From the NCBI GenBank assembly GCA_964016885.1, contig OZ024740.1, positions 374,170,001 through 374,234,000 on the forward strand: a stretch of DNA of 64,000 nt, in the 5' to 3' direction. The stretch is from Eledone cirrhosa (taxonomy: Eukaryota). The notes below the pieces were generated by a model. It was not told where the DNA came from, made no database searches, and saw only the letters and a list, made by a program, of their open reading frames with translations. This document shows, piece after piece, positions 1 through 64,000 of the stretch. Every line of letters begins with the position of its first letter. Within the stretch, counting starts at the first letter, position 1. Position numbers and translations under genes: made by a program.

Positions 1-163
1 ACCGTTAAAACAATTGTAAATTGTTTAAAACTTGAACCAAATTGTTGATAAAGACACCCTCCTCCTCGTGAGAGGGGTCTTTCTGTCCGTTATTTGGCCC
101 TTCGGGGTTAAATAGCCAGTTATTGGGGTTTTGTACCCAAAATTTCATTTTAAACAAAAAAAC

Positions 164-2260
164 ATGGCTACCAAAAAGAAATGTCATACGTCACTCCCAC
201 TCATTCCGTCTTCTTCTTCCTCAATCATCACTACAGGAGAGAGAAGATTGTCTCTCTCCCTCCCTTCTTTAAATGTGTCTCTCTCCCTCCCTTCTCTTTC
301 GCAAGCGACGAAAGAAAAGAAAAGTCTCGTGCAAAGCGTGCAAGGTTTCTCCACGACGACGACGACAGCGACGAAACAGGTGTGCGGGAAATACGAAAAC
401 CCAGTTCATTCGTCTGACGTCAGGAATAATAGCAGTAGCAGCCGTAATAACAACAGCAACAGTGACAATGAAAACAACAGTAGCAGCCGCAACAGCATCA
501 CCAGCAGCATAAACAACAACAGCATTAGCAGCAGCAACACCAACAACAACCACAGCAACAGCGGCGGAGGCAGTAGTCGTAGTACCTGCAGCAACAACAA
601 AAGTACCAGCAGCTCTGACGACAACAACAACAGCAGAGAAAAACCAATCTCATTTGCAGGTATTGCGAAAAACCTGGAAACAATCCTCATAACAAATGAG
701 GAATTAGAGGAAGCGAAGAAGATGGTGACAAAGAACGGACACCGAGCAATCTGCAAGGCAGCGAAAAATTTTTTCGAAACCCAAGAGCACTGTACGGTCA
801 CGTACCGTACAGTAAGTACAAAATCCCGTAGGGTGGAAAGAGCCACAGAGGCCCAAATACAAAAAGCCTTGGGGTCTGTGTGGCAGAGGAAAACGCACAT
901 CACCCGAGGCAAAAAATACGCCACCGTAGACGTACTTTTTGCCACACCCCAGGAGGCAAAGGCCCAATCAGTAGTGACCCTAAGGAGCGAGGAAATGGTG
1001 TTGGTGCCCTCCTACTGCGGGCAAAAAATTGTGAGGGTCAAACTGACCCACGTCCCCCCCGGAATGACCCCTTCTTGGCTGGCCGCGTCTGTCCTCGTCG
1101 GAATCGAGGACAAAACAACTGTACTGCAAGTACAGAAAAAAGTAAGAGAAGATTGGGTCGGCTCCTCCATTGAGATGCTAATCCAAACCAACCAGGAGTG
1201 CATCGAAGCTATCCCGGATGTGATAGACTTCGATAACGGCACTCAACTGCCCATAAGTGTTGAGGGCAAACGCCCGAAATGCTTTCGCTGTGGATCGAAG
1301 ACTCACCTCAGGGCCTTCTGCAACGAGAAGACCCTGAGAAAGGAGAAAACCCCCCTCCTCCCGAATCCGGTTCCACGGCTACCAGCAACAGGACAAGCGG
1401 CAACCAGGAACGATAGGTCCGTGGCACCCATACCCACTCCACGGAAATCAAAGACAGCAGCAGCAGTGGAAATATTAACAACAACAACAGCAATACCAAA
1501 TGCAGCTGCAACAGAGACTCCAGTGCAAACATCACCAACAACAACAAGTGAAAGAGTGGAGCTGGTACCCCTCCCCGACCTTACAGAATCAGACATGGAG
1601 TGTGAGGTGGGAGAGGGATGGCAAAAGGTCTCAAGAAGGCACAAACGCAGAAGCAGCGCATCGTCGCCTTTGAAAAGGGAGGAAAGAAATGAGAAAAGGG
1701 TAAAGTCTACTGCAAAGAGACCCACAGCAGCAACACCACCAACACCATCACCACCCACACCAGCACCACCATCACCACCGGCGACAACCCCACCGCCAAC
1801 AACACCTTCAACACCACCACCACAAGCACCAACATCGCAAACACAACAACAAAACACACACACCCAGCAACAACGACAAGAAAATAGCAGAACCACACCC
1901 CACCCCCAGAAAAACAAATGCACGGCAATAAACACACACAACAAGAAACTAATGACTTACATAATTGAACACACAGACATTTCACAACAGGACTACATAA
2001 TACCAGCACCAATCAAAACGCCAACTAACATAAGACTGCTAAAAATAGCACAGAAACAATACACAAACATTAAAACGAAATTCCCCAACGCAGTTGGTGA
2101 TTTCAGGGACCTAGGAGGAACCATTAATCGAAGAGTATATTCAGACATTCTCTTAGAAGAGCCGACGACCAGCCGAAGGGACGATTCAACGGTCCCTTCA
2201 CCAGACGATCAAGTGAAAAGGGATGTAAAAACCATCCCTCCTCTACCAAAAATACGGTAA
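164..2260 (+). CDS. Tx1-type ORF1 nucleic-acid-binding protein (type A)
   Basis: First ATG at 164 within ORF 131..2260; CX2CX4HX4C knuckle CFRCGSKTHLRAFC; N/S- and P/T-rich low-complexity flanks. Confidence 0.88.
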   Translation: MATKKKCHTSLPLIPSSSSSIITTGERRLSLSLPSLNVSLSLPSLSQATKEKKSLVQSVQGFSTTTTTATKQVCGKYENPVHSSDVRNNSSSSRNNNSNSDNENNSSSRNSITSSINNNSISSSNTNNNHSNSGGGSSRSTCSNNKSTSSSDDNNNSREKPISFAGIAKNLETILITNEELEEAKKMVTKNGHRAICKAAKNFFETQEHCTVTYRTVSTKSRRVERATEAQIQKALGSVWQRKTHITRGKKYATVDVLFATPQEAKAQSVVTLRSEEMVLVPSYCGQKIVRVKLTHVPPGMTPSWLAASVLVGIEDKTTVLQVQKKVREDWVGSSIEMLIQTNQECIEAIPDVIDFDNGTQLPISVEGKRPKCFRCGSKTHLRAFCNEKTLRKEKTPLLPNPVPRLPATGQAATRNDRSVAPIPTPRKSKTAAAVEILTTTTAIPNAAATETPVQTSPTTTSERVELVPLPDLTESDMECEVGEGWQKVSRRHKRRSSASSPLKREERNEKRVKSTAKRPTAATPPTPSPPTPAPPSPPATTPPPTTPSTPPPQAPTSQTQQQNTHTQQQRQENSRTTPHPQKNKCTAINTHNKKLMTYIIEHTDISQQDYIIPAPIKTPTNIRLLKIAQKQYTNIKTKFPNAVGDFRDLGGTINRRVYSDILLEEPTTSRRDDSTVPSPDDQVKRDVKTIPPLPKIR

Positions 2261-2295
2261 GTGGTCTTTCCCATCTTTTCCACTCTATTTTAAAC

Positions 2296-5200
2296 ATGAC
2301 CTCACTCAGAATAGGCAGCATAAATGCGCGTGGCTTGGGGTCGTCATGGAAGCAGGGTCACCTGCTCAACGACCTCAGGTCACTAAACATAGATGTAGTG
2401 GCCATCAGCGAGACCAGAATCTCCGAAGCACGGGCCTTCGCACCGATCTTCGGCGGCTACGATGTGTACGCATCTCCCAGCCGTCCTGGATCCGGTGGAG
2501 GAGTTGCTGTACTTTTTCGGAGAGGTTTGGATCTCGCCATACGGGCCATCTTCCTGGACCCAGAGGGTAAGCTGGTGGTGCTGGACGTGACCAGCGGAGA
2601 CGGGCAAGCTTTCAGGCTAGTGGCCGTCTATGCCCCGACAGGAGCAGGGCGGCCTGATTTCTTCCGGCGTCTGGAGACCTTTCTTGGAACGTCCCGCTCT
2701 TTAGTGTTAGTGGGCGACTGGAACGGGATCTTAGATGCACGCTGGGACTGTGTGGGATTAGCGGATAGGGGTGGAGGGTGCAAGAGCCTCACCAACCTGC
2801 TCAGGCGTTTTGAACTGTCTGACAGGTACCGATTGGATTTCCCGAATGTGCCAATGTGGACTTGGACAAACCGCATAGGGTCATCCAGATCATATCTAGA
2901 TAGAGTATTTTGTAGGGAAATAGATAGGTCTAGCATAGGCTGTCCACAATTCAAGATAGTCAGCTACACGGACCACAAATTCGTGATCTGTGTGCTTGAC
3001 TTAGATAGGCTTCATAGACGAGGACCCGGCTACTGGAAGCTAAACGCGTCCTTACCAGCGCGCAAGGCCTACAGAGACCGGATTAGCGAACTAGTTAAGC
3101 GGGCGTTGACGGGGGCCATCGTCAACAACAAGTGGTGGTTTGCTCTGAAAAGAGCGATTAGAATAGAATCGATTAGGTTTAGTAAGGCTTTAGCAATAGA
3201 GAAAAATAGAGCAGAGGGAGAACTAGTTAGAAAATTAGACGAGGCGCTTAGCAAAGGCATTGCGACCGACGTGCTTGCGGCGAAATTGGCCCTTGACCAA
3301 TTCTTCAATGCAAAGCACGAAGGCTGCGTTGTCAGAGCTAGGGTGCGTGCTCTCAGACACGAGGGGACGAAAGCCGTTCAATGGGCCCGAGTGGCGGAGG
3401 CGCGTCGTGGCAACAAAGCCACGATCCGGTCTTTGGTGGACCACGACGGGCGCATGCTACTCGATCCCGGGCAAATGTGTGAAGCTTTTCAGCGACACTT
3501 CGCTCAGCTGTTCGGGGGAAGCGGGGGGCCGGGTAGAGGGATGGACTTTAGTGTCTACCTCGACGGGCTGCCGCGGCTCTCGGCCACTGAGGCGAGGTGT
3601 TGCGAAAAGCCGATAACAGCCGCTGAAGTACGGGAGGCAATGACTGGCTGCACAAGGGGTAAATCGCCTGGTTTGGATGGTCTGCCCTATGAACTTTACG
3701 TACAGATGCCAGACTTGTTCGGAGGCCTCTTGGCGGACGTCTACTGCAACTGGCAACAGAACGGGAGAATTCCCAGTTCTGTGAGCCGAGGAGCGGTGGC
3801 ACTGCTGAGAAAGGATCCGAACAAGGGGGATAACATAGACAATTTCCGGCCCATAACTCTGCTAAACACAGAGTTTAAGATTTTGGCCAAGGTGCTAGCA
3901 AAGAGGTTGGCGCTTGTCGTTGGTGGTCTGGTGGGAGAGGCGCAGACATGCGCCATTCCCGACAGATCCATCCACGACAACCTCCACCTCATGCGATACA
4001 TCGTAGAGAGGGTAGCTAGGGAACCTGGCACGGGTGGGTCCTTGATCAATTTAGATCAGTCGAAAGCTTTCGATAGGGTCGACCATCGTTACCTAGCGGC
4101 AGTCCTGAGGGCGGCTGGCTTTGGGCCCGTCTTCAGAGGCTGGATCGCTGCCATGCACAGCGACATCTGCTCTGTGGTGAGAGTGAACGGTCACCTGTCG
4201 GAACCGTTCAACATCATGCGCTCGGTCCGCCAAGGATGTCCCCTCTCGTCCCTCTTGTACGTATTGACTCTCGAGCCATTACTGCACAAACTGGAGACGT
4301 TGAGGGGAGTCCCGCGCGAACTAGGATGCGGAAGATCCGTGTCAGCATATGCGGACGATGTCACCGTAGTGGTGTCGAACGCCAAACACATCGAGGCGAT
4401 CGGCACTACACTAAGAGAATACGAAGCGGTGACAGGAGCAATGATCAACCAGGAAAAGTCAGTGGGCCTGCAGCTCGGCACCTGGAGAGGCAGGTCCATG
4501 CCGTCCAACAGCGTCGTCGGACGCTGGACGGACGGACCGGTTAAATTGCTAGGGGTCTGGTTCGGTCCGGACCTCCAGACGGACAAAAACTGGGACGAGG
4601 TGACGAGCAGGGTGGCTTCTCTCACCCAGAAATGGGCCGAGAGGAAGCTATCCCTGAAAGGTCGAGCGGAGGTGGCTAACGCGTACATCGCGTCCGTCAT
4701 CTGCTACCGCCTGACCGTCGTACCTTGTCCTAAGCCTCGCCTGACTGTGCTGGAGCGTTTGCTCTTTCGCTTTTTGTGGAAGGGACGCGCTCCGATGGTC
4801 AGGCGGTCCATCTGTTGTCAACACCCGCTACGTGGAGGGCTGGGCATGCCGTGGCTGATGATGCGCAGGCACGCGCTCAGGCTACGACATCTCCACCTCT
4901 TCCTCGACGGTGATCAGGTGTGGTCGCCGTTTGCTAGACGCGTGTTTCCCCAGCTCGTTTCATTGACGGAGCTGCAGTCCTGGGTCAAGCGAAGACCGAG
5001 AGGGAGCGCCTGGAGACTGGAATGTCTTCAGGCGCTCACAGCCCTCGACCAATCGGGCAATGTGATCGGTGGAAACTCCACCTCGGCGTTCTATAGAGGA
5101 TTAGTGGAGGGGAAGAGCGACGACGTACTTGGGGAAACTCTAGGCGTCGACGAAAATCAACTAGCCAATCTCTTCGGAAGAACTTTCGGGCCAGGGCCTA

Positions 5201-5715
5201 TGGACAACTTCCAGAAATCTCTGGCCTGGCAGTGCTACCGAGGAGCCTTGCCAGTTCGGGATAAACTCTACAGGCATGGAGGTGCCGTCAGTCGGGCATG
5301 TCCGAGATGCGCGCAGGGCGACGAAACCGTCCTGCACGCACTCGTCCAGTGTCCGAAAATAGCTGACTTGTGGGTTTATGTCGAACACCTGCTGTCGCGT
5401 TTAGGACGGATCCGGCTATCATCTGAGTCCATCGTGAGGATTGCCCCGCCCTCCTCCTTTAGCCGGGAAGGGCAGGCAGTTTTTATCTGCCTGGTGGCCA
5501 TGGCGAAAGAGATAGTATGGTGGACACGTTTGAAAGGGCTGAAGACGAGCACTTACCTCTTCGGTGATGCTCTGATTGACTTTTTCAAATTTCATTTGAA
5601 AAGGAAAATCAGAGTAGAGAAGGAAGTGCTCTCTTCCCAGCATTTTGTTGAAAGATGGGTGAGAGAAGCAAGAATGGCCCGAGTGAATGGGCCGACTCTG
5701 AGTATATATCTGTAA
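2296..5715 (+). CDS. ORF2: apurinic-like endonuclease + reverse transcriptase + C-terminal zinc finger (1139 aa)
   Basis: APE motifs SINARG, ISET, VYAP, GDWN, LDR, TDH; GYWKLN; RT motifs KSPGLDG, FRPITLLN, DQSKAFD, VRQGCPLS, YADD; CPRC..ETVLH..C finger. Confidence 0.96.
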   Translation: MTSLRIGSINARGLGSSWKQGHLLNDLRSLNIDVVAISETRISEARAFAPIFGGYDVYASPSRPGSGGGVAVLFRRGLDLAIRAIFLDPEGKLVVLDVTSGDGQAFRLVAVYAPTGAGRPDFFRRLETFLGTSRSLVLVGDWNGILDARWDCVGLADRGGGCKSLTNLLRRFELSDRYRLDFPNVPMWTWTNRIGSSRSYLDRVFCREIDRSSIGCPQFKIVSYTDHKFVICVLDLDRLHRRGPGYWKLNASLPARKAYRDRISELVKRALTGAIVNNKWWFALKRAIRIESIRFSKALAIEKNRAEGELVRKLDEALSKGIATDVLAAKLALDQFFNAKHEGCVVRARVRALRHEGTKAVQWARVAEARRGNKATIRSLVDHDGRMLLDPGQMCEAFQRHFAQLFGGSGGPGRGMDFSVYLDGLPRLSATEARCCEKPITAAEVREAMTGCTRGKSPGLDGLPYELYVQMPDLFGGLLADVYCNWQQNGRIPSSVSRGAVALLRKDPNKGDNIDNFRPITLLNTEFKILAKVLAKRLALVVGGLVGEAQTCAIPDRSIHDNLHLMRYIVERVAREPGTGGSLINLDQSKAFDRVDHRYLAAVLRAAGFGPVFRGWIAAMHSDICSVVRVNGHLSEPFNIMRSVRQGCPLSSLLYVLTLEPLLHKLETLRGVPRELGCGRSVSAYADDVTVVVSNAKHIEAIGTTLREYEAVTGAMINQEKSVGLQLGTWRGRSMPSNSVVGRWTDGPVKLLGVWFGPDLQTDKNWDEVTSRVASLTQKWAERKLSLKGRAEVANAYIASVICYRLTVVPCPKPRLTVLERLLFRFLWKGRAPMVRRSICCQHPLRGGLGMPWLMMRRHALRLRHLHLFLDGDQVWSPFARRVFPQLVSLTELQSWVKRRPRGSAWRLECLQALTALDQSGNVIGGNSTSAFYRGLVEGKSDDVLGETLGVDENQLANLFGRTFGPGPMDNFQKSLAWQCYRGALPVRDKLYRHGGAVSRACPRCAQGDETVLHALVQCPKIADLWVYVEHLLSRLGRIRLSSESIVRIAPPSSFSREGQAVFICLVAMAKEIVWWTRLKGLKTSTYLFGDALIDFFKFHLKRKIRVEKEVLSSQHFVERWVREARMARVNGPTLSIYL

Positions 5716-5974
5716 ACTAAAGGTGGAAAACTGGGAGAGGGCACTTGCCTTGGTGGTCAGGGTCATTGTGGCTTTTTACTGGGCTTTCTCCACAAATGTC
5801 CCTCCGAAGTCCCCCCCTATTGGGGAATTTTTCATTGTTATTTTCATTGTTATTTTTGTTACATCCTCTGTTTTTGTTTTTTTACACGCAGAAATGCCCA
5901 TTTGTACCGTCCTGCATTGTCCTGCACTGTCCTTAATGTCTACTTTATGTAAACCCTTGTGGTTAATAAAGAAA

Positions 5975-5976
<2 letters not shown>

Positions 5977-6021
<45 letters not shown>
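5977..6021 (+). repeat. (ATT)n tail/target microsatellite
   Basis: Perfect ATT repeat joining the 3' end of one Tx1 to the 5' end of the next. Confidence 0.97.
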
Positions 6022-6230
6022 GGCGACCTACGTAGGAAATCGTATTATCGTGAACTCCGCAAAGGTTTGTTATTTCCGTTTGTTTAAAAATTGCCATTTA
6101 TGGAAAATTTTATTGTAAACTGTTTATAAGCACACATACATTGTTTTCCGAAAAGGACACCCAAAAAGATTGGGGCCTTGTGCCCAAAATTTTAACTTTT
6201 ATTATTATCCAAAAATTTCTTTGAAAAAAA

Positions 6231-8214
6231 ATGGCTAATTACCCTCTGCACGAAGCAGCTGAAAGCCTTTCTCACAAAATAACACCTCACACCGACACCA
6301 CCATTGTAAATGTTACTACGTTTGCCAACACAAAAAAAAATATAAGCAGTAGCAATATTTTAAATTTGTCTCAGGCAGACATTCATTTCCCGCCATTACC
6401 AATGACTGCAGGTGTTAAACCCGCCACCACCACCACCACCGAGACAACCACCACCACCACCACCACCACCGCGACAACAGAAACAAAAGAAGAAAAAAAT
6501 AAATTAACTCGTGACGTCGAAATGAAATCAAGCAAAATGGACTCTTCCCCACCAAAGACGACTGACGTCACCACCACAACTGAAAATAAAATTAATATCA
6601 ACGATAGCAACAACAACAACAATGACATTATAAAACCGACCCTCAGTTTCGCCATCGTAGCAAAACAATTCGAAGCGTTCACGGTAACTCAAGAAGATTT
6701 AGAAAATGCCAAACAAATGGTAAAGAAAGATGGGTACAGGGTCAGCCTCACCCCCCCACCTAATAAAATGGAGCATCGGCGCCTGTGCACCGTGTCGTAT
6801 AGAACAATAAATGTAAAATCGCGCCGAGTGGAACGGGCATCCGAGTCCCAAATCCAAAAAGCTTTGGGACATGTGTGGGCAAGAAAAACCCACATCAGAC
6901 GTGGGCAAAAGTATGGAACCGTGGATGTGTTCTTTGAAACACCAGAGGAGGCTAGAGAACACTCCATGGCCCCATTAAAAAGTGACGACCTCACACTCGT
7001 CCCAAGCTATTGTGGCCAGAGACTCGTAAAGATCAGGGTGACCCACGTTCCACCGGCCATCGAAATTCCCTGGCTAATAGCGGCTGTCCTCACCGGCATC
7101 GAAGCCAACACGAAAATAATAGCAGTAGCAAAAGAAAAGCAGGAAAACTGGTCCGGATCTGGGATGGAGCTCCTGATCCAAGCGGACCAAAAAAGCATTG
7201 AGGAGATCCCAGAGGTAATAGACCTCACTGACGGCAGCCACCTCACGGTAATTGTCGAGGGCAGAAGACCTAGGTGTGTCGTTTGTGGTGAAGGAACCCA
7301 CCTAAGGGCTTTCTGCCCTCAGGCTAAAAGGTTGAGGCCACCTCTCCTACCCACCCCAGTGACAAAACCATCAACACCACCAGTACCAGAGATGGCAGCA
7401 ACAACTGTAGCAGCAACAACAGAAGCAACTATAACAGCAACAACCCCAGCAACAGTAGCAAAACCAACACCACTACCACCACCAGCAAAACCAACACCAC
7501 CACCACCCAACGCTTCAGAACTAGCACCAGCGCCTACACCATCCACCACGCCACAACCAAAACTAACGCCTGTGGAGGATTTTCCACTCCCCGGCCTATC
7601 ACAATTGGAGACAGATTGTGACGACGAGGAGTGGGAAACGATATCCGGAAAAAAAAAAGAAACCAAAAAAGAAAAAATTCTCTTCCTTCCCCCTCCAAAA
7701 ACAAAATACAGAGGGAAACAAAAAACTAAGAAACAAAAAAGTTAGGACAGATATGCCACCATCCACACCAGCATCACCAACCCCATCAACCCAAACACCA
7801 ACACCATCACCATCATTAACTCCAACACCACCATCACCTACACCACAAAAGTCACCAAAATGCGAAACAGAAACAAACCCACAACAAACGCAAACAAAAC
7901 AAAACAACCAAAACGATACACACTACACAGCATTAAATTTGAACAACAAGCAATTATTACACTACATCCAACACAACACCAGCATCACAGAAAAAGACTA
8001 CACAACAACCCCAAAATTCACACCACCTCCACACATACAAATCACTCGCATCACACAGAAAACGTACATGACACTAAAACAAAAATTCCCCAAAGACATC
8101 GGAGACTTCCGACAAGCACTCTCCAGGAGGATTTATAAGGACATCCTTCCTGAGGAGGCCACAAGCAGTGAAAAGGATGGAAAAGCCGTCCTTCCCCTAC
8201 GAGAAGTAAGGTAA
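6231..8214 (+). pseudogene. ORF1 type B, split by a frameshift in an A-run near 7650
   Basis: ORFs 6231..7745 (knuckle CVVCGEGTHLRAFC) and 7618..8214 (homologous to the type A C-terminus, RRIYKDIL). Confidence 0.85.
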
Positions 8215-8248
8215 GTGGTCTTTACCATCTTTTCCACTCCTTTTCAAC

Positions 8249-11200
8249 ATGACCTCACTCAGAATAGGCAGCATAAATGCGCGTGGCTTGGGGTCGTCAT
8301 GGAAGCAGGGCCACCTGCTCAACGACCTCAGGTCACTAAACATAGATGTAGTGGCCATCAGCGAGACCAGAATCTCCGAAGCACAGGCTTTCGCACCGAT
8401 CTTCGGCGGCTACGATGTGTACGCATCTCCCAGCCGTCCGGGATCGGGGGGAGGAGTTGCTGTGCTTTTTCGGAGAGGTTTGGATCTTGCCATACGGGCC
8501 ATCTTCCTGGACCCAGAAGGTAAGTTGGTGGTGCTGGACGTGACCAGCGGAGACGGGCAAGATTTCAGGTTAGTGGTCGTCTATGCCCCGACAGGAGCAG
8601 GGCGGCCTGATTTCTTCCGGCGTCTGGAGACCTTTCTTGGAACGTCCCGCTCTTTAGTGTTAGTGGGCGACTGGAACGGGATCTTAGATGCACGCTGGGA
8701 TTGTGTGGGATTAGTGGATAGGGAAGGAGGGTGCAAGAGTCTCACCAACCTGCTCAGACGTTTTGAACTGTCTGACAGGTACCGAATGGATTTCCCGAAT
8801 GTACCAATGTGGACTTGGACAAATCGCATAGGGTCATCCAGATCATATCTAGATAGAGTATGTTGTAGGGAAATAGATAGGTGTAGCATAGGCTGTCCAC
8901 AATTCAAGATAGTCAACTACACGGACCACAAATTCGTGATCTGTGTGCTTGACATAGATAGGCTTCATAGACGAGGACCCGGCTACTGGAAGTTAAACGC
9001 GTCTTTACCAGCGCGCAAGGCCTACAGAGACCGGATTAAGGAACTAGTTAAGCGGGCGTTGACGGGGGCCATCGTCAACAACAAGTGGTGGTTTGCTCTG
9101 AAAAGAGCAATTAGAATAGAGTCCATTAGGTTTAGTAAGACTTTAGCAATAGAGAAAAATAGAGCAGAGGGACAATTAGTTAGAAAATTAGATGAGGCGC
9201 TTAGCAAAGGCATCGCGACCGACGTGCTTGCGGCGAAATTGGCCCTTGACCAATTCTTCAATGCAAAGCACGAAGGCTGCGTTGTCAGAGCTAGGGTGCG
9301 TGCTCTTAGACACGAGGGGACGAAAGCCGTTCAATTGTCGCGAGTGGCGGAGGCGCGTCGTGGCAACAAAGCCACGATCCGGTCTTTGGTGGACCACGAC
9401 GGGCGCATGCTACTCGATCCCGGGCAAATGTGTGAAGCTTTTCAGCGACACTTCGCTCAACTGTTCGGGGGCAGTGGCGGGCCGGATCGAGGGATGGACT
9501 TTAGTGTCTACCTCGACGGACTGCCGCGGCTTTCGGCCACTGACGCGGAGTGTTGCGAAAAGCCGATAACAACCGCTGAAGTACGGGATGCAATGACTAG
9601 TTGCACAAGGGGTAAATCGCCTGGTTTGGATGGTCTGCCCTATGAACTTTACGTACAAATGCCAAACTTGTTCGGAGGCCTCTTGGCGGACGTATACTGC
9701 AACTGGCAACAGAACGAGAGAATTCCCAGCTCTGTGAGCCGAGGAGCGGTGGCGCTGCTGAGAAAGGATCCGAACAAGGGGGATAACATAGATAATTTTA
9801 GGCCCATAACTCTGCTAAACACAGAGTTCAAGATTTTGGCCAAGGTGCTAGCAAAGAGGTTGGTGCTTGTCGTTGGTGGTCTGGTGGGAGAGGCACAGAC
9901 ATGCGCCATTCCCGACAGATCCATCCACGACAACCTCCACCTCATGCGATACATCGTAGAGAGGGTAGCTAGGGAACCTGGCACGGGTGGGTCTTTGATC
10001 AATTTAGATCAGTCGAAAGCCTTCGATAGGGTCGACCATCGTTACCTAACGGCAGTCCTGAGGGCGGCTGGCTTTGGGCCCGTCTTCAGAGGCTGGATCG
10101 CTGCCATGCACAGCGACATCTGCTCTGTAGTGAGAGTGAACGGTCACCTTTCGGAACCGTTCAACATCATGCGCTGGGTCCGCCAAGGATGTCCCCTCTC
10201 GTCCCTATTGTACGTATTGACTCTCGAGCCATTACTGAACAAACTGGAGACGTTGAGGGGGGTCCCGCGCGAACTAGGATGCGGAAGATCCGTGTCAGCA
10301 TATGCCGACGATGTCACCGTAGTGTGTGTCGAACGCCAAACACATCGAGGCGATCGGCACTACACTAAGAGAATACGAAGCGGTGACAGGAGCAATGATC
10401 AACCAGGAAAAGTCAGTGGGCCTGCAGCTCGGCACCTGGAGAGGCAGGTCCATGCCGTCCAACAGCGTAGTCGGGCGCTGGACGGACGGACCGGTTAAAT
10501 TGCTAGGGGTCTGGTTCGGTCCAGACCTCCAGACGGACAAAAACTGGGACGAGGTGACGAGCAGGGTGGCTTCTCTCACCCAGAAATGGGCCGAGAGGAA
10601 GCTATCCCTGAAAGGTCGATGGAGGTGGCGAATGCGTACATCGCATCCGTCATCTACTACCGCCTGACCGTCGTACCTTGTCCTAAGCCCCGCCTGACTG
10701 CGCTGGAGCGTTTGCTCTTTCGCTTCTTGTGGAAGGGACGCGCTCCGATGGTCAGGCGGTCCATCTGCTGTCAACACCCGCTACGTGGAGGGCTGGGCAT
10801 GCCGTGGCTGATGAAGCGCAGACACGCGCTCAGGCTACGACATCTCCACCTCTTCCTCGACGGTGATCAGGTGTGGTCGCCGTTTGCAAGACACGTTTTT
10901 CCCCAGCTCGTCTCCTTGACGGAGCTGCAGTCCTGGGTCAAGCGAAGACCGAGAGGGAGCGCTTGGAGACTGGAATGTCTTCAGGCGCTCACAGCCCTCG
11001 ACCAATCGGGCAATGTGATCGGTGGAAACTCCACCTTGGCGTTCTATAGGGGATTAGTGGAGGGGAAGAGCGACGACGTACTTGGAGAAACTCTAGGCGT
11101 CGACGAAAATCAACTAGCCAATCTCTTCGGAAGGACTTTCGGGCCAGGGCCTATGGACAACTTCCAGAAATCCCTGGCCTGGCAGTGCTACCGAGGAGCT

Positions 11201-11668
11201 TTGCCAGTTCGGGATAAACTCTACAGGCATGGAGGTGCCGTCAGCCGGGCATGTCCGAGATGCGCGCAGGGCGACGAAACCGTCCTGCACGCACTCGTCC
11301 AGTGTCCGAGCATTGCTGACTTGTGGGTTTATGTCGAACACCTGCTGTCACGTGTAGGACGGATCCAGCTATCAGCTGAGTCCATCGTGAGGATTGCCCC
11401 GCCCTCTTCCTTTAGCCTGGAACGGCAGGCAGTTGTTATCTGTCTGGTGGCCATGGCGAAAGAGATAGTATGGTGGACACGTTTGAAAGGGCTGAAGACG
11501 AGCACTTACCTCTTCGGTGATGCCCTGATTAACTTTTTCAAATTTCATTTGAAAAGGAAAATCAGGGTAGAGAGGGAAGTGCTCTCTTCCCAGCATTTTG
11601 TTGAAAGATGGGTGGGAGAAGCAAGTATGGCCCGAATGAATGGGCCTTCTCTGAGTATGTGTCTGTAA
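8249..11668 (+). pseudogene. ORF2 APE-RT with two frameshifts (~10325, ~10620)
   Basis: Fragments 8249..10498, 10326..10667 and 10586..11668 tile the 1139-aa protein. Confidence 0.92.
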
Positions 11669-11909
11669 ATTAAAGGTGGAAAACTGGGAGAGGGCACTTG
11701 CCCTGGTGGTCAGGGCCACTGTGGTCTTTTAATGGGCTTTCTCCACAAATGTCCCTTGGAAGTCTCCCCCCTATTGGGGAATTTTTCTTTGTTATTTAAT
11801 TTCAACCTCTGTTTTTTTACACGCAGAAATACCCATTTGTACCGTCCTGCATTGTCCTGCACTGTCCTTAATGTCTACTTTATGTAAACCCTTGTGGTTA
11901 ATAAAGAAA

Positions 11910-11911
<2 letters not shown>

Positions 11912-11959
<48 letters not shown>

Positions 11960-11965
11960 ATTATT
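11912..11965 (+). repeat. (ATT)n tail/target microsatellite
   Basis: Seen directly. Confidence 0.95.
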
Positions 11966-14900
11966 GGTTGGTGAAGCCACGCTTCTTATCGCCTCCAGTC
12001 TTTTCCAACGTTTTACCTATTTTTCAACCGTTCTAAACCTTTTATTCAAGTTTTAAATTTGTAAAAGTATAGAAGAAGTGACCCACCTAATACAGGGGTT
12101 CACTAGTAAATAATACGGCACTTCTTTACGGGGTGTCGTATTCGTATTTGTGTAAAAATATTTTTTTGAAAAATGTCAACATGGATAACACAAAAAAGAG
12201 AGAGAGCGCCGTCAGACAACACAGAGAGAGCGAGACTTTATCAGCATGTCAACAAGACAGCGTTCCAGCGGAGGTAAATATAAACGAAAATATTACAAAG
12301 GATAAAAAGATTGTTACAGATTTAAAATTAACAAATATTTCTAACACAAACTACACCAACAATAACTTCAACAACATCACCAACAACAACACCAAAAATA
12401 ACAGCGGTAGAGTCGAGAACGACAATAACAAAAATAACAGCGGTAAGGCCGAGAACGACAATAACAATAATAACAGCGGTAAGGTCGAGAACGACAATAA
12501 CAATGACAATAACAACAGCCACAACAACAATAATAGTAGGAACAATATCAACAAAAACAACAATAATAACAACAGCCACAATAACAGTAACAGCAGCAAC
12601 AGTATCAGCGAAAACAACACCAACAACTGTACCAGCGAAAAGAACAACAATGACACCGATACCTGTAATAGCGACCTCAGCACCACCAGTAAGACCAGTA
12701 GCGGCAGCAATAGTGGTGCTGCTGAAAAAGGGACCACTTCTTTTGCAGGTGTCGCCCGAAATATCGAGACAGTGTTAGTCACAGAGGAGGAGATGGCAGT
12801 CGCAAGGGCCATGGTGACAAGAAGCACAAATAGAGTTTCCCTGAAACCTCCACCCGATTTTTTCAAGGACCAGCAGCTACGAACGGGGATTTACCGCACC
12901 GTAAGCAAAATCTCACATCGAGTGGAGAGAGCCACGGAGGCTCAAATCCAAAAGGCCTTGGGTGCGTCTGGGCACGCTGAACCAACATCAACCGAGGCAG
13001 AAAGTTCGCCACAGTAGACGTACATTTCGCCACCCGCCCGGAAGCAAAGTCTCACACTTTGGAAACCCTAAAGAGTGAGGAGTTAGTCTTGGTGCCCTCC
13101 TACTGCGGGCAGAAAATTGTGAGGGTCAAAGTGACCCAGGTCCCACCCGACGTGCCCATACCTTGGCTGGCCGCATCTGTCTTTGCTGGAATTGAGAACA
13201 GGGCGACCATGCTGCAAGTAGAAACAATAGGGAGAGAGAACTGGTCAGGTATAGGCATGCAAATGCTTATATAAACTGACCAGGAATGTATCGAGGCTAT
13301 CCCCGATAACATAGACATCGAGGAAGGACTCCAACTCCCTATAAGTGTAGAAGGAAGACGGACAAAATGTTATCTCTGTGGGTCGAAAGGTCACCTCAGG
13401 GGCTTTGGCCCGCAGAAGACACCGAAGAGGGCCCCTCTCCTTCCAATACCTGGTCCGCTGCTACCAAGAGCAGGACAGGAAACAAACGAAGAAGCCCCTT
13501 CCACGGTGAGTAGGAGGGCAACGTCCGTAGCACCCGTACCAAGGCCATGATAACTAAAGCAGCATCATCAGTAGAAGCAACACCAATAGCTACATTTGAA
13601 ATAGCTACACCAGCAACTACATTGCCGAAGAGGGCTCCACTACCACCACCAACAGCCGTGGAGCACATACCCATCCCAGAAGCCACATAATCCAACATGG
13701 AGTTTGAGGCGGGAGTGACGTGGCAAACAGTCTGCCACAAAAATCATAAAAGAAAAAAACCCTTAGATTCACCCTCCAAAAGTGAAGGCATACAAAGAGG
13801 GGTAAAGGCAGCAAGGAAACTTGCAGCAACACCACCACAAACACCAACAACGCAAACACAACAAGACACACACACCAAACAGCAACAAGAAGAAAACGGC
13901 AACAAAATCACCTCTCCCCCTAAAAAGTACACAGCCATAAACATAGCAAAAAAAGAACTCATAAAATATATAAAGCAGCACACAGACATCACGGAAAAAA
14001 ACTAGTACACCCCACCAACACCAAGAACTCTCCCGACAAACATAAGCATCATCGAAATCTCAAATAGAACAATACAAACCTTTAAAACAAAAATACCCCA
14101 ACACAGTTGGAGACTTCAGGGGGACGGTTACCAAGAGGATATACACTGACATCCTCTTGGAAACACCCATGACCAGCGAAAGGGACGGTTCTACTGTCCT
14201 TTCACAACACGAACAAGGTGAGTGACCCTTTCTCATTTGCCCCGTTTCTCATCCAACACGGCTGTACTCAGAATAGGCATTATAAATGCATGTGACCTGG
14301 GGTCATCTTGGAAGCAGGGTCACCAGCTCAATGACCTCAGGTCACTAAACATAGATGTGGTGGCCATCGATGAAACCAGAATCTCCGAGGCACGGGCCTT
14401 CGCACCGATCTTCGGCGGCTACAAGTATACGCATCTCCCAGCCGTCCAGAATCGGGGGGAGGGGTTGTAGTCCTTTTTCGGAGAGGCTTGGTTCTCGCGA
14501 TACGGGCCATCTTCCTGGAGCCAGAAGGTAAGTCGGTGGTGCTGGACGTGATCGGCAGCGAAGGCAATGCTTTCAGGCTAGTAGCCGTCTACGCCCCAAG
14601 AGGGGCAGGACGGCCAGATTTCTTCAGACGTCTAGAGACCTTTCTTGGAACGTCCCGCTCTTTAGTGTTAATGGGCGACTGGAACGGTATCTTGGATGCA
14701 CGCTGGGATCGTGTGGGGCTAGTGGATAGGGGAGGAGGGTGCAAGTGCCTCACCAACCTGCTCAGACGTTTTGAACTGTCTGACGGGTATCGACTGGATC
14801 ACACGAATGTGCCAATGTGGACATGGACAAACAGCATCGGGTCATCAAGATTGTATCTAGATAGGGTATTCTGCAGGGAATTAGATAAGGCTTGTATAAG

Positions 14901-16026
14901 TTGTCCACAATTTAAAATAGTCGACTACACAGACCACAAATTTGTGATCTGTGAGATCGACATAGACAGACTTCATAGACAAGGGCCTGGTTACTGGAAG
15001 CTGAACGCGTCCTTCCCGGCGAGCAAGGTCTACAGAGACCGGATTAGCGTATTTGTTAAGCGGGCGTTGACGGGAGCGGACGTCAACAACAGGTGGTGGT
15101 TCGCCCTGAAAAGGGCAATTAAAGTAGAGTCGATTAGGTTTAGCAAAGGAGTAGTGATAGAGGAAAATAGAGTAGAGGGTGAGCTAGTCAGAAAGCTAGA
15201 AGAGGCGTTTAAGACAGGCATCGCAACCGACGTGCTTGTGGCGAGATTGGCACTCGACCAATTCTTCAACGCAAAACACGAAGGCTGCGTTGTCAGAGCT
15301 AGAGCACGTGCTCTGAAACACGAGGGGACAAAAGCCGTCCAATGGGCCCGGGTGGCAGAGGCGCGACATGGCAATAAAGCCACAATTCGGTCTTTGTCTG
15401 ACCGAAACGGGTGCGTGATGCTCGAACCCGAGCGGATGTCCGAAGCTTTTCAGCAGCTCTTTGTTGAACTGTTCGGGAGCGGCGGGGGCTCGGATCGGGG
15501 CATGGGCTTCAGTGCATACCTCGGCGGACTGCCTCGGCTATCGCCGATCGCAGCACAGTGTTGCGAAAAGCCAATAACAGCCGGTGAAATACGGGAAGCG
15601 TTGGCTAACTGCACAAGAGGTAAATCGCCAGGTTTAGATGGTCTGCCCTACGAGCTTTATGCATTTATGCCAGACTTGTTCGGTGACTTCTTGGCAGACG
15701 TCTACTGCAACTGGCAGCAGAACCGGAGCAATCCCAGTTTTGTGAGCCGGGGAGCAGTGGCGCTGCTGAGAAAAGACCCGAACAAGGGGGATGTTATTGA
15801 TAATGTCAGGCCAATAACTCTGCTAAACGCAGAGTTCAAGATTTTGGCCATGGTGTTAGCAACGATGTTGGCGCTTGTCGTCAAGGGTCTGGTGGGAGAG
15901 TCGCAGACATGCGGTCCTCGAGGGAGCTGGTCTCGGGCCCGTTTCCAGGCGTTGGATCGCAGCAATATACAGCGACATCTGCTCAGTTGTGAGGGTGAAC
16001 GGTCACCTGTCTCAGCCGTTCAGCAT
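11966..16026 (+). mobile_element. Tx1-clade retrotransposon, type C, degenerate and 3'-truncated
   Basis: Third 5'UTR/ORF1 variant (fragments 12181-14225, RVERATEAQIQKALG, LVPSYCGQ); more diverged ORF2 (14258-16026) with an internal deletion near 15912. Confidence 0.88.
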
Positions 16027-19000
16027 AAACAACAACAGCATTAGCAGCAGCAACACCAACAACAACCACAGCAACAGCGGCGGAGGCAGTAGTCGTAGTA
16101 CCTGCAGCAACAACAAAAGTAACAGCAGCTCTGACGACAACAACAACAACAGCAGCAAAGAAAAACCAATCTCATTTGCAGGTATTGCGAAAAACTTGGA
16201 AGCAATCCTCATAACAAAAGAGGAATTAGAGGAAGCGAAGAAGATGGTGACAAAGAATGGACACCGAGCAATCTGCAAGGCAGCGGAAAAAATCTTCGAA
16301 ACCCAACAGCACTGTACGGTCACGTACCGTAGAGTAAGTACACAATCCCGTAGGGTGGAAAGAGCCACAGAGACTTAAATACAAAAAGCCTTGGGGTCTG
16401 TGTGGCAGCGGAAGACGTACATCACCCAAGGCAAAAAATATGCCACCGTAGACGTGCTTTTTGCCACACCCCTGGAGGCAAAGGCGCAACCCGTAGTGAC
16501 CCTAAGGAGCGAGGAAATGGTGTTGGTGCCCTCCTACTGCGGGCAAAAAATTGTGAGGGTCAAACTGACCCACGCCCCCCCCCCCCCCCCCGGATGGCCT
16601 CTTCTTGTCTGGCCGCATCTGTCATCGTCGGAATCGAGGACAAAACAACTGTACTGCAAGTACAGAAAAAAGTAAGAGAAGATTGGGTCGGCACCTCCAT
16701 TGAGATGCTAATCCAAACCAACCAGGAGTGCATCGAAGCTATCCCGGATGTGATAGACTTCGATAACGGCACTCAACTGCCCATAAGGGTTGAGGGAAAA
16801 CGCCCGAAATGCTTTCGCTGTGGATCAAAGACTCACCTCAAGGCCTTCTGCAACGAGAAGACCCTGAGAAAGGAGAAAACACCCCTCCTTTCGAAACCGG
16901 CTCCACGGCTACCAGCAACAGGACAAGCGGCAACTAGGAACGATAGATCCATGGCACTCATACCCACGCCACGGAAATCAAAAACAGTAGCAGCAGTGGA
17001 AATATTAACAACAACAACAGCAATACCAAATGCAGCTGCAACAGAGACTCCAGTGCAAACATCACCAACAACAACAAGTGAAAGAGTGGAGCTGGTACCC
17101 CTCCCCGACCTCACAGAATCAGACATGGAGTGTGAGGTGGGAGAGGGATGGCAAAAGGTCGTAAGAAGGCACTAACGCAGAAGCAGGGCATCGTCGCCTT
17201 TGAAAAGGGAGGAAAGGAATGAGAAAAGGGTAAAGTCTACTGCAAAGAGACCCACAGCAGCAACACCACCAACACCATCACCACCCACACTAGCACCACC
17301 ATCACCACCGGCGACAACCCCACCGCCAACAACACCTTCAACACCACCACCACAAGCACCAATATCGCAAACACAACAACAAAACACACACACCTAGCAA
17401 CAACGACAAGAAAATAGTAGAACCACACCCCACCCCCTGAAAAACAAATGCACGGCAATAAATACACACAACAAGAAACTAATGACTTACGTAATTGAAC
17501 ACACAGACATTTCACAACACGACTACATAATACCAGCACCAATCAAAACGCCAACTAACATAAGACTGCTAAAAGTAGCACAGAAACAATACACAAACAT
17601 CAAAACGAAATTCCCCAACGCAGTTGGTGATTTCGGGGACATAGGAGGAACTATCAATCGAAGAGTATATTCAGACATTCTCATAGAAGAGCCGACGACC
17701 AGCCGAAGGGACGATTCAACGGTCCCTTCACCAGACGATCAAGTGAAAAGGGATGTAAAAACCATCCCTCCCCTACCAAAAGTACGGTAAATGGTCATTC
17801 CCATCTTTTCCACTCTATTTTAAACATGACCTCATAAATGCGCGTGGCTTGGGGTCGTCATGAAAGCAGGGTCACCTGCTCAACGACCTCAGGTCACTAA
17901 ACATAGATGTAGTGGCCATCAGCGAGACCAGAATGTCCGAAGCACGGTCCTTCGCACCGATCTTCGGCGGCTACGATGTGTACGCATCTCCCAGCCGTCC
18001 TGGATCGGGGGGAGGAGTTTCTGTGCTTTTTCGGAGAGGTTTGGATCTCGCCATACGTGCCATCTTCCTGGACCAAGAGGGTAAGCTGGTGGTGCTGGAC
18101 GTGACCTGCGGAGACGGCCAAGCTTTCAGGCTAGTGGCCCTCTATGCCCCGACAGGAGCAGGGCGGCCTGATTTCTTCCGGCATCTGGAGACCTTTCTTG
18201 GAACGTCCCGCTCTTTAGTGTTAGTGGGCTACTGGAACGGGATCTTAGATGCACGCTGGGACTGTGTGGGAGTAGCGGATAGGGGTGGTGGGTGCAAGAG
18301 CCTCACCAACCTGCTCAGGCGTTTTGAACTGTCTGACAGGTACCGATTAGATTTCCCGAATGTGCCAATGTGGACTTGGACAAATCGCATAGGGTCATCC
18401 AGATCATATCTAGATAGAGTAAATTGTAGGGAAATAGATAGGTCTAGCATAGGCTGTCCACAATTCAAGATAGTCAGCTACAAGGACCACAAATTCGTGA
18501 TCTGTGTGCTTGACTTAGATAGGCTTCATAGACGAGGACCCGGCTACTGGAAGCTAAACGCGTCCTTACCAGCGCGCAAGGCCTACAGAGACCGGATTAG
18601 CGAACTAGTTAAGCGGGCGTTGACGGGTGCCATCGTCAACAACAAGTGGTGGTTTGCTCTGAAAAGAGCGATTAGAATAGAATCCATTAGGTTTAGTAAT
18701 GCTTTAGCAATAGAGAAAAATAGAGCAGAGGGAGAACTAGTTAGAACATTAGACGAGGCGCTTAGCAAAGGCATGGCGACCGGCGTGCTTGCGGCGAAAT
18801 TGGCCTTTGACCAATTCTTCAATGCAAAGCACGAAGGCTGCGTTGTCAGAGCAAGGGTGCGTGCTCTCAGACACGAGGGGACGAGAGCCGTTCAATGGGC
18901 CCGAGTGGTGGAGGCGCGTCGTGGCAACAATGCCACGATCCGGCCTTTGGTGGACCACGACGGGCGCATGCTACTCGATCCCGGGCAAATGTGTGAAGCT

Positions 19001-21205
19001 TTTCAGCGACACTTCGCTCAGCTGTTCGGTGGCAGCGGCGGGCCGGGTCGATGGATGGATTATAGTGTCTACCTCGACGGACTGCCTCGGCTCTCGGCCA
19101 CTGAGGCGGCGTGTTGCGAAAAGCCGACAGATTTTGGCCAAGATGCTAGCAAAGAGGTTGGCGCTTGCCGTTGGTGGTCTGGTGGGAGAGGCGCATACAT
19201 GCGCCATTCCCGACAAATCCATCAACGACATCCTCCACCTCATGCGATACATCGTAGAGAGGGTAGCTAAGGAACCTGGCACGGGTGGGTCCTTGATCAA
19301 TTCAGATCAGTCGAAATCTTTCGATAGGGTCGACCATCGTTACCTAGCGGCAGTCCTGAGGGCGGCTGGCTTTGGGCCCGTCTTCAGAGGCTGGATCGCT
19401 GCCATGCACAGCGACATCTGCTCTGTGGTGAGAGTGAACGGTCACCTGTCGGAACGGTTCAACATCATGCGCTCGGTCCGCCAAGGATGTCCCCTCTCGT
19501 CTCTCTTGTACGTATTGACTCTCGAGCCATTTCTGCACAAACTGGAGACATTGAGGAGCGTCCCGCGCGAACTAGGATGCGGAATATCCGTGTCAGCATA
19601 TGCGGACGATGTCACCGTAGTGGTGTCGAACGCCAAACACATCGAGGCGATCGGCACTACACTAAGAGAATACGAAACGGTGACAGGAGCAATGATCAAC
19701 CAGGAAAAGTCAGTGGGCCTGCAGCTCGGCACCTGGAGAGGCAGGTCCATGCCGTCCAACAGCGTCGTCGGACGCTGGCCGGCCGGACCGGTTAAATTGC
19801 TAGGGGTCTGGTTCGGTCCGGACCTCCAGGCGGACAAAAACTGGGACGAGGTGACGAGCAGGGTGGCTTCTCTCACCCAGAAATGGGCGGAGAGGAATCT
19901 ATCCCTGAAAGGTCGAGCGGAGGTGGCTAACGCGTACATCGCATCTGTCATCTGCTACCGCCTGACCGTCGTACCTTACCTAAGCCTCGCCTGACTGCGC
20001 TGGAGCATTTGCTCTTTCGCTTTTTGTGGAAGGGACGCGCTCCGATGGTCAGGAGATCCATCTATTGTCAACACCTGCTACGTGGAGGGCTGGGCATGCC
20101 GTGGCTGATGATGCGCAGGCACGCGCTCTGGCTACGACATCTCCACCTCTTCCTCGGCGCTGATCAAGTGTGGTCGCCGTTTGCTAGACACGTATTTCCC
20201 CAGCTCGTTTCCTTGACGGAGCTGCAGTCCTGGGTCAAGCGAAGACTGAGAGTGAGCGCCTGGAGACTGGAATGTCTTCAGGCGCTCACAGCCCTCAACC
20301 AATCGGGCAATGTGATCGGTGGAAACTCCATCTCGGCGTTCTATAGAGGATTAGTGGAGGGGAAGAGCGACAACGTACTTGGGGAAACTCTTGGCGTCGA
20401 CGAAAATCAACTAGCCAATCTCTTCGGAAGAACTTTCGGGCCAGGCCCAATGGACAACTTCCAGAAATCTCTGGCCTGGCAGTGCTACCGAGGAGCCTTG
20501 CAAGTTTGGGATAAATTCTTCAGGCATGGAGGTGCCGTCAGCCGGGCATGTCCGAGATGCGCGCAGGGCGACGAAACCGTCCTGCACGCACTCGTCCAGT
20601 GTCCGAAAATTGCTGACTTGTGGGTTTATGTCGAACACCTGCTGTCGCGTTTAGGACGGATCCGGCAATCATCCGAGTCCATCGTGAGGATTGCCCCGCC
20701 CTCCTCCTTTAGCCGGGAAGGGCAGGCAGTTTTTATCTGTCTGGTGGCCATGGCGAAAGAGATAGTATGGTGGACACGTTTGAAAGGGCTGAAGACGAGC
20801 ACTTACCTCTTCGGTGATGCTCTGATTGACTTTTTCGAATTTCATTTGAAAAGGAAAATCAGAGTAGAGAGGGAAGTGCTCTCTTCCCAGCATATTGTTG
20901 AAAGATGGGTGAGAGAAGCAAGAATGGCCCGAGTGAGTATATATCTGTAAATTAAAGGTGGAAAACTAGGAGAGGGCACTTGCCTTGGTGGTCAGGGTCA
21001 TTGTGGCTTTTTACTGGGCTTTCTTCACATTTGTCCCTCCGAAGTCACCCCCCTATTGGGGAATTTTTCATTGTTATTTTTTGTTACACCCTCTGTTTTT
21101 TGGGGTTTTTTTTACACGCAGAAATGCCCATTTGTACCTTCCTGTATTGTCCTGCACTGTCCTTAATGTCTACTTTATGTAAACCCTTGTGGTTAATAAA
21201 GAAAT
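16021..21205 (+). mobile_element. Tx1 type A, 5'-truncated, degenerate
   Basis: Starts within ORF1 (matches from ~506); stops and frameshifts; deletions at ~17833, ~19128 and ~20935; full 3'UTR. Confidence 0.9.
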
Positions 21206-21240
21206 AATAATAATAATAATTATTATTATTATTATTATTA
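21204..21240. repeat. (AAT)n/(TTA)n inverted junction between Tx1 and Dong tails
   Basis: aataataataataataattattattattattattatta. Confidence 0.85.
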
Positions 21241-24200
21241 CAGTTGCATTTATCTTGCTTTATGTTCATACGAGTTATCACCAAGTCACAACCAGTGACC
21301 TCAAGAGACAACAAGGTCCGCCATGTTCAAGAAAGAACATACATATTCACACATGGATCTTTAGTGTTTAGACTTGTGATGTACTTATATTGACAGAATC
21401 TTCCTTAGTATATGGGCAGTTCCCATTAGTACTATCTTTTGTATTTCTCCTATACGCGGGTTTTGCGATAAGTAATCATTAGCCCCCTTAGGTATCATTC
21501 CCAGAACGCCTACAACCACTGGTATTGTTTTAGTTCTCAATTTCCACATTTTTCCAAATTCTATCTCCAGGTCCTTATACTTGCTCAATTTTTAAAATCT
21601 TTCTATAGATACATTCTTGTCTATTGGAACAGACATATCAATTAGCAGGCATACCCTCTTTTGAAAGTATTTCAATATTATATCAGGTCTGTTTGCATCT
21701 ATTTTTCGGTCTGTTTGGATGCTAAAGTTCCACAAGATTGAGATGTGATCTTTTTCAAGTATGGGAGGTGGTTGATGAACCCACCAATTCTTTTGATGGG
21801 GCAGGTCAAAATGCTTACACATTATCCAATGTATGTATTGTGCAACTCTGTCATGCCTGTTTAGGTATTCTGTTGGAGCTATAGGACTGCACATTGAAAT
21901 TATATGGTCAATGATCTCTAGTTGTTTTTTGCATACACGGCATAATGGGCTGCACCCATTTTTTATTATGTTGGCTTGGTAATTTTTTGTTGGCAGACAC
22001 TGATCTTGTGCTGATATAATCAGTCCTTCAGTCTCCGATTTCAGTCCAGAGGATGCCAACCACTGATGGGTTAAAGTTTTGTCAACATCAGGATTGTTAG
22101 CTCGCTCTGGGTATTTTCCATACAGAGGCTCTTCTTGCCATTTCTTAGCCAGTTTCTGTAGCAGTTCTTTCTTTGCAGTTACTTTTACCTGCTTTGCTTT
22201 TTCTGTGTTTTCCATTTCAGCAGTAAATGGGACTTCTGAAATTTGTAGTCCATTACTGTATCTATATCTGCCTTAGTGTGATGCAGTCTGTGCATGGTTA
22301 AGAATTTTCGAATTTTTGTATCGAGCCTACGGATCTCTGTGATTGACCAGTTGATGACATTATAACTGTAGGTTACTACTGGTATGGCAAGCGTGTTTAT
22401 GGCATCGATCCTATTCCTTGCATTCAATTCCGTTCTTAAGATTGCTCTTACTCTGCGGTAACATTCCTTCCTTATCCTTTCCCTAATTGTCGAGTGCTTG
22501 ATTCCGTCTCCTTCACAAACACCTAGATATTTGTAAGTTTCCTCTTGATCATCTTCTCTTATCACATTCCTTCGATCAAGATTAATGTCTGAACTTTTCA
22601 GCAGCTTTCCTCTGGTGAACGTTGCTTTGGCGCATTTATCTAGTCCAAACTCCATTTTAATGTCATCACTGAACTGCTTCACAGTGGATAATAGCCCTTG
22701 CAATTGTTCATCATTTTTTGCAAATAGTTTCAGGTCATCCATGTAGAACAGGTGATTAATGGTTTTGTCATAGACTTTATATCCATGTTTTGTTTCATTG
22801 AGCATTTTTCTTAATGGTATAAGTGCGATGCAGAATAAAAGCGGAGATAAAGAGTCACCCTGAAAAATTCCACAATTAATATTAACTTCTCCAGCTTCCA
22901 GTGATTTTGTTTCACTATTCAAAAGGAGTGTCGTTTTCCATGTCTTCATACTGAATGACAAAAGTCTCCTGACAACGGGGGATATTTTGAAAATCTCTAA
23001 ACATTTTTCAATCCAACTGTGTGGCAAACTATCGAATGCTTTTTTTATAATCTATCCAAGCAATTGATAGATATTTGTGTCTATTATGACAATATTCCAG
23101 TATCATTTTGCTAACCAAAAGCTGATATTTACAGCCATATGAGACTCGTTTATACCCTTTCTGCTCAATGGGAAATAGGTCATTTGTTATCAGGTGGTCA
23201 TATGTATATTCAGTTAGGACAGATGTTAACATTTTATACATTGTGGTCAAGCAAGTTATCGGTCTGTACTTTTGGGGATTGTTTGTCTCATCATTCTTCG
23301 GAAGCAGGAATGTAATGCCGTTAACTAGCCATGAAGGTATCTTTTCTGGCTCCTTAACTATTTCATTGTAAAGTTGGGCTAACAGCTCATGAGACTCTAT
23401 GAAGGCATTTATCCAAAAGTTTTGTATGTTGTCTTTTCCTGGGGATTTCCATTTGCTCGTTTTTCTTAGAGCCAAGCGCAACTTCAACTGTTATATTTTC
23501 CCATCTTTGTTCCTCAAGGTGAGCTGTATCTTTCATTTGTCTGTCTATCCATGGGGCATGTATGTTATGAACTTTTTCTCCGGCCCAGATCTTTTCCCAG
23601 AATTCTTGCACTTCCTCCTTGGGTGGTATTGATTTAGCAGTTATTGTTGACTTACCAATTTTTCTGTAGAAGTTTCTTTGGTTGTTTTTGAACATATTAT
23701 TGTCCTTATAGAATCTAGATCATTTTTCAAAGCGCCTTATACGAGCAGCTTTGGCCGACACTTTTTGCTTGATTATTTCTATCAGCATGTCTATGTCACA
23801 TGTTGATTTTATACTGTACTTTTTTTTCAATTTTCTAAGTTTAGTTTGTTTAACATGTTCACCTACTTTATAGTTTGTTAAACTTTCTATGTCAGATCGG
23901 AGAAGGTTTATTTGGCGGTTGATGTTCTCTTGCCAAGTAGATTTCTTGTGGGAATTCCTTTGTTTTTTCATCTTCACTCCACATAAGTGAGTGGTGACTT
24001 TAGCCGATGCATAATAGAGATGATTTAAATCAGTAATGTTTAGTTTGTTTGTGATGATAATGTTTTTGAGAATTATGTTAGTCTTGTGTATTATCTTTTG
24101 GTTCTGTTTGGAGTTCTGGATCTTAGGGAGGGTGTCTCGTTGCCCCATGTCAGATTCTTTCATTTTCATCCATTCGATCATAATTTCATCCTTCAAGTTG

Positions 24201-25003
24201 GCAAGTTCATTCTCATTCATTTCCTTATCATTTACGATCTCATTATTTTCTTTTTGAGTTTCATCCTGAGCATGCCCACCCTCCACTTTTTCGATCCTTT
24301 CTTTGATTTGTTCTGTTGTCAGTGATTCCGCCCCAACCCTGGGATTCGAAGTGTTACAGTTTACCTCGTTTTCACTGATACATGTTTCATTTTCCCTTCG
24401 CTGACTTTGTGCTAATAGCTTGATCTGATCAATTTCTATATCAGTTAGTAACTTTTTTCTTACAATATTTCTTCGTATATTGGCTAGTTTGTTACTGTCA
24501 ATATAGCCTCTGTTTTCGGGATGTTTCTTTTTCCAGTTGATATATGTCTGTTCTGTATTCGATGTATTTGATGGGTAGTACATGGCAGTGTAGAAAGCCT
24601 CAAGGACTTCTTTATTATCTTCCCTTGACCATTTTTCTCTCTTTTTCTTTGGATTTCTTGGTGGTGAGCATGGAGGGCCAACAGTAGGAGTATTCCGGTT
24701 ATGGGACGTCTCCAGCTCCGAAGTGATGGGAAGGTTTGAACCATTAGCTGATTTTTCGACCCCAGTCTGGTTCCTCTCTGAGCGACGCGGCCCTTTTTCA
24801 CCCGGGTGACGGCCGATCCGGTATGAGATTTTATCATTAGACATTTACTTTATTTTTTCGCGTTTTATCCTTATCCGCCAAGGGGTAATCATTTCGTATT
24901 ACCACTTCTAGAACGAGTGTCAACCAAGACTAGAGGGGTCGTTCTCCCATAGAGACACGGCTATTCCCCGCCGGCCGCGATCCCGGTATTTCTTGGTCAC
25001 GGG
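21241..25003 (-). mobile_element. R4/Dong-like RLE non-LTR retrotransposon, family A, degenerate
   Basis: Single fragmented ORF with RT and C-terminal RLE; 3' end abuts (TAA)n on its sense strand. Confidence 0.88.
21385..24844 (-). pseudogene. RT + CCHC + restriction-like endonuclease ORF, disrupted
   Basis: WKSPGKD, YRPITCL, GIFQGDSLSP, YMDD, CRVC..IDHIISMC, RHD, NRPDI, LIDMSVP, KYKDL in successive ORF fragments. Confidence 0.9.
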
Positions 25004-25979
25004 GTTTTCTTTTTGTTGTTTTTTTTTTTAATTATTATTATCATGAGTGGTTCCTTAATGTGAGCATTGCGTGGCTTAAGAATGAAATTATTAATAATTG
25101 TCTCCACTGGAGGCACAAGGCCAGCATTCACCCAGTGCATTACAATAATATAATATACTTTTTGTTGTAGTTGGCTGTTATTGTTGTTGGCTATGTCGGT
25201 GGTGGTGCTGGGACATTTTATATTGTTGGTGAGGAAGGGGTGAGCCAGCAGTCCCATATTTGTTGATATTGTCGTTTGGCCTTGGCCAGGTCACTAAGTC
25301 AATCTATTTATATATTTTGCTAGCCTCTCCCTTGTCTAGTGATACCGCCACCTTCCCCTTTCTCTCTCAAGTTAAAAGGGGAATAGTGGTGGTAGCATTG
25401 AAGGAGTGGTGGCGGCGGGGAGATGTGGGAGACAGTAGCGGCGGTATCGATACTGAGACAGTGGTGGTGGTGATGTCGATACCGAGGCAGTGGTGGTGGT
25501 GACGTGATCGTATTACTGTGGTGATGGTGTTGTAGCGGTGGTAGCAATGAAGGAGTGGTGGCGGCGGTGATGGGATAGTGGTGGTAATGATGGCAGTAGT
25601 GAGTGGTGGTGGTGAAATTGCCGTTATCTGGCTGTTGTGTTTAGTGTACACAGAGAGGTGATGTGGTAGGTGTTGTATCTAGTTTCTGGTGTTGTTTGGC
25701 TGTTCTATATAGAGTAGACAGAGGGGGGGGGGGGTTCTTCTTCCATTTATGGCCATTTTCTTTTTTGAATATACAATGTACAATACAAAGTTGAATATTT
25801 GAATATTTGAGCCTTATAACGATATATTTGGGGTCCGAATTTTATGGGGCTCAAGCCGGATGCTTTACGTAGCATTTGTACTAAGAGTTGTTATTTAACA
25901 AATGATTTAAATATGTTAAAACTTCAAAACTTACGGGAGCGATTTCATGCCTTTCCGTCACCTCGTGCGTCTTATTCCC
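25004..25979. repeat. ~1 kb non-coding spacer unit, copy 1 (SINE fragment + GGT-rich tract + conserved ~300 bp block ending CGTGCGTCTTATTCCC)
   Basis: Homologous to 29635-30660 and 41330-41915; always directly followed by (TTA)n. Confidence 0.8.

Positions 25980-26062
<83 letters not shown>
25980..26062 (+). repeat. (TTA)n microsatellite
   Basis: Seen directly. Confidence 0.97.
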
Positions 26063-29000
26063 GGCGACCTACGTAGTAAATCGTATCATCGTGAGCTCCG
26101 CATAGGGTTGTTATTTCCGTTTGTTAAAAATTGTCATTTATGGAAAATGTTATTGTTAACTGTTTATAAGCGCACATACATTGTTTTCCGAAAAGGACAC
26201 CCAAAAAGATTGGGGCCTTGTGCCCAAAATTTAAACTTTTATTATTATCAAAAAATTTCTTTGAAAAAAATGGCTAATTCACCTCTGCAACAAGCAGCTG
26301 AAAGCCTTCCTCACAAATTAACAGCTCACACCGACACCACCATTGTAAATGCTACTACGTTTGCCAACACAAAAACAAATATAAGCAGTAGCAATATTTT
26401 AAATTTTTCTCAGGCAGACATTCATTTCCCGCCATTACCAATGACTGCAGGTGTTAAAGCCTCCACCACCACGAGCACCGCGACAACCACCACCACCACC
26501 ACCACCGCGACAACAGAAACAAAAGAAGGAAAAAATGAATTAACTCGTGATGTCGAAATGAAATCAAGCAAAATGGACTCTTCCGCACCAACGACGACTG
26601 ACGTCACCACCACCACAACTGAAACTAAAATTAATATTAACACAAATAACGATAGCAACAACAACAACAATGACATTATAAAACCGACCCACAGTTTCGC
26701 CATAGTAACAAAACAGTTCGAAGCATTCACGGTAACTCAAGAGGATTTAGAAAATGCCAAACAAATGGTAAAGAAAGATGGGTACAGGGTCAGCCTCACC
26801 CCACCCCACACCTAATAAAATGGAGCCTCGGCGCCTATGCACCGTGTCGTATAGAACAATAAATGCAAAATCGCGCCGAGTGGAACGGGCATCCGAGTCC
26901 CAAATCCAAAAAGCTTTGGGACATGTGTGGGCAAGAAAAACCCACATCAGACGTGGGCAAAAGTATGGAACCGTGTATGTGTTCTTTGAAACACCAGAGG
27001 AGGCTAGAGAACACTCCATGGCCCCATTAAAAAGTGACGACTTCACACTCGTCCCAAGCTATTGTGGCCAGAGACTCGTAAAGATCAGGGTGACCCACGT
27101 TCCACCGGCCATCGAAATTCCCTGGCTAATAGCGGCTGTCCTCGTCGGCATCGAAGCCAACACGAAAATAATAGCAATAGCAAAAGAAAAGCATGAAAAC
27201 TGGTCCGGATCTGGGATGGAGCTCCTGATCCAAGCGGACCAAAAATGCATTGAGGAGATCCCAGAGGTAATAGACCTCACTGACGGCAGCCACCTCACGG
27301 TAATTGTCGAGGGCAGAAGACATAGGTGTGTCGTTTGTGGTGAAGGAACCCACCTAAGGGCTTTCTGCCCTCAGGCTAAAAGGTTGAGGCCACCTCTCCT
27401 ACCCACCCCAGTGACACAACCATCAACACCACCAGTAGCAGAGATGGCAGCAACAACTGTAGCAGCAACAACAGAAGCAACTATAACAGCAACAACCCCA
27501 GCAACAGTAGCAAAACCAACACCACTACCACCACCAGCAAAACCAACACCACCACCACCCAACGCTTCAGAACTAGCACCAGCGCCTACGCCATCCACCA
27601 CACCACAACCAAAACTAACGGCTGTGGAGGATTTTCCACTCCCCGGCCTATCACAACTGGAGACAGATTGTGACGACGAGGAGTGGGAAACGATATCCGA
27701 AAAAAAAAAAGAAACCAAAAAAGAAAAAATTCTCTTCCTTCCCCCTCCAAAAACAAAATACAGAGGGAAACAAAAAACTAAGAAACAAAAAAGTTAGGAC
27801 AGATATGCCACCATCCACACCAGCATCACCAACCCCATCAACCCAAACACCAACACCATCACCATCATTAACTCCAACACCACCATCACCTACACCACAA
27901 AAGTCACCAAAATGCGAAACAGAAACAAACCCACAACAAACGCAAACAAAACAAAACAACCAAAACGATACACACTACACAGCATTAAATTTGAACAACA
28001 AGCAATTATTACACTACATCCAACACAACACCAGCATCACAGAAAAAGACTACACAACAACCCCAAAATTCACACCACCTCCACACATACAAATCACTCG
28101 CATCACACAGAAAACGTACATGACACTAAAACAAAAATTCCCCAAAGACATCGGAGACTTCCGACAAGCACTCTCCAGGAGGATTTATAAGGACATCCTT
28201 CCTGAGGAGGCCACAAGCAGTGAAAAGGATGGAAAAACCGTCCTTCCCCTACGAGAAGTAAGGTAAGTGGTCTTTCCCATCTTTTCCACTCCTTTTCAAC
28301 ATGACCTCACTCAGAATAGGCAGCATAAATGCGCGTGGCTTGGGGTCGTCATGGATGCAGGGCCACCTGCTCAACGACCTCAGGTCACTAAACATAGATG
28401 TAGTGGCCATCAGCGAGACCAGAATCTCAGAAGCACAGGCTTTCTCACCGATCTTCGGCGGCTACGATGTGTAAGCATCTCCCAGCCGTCCGGGATCGGG
28501 GGGAGGAGTTGCTGTGCTTTTTCGGAGAGGTTTGGATCTTGCCATACGGGCCATCTTCCTGGACCCAGAAGGTAAGTTGGTGGTGCTGGACGTGACCAGC
28601 GGAGACGGGCAAGCTTTCAGGTTAGTGGCTTCCTATGCCCCGACAGGAGCAGGGCGGCCTGATTTCTTCCGGCGTCTGGAGACCTTTCTTGGAACGTCCC
28701 GCTCTTTAGTGTTAGTGGGCGACTGGAACGGGATCTTAGATGCACGCTGGGATTGTGTGGGATTAGTGGATAGGGAAGGAGGGTGCAAGAGTCTCACCAA
28801 CCTGCTCAGACATTTTGAACTGTCTGACAGGTACCGAATGGATTTCCCGAATGTACCAATGTGGACTTGGACAAATCGCATAGGGTCATCCAGATCATAT
28901 CTAGATAGAGTATTTTGTAGGGAAATAGATAGGTCTAGCATAGGCTGTCCACAATTCAAGATAGTCAGCTACACGGACCACAAATTCGTGATCTGTGTGC

Positions 29001-29637
29001 TTGACTTAGATAGACTTCATAGACGACCACCCGGCTACTGGAAGCTAAACGCGTCCTTACCAGCGCGAAGGCCTACAGAGACCGGATTAGCGAACTAGTT
29101 AAGCGGCCGTTGACGGGGGCCATCGTCAACAACAAGTGGTGGTTGGCTCTGAAAAAGAGCAATTAGAATAGAGTCCATTAGGTTTAGTAAGACTTTAGCA
29201 ATAGAGAAAAATAGAGCAGAGGGAGAATTAGTTAGAAAATTAGACGAGGCGCTTAGCAAAGGCATCGCGACCGACGTACTTGCGGCGAAATTGGCCGTTG
29301 ACCAATTCTTCAATGCAAAGCACGAAGGCTGCGTTGTCAGTGCTAGGGTGCGTGCTCTCAGACACGAGGGGACGAAAGCCGTTCAATGGGCCCGAGTGGC
29401 GGAGGCGCATCGTGGCAACAAAGCCACGATCCGGTCTTTGGTGACCACGACGGGCGCATGCTACTCGATCCCGGGCAAATGTGTGAAGCTTTTCAGCGAC
29501 ACTTCGCTCAACTGTTCGGGGGCAGTGGCGGGCCGGATCGAGGGATGGACTTTAGTGTCTACCTCGACGGACTGCTGCCGCTATCAGGCACTGAGGCGGA
29601 GTGTTGCGAAAAGCCGATAACAACCGCTGAAGTACGG
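26063..29637 (+). mobile_element. Tx1 type B, second copy, degenerate and 3'-truncated
   Basis: Same 5' end (GGCGACCTACGTAG) as 6022; ORF1 fragments to 28266; ORF2 from 28301 with stop/frameshifts, broken off after KPITTAEVR. Confidence 0.9.
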
Positions 29638-30660
29638 TATTTCTTGGACACGGGGTTTTCTTTTTTGTTGTTTTTTTTAAATTGTTATTATCATGGGTGG
29701 TTCCTTAATGTGAGCATTGCGTGGCTTAAGAATGAAATTATTAATAATTGTCTCCACTCCAGGCACAAGGCCAGCAATTACAATAATATAATATACTTTT
29801 TGCTGAAGTTGCCTCTTATTGTTGTTGACCATGTCGGTGGTGGTGCTGGGGCTTTTTATATTGTTGTTGGAGAAGGGGGAGTCAGCAGTGCAATAGTTGA
29901 TGACGTTTGGCCGGTGGCCGGGTCACTAAGTCAATCTATTTATATCTTTTGCTAGCCTCTCCCTTGTCTAGTGATACCACCACATTCCCCTTTCTTAAGT
30001 TAACAGAAGGTAATGGGGAATAGTGGTGGTAGCAATGAAGGAGTGGTAGCGGCGGTGATGGGATAGTGGTAGCAATGATGGATGGAGTGGGGACGGCGGT
30101 GGCGTTGTCGTTACTGGGTTTTGTTGAATATACTGTTGTTTTCTTTGATCTGTAGTATCTATGCGTTTGTGTCGCGTATGTTTAATATATGTGTTGACAT
30201 ATTCTCTTAATATTGCATTTAAACATTTTGTTAAAACTTGAGACAATAATAATAGTAATAGTAATTATTATTATGATGCTGCGATTGGTGGTGGTGAAAT
30301 TGCCGTTATCTGGCTGTTGTATTTAGTGTAGACAGCGGGGTGATGGGGTAGGTGGTGTATCTAGTTTTTGATGTTGGTGAAATTGCTGTTATTTGGCTGT
30401 TCTATATAGTGTAGACAGAGGGGGTTTTCTTCCATTTATAACCATTTTCTTTTTTGAATATAAAATGTATAATACAAAATTGAATATTTGAGCGATATGA
30501 CAATATATTATGGATCCGAATTTTTATGAGACTTGATTCGGTGCTTTATGCATCATTTGTACTAAGCACTGTTATTTCACAATTGATTTAAATATTTTAA
30601 AAATCAAAAAGTTACGGGAGCGATTTCATGAAATTCTACCACCACGTGCGTCTTATTCCC
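29635..30660. repeat. Spacer unit, copy 2 (begins with ~20 bp matching the Dong-A 5' end)
   Basis: cggtatttcttggacacgggg matches 24984-25004; same terminal block CGTGCGTCTTATTCCC. Confidence 0.8.
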
Positions 30661-30669
30661 TTCTTTTTA

Positions 30670-30713
<44 letters not shown>
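30661..30713 (+). repeat. (TTA)n microsatellite
   Basis: Seen directly. Confidence 0.93.
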
Positions 30714-30926
30714 GAATGCCATGGTTGACGGAGGCTCGGCTCTGTAAGGTATAGTAATTTTTAACCGTTAAAACAATTGTAAATTGTTTAAAACTTGAAC
30801 CAAATTGTTGATAAAGACACCCTCCTCCTCGTGAGAGGGGTCTTTTTGTCCGTTATTTGGCCCTTCGGGGTTAAATAACCAGTTATTGGGGTTTTGTACC
30901 CAAAATTTCATTTTAAACAAAAAAAC

Positions 30927-33020
30927 ATGGCTACGAAAAAGAAATTTCATACGTCACTCCCACTCATTCCGTCTTCTTCTTCCTCAATCATCACTACAGC
31001 AGAGAGAAGATTGTCTCTCTCCCTCCCTTCTTTAAATGTGTCTCTCTCCCTCCCTTCTCTTTCGCAAGTGACGAAAGAAAAGAAAAGTCTCGTGCAAAGC
31101 GTGCAAGGTTTCTCCACGACGACGACGACAGCGACGAAACAGGTGTGCGGGAAATACGAAAACCCAGTTCATTCGTCTGACGTCAGGAATAATAGCAGTA
31201 GCAGCCGTAATAACAACAGCAACAGTGACAATGAAAACAACAGTAGCAGCCGCAACAGCATCACCAGCAGCATAAACAACAACAGCATTAGCAGCAGCAA
31301 CACCAACAACAACCACAGCAACAGCGGCGGAGGCAGTAGTCGTAGTACCTGCAGCAACAAAAGTACCAGCAGCTCTGACGACAACAACAACAGCAGAGAA
31401 AAACCAATCTCATTTGCAGGTATTGCGAAAAACTTGGAAACAATCCTCATAACAAATGAGGAATTAGAGGAAGCGAAGAAGATGGTGACAAAGAAGGGAC
31501 ACCGAGCAATCTGCAAGGCAGCGAAAAATTTTTTCGAAACCCAAGAGCACTGTACGGTCACGTACCGTACAGTAAGTACAAAATCCCGTAGGGTGGAAAG
31601 AGCCACAGAGGCCCAAATACAAAAAGCCTTAGGGTCTGTGTGGCAGCGGAAAACGCACATCACCCGAGGCAAAAAATATGCCACCGTAGACGTACTTTTT
31701 GCCACACCCCAGGAGGCAAAGGCCCAATCAGTAGTGACCCTAAGGAGCGAGGAAATGGTGTTGGTGCCCTCCTACTGTGGGCAAAAAATTGTGAGGGTCA
31801 AACTGACCCACGTCCCCCCCGGAATGACCCCTTCTTGGCTGGCCGCGTCTGTCCTCGTCGGAATCGAGGACAAAACAACTGTACTGCAAGTACAGAAAAA
31901 AGTAAGAGAAGATTGGGTCGGCTCCTCCATTGAGATGCTAATCCAAACCAACCAGGAGTGCATCGAAGCTATCCCGGATGTGATAGACTTCGATAACGGC
32001 ACTCAACTGCCCATAAGTGTTGAGGGCAAACGCCCGAAATGCTTTCGCTGTGGATCGAAGACTCACCTCAGGGCCTTCTGCAACGAGAAGACCCTGAGAA
32101 AGGAGAAAACCCCCCTCCTTCCGAATCCGGCTCCACGGCTACCAGCAACAGGACAAGGGGCAACCAGGAACGATAGGCCCGTGGCACCCATACCCACTCC
32201 ACGGAAATCAAAAACAGCAGCAGCAGTGGAAATACTAACAACAACAACAGCAATACCAAATGCAGCTGCAACAGAGACTCCAGTGCAAACATCACCAACA
32301 ACAACAAGTGAAAGAGTGGAGTTGGTACCCCTCCCCGACCTCACAGAATCAGACATGGAGTGTGAGGTGGGAGAGAGATGGCAAAAGGTCGTAAGAAGGC
32401 ACAAACGCAGAAGCAGCGCATCGTCGCCTTTGAAAAGGGAGGAAAGAAATGAGAAAAGGGTAAAGTCTACTGCAAAGAGACCCACAGCAGCAACAACACC
32501 AACACCATCACCACCCACACTAGCGCCACCATCACCACCGGCGACAACCCCACCGCCAACAACACCTTCAACACCACCACCACAAGCACCAACATCGCAA
32601 ACACAACAACAAAACACACACACCCAGCAACAACGACAAGAAAATAGCAGAACCACACCCCACCCCCAGAAAAACAAATGCACGGCAATAAACACACACA
32701 ACAAGAAACTAATGACTTACATAATTGAACACACAGACATTTCACAACAGGACTACATAATACCAGCACCAATCAAAACGCCAACTAACATAAGACTGCT
32801 AAAAATAGCACAGAAACAATACACAAACATTAAAACGAAATTCCCCAACGCAGTTGGTGATTTCAGGGACCTAGGAGGAACCATTAATCGAAGAGTATAT
32901 TCAGACATTCTCTTAGAAGAGCCGACGACCAGCCGAAGGGACGATTCAACGGTCCCTTCACCAGACGATCAAGTGAAAAGGGATGTAAAAACCATCCCTC
33001 CTCTACCAAAAGTACGGTAA
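30927..33020 (+). CDS. Tx1-type ORF1 (type A)
   Basis: Near-identical to 164..2260; CCHC knuckle. Confidence 0.88.
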   Translation: MATKKKFHTSLPLIPSSSSSIITTAERRLSLSLPSLNVSLSLPSLSQVTKEKKSLVQSVQGFSTTTTTATKQVCGKYENPVHSSDVRNNSSSSRNNNSNSDNENNSSSRNSITSSINNNSISSSNTNNNHSNSGGGSSRSTCSNKSTSSSDDNNNSREKPISFAGIAKNLETILITNEELEEAKKMVTKKGHRAICKAAKNFFETQEHCTVTYRTVSTKSRRVERATEAQIQKALGSVWQRKTHITRGKKYATVDVLFATPQEAKAQSVVTLRSEEMVLVPSYCGQKIVRVKLTHVPPGMTPSWLAASVLVGIEDKTTVLQVQKKVREDWVGSSIEMLIQTNQECIEAIPDVIDFDNGTQLPISVEGKRPKCFRCGSKTHLRAFCNEKTLRKEKTPLLPNPAPRLPATGQGATRNDRPVAPIPTPRKSKTAAAVEILTTTTAIPNAAATETPVQTSPTTTSERVELVPLPDLTESDMECEVGERWQKVVRRHKRRSSASSPLKREERNEKRVKSTAKRPTAATTPTPSPPTLAPPSPPATTPPPTTPSTPPPQAPTSQTQQQNTHTQQQRQENSRTTPHPQKNKCTAINTHNKKLMTYIIEHTDISQQDYIIPAPIKTPTNIRLLKIAQKQYTNIKTKFPNAVGDFRDLGGTINRRVYSDILLEEPTTSRRDDSTVPSPDDQVKRDVKTIPPLPKVR

Positions 33021-33055
33021 GTGGTCTTTCCCATCTTTTCCACTCTATTTTAAAC

Positions 33056-36000
33056 ATGACCTCACTCAGAATAGGCAGCATAAATGCGCGTGGCTTGGGG
33101 TCGTCATGGAAGCAGGGTCACCTGCTCAACGACCTCAGGTCACTAAACATAGATGTAGTGGCCATCAGCGAGACCAGAATCTCCGAAGCACGGGCCTTCG
33201 CACCGATCTTCGGCGGCTACGATGTGTACGCATCTCCCAGCCGTCCTGGATCGGGTGGAGGAGTTGCTGTGCTTTTTCGGAGAGGTTTGGATCTCGCCAT
33301 ACGGGCCATCTTCCTAGACCCAGAGGGTAAGCTGGTGGTGCTGGACGTGACCAGCGGAGACGGGCAAGCTTTCAGGCTAGTGGCCGTCTATGCCCCGACA
33401 GGAGCAGGGCGGCCTGATTTCTTCCGGCGTCTGGAGACCTTTCTTGGAACGTCCCGCTCTTTAGTGTTAGTGGGCGACTGGAACGGGATCTTAGATGCAC
33501 GCTGGGACTGTGTGGGATTAGCGGATAGGGGTGGAGGGTGCAAGAGCCTCACCAACCTGCTCAGGCGTTTTGAACTGTCTGACAGGTACCGATTGGATTT
33601 CCCGAATGTGCCAATGTGGACTTGGACAAACCGCATAGGGTCATCCAGATCATATCTAGATAGAGTATTTTGTAGGGAAATAGATAGGTCTAGCATAGGC
33701 TGTCCACAATTCAAGATAGTCAGCTACACGGACCACAAATTCGTGATCTGTGTGCTTGACTTAGATAGGCTTCATAGACGAGGACCCGGCTACTGGAAGC
33801 TAAACGCGTCCTTACCAGCGCGCAAGGCCTACAGAGACCGGATTAGCGAACTAGTTAAGCGGGCGTTGACGGGGGCCATCGTCAACAACAAGTGGTGGTT
33901 TGCTCTGAAAAGAGCGATTAGAATAGAATCGATTAGGTTTAGTAAGGCTTTAGCAATAGAGAAAAATAGAGCAGAGGGAGAACTTGTTAGAAAATTAGAC
34001 GAGGCGCTTAGCAAAGGCATTGCGACCGACGTGCTTGCGGCGAAATTGGCCCTTGACCAATTCTTCAATGCAAAGCACGAAGGCTGCGTTGTCAGAGCTA
34101 GGGTGCGTGCTCTCAGACACGAGGGGACGAAAGCCGTTCAATGGGCCCGAGTGGCGGAGGCGCGTCGTGGCAACAAAGCCACGATCCGGTCTTTGGTGGA
34201 CCACGACGGGCGCATGCTACTCGATCCCGGGCAAATGTGTGAAGCTTTTCAGCGACACTTCGCTCAGCTGTTCGGGGGCAGCGGTGGGCCGGGTAGAGGG
34301 ATGGACTTTAGTGTCTACCTCGACGGACTGCCGCGGCTCTCGGCCACTGAGGCGAGGTGTTGCGAAAAGCCGATAACAGCCGCTGAAGTAAGGGAGGCAA
34401 TGACTGGCTGCACAAGGGGTAAATCGCCTGGTTTGGATGGTCTGCCCTATGAACTTTACGTACAGATGCCAGACTTGTTCGGAGGCCTCTTGGCGGACGT
34501 CTACTGCAACTGGCAACAGAACGGGAGAATTCCCAGTTCTGTGAGCCGAGGAGCGGTGGCACTGCTGAGAAAGGATCCGAACAAGGGGGATAACATAGAC
34601 AATTTCCGGCCCATAACTCTGCTAAACACAGAGTTTAAGATTTTGGCCAAGGTGCTAGCAAAGAGGTTGGCGCTTGTCGTTGGTGGTCTGGTGGGAGAGG
34701 CGCAGACATGCGCCATTCCCGACAGATCCATCCACGACAACCTCCACCTCATGCGATACATCGTAGAGAGGGTAGCTAGGGAACCTGGCACGGGTGGGTC
34801 CTTGATCAATTTAGATCAGTCGAAAGCTTTCGATAGGGTCGACCATCGTTACCTAGCGGCAGTCCTGAGGGCGGCTGGCTTTGGGCCCGTCTTCAGAGGC
34901 TGGATCGCTGCCATGCACAGCGACATCTGCTCTGTGGTGAGAGTGAACGGTCACCTGTCGGAACCGTTCAACATCATGCGCTCGGTCCGCCAAGGATGTC
35001 CCCTCTCGTCCCTCTTGTACGTATTGACTCTCGAGCCATTACTGCACAAACTGGAGACGTTGAGGGGAGTCCCGCGCGAACTAGGATGCGGAAGATCCGT
35101 GTCAGCATATGCCGACGATGTCACCGTAGTGGTGTCGAACGCCAAACACATCGAGGCGATCGGCACTACACTAAGAGAATACGAAGCGGTGACAGGAGCA
35201 ATGATCAACCAGGAAAAGTCAGTGGGCCTGCAGCTCGGCACCTGGAGAGGCAGGTCCATGCCGTCCAACAGCGTCGTCGGGCGCTGGACGGACGGACCGG
35301 TTAAATTGCTAGGGGTCTGGTTCGGTCCGGACCTCCAGACGGACAAAAACTGGGACGAGGTGACGAGCAGGGTGGCTTCTCTCACCCAGAAATGGGCGGA
35401 GAGGAAGCTATCCCTGAAAGGTCGAGCGGAGGTGGCTAACGCGTACATCGCGTCTGTCATCTGCTACCGCCTAACCGTCGTACCTTGTCCTAAGCCTCGC
35501 CTGACTGCGCTGGAGCGTTTGCTCTTTCGCTTTTTGTGGAAGGGACGTGCTCCGATGGTCAGGCGGTCCATCTGTTGTCAACACCCGCTACGTGGAGGGC
35601 TGGGCATGCCGTGGCTGATGATGCGCAGGCACGCGCTCAGGCTACGACATCTCCACCTCTTCCTCGACGGTGATCAGGTGTGGTCGCCGTTTGCTAGACG
35701 CGTTTTTCCCCAGCTCGTTTCCTTGACGGAGCTGCAGTCCTGGGTCAAGCGAAGACCGAGAGGGAGCGCCTGGAGACTGGAATGTCTTCAGGCGCTCACA
35801 GCCCTCGACCAATCGGGCAATGTGATCGGTGGAAACTCCACCTCGGCGTTCTATAGAGGATTAGTGGAGGGGAAGAGCGACGACGTACTTGGGGAAACTC
35901 TAGGCGTCGACGAAAATCAACTAGCCAATCTCTTCGGAAGAACTTTCGGGCCGGGGCCTATGGACAACTTCCAGAAATCTCTGGCCTGGCAGTGCTACCG

Positions 36001-36475
36001 AGGAGCCTTGCCAGTTCGGGATAAACTCTACAGGCATGGAGGTGCCGTCAGCCGGGCATGTCCGAGATGCGCGCAGGGCGACGAAACCGTCCTGCACGCA
36101 CTCGTCCAGTGTCCGAAAATTGCTGACTTGTGGGTTTATGTCGAACACCTGCTGTCGCGTTTAGGACGGATCCAGCTATCATCTGAGTCTATCGTGAGGA
36201 TTGCCCCGCCCTCCTCCTTTAGCCGGGAAGGGCAGGCAGTTTTTATCTGTCTGGTGGCCATGGCGAAAGAGATAGTATGGTGGACACGTTTGAAAGGGCT
36301 GAAGACGAGCACTTACCTCTTCGGTGATGCTCTGATTGACTTTTTCAAATTTCATTTGAAAAGGAAAATCAGAGTAGAGAAGGAAGTGCTCTCTTCCCAG
36401 CATTTTGTTGAAAGATGGGTGAGAGAAGCAAGAATGGCCCGAGTGAATGGGCCGACTCTGAGTATATATCTGTAA
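33056..36475 (+). CDS. ORF2 APE + RT + zinc finger (1139 aa)
   Basis: Same motifs as 2296..5715; only two amino-acid differences noticed. Confidence 0.96.
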   Translation: MTSLRIGSINARGLGSSWKQGHLLNDLRSLNIDVVAISETRISEARAFAPIFGGYDVYASPSRPGSGGGVAVLFRRGLDLAIRAIFLDPEGKLVVLDVTSGDGQAFRLVAVYAPTGAGRPDFFRRLETFLGTSRSLVLVGDWNGILDARWDCVGLADRGGGCKSLTNLLRRFELSDRYRLDFPNVPMWTWTNRIGSSRSYLDRVFCREIDRSSIGCPQFKIVSYTDHKFVICVLDLDRLHRRGPGYWKLNASLPARKAYRDRISELVKRALTGAIVNNKWWFALKRAIRIESIRFSKALAIEKNRAEGELVRKLDEALSKGIATDVLAAKLALDQFFNAKHEGCVVRARVRALRHEGTKAVQWARVAEARRGNKATIRSLVDHDGRMLLDPGQMCEAFQRHFAQLFGGSGGPGRGMDFSVYLDGLPRLSATEARCCEKPITAAEVREAMTGCTRGKSPGLDGLPYELYVQMPDLFGGLLADVYCNWQQNGRIPSSVSRGAVALLRKDPNKGDNIDNFRPITLLNTEFKILAKVLAKRLALVVGGLVGEAQTCAIPDRSIHDNLHLMRYIVERVAREPGTGGSLINLDQSKAFDRVDHRYLAAVLRAAGFGPVFRGWIAAMHSDICSVVRVNGHLSEPFNIMRSVRQGCPLSSLLYVLTLEPLLHKLETLRGVPRELGCGRSVSAYADDVTVVVSNAKHIEAIGTTLREYEAVTGAMINQEKSVGLQLGTWRGRSMPSNSVVGRWTDGPVKLLGVWFGPDLQTDKNWDEVTSRVASLTQKWAERKLSLKGRAEVANAYIASVICYRLTVVPCPKPRLTALERLLFRFLWKGRAPMVRRSICCQHPLRGGLGMPWLMMRRHALRLRHLHLFLDGDQVWSPFARRVFPQLVSLTELQSWVKRRPRGSAWRLECLQALTALDQSGNVIGGNSTSAFYRGLVEGKSDDVLGETLGVDENQLANLFGRTFGPGPMDNFQKSLAWQCYRGALPVRDKLYRHGGAVSRACPRCAQGDETVLHALVQCPKIADLWVYVEHLLSRLGRIQLSSESIVRIAPPSSFSREGQAVFICLVAMAKEIVWWTRLKGLKTSTYLFGDALIDFFKFHLKRKIRVEKEVLSSQHFVERWVREARMARVNGPTLSIYL

Positions 36476-36736
36476 ACTAAAGGTGGAAAACTGGGAGAGG
36501 GCACTTGACTTGGTGGTCAGGGTCATTGTGGCTTTTTACTGGGCTTTCTCCACAAATGTCCCTCCGAAGTCTCCCCCCTATTGGGGAATTTTTCATTGTT
36601 ATTTTCATTGTTATTTTTGTTACATCCTCTGTTTTTGTTTTTTTTACACGCAGAAATGCCCATTTGTACCGTCCTGCATTGTCCTGCACTGTCCTTAATG
36701 TCTACTTTATGTAAACCCTTGTGGTTAATAAAGAAA

Positions 36737-36738
<2 letters not shown>

Positions 36739-36789
<51 letters not shown>

Positions 36790-36790
36790 T
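36739..36790 (+). repeat. (ATT)n shared tail-to-tail by Tx1 (+) and Dong (-)
   Basis: Seen directly. Confidence 0.95.
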
Positions 36791-37301
36791 GAGTCTCAGT
36801 CATTGATGTTAGTAAACTGGAAAGTTTGTTGAAATGAATATCAAGCCACTACCTGCAGCCTCAGATATTCAGGACGTATCAGAGGGTCCTTGCTGTTCCC
36901 AGCAAGCATGCCTTTTGAAGCGTTCCAAAAAGCGTGAAGGGGCCAATTTTCTTTAACCATTCCTGGAAACTTTTTGAGATAGTCCCTAGTGCGCCTATGA
37001 CAATCGGGATCACTTTGACTTCATGGCAGTTCCAAATCCGTTTTACCTCCCACTTTAAGTCCTGGTATCGGTTAATTTTCTCCCTCTCCTTCTCTTGCAC
37101 TCTCGTGTCGAATGGGCAGGCCACATCCACAATCAGGCACGATCTTTTTTCTTTGTCCAAAACCACCAGGTCAGGTCTATTGTGTTCCAGTTTCTCGTCC
37201 GTCTTTATCCTAAAATCCCACAGCACCTTCACCTGAAGGTTTTCTATCAACGCCTCTGGCTTATGCTCATACCATTTCTCAGAATGTGGTAAATTGTTTA
37301 C
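36791..37301 (-). mobile_element. R4/Dong-like family B, 5'-truncated 3' fragment (RLE domain)
   Basis: ORF 36879..37250 matches the C-terminus of 37439..40831; bounded by TTA repeats on both sides. Confidence 0.92.
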
Positions 37302-37314
37302 ATTATTATTATTA

Positions 37315-37355
<41 letters not shown>
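37302..37355 (+). repeat. (ATT)n microsatellite
   Basis: Seen directly. Confidence 0.93.
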
Positions 37356-40300
37356 GTTGTTATTCCTTGAATCTCAGTCATTGATGTTGGTTAACTGGAA
37401 AGTCCGTTGGATTGAATATCAAGCCACTACCTGTAGCCTCAGATATTCAGGACGTATCGGAGGGTTCTTGCTGTTCCAAGCAAGCATGCCTTTTGAAGCG
37501 TTCCAAAAAGCGTGAAGGGGCCAATTTTCTTTAACCATTCCTGGAAACTTTTTGAGATAGTCCCCAGTGCGCCTATGACAATCGGGATCACTTTGACTTC
37601 ATGGCAGTTCCAAATCCTTTTCACCTCCCACTTTAGGTCCTGGTATCGGTTAATTTTCTCCCTCTCCTTCTCTTGCACTCTCGTGTCGAACGGGCAGGCC
37701 ACATCCACAATCAGACACGATCTTTTTTCTTTGTCCACAACCACCAGGTCAGGTCTATTGTGTTCCAGTTTTTTGTCCGTCTGTATCCTAAAATCCCACA
37801 GCACCTTCACCTGATTGTTCTCCATCACCGCCTCTGGCCTATGCTCATACCATTTCTCAGAATGTGGTAAATTGTTTACTTTGCACAGGTGCCAGTGGAT
37901 CACCCTGCCCATCACATCGTGTCTCCAGCCCTTATAGTGGGTCTGGGCTAGGTGTTTACACTCGGACACAACGTGAGCCACAGTCTCCTCTCTCTCTCCA
38001 CAGATCCTGCACAGTGGGCTAGCCTCCTCCTTGTAGATATGGTGCTTCAACCACTTCGTTTTGAGGGCCTGCTCCTGCGCAGCCATTATCATTCCTTCTG
38101 TAGCCTTTTTGAGGTCTCCTCTTCTCAACCAGTTCCATGTCTGTGGATCTCTAAATTCAGTTTTCTCAAAGAAGGTACTATGAAGGGATTTTCCCTTAAG
38201 GCTGCTCTTCCTCCTTGATGTTATTTCCTCCTTGGACATCACCTGGCCTACTGTCCCCTCCTTCAGTACAGTTCTGAGCATTGGTTCCTTACTATAGGTC
38301 ACGTATTTGTATAGGTTGTTTTTCTCCATCTGAACACAGTCCTCTATGCTGATAAGACCTCTTCCACCCTCAGATCTCCTTAGGTAGAGTCTATCGACAT
38401 CACTCCTCTTGTGGAACATGTTGTAGATAGTCAATAGCTTCCTAGTCTTCCTATCCATTTCTTTTTGTTCAGCAACATTCCATCTCAGAATTCCCGCACT
38501 GTACCTAATAATAGACACAGCTCGGGAATTTACTGCGCTTATGGCATTTCTGCTGTTCAGATGTGACTTCAATACGCTCCTTACTCTCCGAATGCATTCA
38601 GTTCTTAACAATTCCTTCATTTTTTTGTTCTTTATGCCATCAGCCTCCAGAACGCCCAAATACTTGTATCCTTCCTCAGAGTCAGTTTCCTTTATCATCT
38701 CACCTGTTGGTATCTGGATCCCGTTACTTCTGCTCAACCTACCCCTCTTCATCACAATGACTCCACATTTACCAATACCAAACTGCATACATATATCACT
38801 GCTGAAAATACGGACAGTGTCAACAAGCACATCCAACTCCTTCTCACTTTTCCCGAAGAGCTTAAGATCGTCCATGAAGAGGAGGTGATTGATGGTAAGC
38901 TCTCCCCTCCCCAGCTTGTATCCTGCTCTCACTTTTCGCAGCATAATGGTCAAGGGCATCAGGGCAAGGACAAACAACAGAGGGGACAGGCTATCTCCCT
39001 GGAAGATACCTCTCTTGATCTTCACGCTTCCCAAGGATACTCCAGTTGATGTCAACTCTGTCTCCCAGGACCCCATACTCCTGCCCAGCAACTGTCTGAT
39101 GTTATCTGCCACCCTGAAGATCTCCAGGCTTTTGGTGATCCAGGAATGAGGCACCATGTCAAATGCCTTTCTGTAGTCTATCCATCCCATGGCAAGATCA
39201 GTGTGTCTCCTCCTGCAATTCCCCATTACCATCTTATCAATAAGCAACTGGTCCTTTGTGCCACGTGACTTCTTTCGGCATCCTTTCTGTTCGTCCGGTA
39301 ACAAGTTGTTTGTGTGGAGGTGATGGTAGATTTCCTCAGACACAATGCTCGTCAACAGTTTCCACATTACGGGCAGACATGTGATAGGTCTATAGTTGGT
39401 AACATCATTACCCTTGATTCGGTCTTTCATTATCAGAACTGTGGTACCTTTTGTCAACCACTCTGGCACCTCACCCGACACCAAGCAGTCATTGAACATG
39501 GCCGTCAGCTTCGGGTGGAGGGATGTTAAATGTTTAATCCAATACCCCTGCACACCATCTGGGCCTGGTGATTTCCAGTTGGTTAGTTTTTTGGCTTGCC
39601 CCTTAAGAGTTTCAACTGTGATACTCAAATAAGTCTGTTGTTGTGCCTGCTCACCGATCTCCCTCTGTACTGTCTCAATCCACCCTGCCTGGGCATTGTG
39701 TCTAACATCCTGCTCCCATATTCCTCTCCAGAATGTTTTAGATTGTTCCGCCCCAGGGATCAAGTCGTTGCCTCTTTCTTTCCCCTCAAGCTGTCCAAAC
39801 AGCATCTTCTGGTTGTTGTCGAACATGCGGTTCTGTTTATACTGACTGACTCTGTTCTCGTATCGCCTGATTTTGGCACTCTTTGCTACAATGCGTTGCT
39901 TCAATTCCTCTATGATAATATTTAGCTTTTTACTCCTAGTTTTGTATTTTATTTCCAGTCTATTTTTAGTGCCTATGTTTTTTAGTGTCCCATTCAGTAG
40001 TGACTCAAGCTTTCCTATGTCATTTCTCATTTCCCCGATTTGCCCACTCAGTCGCTTCTTCCACCACGGCTCTGCTCTTTCTTGTCTGTTGTTTCCTCTC
40101 GCTTTTATACCAAGTAGTTTCCTCACCGTATTTGCTGTTGCTTTGAGGATATTGTTGCACTGGTGAAGGCTCCTCGCCTCAAGGTATGGGATGACTTTGT
40201 TTACCTTAGCTGTTGTTTCTTTTAACTTTTTCCTGTCTACAAATCTTAGGTTCATAGGTCTCCCACTATCATTGTTCAATTCATCTACCACTAAATTTAG

Positions 40301-40970
40301 GATGTCAACCGAATCTTGTCCTAGCCCGTCAGCATTCATTTCCTCAGTGGCCGTATCTCTGTTCCAGGTATTATTTATCTCAGTATTCAGATCATTGTCT
40401 GCTTCGGGTGGTTCCTCCGTTCTCAGGACCTCCTCACCTTCATTTCCCACTGGCTCGCTTGTCTGGCATACTACACCCGCCATCTCCAAGCCATTCTCTC
40501 TGCTCAGTTCCTCCAGTTCCAGCTCGCTTATCCACCCATTAGTTCTTATTACCCGAGCCTGCCCGGCCAATTTTTGTTCATCTAATTTAAATAAACCAAT
40601 CTCGTTCCAGATGTTATGCATCCGTCTCCTGTAGCCCCTCTCCTTGGGATTACTTTTCAGGTAGCATTGCATAACAGTTCTATTCAATTCTTTCGTCCAG
40701 TTGGTTCTGGCCCCTTTCCTTCTTCTTCTTCCTCCAACATCAGCAGTATTTGGTTGACAGTCAGGTTCCTGCTGCTGAGCCAGGGGGCACCTGTTGGGTG
40801 AGAGTCTGTCACATGACGTTCTAGTCTCCATTTCACCGTTATTCGAACTGTTTATGTTCGATATTTAAACACTCTTATCGAGGATTGGCGAATGTATAGT
40901 TACATAGCCATCTGTGGATCCGCCATCCCACTTGGCCCTTGTGTGGCATTATCGCCACGCTGTATACGAA
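37356..40970 (-). mobile_element. R4/Dong-like RLE retrotransposon, family B, intact (5' boundary approximate)
   Basis: Single uninterrupted 1130-aa ORF; short 3'UTR running into (TAA)n. Confidence 0.92.
37439..40831 (-). CDS. RT + CCHC finger + PD-(D/E)xK restriction-like endonuclease
   Basis: WKSPGPDG, YRPITCL, DYRKAFD, GIFQGDSLSP, FMDD, CRIC..ETVAHVVSEC, RHD, NRPDLV..IVDVACP..EKINRY. Confidence 0.95.
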   Translation of the reverse strand: METRTSCDRLSPNRCPLAQQQEPDCQPNTADVGGRRRRKGARTNWTKELNRTVMQCYLKSNPKERGYRRRMHNIWNEIGLFKLDEQKLAGQARVIRTNGWISELELEELSRENGLEMAGVVCQTSEPVGNEGEEVLRTEEPPEADNDLNTEINNTWNRDTATEEMNADGLGQDSVDILNLVVDELNNDSGRPMNLRFVDRKKLKETTAKVNKVIPYLEARSLHQCNNILKATANTVRKLLGIKARGNNRQERAEPWWKKRLSGQIGEMRNDIGKLESLLNGTLKNIGTKNRLEIKYKTRSKKLNIIIEELKQRIVAKSAKIRRYENRVSQYKQNRMFDNNQKMLFGQLEGKERGNDLIPGAEQSKTFWRGIWEQDVRHNAQAGWIETVQREIGEQAQQQTYLSITVETLKGQAKKLTNWKSPGPDGVQGYWIKHLTSLHPKLTAMFNDCLVSGEVPEWLTKGTTVLIMKDRIKGNDVTNYRPITCLPVMWKLLTSIVSEEIYHHLHTNNLLPDEQKGCRKKSRGTKDQLLIDKMVMGNCRRRHTDLAMGWIDYRKAFDMVPHSWITKSLEIFRVADNIRQLLGRSMGSWETELTSTGVSLGSVKIKRGIFQGDSLSPLLFVLALMPLTIMLRKVRAGYKLGRGELTINHLLFMDDLKLFGKSEKELDVLVDTVRIFSSDICMQFGIGKCGVIVMKRGRLSRSNGIQIPTGEMIKETDSEEGYKYLGVLEADGIKNKKMKELLRTECIRRVRSVLKSHLNSRNAISAVNSRAVSIIRYSAGILRWNVAEQKEMDRKTRKLLTIYNMFHKRSDVDRLYLRRSEGGRGLISIEDCVQMEKNNLYKYVTYSKEPMLRTVLKEGTVGQVMSKEEITSRRKSSLKGKSLHSTFFEKTEFRDPQTWNWLRRGDLKKATEGMIMAAQEQALKTKWLKHHIYKEEASPLCRICGEREETVAHVVSECKHLAQTHYKGWRHDVMGRVIHWHLCKVNNLPHSEKWYEHRPEAVMENNQVKVLWDFRIQTDKKLEHNRPDLVVVDKEKRSCLIVDVACPFDTRVQEKEREKINRYQDLKWEVKRIWNCHEVKVIPIVIGALGTISKSFQEWLKKIGPFTLFGTLQKACLLGTARTLRYVLNI

Positions 40971-41329
40971 CACACATAAACAAACAAACACACAGGCAGA
41001 AAGGGCCCCAAAAATGAATAAGCATAAGTTTCATTGTAATGTAGTGTTCGAATGTCTGACTTAGTTTTTGTTTTTTAAGTTTTACTTTTCCCCCCCTCTT
41101 CTCTGTCCGTCCGCCTGCTTCTCCCTTCATTCTTATTTTCTTTACGTTTTGGGGGTTTCTTTTTTTGTTTTTGTTTTTCTCTGTTTGTTTTTCTCGTTTT
41201 TGCTGTTGTTGCTGTGTTGCTTTGGTTTTGTTGTTTGTTTTTTCTTTTTTCTTTTGAGTCTATCTATATATTTTGATGCCTTCCTCTTTGTTAGTAGTAG
41301 GAATTCTATAAGGTGGAAGTAGCAGCCAG

Positions 41330-41915
41330 CAGGGGGAAGTGGGAGACTGGCGGCGGTAGCGATACTGAGACAGTGGTGGTGGTGATGTCGATACCGAGGC
41401 AGTGGTGGCGGTGATGTGACCGTATTACTGTAGTGATGGTGCTGTAGCGGTGGCAGTAGTGAAGGAGTCAAGGGGTGGTGGCGGCGGTGATGGGATAGTG
41501 GTGGTAATGATGGCCGTAGTGAGCGGTGGCGGTGAAGGTGAAAATGTCGTTATCTGGCTGTTGTGTTTAGTGTACACAGATGATGGGGTGGGTGGTGTAT
41601 CTAGTTTCTGGTGTTGGTGAGTTTACCTGTCCTATATAGTGTAGCCAGAGGAGAGGAGGGGGGGGGGGTTCTTCTTCTTCCATTTATAGCCATTTTCTTT
41701 TTTGGATATACAGTGTACAATACAAAGTTGAATATTTGAATATTTGAGCCTTATAACAATATATTTTGGGTCCGAATTTTGTGGGGCTCAAGCCGGGTGC
41801 TTTACGTAGCATTTGTACTAAGAGTTGTTATTTCACAAATGATTTAAATATGTTAAAAATTCAAAACTTACGGGAGCGATTTCATGACCTCCGTCACCTC
41901 GTGCGTCTTCTTCCC
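41330..41915. repeat. Spacer unit, copy 3 (right portion)
   Basis: GGT-rich tract and terminal block closely match 25410-25979. Confidence 0.8.

Positions 41916-41970
<55 letters not shown>
41916..41970 (+). repeat. (TAT)n microsatellite
   Basis: Seen directly. Confidence 0.95.
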
Positions 41971-43236
41971 GTTGTTATTCCTTGAATCTCAGTCATTGAT
42001 GTTGGTTAACTGGAAAGTCCGTTGGAATGAATATCAAGCCACTACCTGCAGCCTCAGATATTCAGGACGTATCGGAGGGTTCTTGCTGTTCCAAGCAAGC
42101 ATGCCTTTTGAAGCGTTCCAAAAAGCGTGAAAGGGCCGATTTTCTTTAACCATCCCTGGAAACCTTTGGAGATAGTCCCCAGTGCGCCTATGACAATCGG
42201 GATCACTTTGACTTCATGGCAGTTCCAAATCCTTTTCACCTCCCACTTTAGGTCCGGGTATCGGTTAATTTTCTCCCTCTCCTTCTCTTGCTCTCTCGTG
42301 TCGAAAGGGCAGGCCACATCCACAATCAGACACGATCTTTTTTCTTTGTCCACAACCACCAGGTCAGGTCTATTGTGTTCCAGTTTTTTGTCCGTCTGTA
42401 TCCTAAAATCCCACAGCACCTTCACCTGATTGTTCTCCATCACCGCCTCTGGCCTATGCTCATACCATTTCTCAGATTGTGGTAAATTGTTTACTTTGCA
42501 CAGGTGCCAGTGGATCGCCCTGCCCATCACGTCATGTCTCCAACCCTTATTGTGAGTCTGGGCTAGGTGTTTACACTCGGATACAATGTGAGCCACAGTC
42601 TCCTCTCTCTCTCCACAGATCCTGCACAGTGGGCTAGCCTCCTCCTTGTAAATATGGTGTTTCAACCATTTCGTTTTGAGTCCTGCTCCTGCTCAGCCAT
42701 TAACATTCCTTCTGTAGCCTTTTTAAGGTCTCCTCTTTTCAACCAGTTCCATGTCTGTGGATCTCTAAATTCAGTTTTCTCAAAGAATGTACTATGAAGG
42801 GATTTTTCCTGAAGGCTGCTCTTTCTCCTTGATGTTATTTCCTCCTTGGACATCCCCTGGCCTATTGTCCCCTCCTTCAGTACAGTTCTGAGCATTGGCT
42901 CCTTACTATCCGTCACGTATTTGTGTAGGTTGTTTTTCTCCATCTGAACACATTCCTCTATGCTGATAAGACCACTTCCACCCTCAGATCTCCTTATGTA
43001 GAGTCTATCGACATCACTCCTCTTATGGAACATGTTGTAGATAGTCAATAGCTTCCTAGTCTTCCTATCCATTTCTTTCTGTTCAGCAACATTCCATCTC
43101 AGAATTCCCGCACTGTACCTAATAATAGACACAGCTCGGGAATTTACTGTACTTATGGCATTCCTACTGTTCAGATGTGACTTTAATACGCTCCTTATTC
43201 TCCGAATGTATTCAGTTCTTATCAATTCCTTCATTT
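41971..43236 (-). mobile_element. R4/Dong-like family B, 5'-truncated, frameshifted
   Basis: ORFs 42662..43234 and 42054..42665 match the C-terminal third of the intact copy. Confidence 0.92.
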
Positions 43237-43402
43237 TTAATGTAAGGCGAGGGAAAAGTAATACAATCTTAATTCAAAACAAATCAAGAATAAAAACTGT
43301 GTTATCAAACTTTGTGTAAGTTGGGGAAAAAGCAATACGATCTTAATTCAAAATAAAATGAAGAAGTAATACTTAACCGTCAATTTGGGGAAAACTACAA
43401 AT

Positions 43403-43482
43403 GCGCTATATAGTCTTAAAAGACCATTTCACGAAACTTTTCAGTGGGATTAGTCACGGTTCGCATCGATCTTCAGTAGTGC
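43403..43482 (-). ncRNA. Type I hammerhead ribozyme motif
   Basis: gcacta-CUGAAGA-(stem II region)-GAAA-ugGUCUU/AAGACua-UA|uagcgc; stems I and III pair (one mismatch in stem I). Confidence 0.65.
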
Positions 43483-43736
43483 TCAACATAATAACTAAAT
43501 AATTACTGCTAAAATTCCGAGGGGAAAAAGATAATCAACTGGGAGTTAAAAGCCGACAAGCGAACAGCGTGTAGAAATGAAATAACAAAACAACACGTGA
43601 ACACAAACTAGTGATAGCGGGATGAGATGAGAAAGCAGTTTACAAGAAACCACGGTCTAACATTCCGAAAAAAAAAATATATATATATATTTGTTTTGCA
43701 AGACTTTTGATATGGAATCGTGTGTCGAACAAATAT

Positions 43737-45646
43737 GGTTATACTTGGGGAGGGTCATATTTTTGTAATAATATTGCCAGAAATAATAACAGAACACACT
43801 CACTGTTTGGTTGGTTTCCGCTTCTGTATCGTTTATATCTCCATAGTTAATTTATTTGGCAATCCATGTTTATCATTGACTGACCAATGGTCAAAAATAC
43901 AGATATGAATACATATATATAGTCTAACAAAGTTCTTTCGTTGCACATCTGCAACATCATCAGTGGTACCATTATGTTTCCTCCTGTTGTATTGTATGTC
44001 TACGCCATTTTTATTTTATCTATTTATTTATTTATTTATTTTGTCTTCGTCTCTAGGCATGCGTTTGCATGTGTGAACAGTGTTTGGTCTGTGTGTGTTC
44101 GCGTTTGGGTGTATGTGTTTTGGTTATTGTATTCTATCTTAGTTTACTAGTGTGTGTTTATGTGTTTGATATTATTGTGACTGTGTGTATATTTATTTAC
44201 TTTATCTATTTATATGTCTCTTATGTCAGTATTGTTTGATTGGGTGTTGTTTTTCCATTCATTTTTTTCTGTTTAGCTTGGGCTTTCTAAGCTCTATTTC
44301 GCTTGCTTCTCTGATTTGCCTACCTATTGGATCTTTTCTATGTTTAGATATTATTTTAATTTATACGTTGTCTATGTTACCGCCATGCTGTTGTCTGGCG
44401 TGTTTGTATAGTATTGAGCCGTTTTTTATCCTTTTAATTACCCCTAGTGTTGGTCTATTCTTTCTCATGTGCTTCGAACTGTCTCACCTATGTATGTTAT
44501 TGCCATGTTTCTGCAAGTACTCTCTGTACATCTTATGCTATAGAGTACATTTCTAGTTTTACAGTTTATCTGGGGTTTTTACTTTACATATAACACATTT
44601 CTTATTATTAAAGTGGGTTTTCTTAAAAGGGTATGTTTTGGTGATCAGGGATTTTATGGTGGTTCCTGGCTTTTCTACCACTTTAAATTTTAAGTGGGTC
44701 TTTCTCAGGACCTTTCTACATTGGTTAGCTAATTTCCCTGCAGGGGTAGCATCCACGAACATGAGACTCTGGCATCTCTGGTCGTTGCCCCATGAGATGG
44801 CTTTCCCTATCTTATGTTTAGTCCTATCTCAGCTATTCAATGGTTTGCTCCTATATAATGGGCAAATTCCATCCATATCCATTTCTATGAGGTTCTTATA
44901 CTTCTACGCGTCTCCTTTGTATACTCTGATTCAGTTTCTTTGGTTGTAGCCAGAGAACCGCATGCGGTTGATGAGGTGTTGGATGTGTCTTTCCATTTAT
45001 GTTGGGTCGCACATAAGAGTTACGTTCTTCATCACTCGGACCAAGTCTGCGATCAGAATATTAAAATTAGCACTACTGGAAATTGCTGAGATTTTGACTA
45101 TCAGCTATTTGGAGACCATTGGTTTAGCGTAGTGTGAGTGGAGAATTTGGGCTCTCTCGTCTATAGTGTTAATCCAGAGTTCCGTTTCTAATACAGGCAG
45201 TCTATTGTTAGGGTTATTGGAAGAGTCAATAGTTACAGATATACTCTTGTGTATGGAGCTAGCTATCTGCTGGATGCTTTCCATTGTGCTATATTCTAAA
45301 TCATGTTGGTTAGTACTCTCTTGTGGTGGGTGTCATTATTACTATATTAATATCGTCTACGTAACGAGAGTACATGATGAGGTCTATGGAGCTCTCTTCA
45401 AGGAAATCTTTGAGTCTCCTTTCCCACCATACCAGAAAAAGGTAGGCAATATCACCAGCTATGCTGACGCCAATGGCTGCTCCCTCATTTTGGGTGTAGA
45501 TCTTTTCATTGAATTTGAATATATGGCCCATTAGGGTAGATTTAATACTAGCCCCGATTGCATGCGCGACCATTTTTCTCACCTGATGATTGTTTTGGGG
45601 TGTCCGTATGGCAATATTATTACACGCATATGACCCTCCCCAAGTA

Positions 45647-45650
<4 letters not shown>
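43737..45650 (-). mobile_element. Degenerate Penelope-like element (RT + GIY-YIG; possibly Neptune-type)
   Basis: GAAIGVSIAG..YSRYVDD, HSHYAKPM, FVDATP..VVEKPG, YIGET..ERI.QH in broken frames; ~45 bp inverted copies at 43737-43780 and 45609-45650. Confidence 0.75.
43925..43968 (-). ncRNA. Minimal hammerhead ribozyme motif in the PLE 3' region
   Basis: uacca-CUGAUGA-u-GUUGCA gaug UGCAAC-GAAA-gaacUU|uguua. Confidence 0.6.

Positions 45651-45728
<78 letters not shown>
45651..45728. repeat. (TA)n(GA)n microsatellite
   Basis: Seen directly. Confidence 0.95.
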
Positions 45729-45731
<3 letters not shown>

Positions 45732-45806
45732 TTATGTAATAAACAACATGAAATAATTATTTCATTATACTCTGTTTTCAAATCCATATTACTAATTCAT
45801 AAATAA

Positions 45807-45875
45807 ATATTTTTTCTGATGAATGAAGACAGACGTACATATCTGTCTTCAAGAAACCACTGGTAAATTAAATAT
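45807..45875 (+). ncRNA. Hammerhead ribozyme motif (solo unit between microsatellites)
   Basis: CUGAUGA-a-UGAAGACAGA cguacaua UCUGUCUUCA-a-GAAA-CC acu GG-UA|; stem I weak and AT-rich. Confidence 0.6.
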
Positions 45876-45966
45876 ATACTTTATGTTGTTTACTACATAA
45901 TAAAATCTATGTAGCCCACATAGAGCACTCTCGTTTCCTTTACCTTTCCTACGGAAATACTTCATT

Positions 45967-45998
<32 letters not shown>

Positions 45999-46054
45999 TA
46001 AAAAAATAATGAATAAAACAATGAAACAGTTCCTTATATTAAACAAAAAAAAAG

Positions 46055-46207
46055 TTCATTATTTAACGATCGTTTCTAGGACATATATATGGTATAATTG
46101 GCATGCATATTCAACAGATCTATGTACAGAATTATACAAAATTATACAAACTATCAAATATAATATACATACCAACACATACATATGCCGTCTTCAGAAA
46201 TAATGAA
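46055..46207 (-). ncRNA. Hammerhead ribozyme with extended stem II (PLE 3' end)
   Basis: Reverse complement of 56011-56163. Confidence 0.78.
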
Positions 46208-46556
46208 ATATATTTATTGATAATAACAACAATTCAAAATTACAGGTCTGTTTGGGAACAGAGTTCAAATTGACCAATGAGATACACAAAAATATATCAA
46301 GAAAATACAGTTAGGTGTGTGTATATATGTAAGTAACTTCGTTCACAGATATGCATAAACATATATGTTCACATTCATACGCATGTCGGAAAAATATATG
46401 TAAATACAAAAATTCAGGGCTAATGTTTCTGTATGTTTATAATCTACAGATAAAATACACATACGTATATAAACATATATACATTCATATATACACACAT
46501 ATAGATACATTCACACACACACGCGCATATACACATAAACATACACATACCCACGA

Positions 46557-46587
<31 letters not shown>

Positions 46588-46806
46588 TATGTATATACTA
46601 TTATTATAACTATATGGATATTAAGGCGCACACATAAGCACTGCCACATATATTTACATCTAGATGCAGAAGTAGGTGAAGGGGGTCAGTAATTACTAAG
46701 GGTGTCAGACAACTGCCTATTTATAAAATGTATCTATGAATTTAGAAATAAAAAGAAATATATAAAAAAAATAAACAAGTAAAATATAAAATACACATCG
46801 ATATAC

Positions 46807-46838
<32 letters not shown>

Positions 46839-47312
46839 ACATATATATACATATATATACATATATATACATACATATATATATAGAGACACGTACATAT
46901 ACATATATAAATACATAGACACATATACATACACACATATATATATACATATATTCACAACACACATATATATATACACACATATATGTACATACACATA
47001 CACACATACATACATATATATATATATACATACACACACATATATATACACACATATATATATATATACATACACACACACATATATACACACACACACA
47101 TACATATACGTATATATACACACACATACACATATCCATGTATGTATATACACATACAACCACACGCTCACACAACTCAGACATACATAAATAAAGAGAT
47201 ATACATACACACATATACATATATATATATATAGAGAGAGATATATACATACACATAAATATACATACACACACACACACACATATACATACACATATGT
47301 ATATATATACAT

Positions 47313-47389
<77 letters not shown>

Positions 47390-47578
47390 TATATAAAAAT
47401 ATATAAATAAATAAATAAATAAATAAATACACACAGTCAGACAATTATGCACACATATATATATATACATATACATATCTCTACAAATATATATACACAT
47501 ACACACGCACACATACATATATACATACACACATACATATATAGACATATATATACACACACATATACATATATATAC

Positions 47579-47623
<45 letters not shown>

Positions 47624-48747
47624 CATACACACTTATTTACATGCGCACATATGTATTTTTATACTCACTTACAAACACCCAAACATACATACCTACTTAC
47701 ATACACATACATACATCCACGCTTACAAATACAAATAATTATAGGGGGGGGGATTAAAATTATTAGTGGGAAATAGTAAATATAGGTTTCAAGGAACATA
47801 GAATATTAATCTGCATTTAGATCATAATATCTGTTTACATAGTAGTTTCAGTATTAGGAAATGTAAGAAAAAAGGCAAAATTTTGCATTTTAATATAAGT
47901 AGACTATTAATTATAGGTTTACTAAATTAAAAATAGTTAATATATTGATTTCTAAGGTGTACACTACTCAGGTTTATAATATTTGAAGCGGAATTTTGAA
48001 GTTAAACAGTAGTAGAGTATTAATTATAGCATAACTAAATTAAAAATATTAACATTATGGTATCAATATTAGGAAATGAATTTAGTAATAGAGAAAACCA
48101 AATCAAGTATTTCATCGGTAGTAGAATATAAATTATAGGTTAACTAAATTAAAAATTATATATTAATTACTATAGTATATGTTAATTAGGTTTATAATAA
48201 TTAAAGCAGATTTTGTATTTTATCTATAGTAGAATATAATTATAGGTTAACAAAAATTAAAATTAATATATATATATATATATTTTTAATTGTAAAGAAT
48301 ATATTAATTAGGTATATATTTAAAAATTTATCTCAGTTTATGATTACATGATATTCTGCAATACATCTGTATTAGAATTTTAATTTTAAGCTAATTAAAT
48401 TAAAATTATAGGTTAACTAAATTAAAATTAATTTATAAATACATTTCTAAATTGTACATTAATTAGGTTTATAATATTAAAAAATATTTCTCTGTTATTG
48501 ATTACACGATATTTTGTTATATTTCATCTGTAAAGGAATTTTAATAAAGGTTAAATAAACTAAAATTAATCTATAAATTAATTTACAAAGTATATATTAA
48601 TTATGTTAATAATATTTAAAAGTTGTTCACAATTTATGATTACACAATATTTTTTAACCTCATCTGTAGTAGAATTTTAATTAAATTAAATTTATAGGTT
48701 AACTACATTTAAATTATATTATATATTAATTTCTAAAATATATATTA

Positions 48748-51151
48748 TTAATTAGGTTTATAATATTTAAATGTTTTTCTCAGTTTATGATTACACGATA
48801 TAATTAATTCCTGTCGCTTATTTAATAGGATATCCTTAGATTTCATTATTTCAAATAGTTCTTGGGAACATAATCTACATTCATTTCTATTATTTTGATA
48901 AGGGGTGGCTCTTTTGAGCACACTCCAGGTCATATCATATTCTATATTCTTATTTCTATAACTATTAATTTTTTCTGCTAGAGATGTTGTATTAGCCAGT
49001 GCGGCATTTTTAAAACTATGTTTGTGGGTATTAAACCTTACCTTAAAATTGTTAGAAGTAGCTCCTATATATGAGCAAATAGAATCTTTAGTTTTAGCTT
49101 TACATTTATAAACTATGTTGTTAACAAGACAATTTCCTTTTAATGGGCCGTTTGCTTTGTTTCTACAGTTACAACCTTTCGTTAATTCTGTATTTGAGGA
49201 GATATTATGGTTAGTTTGATGTATTGGTGGTATACTTATGGTATAAGCATTATAGGCACTTATATTTTGTTTTATGTTTTTGGTTGTTGAGTATGAGAAT
49301 TTAACTGTTGACCTATTTAAGATTTGATGGTATTTGTGGTTTGGCGGGAAGTTTTTCTCTAGGATATAAAAAATTTTTTTAGCAATATTATCCTTAATTT
49401 GTAAATTAAATGGAGCATTATACCAAGTAACTCGTCTATTATGGTTTCTATGTTGTTTATTATTGTTATAGGTTGTATCGTGATGTTTACTAGGAGGATT
49501 AATGTTAATGACCTCACCACGCATATTTTTAGTTAGATTTATTGATTTAGGTGTTTTATCTTGTTTATTAGGAGTTTTATTATTAATATTTATTAGAGTT
49601 GTATGATGAGTAGTTTTTTGAGAGTTACTATACTTTATATTAGAGGAGTTGTTGGTATTTTGGGGTATAGTGTGGGTGGCATTTAGGTGTGTACTTTTCG
49701 TTTGGTGTTTGTTGGTAATATTAGGTTGTATGTTTATAGTATTTTTAGTAGAAGGTATATATTCTAATCTATTTTTGTGGCCACTTCTATCTAGAGCTTC
49801 GTTATAGAAGGTCGCATTTTTATCAAATACATCTTGGTTAGACGAAAGGTTAGAAATTCTAAGTGATATATTATATGCAAGGTTTTTAAGGATAGATTTA
49901 GGGTGATTAGATTGTGAGTGTATGTAGTTAAAGTTTTGGTTGGGTTTATGGTAAGGTTGGTAGATACCCGTAGCTAAGTCTAAAGTTATATCTAAGAAAT
50001 TAACTACTTTACTTGTGTTTTCAAAAGTAATATGAAGACTATAATAGTCTTTAAGGAAAGTTCTAATAAGCTTTTTGTTTTTTTCTATTTCTGAGAGGCT
50101 AATGTTGTTGGAAAGGAGAAGACAGTCATCACGATATAAACCACCTTTAAGGTGGGGAAAGGAAGCATTTATGTTGAAAAGAAGAAAGAGGCCCACAAGA
50201 TCAGTAATTTGGGCAGAATCGCTTGAACCCATAGTAATATCAAATAGATTACTATATGTGTTTCTGGTCCAGTATTCATTCTGAAATTCAACAAGTGTTA
50301 GTCTAGCATGTGTAATACTATTAATGTCATCCAAAGTTAAGTTAGATCTATTTGTAGCAAATATCAAAGCTTTGTTCAGGAGTATAGGTGATATAGAAGA
50401 GTAGTAATTATCTATATCAAATTGTAGAAATGAAGCAGAAGATTTACATCTAATATATTTAAACCAGTTAATTACCTGGAAAGTGTTTTCCCAGAGTGGT
50501 AAATTAACATGTTTTCTTAATTGTGGGATGACTCTATCCTAAATTTTTTTGCTAATTATTCCAATATCAGATTTGGAGGGACATATAAGTCTTATAGAAG
50601 GATTTGAGTTAAAGTTTGATTTATGATCCTTCAGATTGAAGTGTGGTCTTTTCAATACCAAAGGTTCAGTTCTATCTTCAATGTTTAGATTTTTTACTAT
50701 GTTGTGTGTTTTGTTGTTGATGTTGGTGAGTGACGCATTATTAGATTTTTTATAATTTTTCCTGAGTTCTTTATATATGAACTCATTATAATCTTCAATA
50801 TCCATGTGATACAAGTTTCCAGTTTTGTCCGAGTGGACATGGATTTTTTTAGACTTTTTTTAGGTCCTTTTGAAAGACAGATTTATACTTCTTAAATTTG
50901 AGGTGTTTAATTAAATTAAAAAGGTCTTTCTCAAAGTCTTCAAGTAGAGAGTTGTGTGGTGAATCTTGTAAGTATTGAAATCATACATATATTTCCCATC
51001 TGCATATTTAGATTTTTTTATCGAAGTGGTAGGCCCTCCATCTAACTCTTCTGATAAATTTGTTAGTTTTCTGTATCATAAGGAGTAAGAAGTCATCCTT
51101 AGAAGGTATTGGTATATTCTTTAAAGAGGTTCCCAAGTATTGTTTTTCCAT
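48748..51151 (-). pseudogene. Penelope-like RT + GIY-YIG endonuclease (premature TAG at 50539-50541, N-terminal frameshifts)
   Basis: MEKQYLGTSLKNIPIPS, LKDHK.NF, RLICPSKS, QFDIDNYY, FDITMGS, GLYRDD, VNFLDITL, YHKPN, WYNAPF, CNC.....(C)PL.GNC, IVY..YIGAT..FK.R..H. Confidence 0.9.
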
Positions 51152-51245
51152 TGTGATATGGATAATGGACAATAGAAAGAGCTCAACTAAATGTATATGA
51201 GGTTATAACATCATACATATATATGTATATACATAAATATAAAAA

Positions 51246-52032
<787 letters not shown>

Positions 52033-54705
52033 ATATAGTAATCTATTTGATATTACTATGGGTTCAAGCGATTCTGCCCAAATTACTGATCTTGTGGGCC
52101 TCTTTCTTCTTTTCAACATAAATGCTTCCTTTCCCCACCTTAAAGGTGGTTTATATCGTGATGACTGTCTTCTCCTTTCCAACAACCTTAGCCTCTCAGA
52201 AATAGAAAAAAACAAAAAGCTTATTAGAACTTTCCTTAAAGACTATTATAGTCTTCATATTACTTTTGAAAACACAAGTAAAGTAGTTAATTTCATAGAT
52301 ATAACTTTAGACTTAGCTACGGGTATCTACCAACCTTACCATAAACCCAACCAAAACTTACACTACATACACTCACAATCTAATCACCCTAAATCTATCC
52401 TTAAAAACCTTGCATATAATATATCACTTAGAATTTCTAACCTTTCGTCTAACCAAGATGTATTTGATAAAAATGCGACCTTCTATAACGAAGCCCTAGA
52501 TAGAAGTGGCCACAAAATAGATTAGAATATATACCTTCTACTAAAAATACTATAAACATACAACCTAATATTACCAACAAACACGAAATGAAAAGTACAC
52601 ACCTAAATGCCACTCAAGCTATACCCCAAAATACCAACAACTCCTCTAATATAAAGTATAGTAACTCTCAAAAAACTACTCATCATACAACTCTAATAAA
52701 TGTTAATAATAAAATGTTAATAATAAAACTCCTAATAAACAAGATAAAACACCTAAATCAATAAATCTAACTAAAAATATGCGTGGTGAGGTCATTAACA
52801 TTAATCCTCCTAGTAAACATCACGATACAACCTATAACAATAATAAACAACATAGAAACCGTAATAGACGAGTTACTTGGTATAATGCTCCATTTAATTT
52901 ACAAATTAAGGATAATATTGCTAAAAAAAATTTTTATATCCTAGAGAAAAACTTCCCGCCAAACCACAGATACCATCAAATCTTAAATAGGTCAACAGTT
53001 AAATTCTCATACTCAACAACCAAAAACATAAAACAAAATATAAGTGCCTATAATGCATATAAATGTAAAAATACCATAAGTATACCACCAATACATCAAA
53101 CTAACCATAATATCTCCTCAAATACAGAATTAACGAAAGGTTGTAACTAGAAACAAAGCAAACTGCCCATTAAAAGGAAATTGTCTTGTTAACAACATAG
53201 TTTATAAATGTAAAGTTAAAACTAAAGATTCTATTTGCTCATATATAGGAGCTACTTCTAAAAATTGTAAGGTAAGGTTTAATACCCACAAACATAGTTT
53301 TAAAAATGCCGCACTAGCTAATACAACCTCTCTAGCAGAACAAATTAATAGTTATAGAAATAAGAATATAGAATATGATATGACCTGGAGTGTGCTTAAA
53401 AGAGCCACCCCTTATCAAAATAATAGAAATGAATGTAGATTATGTTCCCAAGAACTATTTGAAATAATGAAATCTAAGGATATCCTATTAAATAAGCGAC
53501 AGGAATTAATTATATCGTGTAATCATAAACTGAGAAAAACATTTAAATATTATAAACCTAATTAATAATATATATTTTAGAAATTAATATATAATTTAAT
53601 TTAAATGTAGTTAACCTATAAATTTAATTTAATTAAAATTCTACTACAGATGAGATTAACAAATATTGTGTAATTCTAAATTGTGAAAAACTTTTAAATA
53701 TTATTAACATAATTAATATATACTTTGTAAATTAATTTATAGATTAATTTTAGTTTATTTAACCTTTATTAAAATTCCTTTACAGATGAAATATAACAAA
53801 ATATCGTGTAATCAATAACATAGAAATATTTTTTAATATTATAAACCTAATTAATGTAAAATTTAGAAATGTATTTATGAATTAATTTTAATTTAGTTAA
53901 CCTATAATTTTAATTTAATTAGCTTAGAATTAAAATTCTAATACAGATGTATTGCAGAATATCATGTAATCATAAACTGAGATAAATTTTTAAATATATA
54001 CCTAATTAATATATTCTTTACAATTAAAAATATATATATATATATATTAATTTTAATTTTTGTTAACCTATAATTATATTCTACTATAGATAAAATACAA
54101 AATCTGCTTTAATTATTATAAACCTAATTAACATATACTATAGAAATTAATATATAATTTTTAATTTAGTTAACCTATAATTTATATTCTACTACCGATA
54201 AAATACTTGATTTGGTTTTCCCTATTACTAAATTCATTTCCTAATATTGATACCATAATGTTAATATTTTTAATTTAGTTATGCTATAATTAATACTCTA
54301 CTACTGTTCAACTTCAAAATTCCGCTTCAAATATTATAAACCTGAGTAGTATACACCTTAGAAATCAATATACTATTTTTATATCAATAACTATTTTTAA
54401 TTTAGTCAACCTATAATTAATAGTCTACTTATATTAAAATGTATAATTTTGCCTTCTTTCTTACATTTCCTAATACTGAAACTACTATGTAAACAGATAT
54501 TATGATCTAAATGCAGATTAATATTCTATGTTCCTTGAAACCTATATTTACTATTTCCCACTAATAATTTTAACCCCTCCCCCCCTATAATTATTTGTTT
54601 TTGTAAGCGTGGATGTATGTATGTGTATGTAAGTAGGTATGTATGTTTGGGTGTTTGTAAGTGAGTATAAAAATACATATGTGCGCATGTAAATAAGTGT
54701 GTATG

Positions 54706-54744
<39 letters not shown>

Positions 54745-54923
54745 ATATATGTATATATATGTATATGTGTGTGTATATATATGTCTATATATGTATGTGT
54801 GTATGTATATATGTATGTGTGCGTGTGTATGTGTATATATATTTGTAGAGATGTGTGTAAGTATATATATATATGTGTGCATAATTGTCTGACTGTGTGT
54901 ATTTATTTATTTATTTATTTATA

Positions 54924-54982
<59 letters not shown>

Positions 54983-55013
54983 GTGTATGTGTATGTGTGT
55001 GTGTGTGTATGTA

Positions 55014-55052
<39 letters not shown>

Positions 55053-56226
55053 GTGTGTATGTATATCTCTTTATTTATGTATGTCTGAGTTGTGTGAGCG
55101 TGTGGTGGTATGTGTATATACATACATGGATATGTGTATGTGTGTGTATATATACGTATATGTATGTGTGTGTGTGTGTATATATATGTGTGTGTGTGTA
55201 TATATATATATGTATGTATGTGTGTATGTGTATGTACATATATGTGTGTATATATATATATGTGTGTTGTGAATATATGTATATATATATATGTGTATAT
55301 GTATATGTGTCTATATATTTATATATGTATATGTATGTGTCTCTCTATATATATGTATGTATATATATGTATATATATGTATATGTATATATATATATAT
55401 GTGTATATCGATGTGTATTTTATATTTTACTTGTTTATTTTTTTAATATATTTCTTTTTATTTCTAAACTTATAGATACATTTTATAAATAGGCAGTTGT
55501 CTGACACCCTTAGTAATTACTGACCCCGTTCACCTACTTCTGCATCTAGATGTAAATATATGTGGCAGTGCTTATGTGTGCGCCTTAATATCCATATAGT
55601 TATAATAATAGTTTATACATATGTGTGTGTGTGTGTGTGGGTGTGTGTGTGTGTGTATGTTCGTGGGTACGTGTATGTTTATGTGTATATGCGTGTGTGT
55701 GTGTGAATGTATCTATATGTGTGTATATATGAATGTATATATGTTTATATACGTATGTGTATTTTATCTGTAGATTATAAACATACAGAGACATTAGCCC
55801 TGAATTTTTGTATTTACATACATTTTTTCGACATGCGTATGTATGTGAACATATATTTTTATGCATATCTGTGAACGAAGTTACTTACATATATACACAC
55901 ACCTAACTGTGTTTTTCTTGATATATTTTTGTGTATCTCATTGGTCAATTTGAACTCTGTTCCCAAACAGACCTGTAATTTTGAATTGTTGTTATTATCA
56001 ATAAATATATTTCATTATTTCTGAAGACGGCATATGTATGTGTTGGTATGTATATTATATTTGATAGTTTGTATAATTTTGTATAATTTTGTACATAGAT
56101 CTGTTGAATATGCATGCCAATTATAACACATATATGTCCTAGAAACGATCGTTAAATAATGAACTTTTTTTGTTTAATATAAGGAACTGTTTCATTGTTT
56201 TATTCATTATTTTTTTAATATTTTAT
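52033..56226 (+). mobile_element. 5'-truncated inverted copy of the Naiad-type PLE
   Basis: ORF fragments 52058..52525, 52779..53150 and 53380..53565, then the same 3' region and hammerhead. Confidence 0.87.
56011..56163 (+). ncRNA. Hammerhead ribozyme with extended stem II
   Basis: 10-bp stem I UUCAUUAUUU/AAAUAAUGAA, CUGAAGA, ~110-nt stem II (UUGGUAUGUAUAUU/AAUAUGCAUGCCAA), GAAA, palindromic stem III ACGAUCGU, cleavage triplet GUU. Confidence 0.8.
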
Positions 56227-56366
56227 CTTGACTCTGTATTCCGTTTATCTTTCACCGTAAGTGATTTTTGAATGCATCTCTTCTTTCCATGATATCCGGA
56301 TTACATAGAGTTCTTCATTACGGATTGGACACTACCGTAAACTCTTGGTAGATTTATCTACATATA

Positions 56367-56430
<64 letters not shown>

Positions 56431-56437
<7 letters not shown>

Positions 56438-56875
56438 TGAATATAAAAGAAAAACGAACACAGACGTATACATATATGTGTTAAAATCGTAAGAGAACAG
56501 ATGCGCTAAGGTGAAGAGAATAGGTGCGCTAATATTATATATAGAAAGGTGCGCTTATATTATATATAGCATACTGTCTAGTTTCTTAATATACTTAGAA
56601 GTGTCAAGGAATGTAATTTATCACCCCCTGATGAATATAAATTAGTAATTCTATTCACAATTAATTTTGCTAAACAACACCAAGTTGCCTGGGTGTCGGT
56701 AGTTACCACAATTCCAGTTTGTATTTATTTCCTTGATTTTTTTCTTAAATTGTGACAAGCAAACACAATACTCTATAGTTAGTATTCCCTTCACCATAAC
56801 CAATCTGGTCCCTTACGATTTGAACACATATATGTATATGTCTGTGTTCGTTTTTCTCTTATATTCAATTATAAT
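56431..56875. repeat. Small element with ~70-bp inverted ends and a decayed internal hammerhead
   Basis: 56431-56500 is the reverse complement of 56803-56875 with mismatches; CTGATGA at 56628. Confidence 0.6.
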
Positions 56876-56955
56876 ATAGGGCTCGGAAATATCTCATTCT
56901 TAGAGCTATTTTATTGTAAGAGACTATTTTGAGTTCCTAACTCAATATATACTTT

Positions 56956-57432
<477 letters not shown>

Positions 57433-58160
57433 TGCGCGCGTGTGTGTGTGTGTGTATAATTATAATACAAATATGACCACAAAACATAAACAATTGAAAA
57501 ATGTAATATTTAAGCGTATACCAATGACAGTCTGTTCTATATCTAATGTTGGGTAGCGGTACTGTTGTCGGCTTCCCATGTCGTTAGGCTAATTTCGCAA
57601 AGCGTGAACAAATAGGCCTGTAAGGAAAATAAAATCGCACGGCTCTCATACAATCATCTGGTAAATCAAAAACCCCACAAAACTATAAACGGCAAAGGAC
57701 AACAATAGTAGGAGGTTACCAAGTATGGTATGATGACAAAAGACGTAAACAACACTGTAGAAAAGATTCGTGTGTATAGGGCCAAATTTAAAAATGACTG
57801 TGTAGCGATCTTTTCATATATTTTCCCTGATCTATTTTTCTTTTCATATACCCGTAGGTATTATAATCCTAACTGTTTCCGTTCTTTGTCAACTATTTGT
57901 TTGCTCGACTGCTTCCGCTCTCGAGCCAAGCTTTCCGGAGGGAAATAGGTTTGATTTGGGCCTATCACCCGGGATGTGATCTGAATGAACGTTTTCTACT
58001 CTAACTATCCCCCAAAATGGGGTCACTCGCTACATCTAACTGATGGACGGATAAGTTTATTTTTATTTTCATTTATTTTTATTTATTTATTCCGTTTCAC
58101 CAGTCTTCTTTCTGAAATTTGGAATCAATAGCTACAAACATACACCCACGCAATCATATG

Positions 58161-58199
<39 letters not shown>

Positions 58200-58200
<1 letters not shown>

Positions 58201-58618
58201 TATGTACACGTACATACATATATGTATACAGACGTACACTAGTATGTATATACTTACATACATGCCCACACATATGTACGTATGGGTTTACCGAACATAT
58301 ATTATAATGATCGTTTTGTTTGTAAACAAACACCCCGAATTATTAGCCGTACAGTGTTCGGCAACAACGTTGCCCATTTGTGCAACACTCACAAAAGAAC
58401 GATGAACTAGTTTCTAGCTTATTAACTGTGATCAGCACATTCCAGTCAGTTGTTTGAAAGTTTGAAAGTATATACTTTCCCTATGCATATTATCGGCTAA
58501 GCAGCCGAATTTGCATATCGAGTGAGTTAGTCGGCCGGTTGTTCCCGAAAACGATCAATGGAAAAAATGAAATTTTATTTCTCACTCCTAGTACGGCTGA
58601 TACTTAAATATACATGCA
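58200..58618 (+). repeat. Unclassified ~428-bp repeat family, one unit
   Basis: Homologous to 60283-60432, 60432-60658 (inverted) and 61020-61695. Confidence 0.7.
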
Positions 58619-58796
58619 TATATATATATATATATATATTGGAATAAATGCTCTGAAATAGCGATATATATGTGAATATAGACATAGAATATTCGAAAAT
58701 ATTCTGTATGTTTATAATAAACATTTTGAAGACCTAATCGCTATAGAATAGAATACGTCACGTATTACAATTAGATTCTCGATAAAAGCAAGGGAA

Positions 58797-58839
58797 GTAA
58801 TCTACGCGTTTCATTCTTATTAGAAATCTTCAGGACTAC
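58797..58839 (-). ncRNA. Minimal type I hammerhead ribozyme
   Basis: Reverse complement of 59962-60004. Confidence 0.85.
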
Positions 58840-59106
58840 ATATCCAGTGCTTTTATCGAGAATGACACAGCTAGAGACTTATAGAATACTTAGCTGTGTA
58901 CATGAACTGGTTTGAAAGAGCGGTTGCCGGTCCGGCAGAAATTAGAAATTGGAATAAATGCTCTGAAATAGCGATATATATGTGAATATAGACATAGAAT
59001 ATTCGAAAATATTCTGTATGTTTATAATAAACATTTTGAAGACCTAATCGCTATAGAATAGAATACGTCACGTATTACAATTAGATTCTCGATAAAAGCA
59101 AGGGAA

Positions 59107-59149
59107 GTAATCTACGCGTTTCATTCTTATTAGAAATCTTCAGGACTAC
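59107..59149 (-). ncRNA. Minimal type I hammerhead ribozyme
   Basis: Reverse complement of 59652-59694. Confidence 0.85.
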
Positions 59150-59651
59150 ATATCCAGTGCTTTTATCGAGAATGACACAGCTAGAGACTTATAGAATACT
59201 TAGCTGTGTACATGAACTGGTTTGAAAGAGCGGTTGCCGGTCCGGCAGAAATTAGAAATTGGAATAAATGCTCTGAAATAGCGATATATATGTGAATATA
59301 GACATAGAATATTCGAAAATATTCTGTATGTTTATAATAAACATTTTGAAGACCTAATCGCTATAGAATAGAATACGTCACGTATTACAATTAGATTCTC
59401 GAGAATCTAATTGTAATACGTGACGTATTCTATTCTATAGCGATTAGGTCTTCAAAATGTTTATTATAAACATACAGAATATTTTCGAATATTCTATGTC
59501 TATATTCACATATATATCGCTATTTCAGAGCATTTATTCCAATTTCTAATTTCTGCCGGACCGGCAACCGCTCTTTCAAACCAGTTCATGTACACAGCTA
59601 AGTATTCTATAAGTCTCTAGCTGTGTCATTCTCGATAAAAGCACTGGATAT

Positions 59652-59694
59652 GTAGTCCTGAAGATTTCTAATAAGAATGAAACGCGTAGATTAC
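59652..59694 (+). ncRNA. Minimal type I hammerhead ribozyme
   Basis: GUAGUC-CUGAAGA-u-UUCU aaua AGAA-u-GAAA-CGCG-UA|GAUUAC; all core nucleotides present, 6-bp stem I, palindromic stem III. Confidence 0.88.
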
Positions 59695-59961
59695 TTCCCT
59701 TGCTTTTATCGAGAATCTAATTGTAATACGTGACGTATTCTATTCTATAGCGATTAGGTCTTCAAAATGTTTATTATAAACATACAGAATATTTTCGAAT
59801 ATTCTATGTCTATATTCACATATATATCGCTATTTCAGAGCATTTATTCCAATTTCTAATTTCTGCCGGACCGGCAACCGCTCTTTCAAACCAGTTCATG
59901 TACACAGCTAAGTATTCTATAAGTCTCTAGCTGTGTCATTCTCGATAAAAGCACTGGATAT

Positions 59962-60004
59962 GTAGTCCTGAAGATTTCTAATAAGAATGAAACGCGTAGA
60001 TTAC
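59962..60004 (+). ncRNA. Minimal type I hammerhead ribozyme
   Basis: Identical to 59652-59694, 310 nt downstream. Confidence 0.88.
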
Positions 60005-60149
60005 TTCCCTTGCTTTTATCGAGAATCTAATTGTAATACGTGACGTATTCTATTCTATAGCGATTAGGTCTTCAAAATGTTTATTATAAACATACAGAAT
60101 ATTTTCGAATATTCTATGTCTATATTCATATATATATATATATATATGT

Positions 60150-60690
<541 letters not shown>

Positions 60691-60898
60691 CGTTTCTGGA
60701 TTTGTTTAGCAATATTCTTTATCTGAAAACGTGTGTAGGATCCGCTATTGTTAAACTTTGGGAGGTTCATGTTGCCAATAAGAAACTCACGCACCAGTTG
60801 CTTTAACTTCAATTTATTATAATAAATTTATAAATTTAGGAATTTATAAATTTCCGGTTGGTTGGTGGGTTCCACAACCAGATGGTTGTTTATATATT

Positions 60899-60941
60899 GT
60901 CAAAGTTCTTTCGTCACACATTCTATGACCTCTTCAGTGAC
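60899..60941 (-). ncRNA. Minimal hammerhead ribozyme motif
   Basis: GUCA-CUGAAGA-g-GUCAUA gaaug UGUGAC-GAAA-gaacUU|UGAC; same stem III as 43925-43968. Confidence 0.65.
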
Positions 60942-61019
60942 TGGGAATATTTTCTTTGTTTTTGTGCCTCTCCTTTGTTCTGTCCTACGCCATCTTGTTT
61001 TTGTGTGTGTGTTATATAT

Positions 61020-61691
61020 ATATACGTATGTATACGTACATACATATATGTAATCAGACGTACGGTAGTATATATATATACATACATGCACACATATATA
61101 TATATATATGTACGTATGGATTCACCAAACATTTATTACAATGCTCGGTGTGTTTGTAAACAAACATACCGTATTAAGCCGTAGTGTCCAGCAACCACCG
61201 TTGCTCGTTTGATCAACACTGACAAAGGACCTCTGTACTAGTTTCAAGCTTGTTAGCTATCCTCAACAACGTATACCTTCCTGCCAGATAGTTGAACGTC
61301 CGAAAGTATATACTTTCCTTATGCATATTAACGTCTGAGTAGCCCAATTTGCATATCGAGTGGGTTAATCGGCCGGGTGCACTGAAAACGATAAACCGAA
61401 AAAATGAAACGAAATTTCATTTCCCATTCTTAGTACGGCTGTTACTTAAATATAAGTATGTATACGTACATACATATATGTATACATACGTACAGTAGTA
61501 TGTATATATATATACATACATGCACACATATATATATGTACGTATGGATTCACCAAACATTTATTATAATGCTCTTTTATTTTTGTAAACAAACATCCCG
61601 TATTAATCCGTAGTGTCCAGCAACCACCGTTGCTCGTTTGTGCACCGAAAACAATAAACGGAAAAAAATAAAACGAAATTTCATTTCCACT

Positions 61692-61695
<4 letters not shown>
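61020..61695 (+). repeat. Tandem copies of the ~428-bp repeat (second internally deleted)
   Basis: cgtatggattcaccaaacatttatta at 61113 and 61541. Confidence 0.75.
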
Positions 61696-61749
<54 letters not shown>

Positions 61750-63086
61750 CAAGAAACGAAGCAGGATGTGTGGTTACTGTAAACAAAGTGTAAGATGGTA
61801 ATATGAACGAAACAAGAGATGAAATCCTCCATCAGCTTTTAACTGCAGATCATAGATGGTTCGACGCTTGTGAAATTCTTTTTTCACCCACTTTTCGCGT
61901 GCCTCGGACGTCTTTGCCTCTTATCGTCATTTGATTTGTTCGACTTAAGCCCACAAGATTCATTGACTTGTCTCTCTTTTCCTCTCTTTACGTTGCATTA
62001 CTACCATATTGTTTGTTTACTTTTTCCTTTTCGCTCTGTCTCGATAACTTAATTTAGTTATCGTTCGCACTGATTTCAGTTGTCTAGTCGTTAATGCGAA
62101 GAAATACCAATGATAACAGCAGACTATTGATGATGGACAGTCCTGTTTCTCCGTCTATTTTCATTCATATGTTCACATTCGCAACAACGTAGCACGCCAT
62201 TTTTCATTCACATATATATTTTCCCCTCACTGTGGTTCGTATTTTTTCTGTCACATTACTGCTATCCTATTTCTCTCTAAAATAAATATAAAATAGGGTA
62301 TTAAATAAAAAACGCATATCTGTATTTGTATGCGTACCCACAACATCCATCTCACTAGCAATAAAGTACTAGTTATTCACTGAGATAATTGCTGGTCTTG
62401 TACCTAAAGTAGAAACAATTATTAGATGTCTGTAATATATTTTTTATTTTATTTTCTTAGTGGCTCAGTATCGCAGTGTGTGTTTTTATGTCTAGTGTAA
62501 GGTATATGTGATGAATTAAAATTTGATAAAATATCATACAAAGCAAATACAAAGATATACGAAAACAATTAACGTATACATATATATAGAATCATTAGAA
62601 CATCTGACTGATAAAAGCACAAGTCAGTCAATCATATTGGTGGCCTCACCACAGACCGGGCTGACAGAATGGAGGAGGTGTTTCCCCGGAGGAGGGCAAA
62701 GGACCGGCGCTGGAAAAGCCATTCCATCTCGCGAGGCTCACACCTGCGGCTGGCCAACTCAGTGCTTATGGTGGTGAGTAGGGAGGTAGCCATAGGGCCG
62801 AAGACAGCAGAAGTCTCCTAGGATTGATTTTCCTTTTGTAACATTATGTCTTTACCCCTTTACATTTCATCACCCCTGCATTCTTGTATTGCCTTATCCC
62901 TTAATGCTTACTTCAAACAATGTACCAGCGGACCGCAGGCAGATTGTTCGACACGCATGGATGCGTACGACAACTTGACCGAGATGGCGATAATAGCCGC
63001 TAAATTATAGGAAACCACCTGCTGTGATCTGACCGAAAACAAACCAACAAATAAATAGGATGACACACCAATATGATAGAATTAAT

Positions 63087-63199
63087 TGTTTCTACTTTTG
63101 GCACAAGGCCAGCAATTACACAGTACATTACTAGTACTTTATTTTATCGACCCCGTAAGGATGAAAGGCAAATTCAACCTCGGCGGGATTTGAACTCAG
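63087..63199 (-). mobile_element. Short octopus-type SINE copy with ~20-bp target-site duplication
   Basis: gcacaaggccagcaatt..ttttatcgacccc..ggatgaaaggcaaa..cctcggcgggatttgaactcaga resembles, from memory, the abundant octopus tRNA-derived SINE (B-box-like GAGTTCAAATCC on -); ACCAATATGATAGAATTAAT at 63067-63086 and 63200-63219. Confidence 0.8.
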
Positions 63200-63712
63200 A
63201 CCAATATGATAGAATTAATGGTAACATATAAGAAGGAATAAGGATAATATTCAAACACTCTCAGATGCGGGTCCACATGTTAAAACAATACTGAGTCAGG
63301 TTCGATCATAAATAGAACGAGCTGATCGACAGTGAATGATATGTAATATGTAATTAAATATGTATATGATGCAACAATGATTCTTTGTTCCCTTATATAT
63401 TAATTATATTGATAATCTGCTCCTCAAGCCATACCGCCTAAGAGACTCCGCATAGATCTTTCGTTTTTGTTTTGAACAGTTTTTGCTTGCATTTGAAAAG
63501 AGGGTTTTAGTCCAGAAATACATTAGGTAAACACTTATTTGCTTTGTTTTAGTTCTCATCATTGGCACTTTATATATTTCCACCTGCCAGTACAGGTTTT
63601 CTAAAATTATCAGTGATCTCCTACATATCTCACAATGCTTCTATATATACATTAATACTCTTACACACACACACATCACCCCCCCCCCCACACACACACA
63701 CATGCACACACA

Positions 63713-63765
<53 letters not shown>

Positions 63766-64000
63766 GTGTGTGCGTGTGTGTGTGTGTCTATTAGTGGCTT
63801 CCACAAAATTTCTTCTGTAATATTTCTCTTACAATCTAAATTGTTAGACTGTGTCTAATGTAGATTCAAAAAACACGTTTGTGCAACCCTTGACAAAGTA
63901 TATTGCAGTATTTACAGAATCATTATATTTCCCATGTCTTCAGTTCATGATAGGGTTAGGTTTTTTAAATAGTATATCGATAACATACTAGTATGAACTG

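Follow-up and report, generated by a model that had tools for sequence, protein, structure and literature searches.

Elements in the window

The 64-kb window, by which we mean the whole stretch of DNA analysed, carries several copies of a two-ORF retrotransposon, and all features described here lie on the forward strand. The type A element at its start encodes ORF1 (164-2260, 698 amino acids), for which Pfam gives no match, with a CCHC knuckle read from the translation and a low-complexity C-terminal half, and ORF2 (2296-5715, 1139 amino acids), with APE endonuclease, reverse transcriptase and zf-RVT regions. ORF2, which we discuss below as a looped-out segment and putative optional intron, matches Exo_endo_phos, RVT_1 and zf-RVT in Pfam, and its best PDB match is human L1 ORF2p (E = 5e-52), making L1 the closest solved relative. 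An AATAAA signal and an (ATT)n tail follow at 5965-6021, and the next element begins directly after the tail. With an N-terminal APE endonuclease, a reverse transcriptase and a C-terminal zinc motif in ORF2, the element is an L1/Tx1-clade LINE; a separate ORF1, a 3' UTR, a poly(A) signal and a simple-repeat tail are all present, as in other LINEs of this kind. The assignment to Tx1 as opposed to the L1 clade proper was made in the first-pass annotation and is provisional, resting on resemblance, with named Tx1 references absent among the relatives returned. Microsatellite-targeting Tx1-clade elements (Kibi, Koshi and the L1-Tx1 elements of Octopus vulgaris) share the two ORFs, the APE-EN, reverse transcriptase and zinc-finger organization of ORF2 and, apparently, insertion at simple repeats, whereas the elements studied here have (ATT)n or (TATC)n tails and apparent targets. 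Target preference in Tx1 elements is treated in the cited part of PMC4494074, and 13 recently active L1-Tx1 families are reported for O. vulgaris in PMC13282606. Head-to-tail stacking of elements was seen at (ATT)n and (TATC)n tails, and a preference for such targets is possible.

Type B is represented by a 52-nt donor-to-CTCAG segment at 8211-8262, whose predicted duplex partner follows the ORF2 stop at 11666-11668, and by a second 52-nt junction at 28263-28314 in a 3'-truncated copy. A second type A element with intact ORF1 and ORF2 has its 53-nt junction at 33017-33069 and a predicted duplex partner at about 36482-36509. Two more copies in the window had previously been missed, namely a family C element with its junction at 14218-14271 (donor at 14218) and a decayed type A junction at 17787-17833, in which donor position +5 is altered and the acceptor region deleted. 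Rfam returned no match anywhere in the 64-kb window, and no relative was found among viral contigs.

A splice-donor motif over the ORF1 stop

A U1-type 5' splice-site motif (2254-2262) spans the end of ORF1 in type A, with GT at 2257 in phase 2 and the TAA stop codon (2258-2260) inside GTAAGT. We surveyed 18 family representatives, with ORF2 62-96% identical among those compared; this set leaves out redundant copies, copies without a recognisable 3' end, one locus combining a D spacer with an A-type 3' end (L104) and copies whose donor is deleted or variant (L105, L262, L263, L266 and L268). The motif is found in all 18 representatives and in three reading phases (phase 2 in 11, phase 1 in six and phase 0 in one), with about four phase changes on the tree. 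Since it is kept across phases, it is not merely stop-codon context. It also occurs in 29 of 30 loci of other families and in 25 of 30 further loci, which is more than chance. Seven of its eight positions are nearly invariant, while the flanks are unalignable and four-fold codons of ORF2 are invariant in only 15 of 98 cases. The variants GTAAGT, GTAGGT, GTGAGT and CAG/GTAATT are all compatible with pairing to U1. In 11 of 13 families no sense GT out of about 220 matches U1 better than the donor, although on this crude score that of type A ranks only 6th of 219. In distant L1/Tx1 relatives it is weak or absent (20 of 21). The donor motif noted in the first-pass annotation is real, kept across diverged families and independent of the frame of the stop codon.

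The same annotation had joined this donor to CTCAG in ORF2 codons 4-5 (2305-2309), proposing a micro-intron whose removal yields a gag-pol-like fusion protein. The arithmetic is correct: excision of 53 nt (2257-2309) leaves a single in-frame ORF1-ORF2 reading frame of 1832 amino acids, type B behaves likewise, and the other three segments have the positions and lengths given for them. The argument that A and B reach the same result from different relative frames adds no independent evidence. The 52/53-nt difference lies inside the removed segment and therefore cannot change the phase of the join. In addition, A and B can be aligned only from 2212 onward (95%), so that the four copies represent one junction, which A and B have in common through recombination.

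We consider splicing of this 52-53-nt intron into an ORF1-ORF2 fusion the least probable of the readings weighed here. In its favor, A, B and O give an in-frame join, and some in-frame YAG exists in all eight families of the A-D/O clade. Both phase-1 and phase-2 YAGs are present in five of these eight, however, making a frame fit near-automatic, and 16 of 33 conserved Arg columns have an invariant AG regardless. Across the survey, the homologous site is an in-frame YAG in only three of 18 families and the first YAG is in frame in four of 18, with in-frame YAGs absent from all 10 E-N families. The Arg codon of family L lacks AG, family H has intact ORFs and no in-frame AG upstream of the endonuclease motif, and in G, I, J and K only 39-42 nt separate the donor from the site. 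The family C donor is in phase 1 in 30 of 30 C loci, which puts the CTCAG join out of frame. What had been taken for the pyrimidine tract of a 3' splice signal forms the 5' strand of the duplex predicted below. Precisely intron-less genomic copies number zero beside 1,515 type A and 1,034 type B intact junctions (2,549 in total), even though a fusion RNA would encode ORF2p in cis; for human L1, the cited part of PMC5860796 puts spliced copies at about 2% of full-length L1. Two of the three outcomes that the first-pass annotation had named as refuting were thus seen, since the acceptor and its phase are lost in related intact families and no intron-less copy was found beside these junctions, leaving the micro-intron and the in-frame fusion unsupported and the fusion model already weakened. 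No annotated fusion protein was found among proteins of 1223-3490 amino acids searched with ORF1 residues 150-420, which is weak evidence. As for other acceptors within ORF2, aligned AG columns exist, but they fall in conserved codons with modest tracts, and an AG at +122, whose use would remove the first endonuclease motif, was discarded as a functional site of fusion.

A predicted duplex around ORF2

In type A, the donor and the pyrimidine-rich spacer that follows it (2256-2284) are predicted to pair with the start of the 3' UTR, directly after the ORF2 stop (5722-5749), at -40.7 kcal/mol. ORF2 would be looped out, with the loop corresponding almost exactly to the ORF from start to stop, and 26 bp of the helix are retained in the global MFE structure of 3.8 kb. 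Pairing between the spacer and the post-stop sequence is predicted in all 18 representatives, the two strands being complementary in each family, and spacer and 3' strand vary together across families. Mean pairing energy is -34.0 kcal/mol for cognate and -28.9 kcal/mol for non-cognate combinations, the cognate mean being reached by none of 100,000 permutations, and in 17 of 18 families at most 10 of 200 shuffles attain the observed energy. The post-stop window is the best partner of the spacer in only 11 of 18 families, the cognate partner ranks first in only six of 18, and the helix is retained on global folding in three of five. In families G, H, I and K the donor is unchanged though bases +2 to +4 are unpaired, and it is the partner strand that varies. 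Relative to the splicing events considered below, the 3' strand would lie in the exon in families whose ORF2 ends in TAG and in the intron in A, B and O. None of the five distant L1/Tx1 relatives in which the duplex could be tested has it.

Possible removal of ORF2 and its alternatives

The donor and duplex more likely govern removal of the whole of ORF2 than an ORF1-ORF2 fusion. Candidate acceptors for such an event lie at the end of ORF2 or in the 3' UTR. When the donor is joined to the TAG stop of ORF2, 10 of 15 families reach a stop within three codons in their own phase, compared with five of 30 cases for the other phases (label permutation p = 0.013, a value that overstates independence because the families are related and recombine). 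Spliced ORF1p would be identical to the unspliced protein in E, F and J, whereas in G, I, K, L and N no such early stop exists in the matching phase and 27-70 amino acids would be added. Scores of the stop-TAG acceptors are modest (7-14 on a crude scale) and partly forced by coding. The three families with a TAA stop (A, B and O) instead have a highest-scoring CAG in the middle of the 3' UTR, through which A and B would gain about 19 amino acids. In type A it terminates a pyrimidine tract (5861-5891), and the CAG at 5891 is, in a tie, the highest-scoring AG downstream of the donor; this join would extend ORF1p by 19 amino acids. The 3' UTR CAG was rejected as a universal acceptor, being confined to A/B/O and one recombinant copy, and no single acceptor conserved in all families was found among the 18 representatives. 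The idea that splicing lets the 3' UTR encode a membrane anchor was also rejected, since such an anchor was seen in K only and is not conserved.

Pattern searches of the genome found no ORF1-plus-tail retrocopies for A, C, D2, G/I/K, H or J. Each pattern covers some joins only, with the B long form and the C phase-1 micro form left out, and denominators were counted for A and B only, other anchors being checked on fetched loci. One pattern gave two matches, both chance, and a loose pattern gave 276 against 174 in the control, with no spliced junction among the 100 matches listed. Further patterns returned one small deletion, three point mutants and one one-base insertion in the donor but no spliced copy, and the remaining patterns had zero matches. 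Contigs of six runs, of unrecorded kind, contained no joint at 2256 among the 15 joints listed out of 19, and no joint was listed in a second comparison; contigs drop rare variants, and these results are not counted either way.

Our preferred reading, held tentatively, is that ORF2 serves as an optional intron: splicing it out would leave an mRNA for ORF1 only, and the duplex, by masking the donor, would preserve full-length RNA. U1 would bind the donor at the end of ORF1, and splicing would proceed to the TAG stop of ORF2 in 15 families or, in the A/B/O lineage, to the 3' UTR CAG (5891 in type A). The product would be an almost unchanged ORF1p, made in excess. ORF2p would still come from the unspliced bicistronic RNA by reinitiation, and this unspliced RNA would be the template for transposition.

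In the main rival, which we judge somewhat unlikely, U1 binds the donor with little or no splicing, guarding against premature cleavage and polyadenylation or retaining the RNA in the nucleus, up to the point at which the 3' UTR has been transcribed and U1 gives way to the duplex. This would suit a donor kept without a universal acceptor and the lack of spliced retrocopies of any kind in our genome pattern searches, and in 14 of 18 families AATAAA or ATTAAA hexamers occur in the 1.4 kb that precede the donor. U1 also blocks premature termination in the Arabidopsis element EVD, according to the cited passages of PMC5580714. Yet ORF2, directly downstream, has no such hexamer in nine of 18 families, and U1 binding by itself leaves the phase-matched early stops and the mid-UTR CAG of the TAA-stop families unexplained.

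Less likely still is a role in translation or RNP assembly, whereby the duplex brings the ORF2 stop beside the ORF2 start and restricts or steers the reinitiation that follows ORF1; the letters resembling a donor would then be no more than the base of a helix plus stop context. A loop that matches ORF2 so closely is consistent with this, as is family H, where both ORFs are intact and, with no AUG, an AUA overlaps the ORF1 stop, which fits reinitiation. PMC5972666 describes coupling in SART1 as dependent on RNA structure and looping as a suggestion for L1. Against this, the donor letters persist both when they are unpaired and when they do not make up the stop (phases 0 and 1), and their conservation exceeds that of the partner strand. 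That motif and complementarity are functionless relics of common ancestry, of recombination between families and of base composition is improbable. All families belong to one lineage in one genome, junctions and 3' ends have been exchanged by recombination, and in the distant relatives the donor is mostly weak or absent and the duplex, where testable, absent. Such an origin is difficult to reconcile with a near-invariant donor between unalignable flanks in elements with so few invariant four-fold codons, or with the joint variation of spacer and 3' strand.

Removal of ORF2 as an optional intron would resemble the shGAG splicing of EVD, in which a conserved U1-type donor lies near the end of the coding region for the structural protein (PMC5580714, in the part cited). 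According to the same passages, splicing there produces an mRNA for the structural protein only and U1 also protects the full-length RNA; more generally, splicing in Ty1/copia elements gives a GAG-only RNA, with donor quality outweighing acceptor quality. EVD, as described there, has LTRs and a single ORF, its intron is short and its termination premature, all experimentally shown, whereas the present elements are bicistronic LINEs in which the putative intron is all of ORF2 (3.4-3.6 kb) and both the long-range duplex and the splicing are predicted from sequence. Human L1 is a LINE with functional splice sites, and its spliced RNAs (SpIREs) can retrotranspose; its donors are located in the 5' UTR and splicing is a dead end, as stated in the cited sections of PMC5860796. 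The donor described here instead lies at the ORF1 stop and is conserved across families, and spliced copies were not found in the genome searches. The short inter-ORF spacer, and in family H the overlapping stop and non-AUG start, recall termination-reinitiation in L1 and SART1 (PMC5972666). The SART1 structure reported there is local and downstream of the stop-start site, while the helix predicted here extends over 3.4 kb and includes a splice donor. Neither a conserved donor at the end of ORF1 nor a spacer/3' UTR duplex was found described for Tx1 elements in our literature search, and the main text of PMC13282606 contains neither 'intron' nor 'splic'. The elements may work like EVD but are not members of its group, having no LTR and no single gag-pol ORF.

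Seen as a whole, ORF2 could be an alternative intron that runs from one of the element's two stop codons to the other, or to a replacement acceptor in the 3' UTR, with the 3.4-kb-range duplex as the switch between an ORF1-only mRNA and the transposition template; we hold this model with less than even confidence. LINEs require ORF1p in large excess over ORF2p, and the accepted view is that this comes from a single unspliced RNA on which reinitiation is inefficient. If the model is true, a donor under selection and under the control of a long-range helix would offer LINEs another route to the same end, one resembling that of retroviruses or copia. The host could then act through splicing on a highly abundant and active element family, with more than 2,500 near-identical A/B junctions, and would carry strong donors scattered across the genome. 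Even without splicing, the covarying predicted helix, closed exactly around ORF2, offers a structural clue to how ORF2 of LINEs is translated.

Elements and junction in the window

The window opens with L1-group LINEs arranged head to tail, each inserted in the (ATT)n tail of the preceding element, and several families are stacked in one another's tails at 1-21240 and 26015-36789. Type A encodes ORF1 (164-2260) and ORF2 (2296-5715), the latter containing endonuclease, RT and zf-RVT domains and having human L1 ORF2p as its best solved relative. Types A and B can be aligned only from 2212 onward (95%) and the ORF1 of A is similar to that of family C, indicating that A unites, by recombination, a C-like ORF1 and the junction and ORF2 of B. 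The first-pass annotation had described a 53-nt micro-intron fusing the two ORFs, and its observation is confirmed: the ORF1 stop falls within a U1-type 5' splice-site motif (donor), GTAAGT at 2257, the last base of CTCAG is 2309, and removal of the segment leaves an open frame of 1832 aa. The copies at 8211, 28263 and 33017 match as well.

A 61-residue piece of the ORF2 endonuclease (2383-2565) recurs at 64% identity in an Octopus sinensis 'tectonic-3-like' gene model (protein P0049). Its ends fall close to a conserved AG (+122 relative to the donor) and to another donor-like site (8520, type B), and it possibly represents exonisation. The remainder of the window holds other repeats. A single-ORF RT element (1130 aa, RVT_1) lies at 37439-40831 on the minus strand, with fragments at 23720-24844 and 41329-43238; such elements have a C-terminal zinc motif, a restriction-like endonuclease-looking tail and flanking (TTA)n, and presumably resemble the Dong/R4 type. 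A 4.3-kb inverted repeat (45990-50258 and 52032-56226, 94%) surrounds a minus-strand ORF (48748-50232) that has no Pfam match and that we take to carry RT-end and GIY-YIG-like motifs, possibly being Penelope-like. A 310-bp tandem repeat (58638-60137, about 5 copies, 99-100% identical) flips orientation at about 59400.

Donor conservation and the micro-intron

The donor is conserved across the families of this lineage. The genome was searched with two degenerate patterns built on the ORF2 start motif, which matched 5,434 and 2,420 times (controls 7 and 6), and inspection of 60 matched loci and 40 longer stretches yielded 18 family representatives (ORF2 nucleotide identity between families 62-96% in 15 copies compared). 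The motif is present in 29/30 and 25/30 loci, the exceptions being single decayed copies, and in all 18 representatives, a table that favoured copies with a recognisable donor. Seven of its eight positions are nearly invariant versus 15 of 98 four-fold ORF2 codons, and its flanks are unalignable. By a crude U1-match score, with a consensus that we assumed, 11 of 13 families have the donor ranked top among about 220 sense GT; it is 6th in A and 3rd in B. Relative to ORF1 codons, eleven families have it in phase 2, six in phase 1 and one in phase 0 (assigned from long open frames in 11 families and ORF1-end homology in 7), so that the tree implies about four changes of phase. Only 1 of 21 distant metagenome relatives (22-31% identity) has a similar motif at the ORF1 stop, and the feature is thus largely confined to this lineage; the relative's GTGAGT (L158:1880-2020, 25% identity), without a spacer/3' UTR duplex, may be due to chance. 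Seven type A copies (L091-L097) have a changed +1 donor base, six sharing G to A. Two of the latter stand in tandem, adjoining intact copies, and the six may form a small sub-lineage able to spread in the donor's absence; if real, it would count against a strict need for the donor.

The fusion reading is not supported, and we consider it the least probable explanation of the donor. Donor conservation in related families held, but that of acceptor and phase did not: the homologous acceptor is an in-frame YAG in 3/18 families. Counting the first YAG instead, 4/18 families are in frame, and counting any YAG, 8/18, these eight forming one clade in which five have both phases available. Family C, which also occurs in the window, keeps donor and CTCAG, yet its ORF1 frame sets the donor in phase 1 (30/30 loci) and the join is thus out of frame, as is that at the homologous site in D2, a young family whose ORFs are intact. 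The acceptor AG is part of an Arg codon, and 16 of the 33 Arg columns that are conserved have an invariant AG; in family L the codon is CGA. Family H, with intact ORFs, lacks any in-frame AG ahead of the endonuclease motif, and in G, I, J and K the distance from donor to site is down to 39-42 nt. Agreement of A and B despite differing frames, noted in the first-pass annotation, is not independent: the one-base difference falls within the removed segment and A carries the B junction. A spliced fusion-encoding RNA should copy itself in cis; among full-length L1 copies in human, spliced ones account for about 2% (PMC5860796). Alongside 1,515 A and 1,034 B intact junctions, no genomic copies without the intron were found: the type A search (exon end, then a non-G base) returned seven matches, all point mutants, and the type B pattern none.

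Predicted pairing of the spacer with the 3' UTR

In 18/18 families a duplex is predicted between the spacer, which reaches from the donor to the start of ORF2, and the ~45 nt that follow the ORF2 stop (-23 to -46 kcal/mol). Type A would pair 2256-2284 with 5722-5749 (-40.7 kcal/mol), and the pyrimidine tract formerly read as a 3' splice signal is the 5' strand of this duplex. Mean energy is -34.0 kcal/mol for cognate versus -28.9 for non-cognate partners, an advantage matched by 0 of 100,000 permutations, a figure that is too small because the families are related. When composition is kept and the sequence shuffled 200 times, no more than 10 shuffles equal the observed pairing in 17/18 families. 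Against the duplex, only 6/18 families have the cognate partner in first place and 11/18 in the top three, the post-stop window is the best pairing site in the element for 11/18, and global folding of 3.8 kb retains the helix in 3/5. It was not found in five distant relatives tested. The predicted helix spans the whole donor in A, B, C, C2, D3, J, L and M, and in J a donor +4 A-to-G is matched on the opposite strand. At the sequence level, the donor's conservation and the covariation of the helix are both real. In one family O locus (L267) the spacer's best predicted partner lies in ORF2, about 2.9 kb before the stop (-49.9 kcal/mol), and at another locus (L104) a D spacer is joined to an A-type 3' end.

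Possible roles of donor and helix

Conservation and complementarity are established, and any function of donor and helix is putative and unproven. Absence of function is improbable in our view, given the invariance of the donor and the complementarity of the strands. An action of the helix in translation or the RNP is unlikely, though less so; pairing by itself does not account for the donor, since G, H, I and K leave its +2 to +4 bases unpaired and yet keep them. Somewhat more plausible, though still doubtful, is that U1 binds without splicing; no strong acceptor common to all families was found. Tentatively, we favour ORF2 as an optional intron; U1 binding, splicing and helix formation in cells are all inferred. 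The ORF2 stop is TAG in 15 families, often after a pyrimidine-rich stretch, and a donor-to-TAG join in the family's own phase meets a stop within three codons in 10/15 families versus 5/30 other phases (Fisher p=0.002; label permutation p=0.013). It would restore the same Arg-stop in E, F and J and adds 27-70 residues in G, I, K, L and N. The A/B/O lineage has a TAA stop and is sole carrier of the top-scoring mid-UTR tract with CAG (5891 in A), a join to which adds 19 residues with a stop just before the poly(A) signal; as a single evolutionary event, this acceptor replacement is suggestive only. ORF1-to-3'-end spliced retrocopies were not found for A, C, D2, G/I/K, H or J and lend no support, although their absence weighs less than that of fusion copies because they need mobilisation in trans.

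If ORF2 is an optional intron, its removal would leave an mRNA for ORF1 only, the duplex would mask the donor in RNAs reaching the 3' UTR unspliced, and these would yield ORF2p by reinitiation. Termination-reinitiation is described for L1 and SART1 ORF2 (PMC5972666), and reinitiation agrees with family H (L108 at G000:C1:11260500-11268500, minus strand; L085; L110), where ORF1 (613 open codons) and ORF2 are intact, ORF2 has no AUG and the ORF1 TAG stop is overlapped by an ATA in the same context, which suggests reinitiation that does not depend on AUG. Target preference is reported for the Tx1 clade (PMC4494074) and active L1-Tx1 families for O. vulgaris, with splicing unmentioned in the main text (PMC13282606); a literature search covering few subscription papers, without supplements or Repbase entries, found neither a conserved ORF1-end donor nor an ORF2-looping helix reported in a LINE. 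In plant Ty1/copia, a conserved U1 site allows splicing of a GAG-only RNA and protects full-length RNA (PMC5580714). The element here differs in being a bicistronic LINE, in which an ORF1-only RNA would work like the GAG-only RNA.

Follow-up and report, generated by a model that had tools for sequence, protein, structure and literature searches.

Animal non-LTR retrozymes are described in the main texts of the relevant reports as non-coding tandem repeats with a unit of 150-450 bp and less than 50% GC, in which every unit carries one canonical type I hammerhead ribozyme and at least two complete ribozymes follow each other (PMC7229834; bioRxiv 10.64898/2026.07.22.740005). According to the same accounts, the monomer is highly paired, the ribozyme stays free to fold, and Penelope-like elements (PLEs) are present in the genome. 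The canonical metazoan type I hammerhead has been defined by a helix I of 6 bp, a helix II of 4 bp, and a helix III of 1-2 bp with a palindromic loop, and the minimal hammerhead of PLEs by the absence of helix III, a helix I of 4-5 bp, a helix II of 7-8 bp, and G10.1-C11.1 (PMC4209133). The axolotl motifs HHR_Amex1 and HHR_Amex2, which stem from units of 330-350 nt, cleave poorly as monomers and better as dimers (PMC7229834), and one of nine predicted Xenopus retrozyme dimers was cleaved in vitro (Li, Clavereau and Pollet, 2026 preprint). Minimal hammerheads located 100-700 bp apart on opposite strands have also been mentioned (Cervera, 2014). Two of these texts treat the identity of the retrotransposon that mobilises animal retrozymes, and the way it does so, as an open question (PMC7229834; 2026 preprint), and a PLE origin of retrozymes has been argued from co-occurrence and terminal-repeat homology (2026 preprint).

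PLEs leave characteristic insertions. Partial tandems, an inverted 5'-truncated copy at the head, a tail of 30-40 bp at one end, and a bias toward (TA)n targets have been reported (PMC8557442; Craig et al., 2021), and the copies are mostly joined head to head, the joints being palindromic (PMC3846280; Arkhipova et al., 2013). In work with a purified PLE protein, both strands of the target were cut and extended, with starts at two internal RNA sites whose spacing corresponds to the 30-40-bp tail, and priming occurred in vitro without homology to the target (PMC11167929; Frangieh et al., 2024). In the supplementary table of Hydra-clade PLEs, a sense hammerhead lies, by subtraction, about 90-210 nt from the 3' end in 23 of the 24 rows with a 3' motif (PMC8557442 supplement).

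Here, we analysed a 64,000-nt stretch of DNA, hereafter the window, in which a 310-nt unit bearing a hammerhead is repeated in two inverted arrays. We consider it likely that the unit represents a young non-LTR retrozyme family, inserted very recently at this locus by the reverse transcriptase and GIY-YIG endonuclease of a PLE. The retrozyme class is known, and this member adds an informative insertion footprint, which was read at one locus. The literature searched, comprising the main texts of the retrozyme papers, held no description of inverted, tailed retrozyme insertions, and a literature search for the helix III string of the ribozyme together with the word hammerhead returned no related paper.

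Two inverted arrays of a 310-nt unit

The two arrays are mutual reverse complements arranged head to head, with the sense of the ribozyme pointing outward in both. The left arm (58638..59400, minus strand) is 763 nt long and holds 2.46 copies of the unit, and the right arm (59401..60128, plus strand) matches exactly over 728 nt, or 2.35-2.38 copies, reaching 737 nt (to 60137) if one mismatch is allowed. Tandem Repeats Finder reported the same arrangement as period-310 arrays at 58638-59402 (2.5 copies, 100%) and 59399-60137 (2.4 copies, 99%). Together with self-comparison, it confirmed the 310-nt period claimed in the preliminary description of this DNA, and all unit copies in both arms are identical, as had also been claimed. 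What had been taken for a single tandem array at 58639-60128 proved instead to be two inverted arrays that form a palindrome with four hammerheads. The perfect palindrome spans 58673-60128 (1,456 bp, arms of 728 nt each, centre 59400|59401) and is confined to the element, as the flanking DNA is not mirrored. The arms meet without a spacer at a self-complementary TCGA (59399..59402), located 23 nt downstream of a predicted ribozyme cut and enclosed by an imperfect 10-nt palindrome in which four of the five innermost pairs are formed.

In the left arm, the periodic unit continues beyond the palindrome down to 58638, leaving at the 3' end of this arm only a tail-like overhang (58638..58672, minus strand) of 26-35 nt, the length of which varies with the placement of the right end inside its (AT) tract. 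Both array 3' ends enter (TA)n and overlap it by 2-9 nt. The left target tract, (AT)11 at 58618..58639, has its final 2 nt in common with the end of the element, and the right one, (AT)9 at 60128..60145, overlaps an internal (AT)4 of the unit. Because both flanks are (TA)n, a target-site duplication, which in retrozymes exceeds 4 bp when present, is unreadable at this insertion. BLAST detected no further copy of the unit in the window outside the arrays. The surroundings hold a non-coding repeat family of about 350 nt (58270-58620, 60154-60660, 61106-61454 and 61534-61644), 78-94% alike, whose members flank the array in both orientations and are edged by AT-rich microsatellites.

Each arm contains one complete monomer from cut to cut, at 59689..59998 on the plus strand (310 nt, 66% A+T) and, identical in sequence, at 58803..59112 on the minus strand. 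Each strand bears two type I hammerheads. Those of the right arm, at 59652..59694 and 59962..60004 (cores at 59658 and 59968), have predicted cuts after 59688 and 59998, which would release a monomer of exactly 310 nt, as previously proposed. Those of the left arm, at 59107..59149 and 58797..58839 (cores at 59143 and 58833), have predicted cuts between 59113 and 59112 and between 58803 and 58802. Every hammerhead consists of a 6-bp helix I, a UAU bulge followed by further pairing, the CUGAAGA core, a U·U pair and a 4-bp helix II closed by an AAUA loop, then GAAA and the helix III ACGCGU, and the predicted cut follows GUA. One such hammerhead per unit with this helix III had been claimed and is confirmed. 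A further helix of 16 bp (59628..59716 on the plus strand, 59628-59643 pairing with 59701-59716) extends helix I and keeps the ribozyme closed, and the corresponding fold has a z-score of -6.4, with none of 200 shuffles as good.

The motif has the features of a type I hammerhead, namely CUGANGA, GAAA, the UH core, three helices, and an open helix I. Its helix dimensions (6, 4, and 1-2 bp with a palindromic loop) are the canonical metazoan ones apart from an additional U·U at the helix II base, and fall outside those of the minimal PLE hammerhead, which we rejected as a classification; the word minimal in the preliminary description therefore does not hold under the definitions given in PMC4209133. 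Our hammerhead descriptor matched 2 of 20,000 dinucleotide shuffles of the unit, and matched neither the rest of the window nor any of 30 shuffles of that remainder. It also revealed no antisense ribozyme in the unit, so that the hammerhead has a single polarity. A search of Rfam, proposed earlier as a check, gave no match in the window at the gathering score. The best match and the sole hammerhead model listed was Hammerhead_HH9 (17 bits against a gathering score of 52, E 0.14), aligned over its full length with all core letters matched. The sub-gathering score lowers membership of an Rfam family, not the identity as a hammerhead. The 147 sub-gathering matches between 45.6 and 64 kb (E up to 1) were set aside as chance, since nearly all are microRNA models placed on AT/GT repeats or in the middle of the palindrome, and none is a hammerhead.

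The unit is non-coding, as had been stated: its longest ATG ORF has 30 aa, and an ORF for reverse transcriptase and GIY-YIG, as in an autonomous PLE, is absent. Its reputed richness in structure was upheld, the monomer folding with a z-score of -4.9 and none of 100 shuffles folding equally well. All five inverted repeats named in the preliminary description are exact reverse complements. Four of them are mostly above 0.9 probable in the circular ensemble, but ATAGCGAT/ATCGCTAT reaches only 0.33-0.41. Within the ribozyme, the folding ensemble holds helix I as stable (0.78-1.0), helix II as weak (0.15-0.17), and helix III at 0.0. A forced double-hammerhead fold of the right arm has -184.5 kcal/mol compared with -177.5 kcal/mol for two monomer folds, and both active folds lie above the minimum-energy fold of -190.9 kcal/mol. 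A dimer fold through the palindromic stem III, of the kind suggested earlier, is plausible on the modelled energies, about 7 kcal/mol better than two monomer folds; the predicted cleavage and circle formation are tempered by the weak helix II and by the single success among the nine Xenopus dimers mentioned above. The modelled folding fits a predicted activity that is modest and dimer-dependent, as in the axolotl motifs.

Compared with the animal retrozymes, the unit resembles them in each of the features listed above, having 310 bp, 34% GC, and two hammerheads per arm, and this anatomy supports the retrozyme-like identity and the youth proposed for it. The head-to-head palindromic arrays, the tail-like overhang, and the (TA)n ends set the locus apart from the retrozymes in the main texts of those reports. 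Its very short palindromic helix III is like that of HHR_Amex1, and the U·U mismatch at the base of helix II like that of HHR_Amex2 (PMC7229834). Unlike either axolotl motif, that of the unit unites both weak features; the likeness is one of motif features. A read-through transcript of the whole locus folds as a hairpin with 98% of its bases paired, and this locus may accordingly be a poor source of circles, as the modelled read-through is a 730-bp hairpin. Overall, the preliminary description was borne out in part, for the unit and its hammerhead; it overlooked that the arrays are inverted, that one of them has a tail-like overhang, that (TA)n was the target, and that a PLE lies nearby.

The family in public sequencing runs

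According to an index of public sequencing runs, 20 runs from 17 studies with 18 organism labels hold 0.57-0.93 of the sampled words of the unit, none of them recorded as RNA. Four of the 24 listed runs (X1, X13, X20 and X24) were compared in detail with one unit, three of them among the 20 holders. In run X1, 639 contigs matched the unit (347, 149, 91, and 52 in falling identity bands) and showed several different flanks, so the family is multi-copy and dispersed, as the preliminary description had expected. The summed word depth in X1 was about 300,000-640,000 across most of the unit; it gives no copy number, and fits a very abundant, variable family. The other three runs come from other organisms. 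X13 and X20 yielded a single contig each, at low depth (9.6 and 3.3), and every difference listed for these contigs is also present in X1. The contig from X20 corresponds to precisely one unit, opened at the sole GANTC site that the unit contains. These two matches look to us like traces of DNA or relatives at low coverage, and we do not claim horizontal transfer from them. X24 gave 0 reads out of 12.8 million and counts as no test.

Five differences from the window were listed in X1 when variants were counted at 3% of depth or more: 59662 A>T (80% of depth, core position 7), 59665 T>A (17%, at position 10.1), 59672 T>C (68%) and 59673 A>G (21%), both in loop 2, and 59810 C>T (5%). None of them touches an invariant catalytic base. 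The change at 59665 closes the U·U pair and lets helix II fold at 0.85-0.93. Four of these five common variants fall within the 31 nt of the ribozyme core, each at a position that tolerates change, and no part of the unit varies more in X1 than the ribozyme. At two sites, the letter of the window is the minority in X1 (about 20% and 32% of depth), and it is present in all four ribozymes. That both arms carry the same minority haplotype points to a single template.

The ends of the unit could also be compared. Among the ends listed, ten contigs from X1 exit the unit into (TA)n at 59827, the equivalent of the right-arm end, which makes the (AT)4 tract of the unit a recurrent 3' end of the family in this run. 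One contig exits into (TA)n at 59858, near the left-arm end (equivalent to 59853). The two exits listed in X1 lie 31 nt apart, the second coming from that one contig. Another contig enters the unit from a short AT tract at 59718. We discounted the loose ends at 59691, 59719, and 59842 as minor indel variants close to the ends of contigs, and the joint 59688-59734 as uninformative, being found in a single contig. Among the pattern matches from other sources, none of seven (six loci on metagenome contigs and one on viral contigs) could be aligned as a relative of the unit. Hammerhead-like cores sharing the helix III ACGCGU were observed at three of the metagenome loci, L003 (1331-1367), L005 (246-280), and L006 (3001-3038), and are unrelated to the unit.

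A Penelope-like element in the window

A broken Hydra-clade-like PLE occupies 45990..56226, at 2.4-13 kb from the array, and forms context outside the insertion. Its arms are inverted, the same layout as in the array, and 93% identical. Its ORF runs from about 51152 to 48748 on the minus strand, and the encoded protein has reverse transcriptase motifs and a nuclease-like C-terminal part. A 5'-truncated copy in inverted orientation lies at 52032-56226 on the plus strand. The element represents a candidate mobiliser family. Pfam recognised no domain in the PLE protein at E 0.001. The assignment rests on motifs and on the 8 of 22 homologues of the ORF protein that were aligned with it, an alignment showing RxRW, DKT, GLYRDD, SNHP, and CxCx5CP. 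These motifs agree with the description of the Hydra clade (PMC8557442) and with the Hydra ORFs in its supplement. The N-terminal motifs of the window's copy sit in broken frames. An inverted 3' piece of the PLE was observed at about 51200-52038. The 3' untranslated region is microsatellite-rich and about 2.7 kb long. The left 3' end of the element is in (TA)n, and the right one continues for 135 nt before (TA)n.

Both arms of the PLE bear a type I hammerhead about 75 nt from the 3' end, at 56011-56163 on the plus strand and 46055-46207 on the minus strand. It combines a 10-bp helix I, a 114-nt helix II, and the palindromic helix III ACGAUCGU, and energy minimisation yields the hammerhead fold (z -3.9). 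Descriptors of the standard type, with a short helix II, would miss it. A 238-nt piece at 45729-45966 on the plus strand, between microsatellite tracts, holds a hammerhead-like motif at 45816 with a 10-bp helix II, a weak helix I, and the helix III ACCA-C-UGGU found in a published Hydra element. The motif lies 101 nt before the end of the piece, which has no homology to the 310-nt unit and is probably the solo 3' end of another Hydra-type PLE. The first part of the window (1-43300) is a cluster of APE-type LINEs with endonuclease, reverse transcriptase, zf-RVT, and a Gln/Asn/His-rich ORF1, in copies 83-99% identical. Their mutual joining at (ATT)n suggests targeted insertion into their own tails. 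A LINE cluster of this kind points to a repeat-rich eukaryotic host, most likely an animal.

The unit and the window's PLE have one exact match of 17 nt in the same sense (46427-46443; 16 nt in the right PLE arm, 55774-55789). Such a match arose on the same strand in 3 of 2,000 shuffles, was found after the fact, and stands in different structural contexts. No homology between the two extends beyond these 17 nt, and the window's PLE is a candidate for the mobiliser family rather than a demonstrated parent.

The insertion itself resembles those of PLEs in its (TA)n target, partial tandems, inverted 5'-truncated head, and palindromic junction, both of the latter being present in the window. Its tail-like overhang of 26-35 nt compares with the published 30-40 bp (PMC8557442, PMC11167929). 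The 3' ends lie 130-165 nt past the cut, within the range of Hydra-clade terminal repeats (PMC8557442 supplement), and the hammerhead lies 196 and 222 nt from the 3' ends. The U·U at the base of helix II recurs in 14 of 26 Hydra rows, counted by eye in the same supplement. Unlike Hydra-clade PLEs, the unit has no ORF, and the repeat consists of an entire circle-like unit in several copies rather than of a terminal repeat attached to an ORF. Its helix III of 2 bp also differs from the 3-4 bp in the Hydra table (PMC8557442).

Proposed insertion of the arrays by a PLE

Building on these comparisons, we lean moderately toward a model in which retrozymes are inserted by PLEs from two fixed internal starts, with this family showing the full footprint, that is, a palindrome made from one RNA, a tail, and (TA)n, and with a Hydra-clade PLE acting in trans. 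A source array would be transcribed, and the multimeric transcripts would cleave themselves, probably as double hammerheads through the ACGCGU palindrome; by analogy with the described retrozymes, the monomers may then be closed into circles by a host ligase (PMC7229834). The PLE protein would capture the RNA, cut (TA)n and prime there. Reverse transcription would begin at two positions inside the RNA, separated by about 30 nt and lying 130-165 nt past the ribozyme cut, and would thereby produce the tail. One feature is at variance with the PLE reading: priming in vitro proceeds without homology to the target (Frangieh et al., PMC11167929), whereas both ends here overlap (TA)n by several nucleotides.

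For the mirror arm, we speculated two possible scenarios. The cDNA could fold back at the imperfect palindrome around TCGA, or two cDNAs primed on both target ends could anneal at the TCGA palindrome. We judge fold-back to have somewhat better than even chances and favour it because the arms are near-equal and carry one haplotype; annealing of two cDNAs is appreciably less probable, and such twin priming retains some probability because the right end sits at a recurrent start site. The template would be one RNA, namely either a circle copied over about 2.4 rounds or a linear multimer with a ribozyme-cut 5' end. The linear, ribozyme-cut template is mildly favoured because the junction lies 23 nt from the cut.

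Explanations other than insertion by a PLE were also considered. The arrays could be a satellite formed at the DNA level, in which a terminal-repeat fragment of a PLE was tandemly amplified by recombination, the palindrome resulted from DNA repair, and the ribozyme is a passenger giving rise to no circRNA. Local tandem amplification of PLE termini has been proposed as one route (Li et al.), helices II and III are weak in the window copy, and the very high summed depth in X1 is equally compatible with a satellite. We nevertheless regard this origin as unlikely, since unequal crossover is not expected to give a short array with (TA)n 3' ends, a tail-sized difference, and a 3' end common to ten other contigs. 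Moreover, the common variants avoid the invariant catalytic bases, and the unit folds far better than its shuffles. It is also rather improbable that the retrozyme is real and its mirror arm is an artefact from a fold-back read, an amplification chimera, or a misassembly. The mirror ends at the borders of the element and leaves the flanks unmirrored, the arms differ in length with the shorter one stopping at the site used by the ten independent contigs, and the neighbouring PLE has an older inverted layout. Fold-back chimeras do yield spacer-free perfect palindromes with identical arms, as in the 1,456 bp found here, and, as a weak further point, no strand-change joint at the palindrome junction was among the joints listed in the four runs with a single unit as reference. 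The palindromic junction is at present known from the window sequence and is unconfirmed in reads.

Mobilisation by the APE-type LINEs, with the inversion as an outcome of L1-style twin priming, appears very improbable. Near-identical LINE copies fill the first 43 kb, two with an uninterrupted endonuclease-reverse transcriptase frame of 1,195 aa, but they end in (ATT)n, not (TA)n, and the 310-nt unit has neither a poly(A) nor an (ATT)n tail. In twin priming of the L1 style, the inverted portion is a 5' part that does not overlap the rest, and the 3' end is not known to be duplicated, whereas the 3' end is present in both arms here. We give hardly any credence to an infectious or horizontally spreading viroid-like circle, secondarily integrated, even though words of the unit turned up across the studies and organism labels of the index. 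Against it stand the single low-depth contigs of X13 and X20 with no listed difference outside the variation of X1, the GANTC-opened unit in X20, which resembles a restriction-ligation chimera of tandem DNA, the absence of RNA from the recorded types of the listed holders, the single polarity of the ribozyme together with the genomic DNA copy in the window, and the lack of a relative among the seven metagenome and viral pattern matches.

Insertion by a PLE thus remains our preferred reading. The locus offers a predicted 310-nt RNA of a young, abundant family, along with two predicted start sites of reverse transcription, the target and junction of an insertion, and a candidate family for the enzyme. 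It separates the template models, circle versus ribozyme-cut linear multimer, as well as the inversion models, fold-back versus twin priming. If the reading is true, it would provide evidence at the integration site for the partnership between retrozymes and PLEs, and palindromic loci of this kind could double as hairpin sources that silence the family.

Follow-up and report, generated by a model that had tools for sequence, protein, structure and literature searches.

A spacerless head-to-head retrozyme palindrome in a (TA)n run of Eledone cirrhosa, likely inserted by a Penelope-like enzyme

How does a short non-coding ribozyme repeat come to stand in a genome as two mirror-image arrays that meet without a spacer? 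The question is raised by a locus in a 64,000-nt stretch of Eledone cirrhosa DNA (assembly GCA_964016885.1, contig OZ024740.1, positions 374,170,001 to 374,234,000 of the forward strand), called the window here, to which all coordinates refer. The arms at 58673-59400 and 59401-60128, 728 bp each, are exact reverse complements with no mismatch and a spacer of 0 nt. The first mismatch of the mirror is the pair 58672/60129, and the window is free of N. In the inverted-repeat listing of the window the palindrome is entry I2, with 0 nt separating its arms, and its centre reads TTAGATTCTC to the left of the axis and GAGAATCTAA to the right. The first-pass annotation had described a spacerless perfect palindrome of about 1.46 kb with arms of about 728 bp, a meeting point at TCGA, ribozyme-sense strands pointing outward and (TA)n at both ends. 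All of this is borne out: the arms match exactly over 58673-60128, the two arrays overlap in TCGA (59399-59402), all four hammerhead cores are directed outward, and TA runs at 58619-58638 and 60129-60146, the presumed remnants of the target, abut the insert.

The insert as a whole (58638-60137) is asymmetric. Each arm is a perfect tandem array of about 2.4 copies of a 310-nt unit, which has no occurrence in the window outside the palindrome at 58638-60137. Counted from the predicted ribozyme cut, the left arm (58638-59402, minus strand, 765 nt, 2.47 unit copies) runs from +21 to +165 of the third unit. The right arm (59399-60137, plus strand, 730-739 nt) runs from +21 to +130 if only the exact array to 60128 is counted, or to +139 if it is followed to 60137 at the cost of one mismatch, and it ends inside the AT tract of the unit itself. 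The left array outruns 58673 by 35 nt, down to 58638, and this one-sided extension or tail (58638-58672, minus strand) reaches 35 nt past the exact mirror and 26 nt past the last possible base of the right arm. The outer inequality of the arms, a left excess of 26-35 nt, is a new observation that the first-pass annotation had missed.

The nature of the unit can be judged from its length, composition and folding. It is tandem and 310 nt long, within the 170-400 nt of retrozymes, its GC content of 33.5% is low (the class lies below 45-50%), and it is non-coding, as no stop-to-stop frame of at least 120 aa overlaps 58638-60137. Each unit carries one type I hammerhead with the core CUGAAGA, a 4-bp stem II, the segment GAAAC-GC-GUA and a 6-bp stem I. 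A helix I of 6 bp, a helix II of 4 bp and a short helix III with a palindromic loop make up the canonical type I form. The cores lie at 59658 and 59968 on the plus strand and at 59143 and 58833 on the minus strand, so that every arm holds two consecutive ribozymes, the minimum for the class. The complete motifs span 59652-59694 and 59962-60004 (plus strand, predicted cuts after 59688 and 59998) and 59107-59149 and 58797-58839 (minus strand, predicted cuts after 59113 and 58803). The hammerhead descriptor used here (stem I of at least 6 bp, stem II of at least 4 bp) matched 1 of 3000 dinucleotide-shuffled units. Rfam gave no match in the window at the gathering score, and its HH9 model matched the hammerhead of the unit weakly (17 bits, E 0.11). 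Among the 150 of 196 Rfam E-value matches listed, no hammerhead was found in the region 43500-62000; those listed there are of microRNA type or otherwise fall by chance on TA repeats and hairpins, and were rejected.

A 16-bp inverted repeat of the unit (59628-59643 and 59701-59716 on the plus strand, within 59628-59716, with a 57-nt spacer) extends stem I and has a TCGA in each of its arms. The predicted fold of the 43-nt core has an energy of -4.6 kcal/mol, and with the extended stem -31.9 kcal/mol; the ribozyme criterion of Li et al. 2026 is a fold below -5 kcal/mol, of which the bare core falls just short. In the computed fold the stem III motif of one copy pairs with that of another, and a short palindromic helix III is described as the canonical form of metazoan hammerheads, working as a dimer (PMC4209133). 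By these features the unit appears to be a non-LTR retrozyme, a known class, with the bare-core fold energy as the one testable property that is borderline. The retrozyme identity proposed earlier thus agrees with unit length, GC content, type I hammerheads and lack of coding capacity.

The same proposal held that transcription from either side would give two sense ribozymes. The sequence does contain them, yet in the fold predicted for a read-through RNA 735 pairs lie in the mirror register, and the ribozymes would likely be hidden by this duplex. When one arm is transcribed alone, stems I and II of both its ribozymes are kept in the predicted fold. A transcript started near the centre could release the 310-nt monomer from either arm. 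Read-through from the flanks would be expected to yield a hairpin of about 730 bp, a likely source of small RNA, and a locus that encodes such a perfect hairpin could trigger silencing of the family to which it belongs.

Perfect palindromes are unstable in vivo, and the possibility that the structure arose in a read or in the assembly has to be weighed before any biological origin. It might be a fold-back read or a misjoin of two opposite arrays through identical sequence, and zero mismatches with zero spacer are what such an artefact would give. The 100% identity of the arms fits a young insertion and also consensus collapse, which counts against a real insertion. Fold-back reads make up about 0.55-0.6% of nanopore genomic reads and their spacer can be absent (PMC12870357). 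According to the same source, all sequence from the turn backwards is mirrored in a fold-back read, whereas here the flanks are not mirror images and the left arm continues for 35 nt beyond the mirror. HiFi reads are described there as virtually free of fold-backs, a point that would count here if the assembly was built from such reads.

The flanks themselves bear on this point. The left one (58199-58615, minus strand) consists of a repeat termed X with a decayed hammerhead-like motif, and the right one (60154-60657) of more X pieces, including an asymmetric head-to-head pair (60274-60438 and 60436-60657) between TA runs. X is an older tandem-type repeat of about 440 nt, whose pieces are spread over 58199-61695 and are 72-94% identical to each other. 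Within the window its 14-mers are confined to 58272-61582, on both sides of the palindrome; 60154-60179 is identical to 58272-58297 at 26 of 26 positions, and the piece at 60436-60530 is 93.7% identical to the X of the left flank. Since both flanks carry the same local X subfamily, they probably come from one locus. The simple fold-back read that the first-pass annotation had offered as an alternative is disfavoured by the unmirrored flanks, the continuation of the left arm beyond the mirror and the X shared by both sides, and an artefact of any of these kinds is regarded as improbable. X is possibly an older retrozyme family. In several of its pieces the sequence breaks off about 135 nt past the motif, at an internal AT tract, as it does in the right arm of the palindrome. 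The motif of X looked hammerhead-like by eye, yet its fold is not that of a hammerhead. The descriptor is blind to long-stem or decayed motifs, and those of X, of the PLE ends described below and of 45816 and 43963 were judged by folding or by eye.

If the palindrome is real, its outer ends should carry the signature of the enzyme that inserted it. The left arm ends at +165 and the right one at +130 to +139, inside the AT tract of the unit, which leaves a tail of 26-35 nt on the left side only, the range being set by the ambiguity of the TA run. A one-sided tail of 30-40 bp is a recognised feature of Penelope-like elements, PLEs (PMC8557442), and a tail of 31 bp has been described (PMC3846280). 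In vitro, the tail length produced by a purified PLE enzyme of the anole equals the gap between two internal start sites of reverse transcription; on AT-rich DNA this enzyme cleaves both strands and extends them, its RNA is mostly uncut, and a dimeric form is predicted for it (all PMC11167929). A head-to-head inversion at the 5' end, a one-sided tail and a (TA)n target, traits of PLE-type insertions, are all present in the palindrome. The 26-35-nt tail appears to fit the PLE tail, and because of this match in anatomy it strengthens the PLE link. A PLE-type enzyme likely copied and inserted the retrozyme repeat here.

The target contributes less. Nearly every Hydra family targets (TA)n (PMC8557442), and such a run would mask a target-site duplication. 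As (TA)n makes up 5.5% of the region (1128 of 20500 nt), the TA site alone is modest evidence. TA runs of at least 8 units are absent from 1-43500, and 28 of them lie beyond. The stretch 116-43273 holds a cluster of related copies of a non-LTR retrotransposon (AP endonuclease, reverse transcriptase (RT), zf-RVT) in both orientations with (ATT)n runs between them, two of which keep a 1195-aa open frame (2128-5715 and 32888-36475). This cluster looks like (ATT)n-targeted nesting that adjoins the (TA)n-targeted zone. At the other end of the window, 61-nt inverted termini (62360-62421 and 63083-63143, 54 of 61 identical) are MITE-like, with related copies near 25095 and 29745; the piece just after them (63140-63200) has a possible resemblance to a cephalopod SINE.

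The nearest PLE adjoins the palindrome at a distance of 2.4 kb. This head-to-head element (45990-56226) consists of a left copy on the minus strand, with an ORF at about 51151-48748, and a 5'-truncated right copy on the plus strand, and both of its ORFs are broken. The first-pass annotation had called it Naiad-type. Naiads have an N-terminal endonuclease (EN), a DKA motif and no canonical hammerhead (PMC8557442). In the element of the window the RT is followed by the EN, with the YIG motif at residue 490 of 596, and the same order is found in 35 of 36 proteins that have both motifs, out of 63 examined (the query and 62 homologues). Its upstream frames contain SDKT/DKT and, as the RWK-type motif, RWR; a linker of the CxCx5C type is also present, as are CxxC and CxH around the conserved E and N. 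Among the 63 proteins DK[GA] occurs in none and DK[TS] in 28, and the strict CxCx5C pattern in 40, its third cysteine being replaced by glycine in the left copy and kept in the right copy of the element. Hydra elements lack a CCHH motif; judged by pattern, CxxC before the YIG is found in 0 of 63, and the copy in the window has two cysteines at a wider spacing. Both copies fold well as hammerheads about 70 nt inside their paired outer ends, with predicted cuts at 46065 and 56153. Because the EN is C-terminal, DKT stands in place of DKA, the CxCx5C is present and hammerheads occur in both copies, the element is probably Hydra-type and not a Naiad. The clade is assigned from motifs and the 62 homologues; Pfam found nothing in the four PLE frames.

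The neighbour agrees with the Hydra clade (PMC8557442) in its C-terminal EN, DKT, RWR, CxCx5C, CxxC, CxH, hammerhead and TA flank. It differs in being about 5.2 kb and not less than 3 kb long, in having both copies broken, in its long microsatellite-rich 3' region and in an Asn-rich stretch between RT and EN. This stretch (49480-49760, rich in Asn, Thr and Lys) is absent from most homologues and recalls the N-rich inserts of rotifer PLEs (PMC3846280). The 3' region (53565-56226, about 2.7 kb) contains a 138-bp repeat. A splice-donor-like word (56257-56262, plus strand) just beyond the right paired end and an acceptor-like word (51187-51191, minus strand) just upstream of the ORF start were seen by eye, and the 135 nt past 56226 may be element sequence, an intron in the 5' UTR. 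Between the right paired end (56226) and the TA run that follows it lie about 135-145 nt. The layout that the palindrome was said to share with this neighbour is accordingly shared in part: both are head-to-head, and the hammerheads of the neighbour lie about 70 nt inside its ends, but (TA)n touches its left end only and its arms are kilobases apart.

Other elements nearby have a comparable build. A second, decayed PLE-like element (43689-45655, minus strand), which may be Neptune-like by its motifs, is bordered by TA on either side. It matches RT weakly (E 0.0038), its inverted arm measures 47 nt (45609-45655), and it carries a tail of 44 nt on one side only; a hammerhead-like motif lies in it at 43963. 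An inverted pair at 56427-56522 and 56783-56878 (96 nt) has TA at its left end, and on the right 80 nt separate it from TA. Near 56628 a core resembling a ribozyme was tried as a hammerhead, which its fold did not support. Within 15 kb of the palindrome there are thus several head-to-head pairs whose arms are unequal and which meet TA on at least one outer side: the Hydra-type PLE (457 of 466 positions identical at the outer ends), the second PLE (43 of 47), the X pair (87 of 100) and the pair at 56427 and 56783 (86 of 96). As the arms of these pairs have diverged and are asymmetric, they are not single-read fold-backs. Two smaller observations belong to the same surroundings. The piece at 60690-61010 is a relative of the 43689 element's 3' end, matching it at 74% over 74 nt, has a descriptor-positive hammerhead at 60937 (minus strand) and ends at the TA run 60658-60688. 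Between the two PLEs, at 45730-45970, lies a hammerhead-like motif (plus strand) with its core near 45816 and a long stem II, and the sequence downstream of it ends at the TA run on the left edge of the Hydra element.

The unit has no significant homology to the Hydra-type PLE, the second PLE, X, Y or the 45816 motif in 16 comparisons, the best of which, a 16-nt exact match to the Hydra 3' region, was equalled by 6 of 200 shuffles. An origin of the retrozyme from a pLTR finds no counterpart in unit homology to either of the two PLEs of the window. By this comparison, and with both copies broken, the Hydra-type PLE is not supported as the mobiliser of the unit. The claim that the palindrome is structural evidence for the mobilisation of retrozymes by PLEs gains from the tail, the inversion and the TA target; no homology to the neighbouring PLE was found.

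What happened at the centre of the palindrome is best approached through the position of the junction. Both arms start at +21, that is 21 nt after the predicted cut and within the 16-bp stem of the unit, and each crosses two intact hammerheads between this start and its outer end. TCGA (+21-24) is the first of 29 self-complementary words of at least 4 nt after the predicted cut, a figure that is post hoc. Longer palindromic words elsewhere in the unit (two 8-mers) were not used. As properties of the junction, being near the cut and being inside the 16-bp stem cannot be separated. If both cDNAs had extended to +1, joining by asymmetric microhomologies of 4-5 nt would have cost 25-35 nt of trimming in total, as compared with 40 nt for TCGA. 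The idea that TCGA was the only available microhomology is rejected, as such asymmetric alternatives exist, and because these joins would have lost less, cDNAs halted within the stem are a better fit than cDNAs that ran off the template and were trimmed later.

These properties can be combined into a sequence of events. The GIY-YIG endonuclease of a PLE would nick both strands of the TA run, and each 3' end would then prime a cDNA on retrozyme RNA, beginning at one of two internal sites that lie 26-35 nt from each other. The start on the right might be helped by the AT tract of the unit itself, giving rise to the one-sided tail. Both cDNAs would cross two uncut ribozymes and halt at one barrier, the 16-bp stem just before the ribozyme-cut 5' end. 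Their two identical ends could anneal via the self-complementary TCGA and be filled in. The RNA template might be a linear multimer or a circle: a circle explains the identical units and a linear multimer the common stop, and a linear multimer with a ribozyme-cut 5' end accounts for this stop at least as well as a circle. That a head-to-head double array was written in this way into (TA)n by a PLE RT/GIY-YIG enzyme acting in trans, with two cDNAs joined at TCGA, is given a little less than an even chance. The tail, the (TA)n, the Hydra-type PLE nearby, the other head-to-head pairs and the place of TCGA as first of 29 words speak for such double-ended priming. Against it, the evidence comes from a single locus of the family, independent cDNAs need neither equal length nor a common stop, and all the other nearby pairs are asymmetric at their centre.

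The equality of the arms would be explained by a self-priming PLE insertion. A single cDNA primed at the left TA end would extend over about 2.5 units and then turn back to serve as its own template for 730-739 nt, the new strand being captured by the other TA end at the AT tract of the unit. Equal unit number and identical start would follow, and so would the shorter second arm, which ends at the last AT tract before the end of the first. Folding of the antisense strand into the 16-bp stem is feasible (-16 kcal/mol with DNA parameters), and self-priming has been proposed for PLE head-to-head junctions with palindromes (PMC3846280). A direct fold-back at TCGA, however, leaves no room for a loop. 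Turning back is easiest through the 16-bp inverted repeat, after which the 77 nt between its two TCGA words would have to be lost; this requires a deletion as a second step, and no spacer is left. Nor would self-priming account for the inverted arms of the neighbouring PLEs, which lie kilobases apart. Self-priming is taken to be a possibility of the second rank, unlikely as it stands. The snap-back or double-ended priming suggested in the first-pass annotation thus remain the two leading mechanisms, in keeping with the PLE-like layout and the TA target, and taken together as a PLE-made insertion they are judged probable.

Short inverted repeats are established seeds of palindromes. A direct array might have broken, folded back at the 16-bp inverted repeat or at TCGA and been repaired into the TA run, with no inversion made by an RT. 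The junction does lie within the longest inverted repeat of the unit, but such an event usually mirrors flanking DNA too, which is not seen here, and the tail length and the match to PLE anatomy would become coincidence. A DNA-level origin is considered decidedly improbable.

Returning to double-ended priming, a bolder version of it has a dimeric PLE enzyme whose two subunits copy the arms simultaneously, with a single 310-nt RNA circle as template. The nicked TA strands would prime about 30 nt apart, and both polymerases would roll for about 2.4 turns and stop together, to be joined at TCGA. This version is improbable; if true, a single step would account for the equal turns, the identical units, the tail and the absence of a spacer, and the locus would preserve the trace of a PLE engaged in rolling-circle reverse transcription. 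Inverted retrozyme arrays would then become a genome-wide readout of how PLEs integrate. On the favoured reading of double-ended priming, the palindrome locus is predicted to be young and unstable.

PLEs have been named as likely mobilisers of retrozymes (PMC7229834; PMC7761336), and Li et al. 2026 (bioRxiv 10.64898/2026.07.22.740005) add to this link the co-occurrence of the two and pLTR homology in Xenopus. In these texts (PMC7229834; Li 2026) the mobiliser of animal retrozymes is argued from co-occurrence, shared ribozymes and pLTR homology. A retrozyme array with the integration footprint of a PLE (inversion, one-sided tail, TA) is evidence of a different kind, on the insertion event itself, and no support from insertion anatomy was found in the literature searched. 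At a single locus, the palindrome adds a testable insertion-level argument to a link that has already been proposed. The outer ends and junctions of the unit family would provide a cheap genome-wide test of PLE mobilisation, and the spectrum of junctions would separate double-ended priming from self-priming, a distinction that matters for PLEs as a whole.

Inverted, palindromic or head-to-head arrays of retrozymes or hammerheads were not found in print, in a literature that included few subscription papers. The word 'inverted' is absent from the main text of PMC7229834, and in Li 2026 it appears only within a reference title; the main text of the latter gives no insertion anatomy, and its supplements may list inverted loci. 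The parts of the structure are known, and it is their combination, a tailed, spacerless, inverted retrozyme array, that was not found in print. With the non-LTR retrozymes described by Cervera and de la Pena 2020 (PMC7229834) and Li 2026 the palindrome shares a tandem low-GC unit of 170-400 nt, a type I hammerhead per copy, at least two consecutive ribozymes and the lack of coding capacity. Those retrozymes, as described, form direct tandem arrays, whereas the palindrome is head-to-head, spacerless, tailed and flanked by TA.

The minimal hammerhead pairs of Schistosoma mansoni (PMC4209133) likewise lie on opposite strands, 100-700 bp apart, but they are read in that work as truncated PLEs with minimal ribozymes and not as tandem retrozyme arrays. 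The inverted insertions of Penelope, Neptune, Naiad and Hydra elements (PMC8557442, PMC3846280) resemble the palindrome in their head-to-head 5'-truncated copy, their 30-40-bp tail at one end, their microsatellite target and a palindrome or short overlap at the junction. The arms of these PLEs, as reported, are pLTRs or coding copies, usually very unequal in length, whereas the palindrome is built of multi-copy non-coding arrays with equal unit number and identical start, and with no detectable homology to a PLE in the window.
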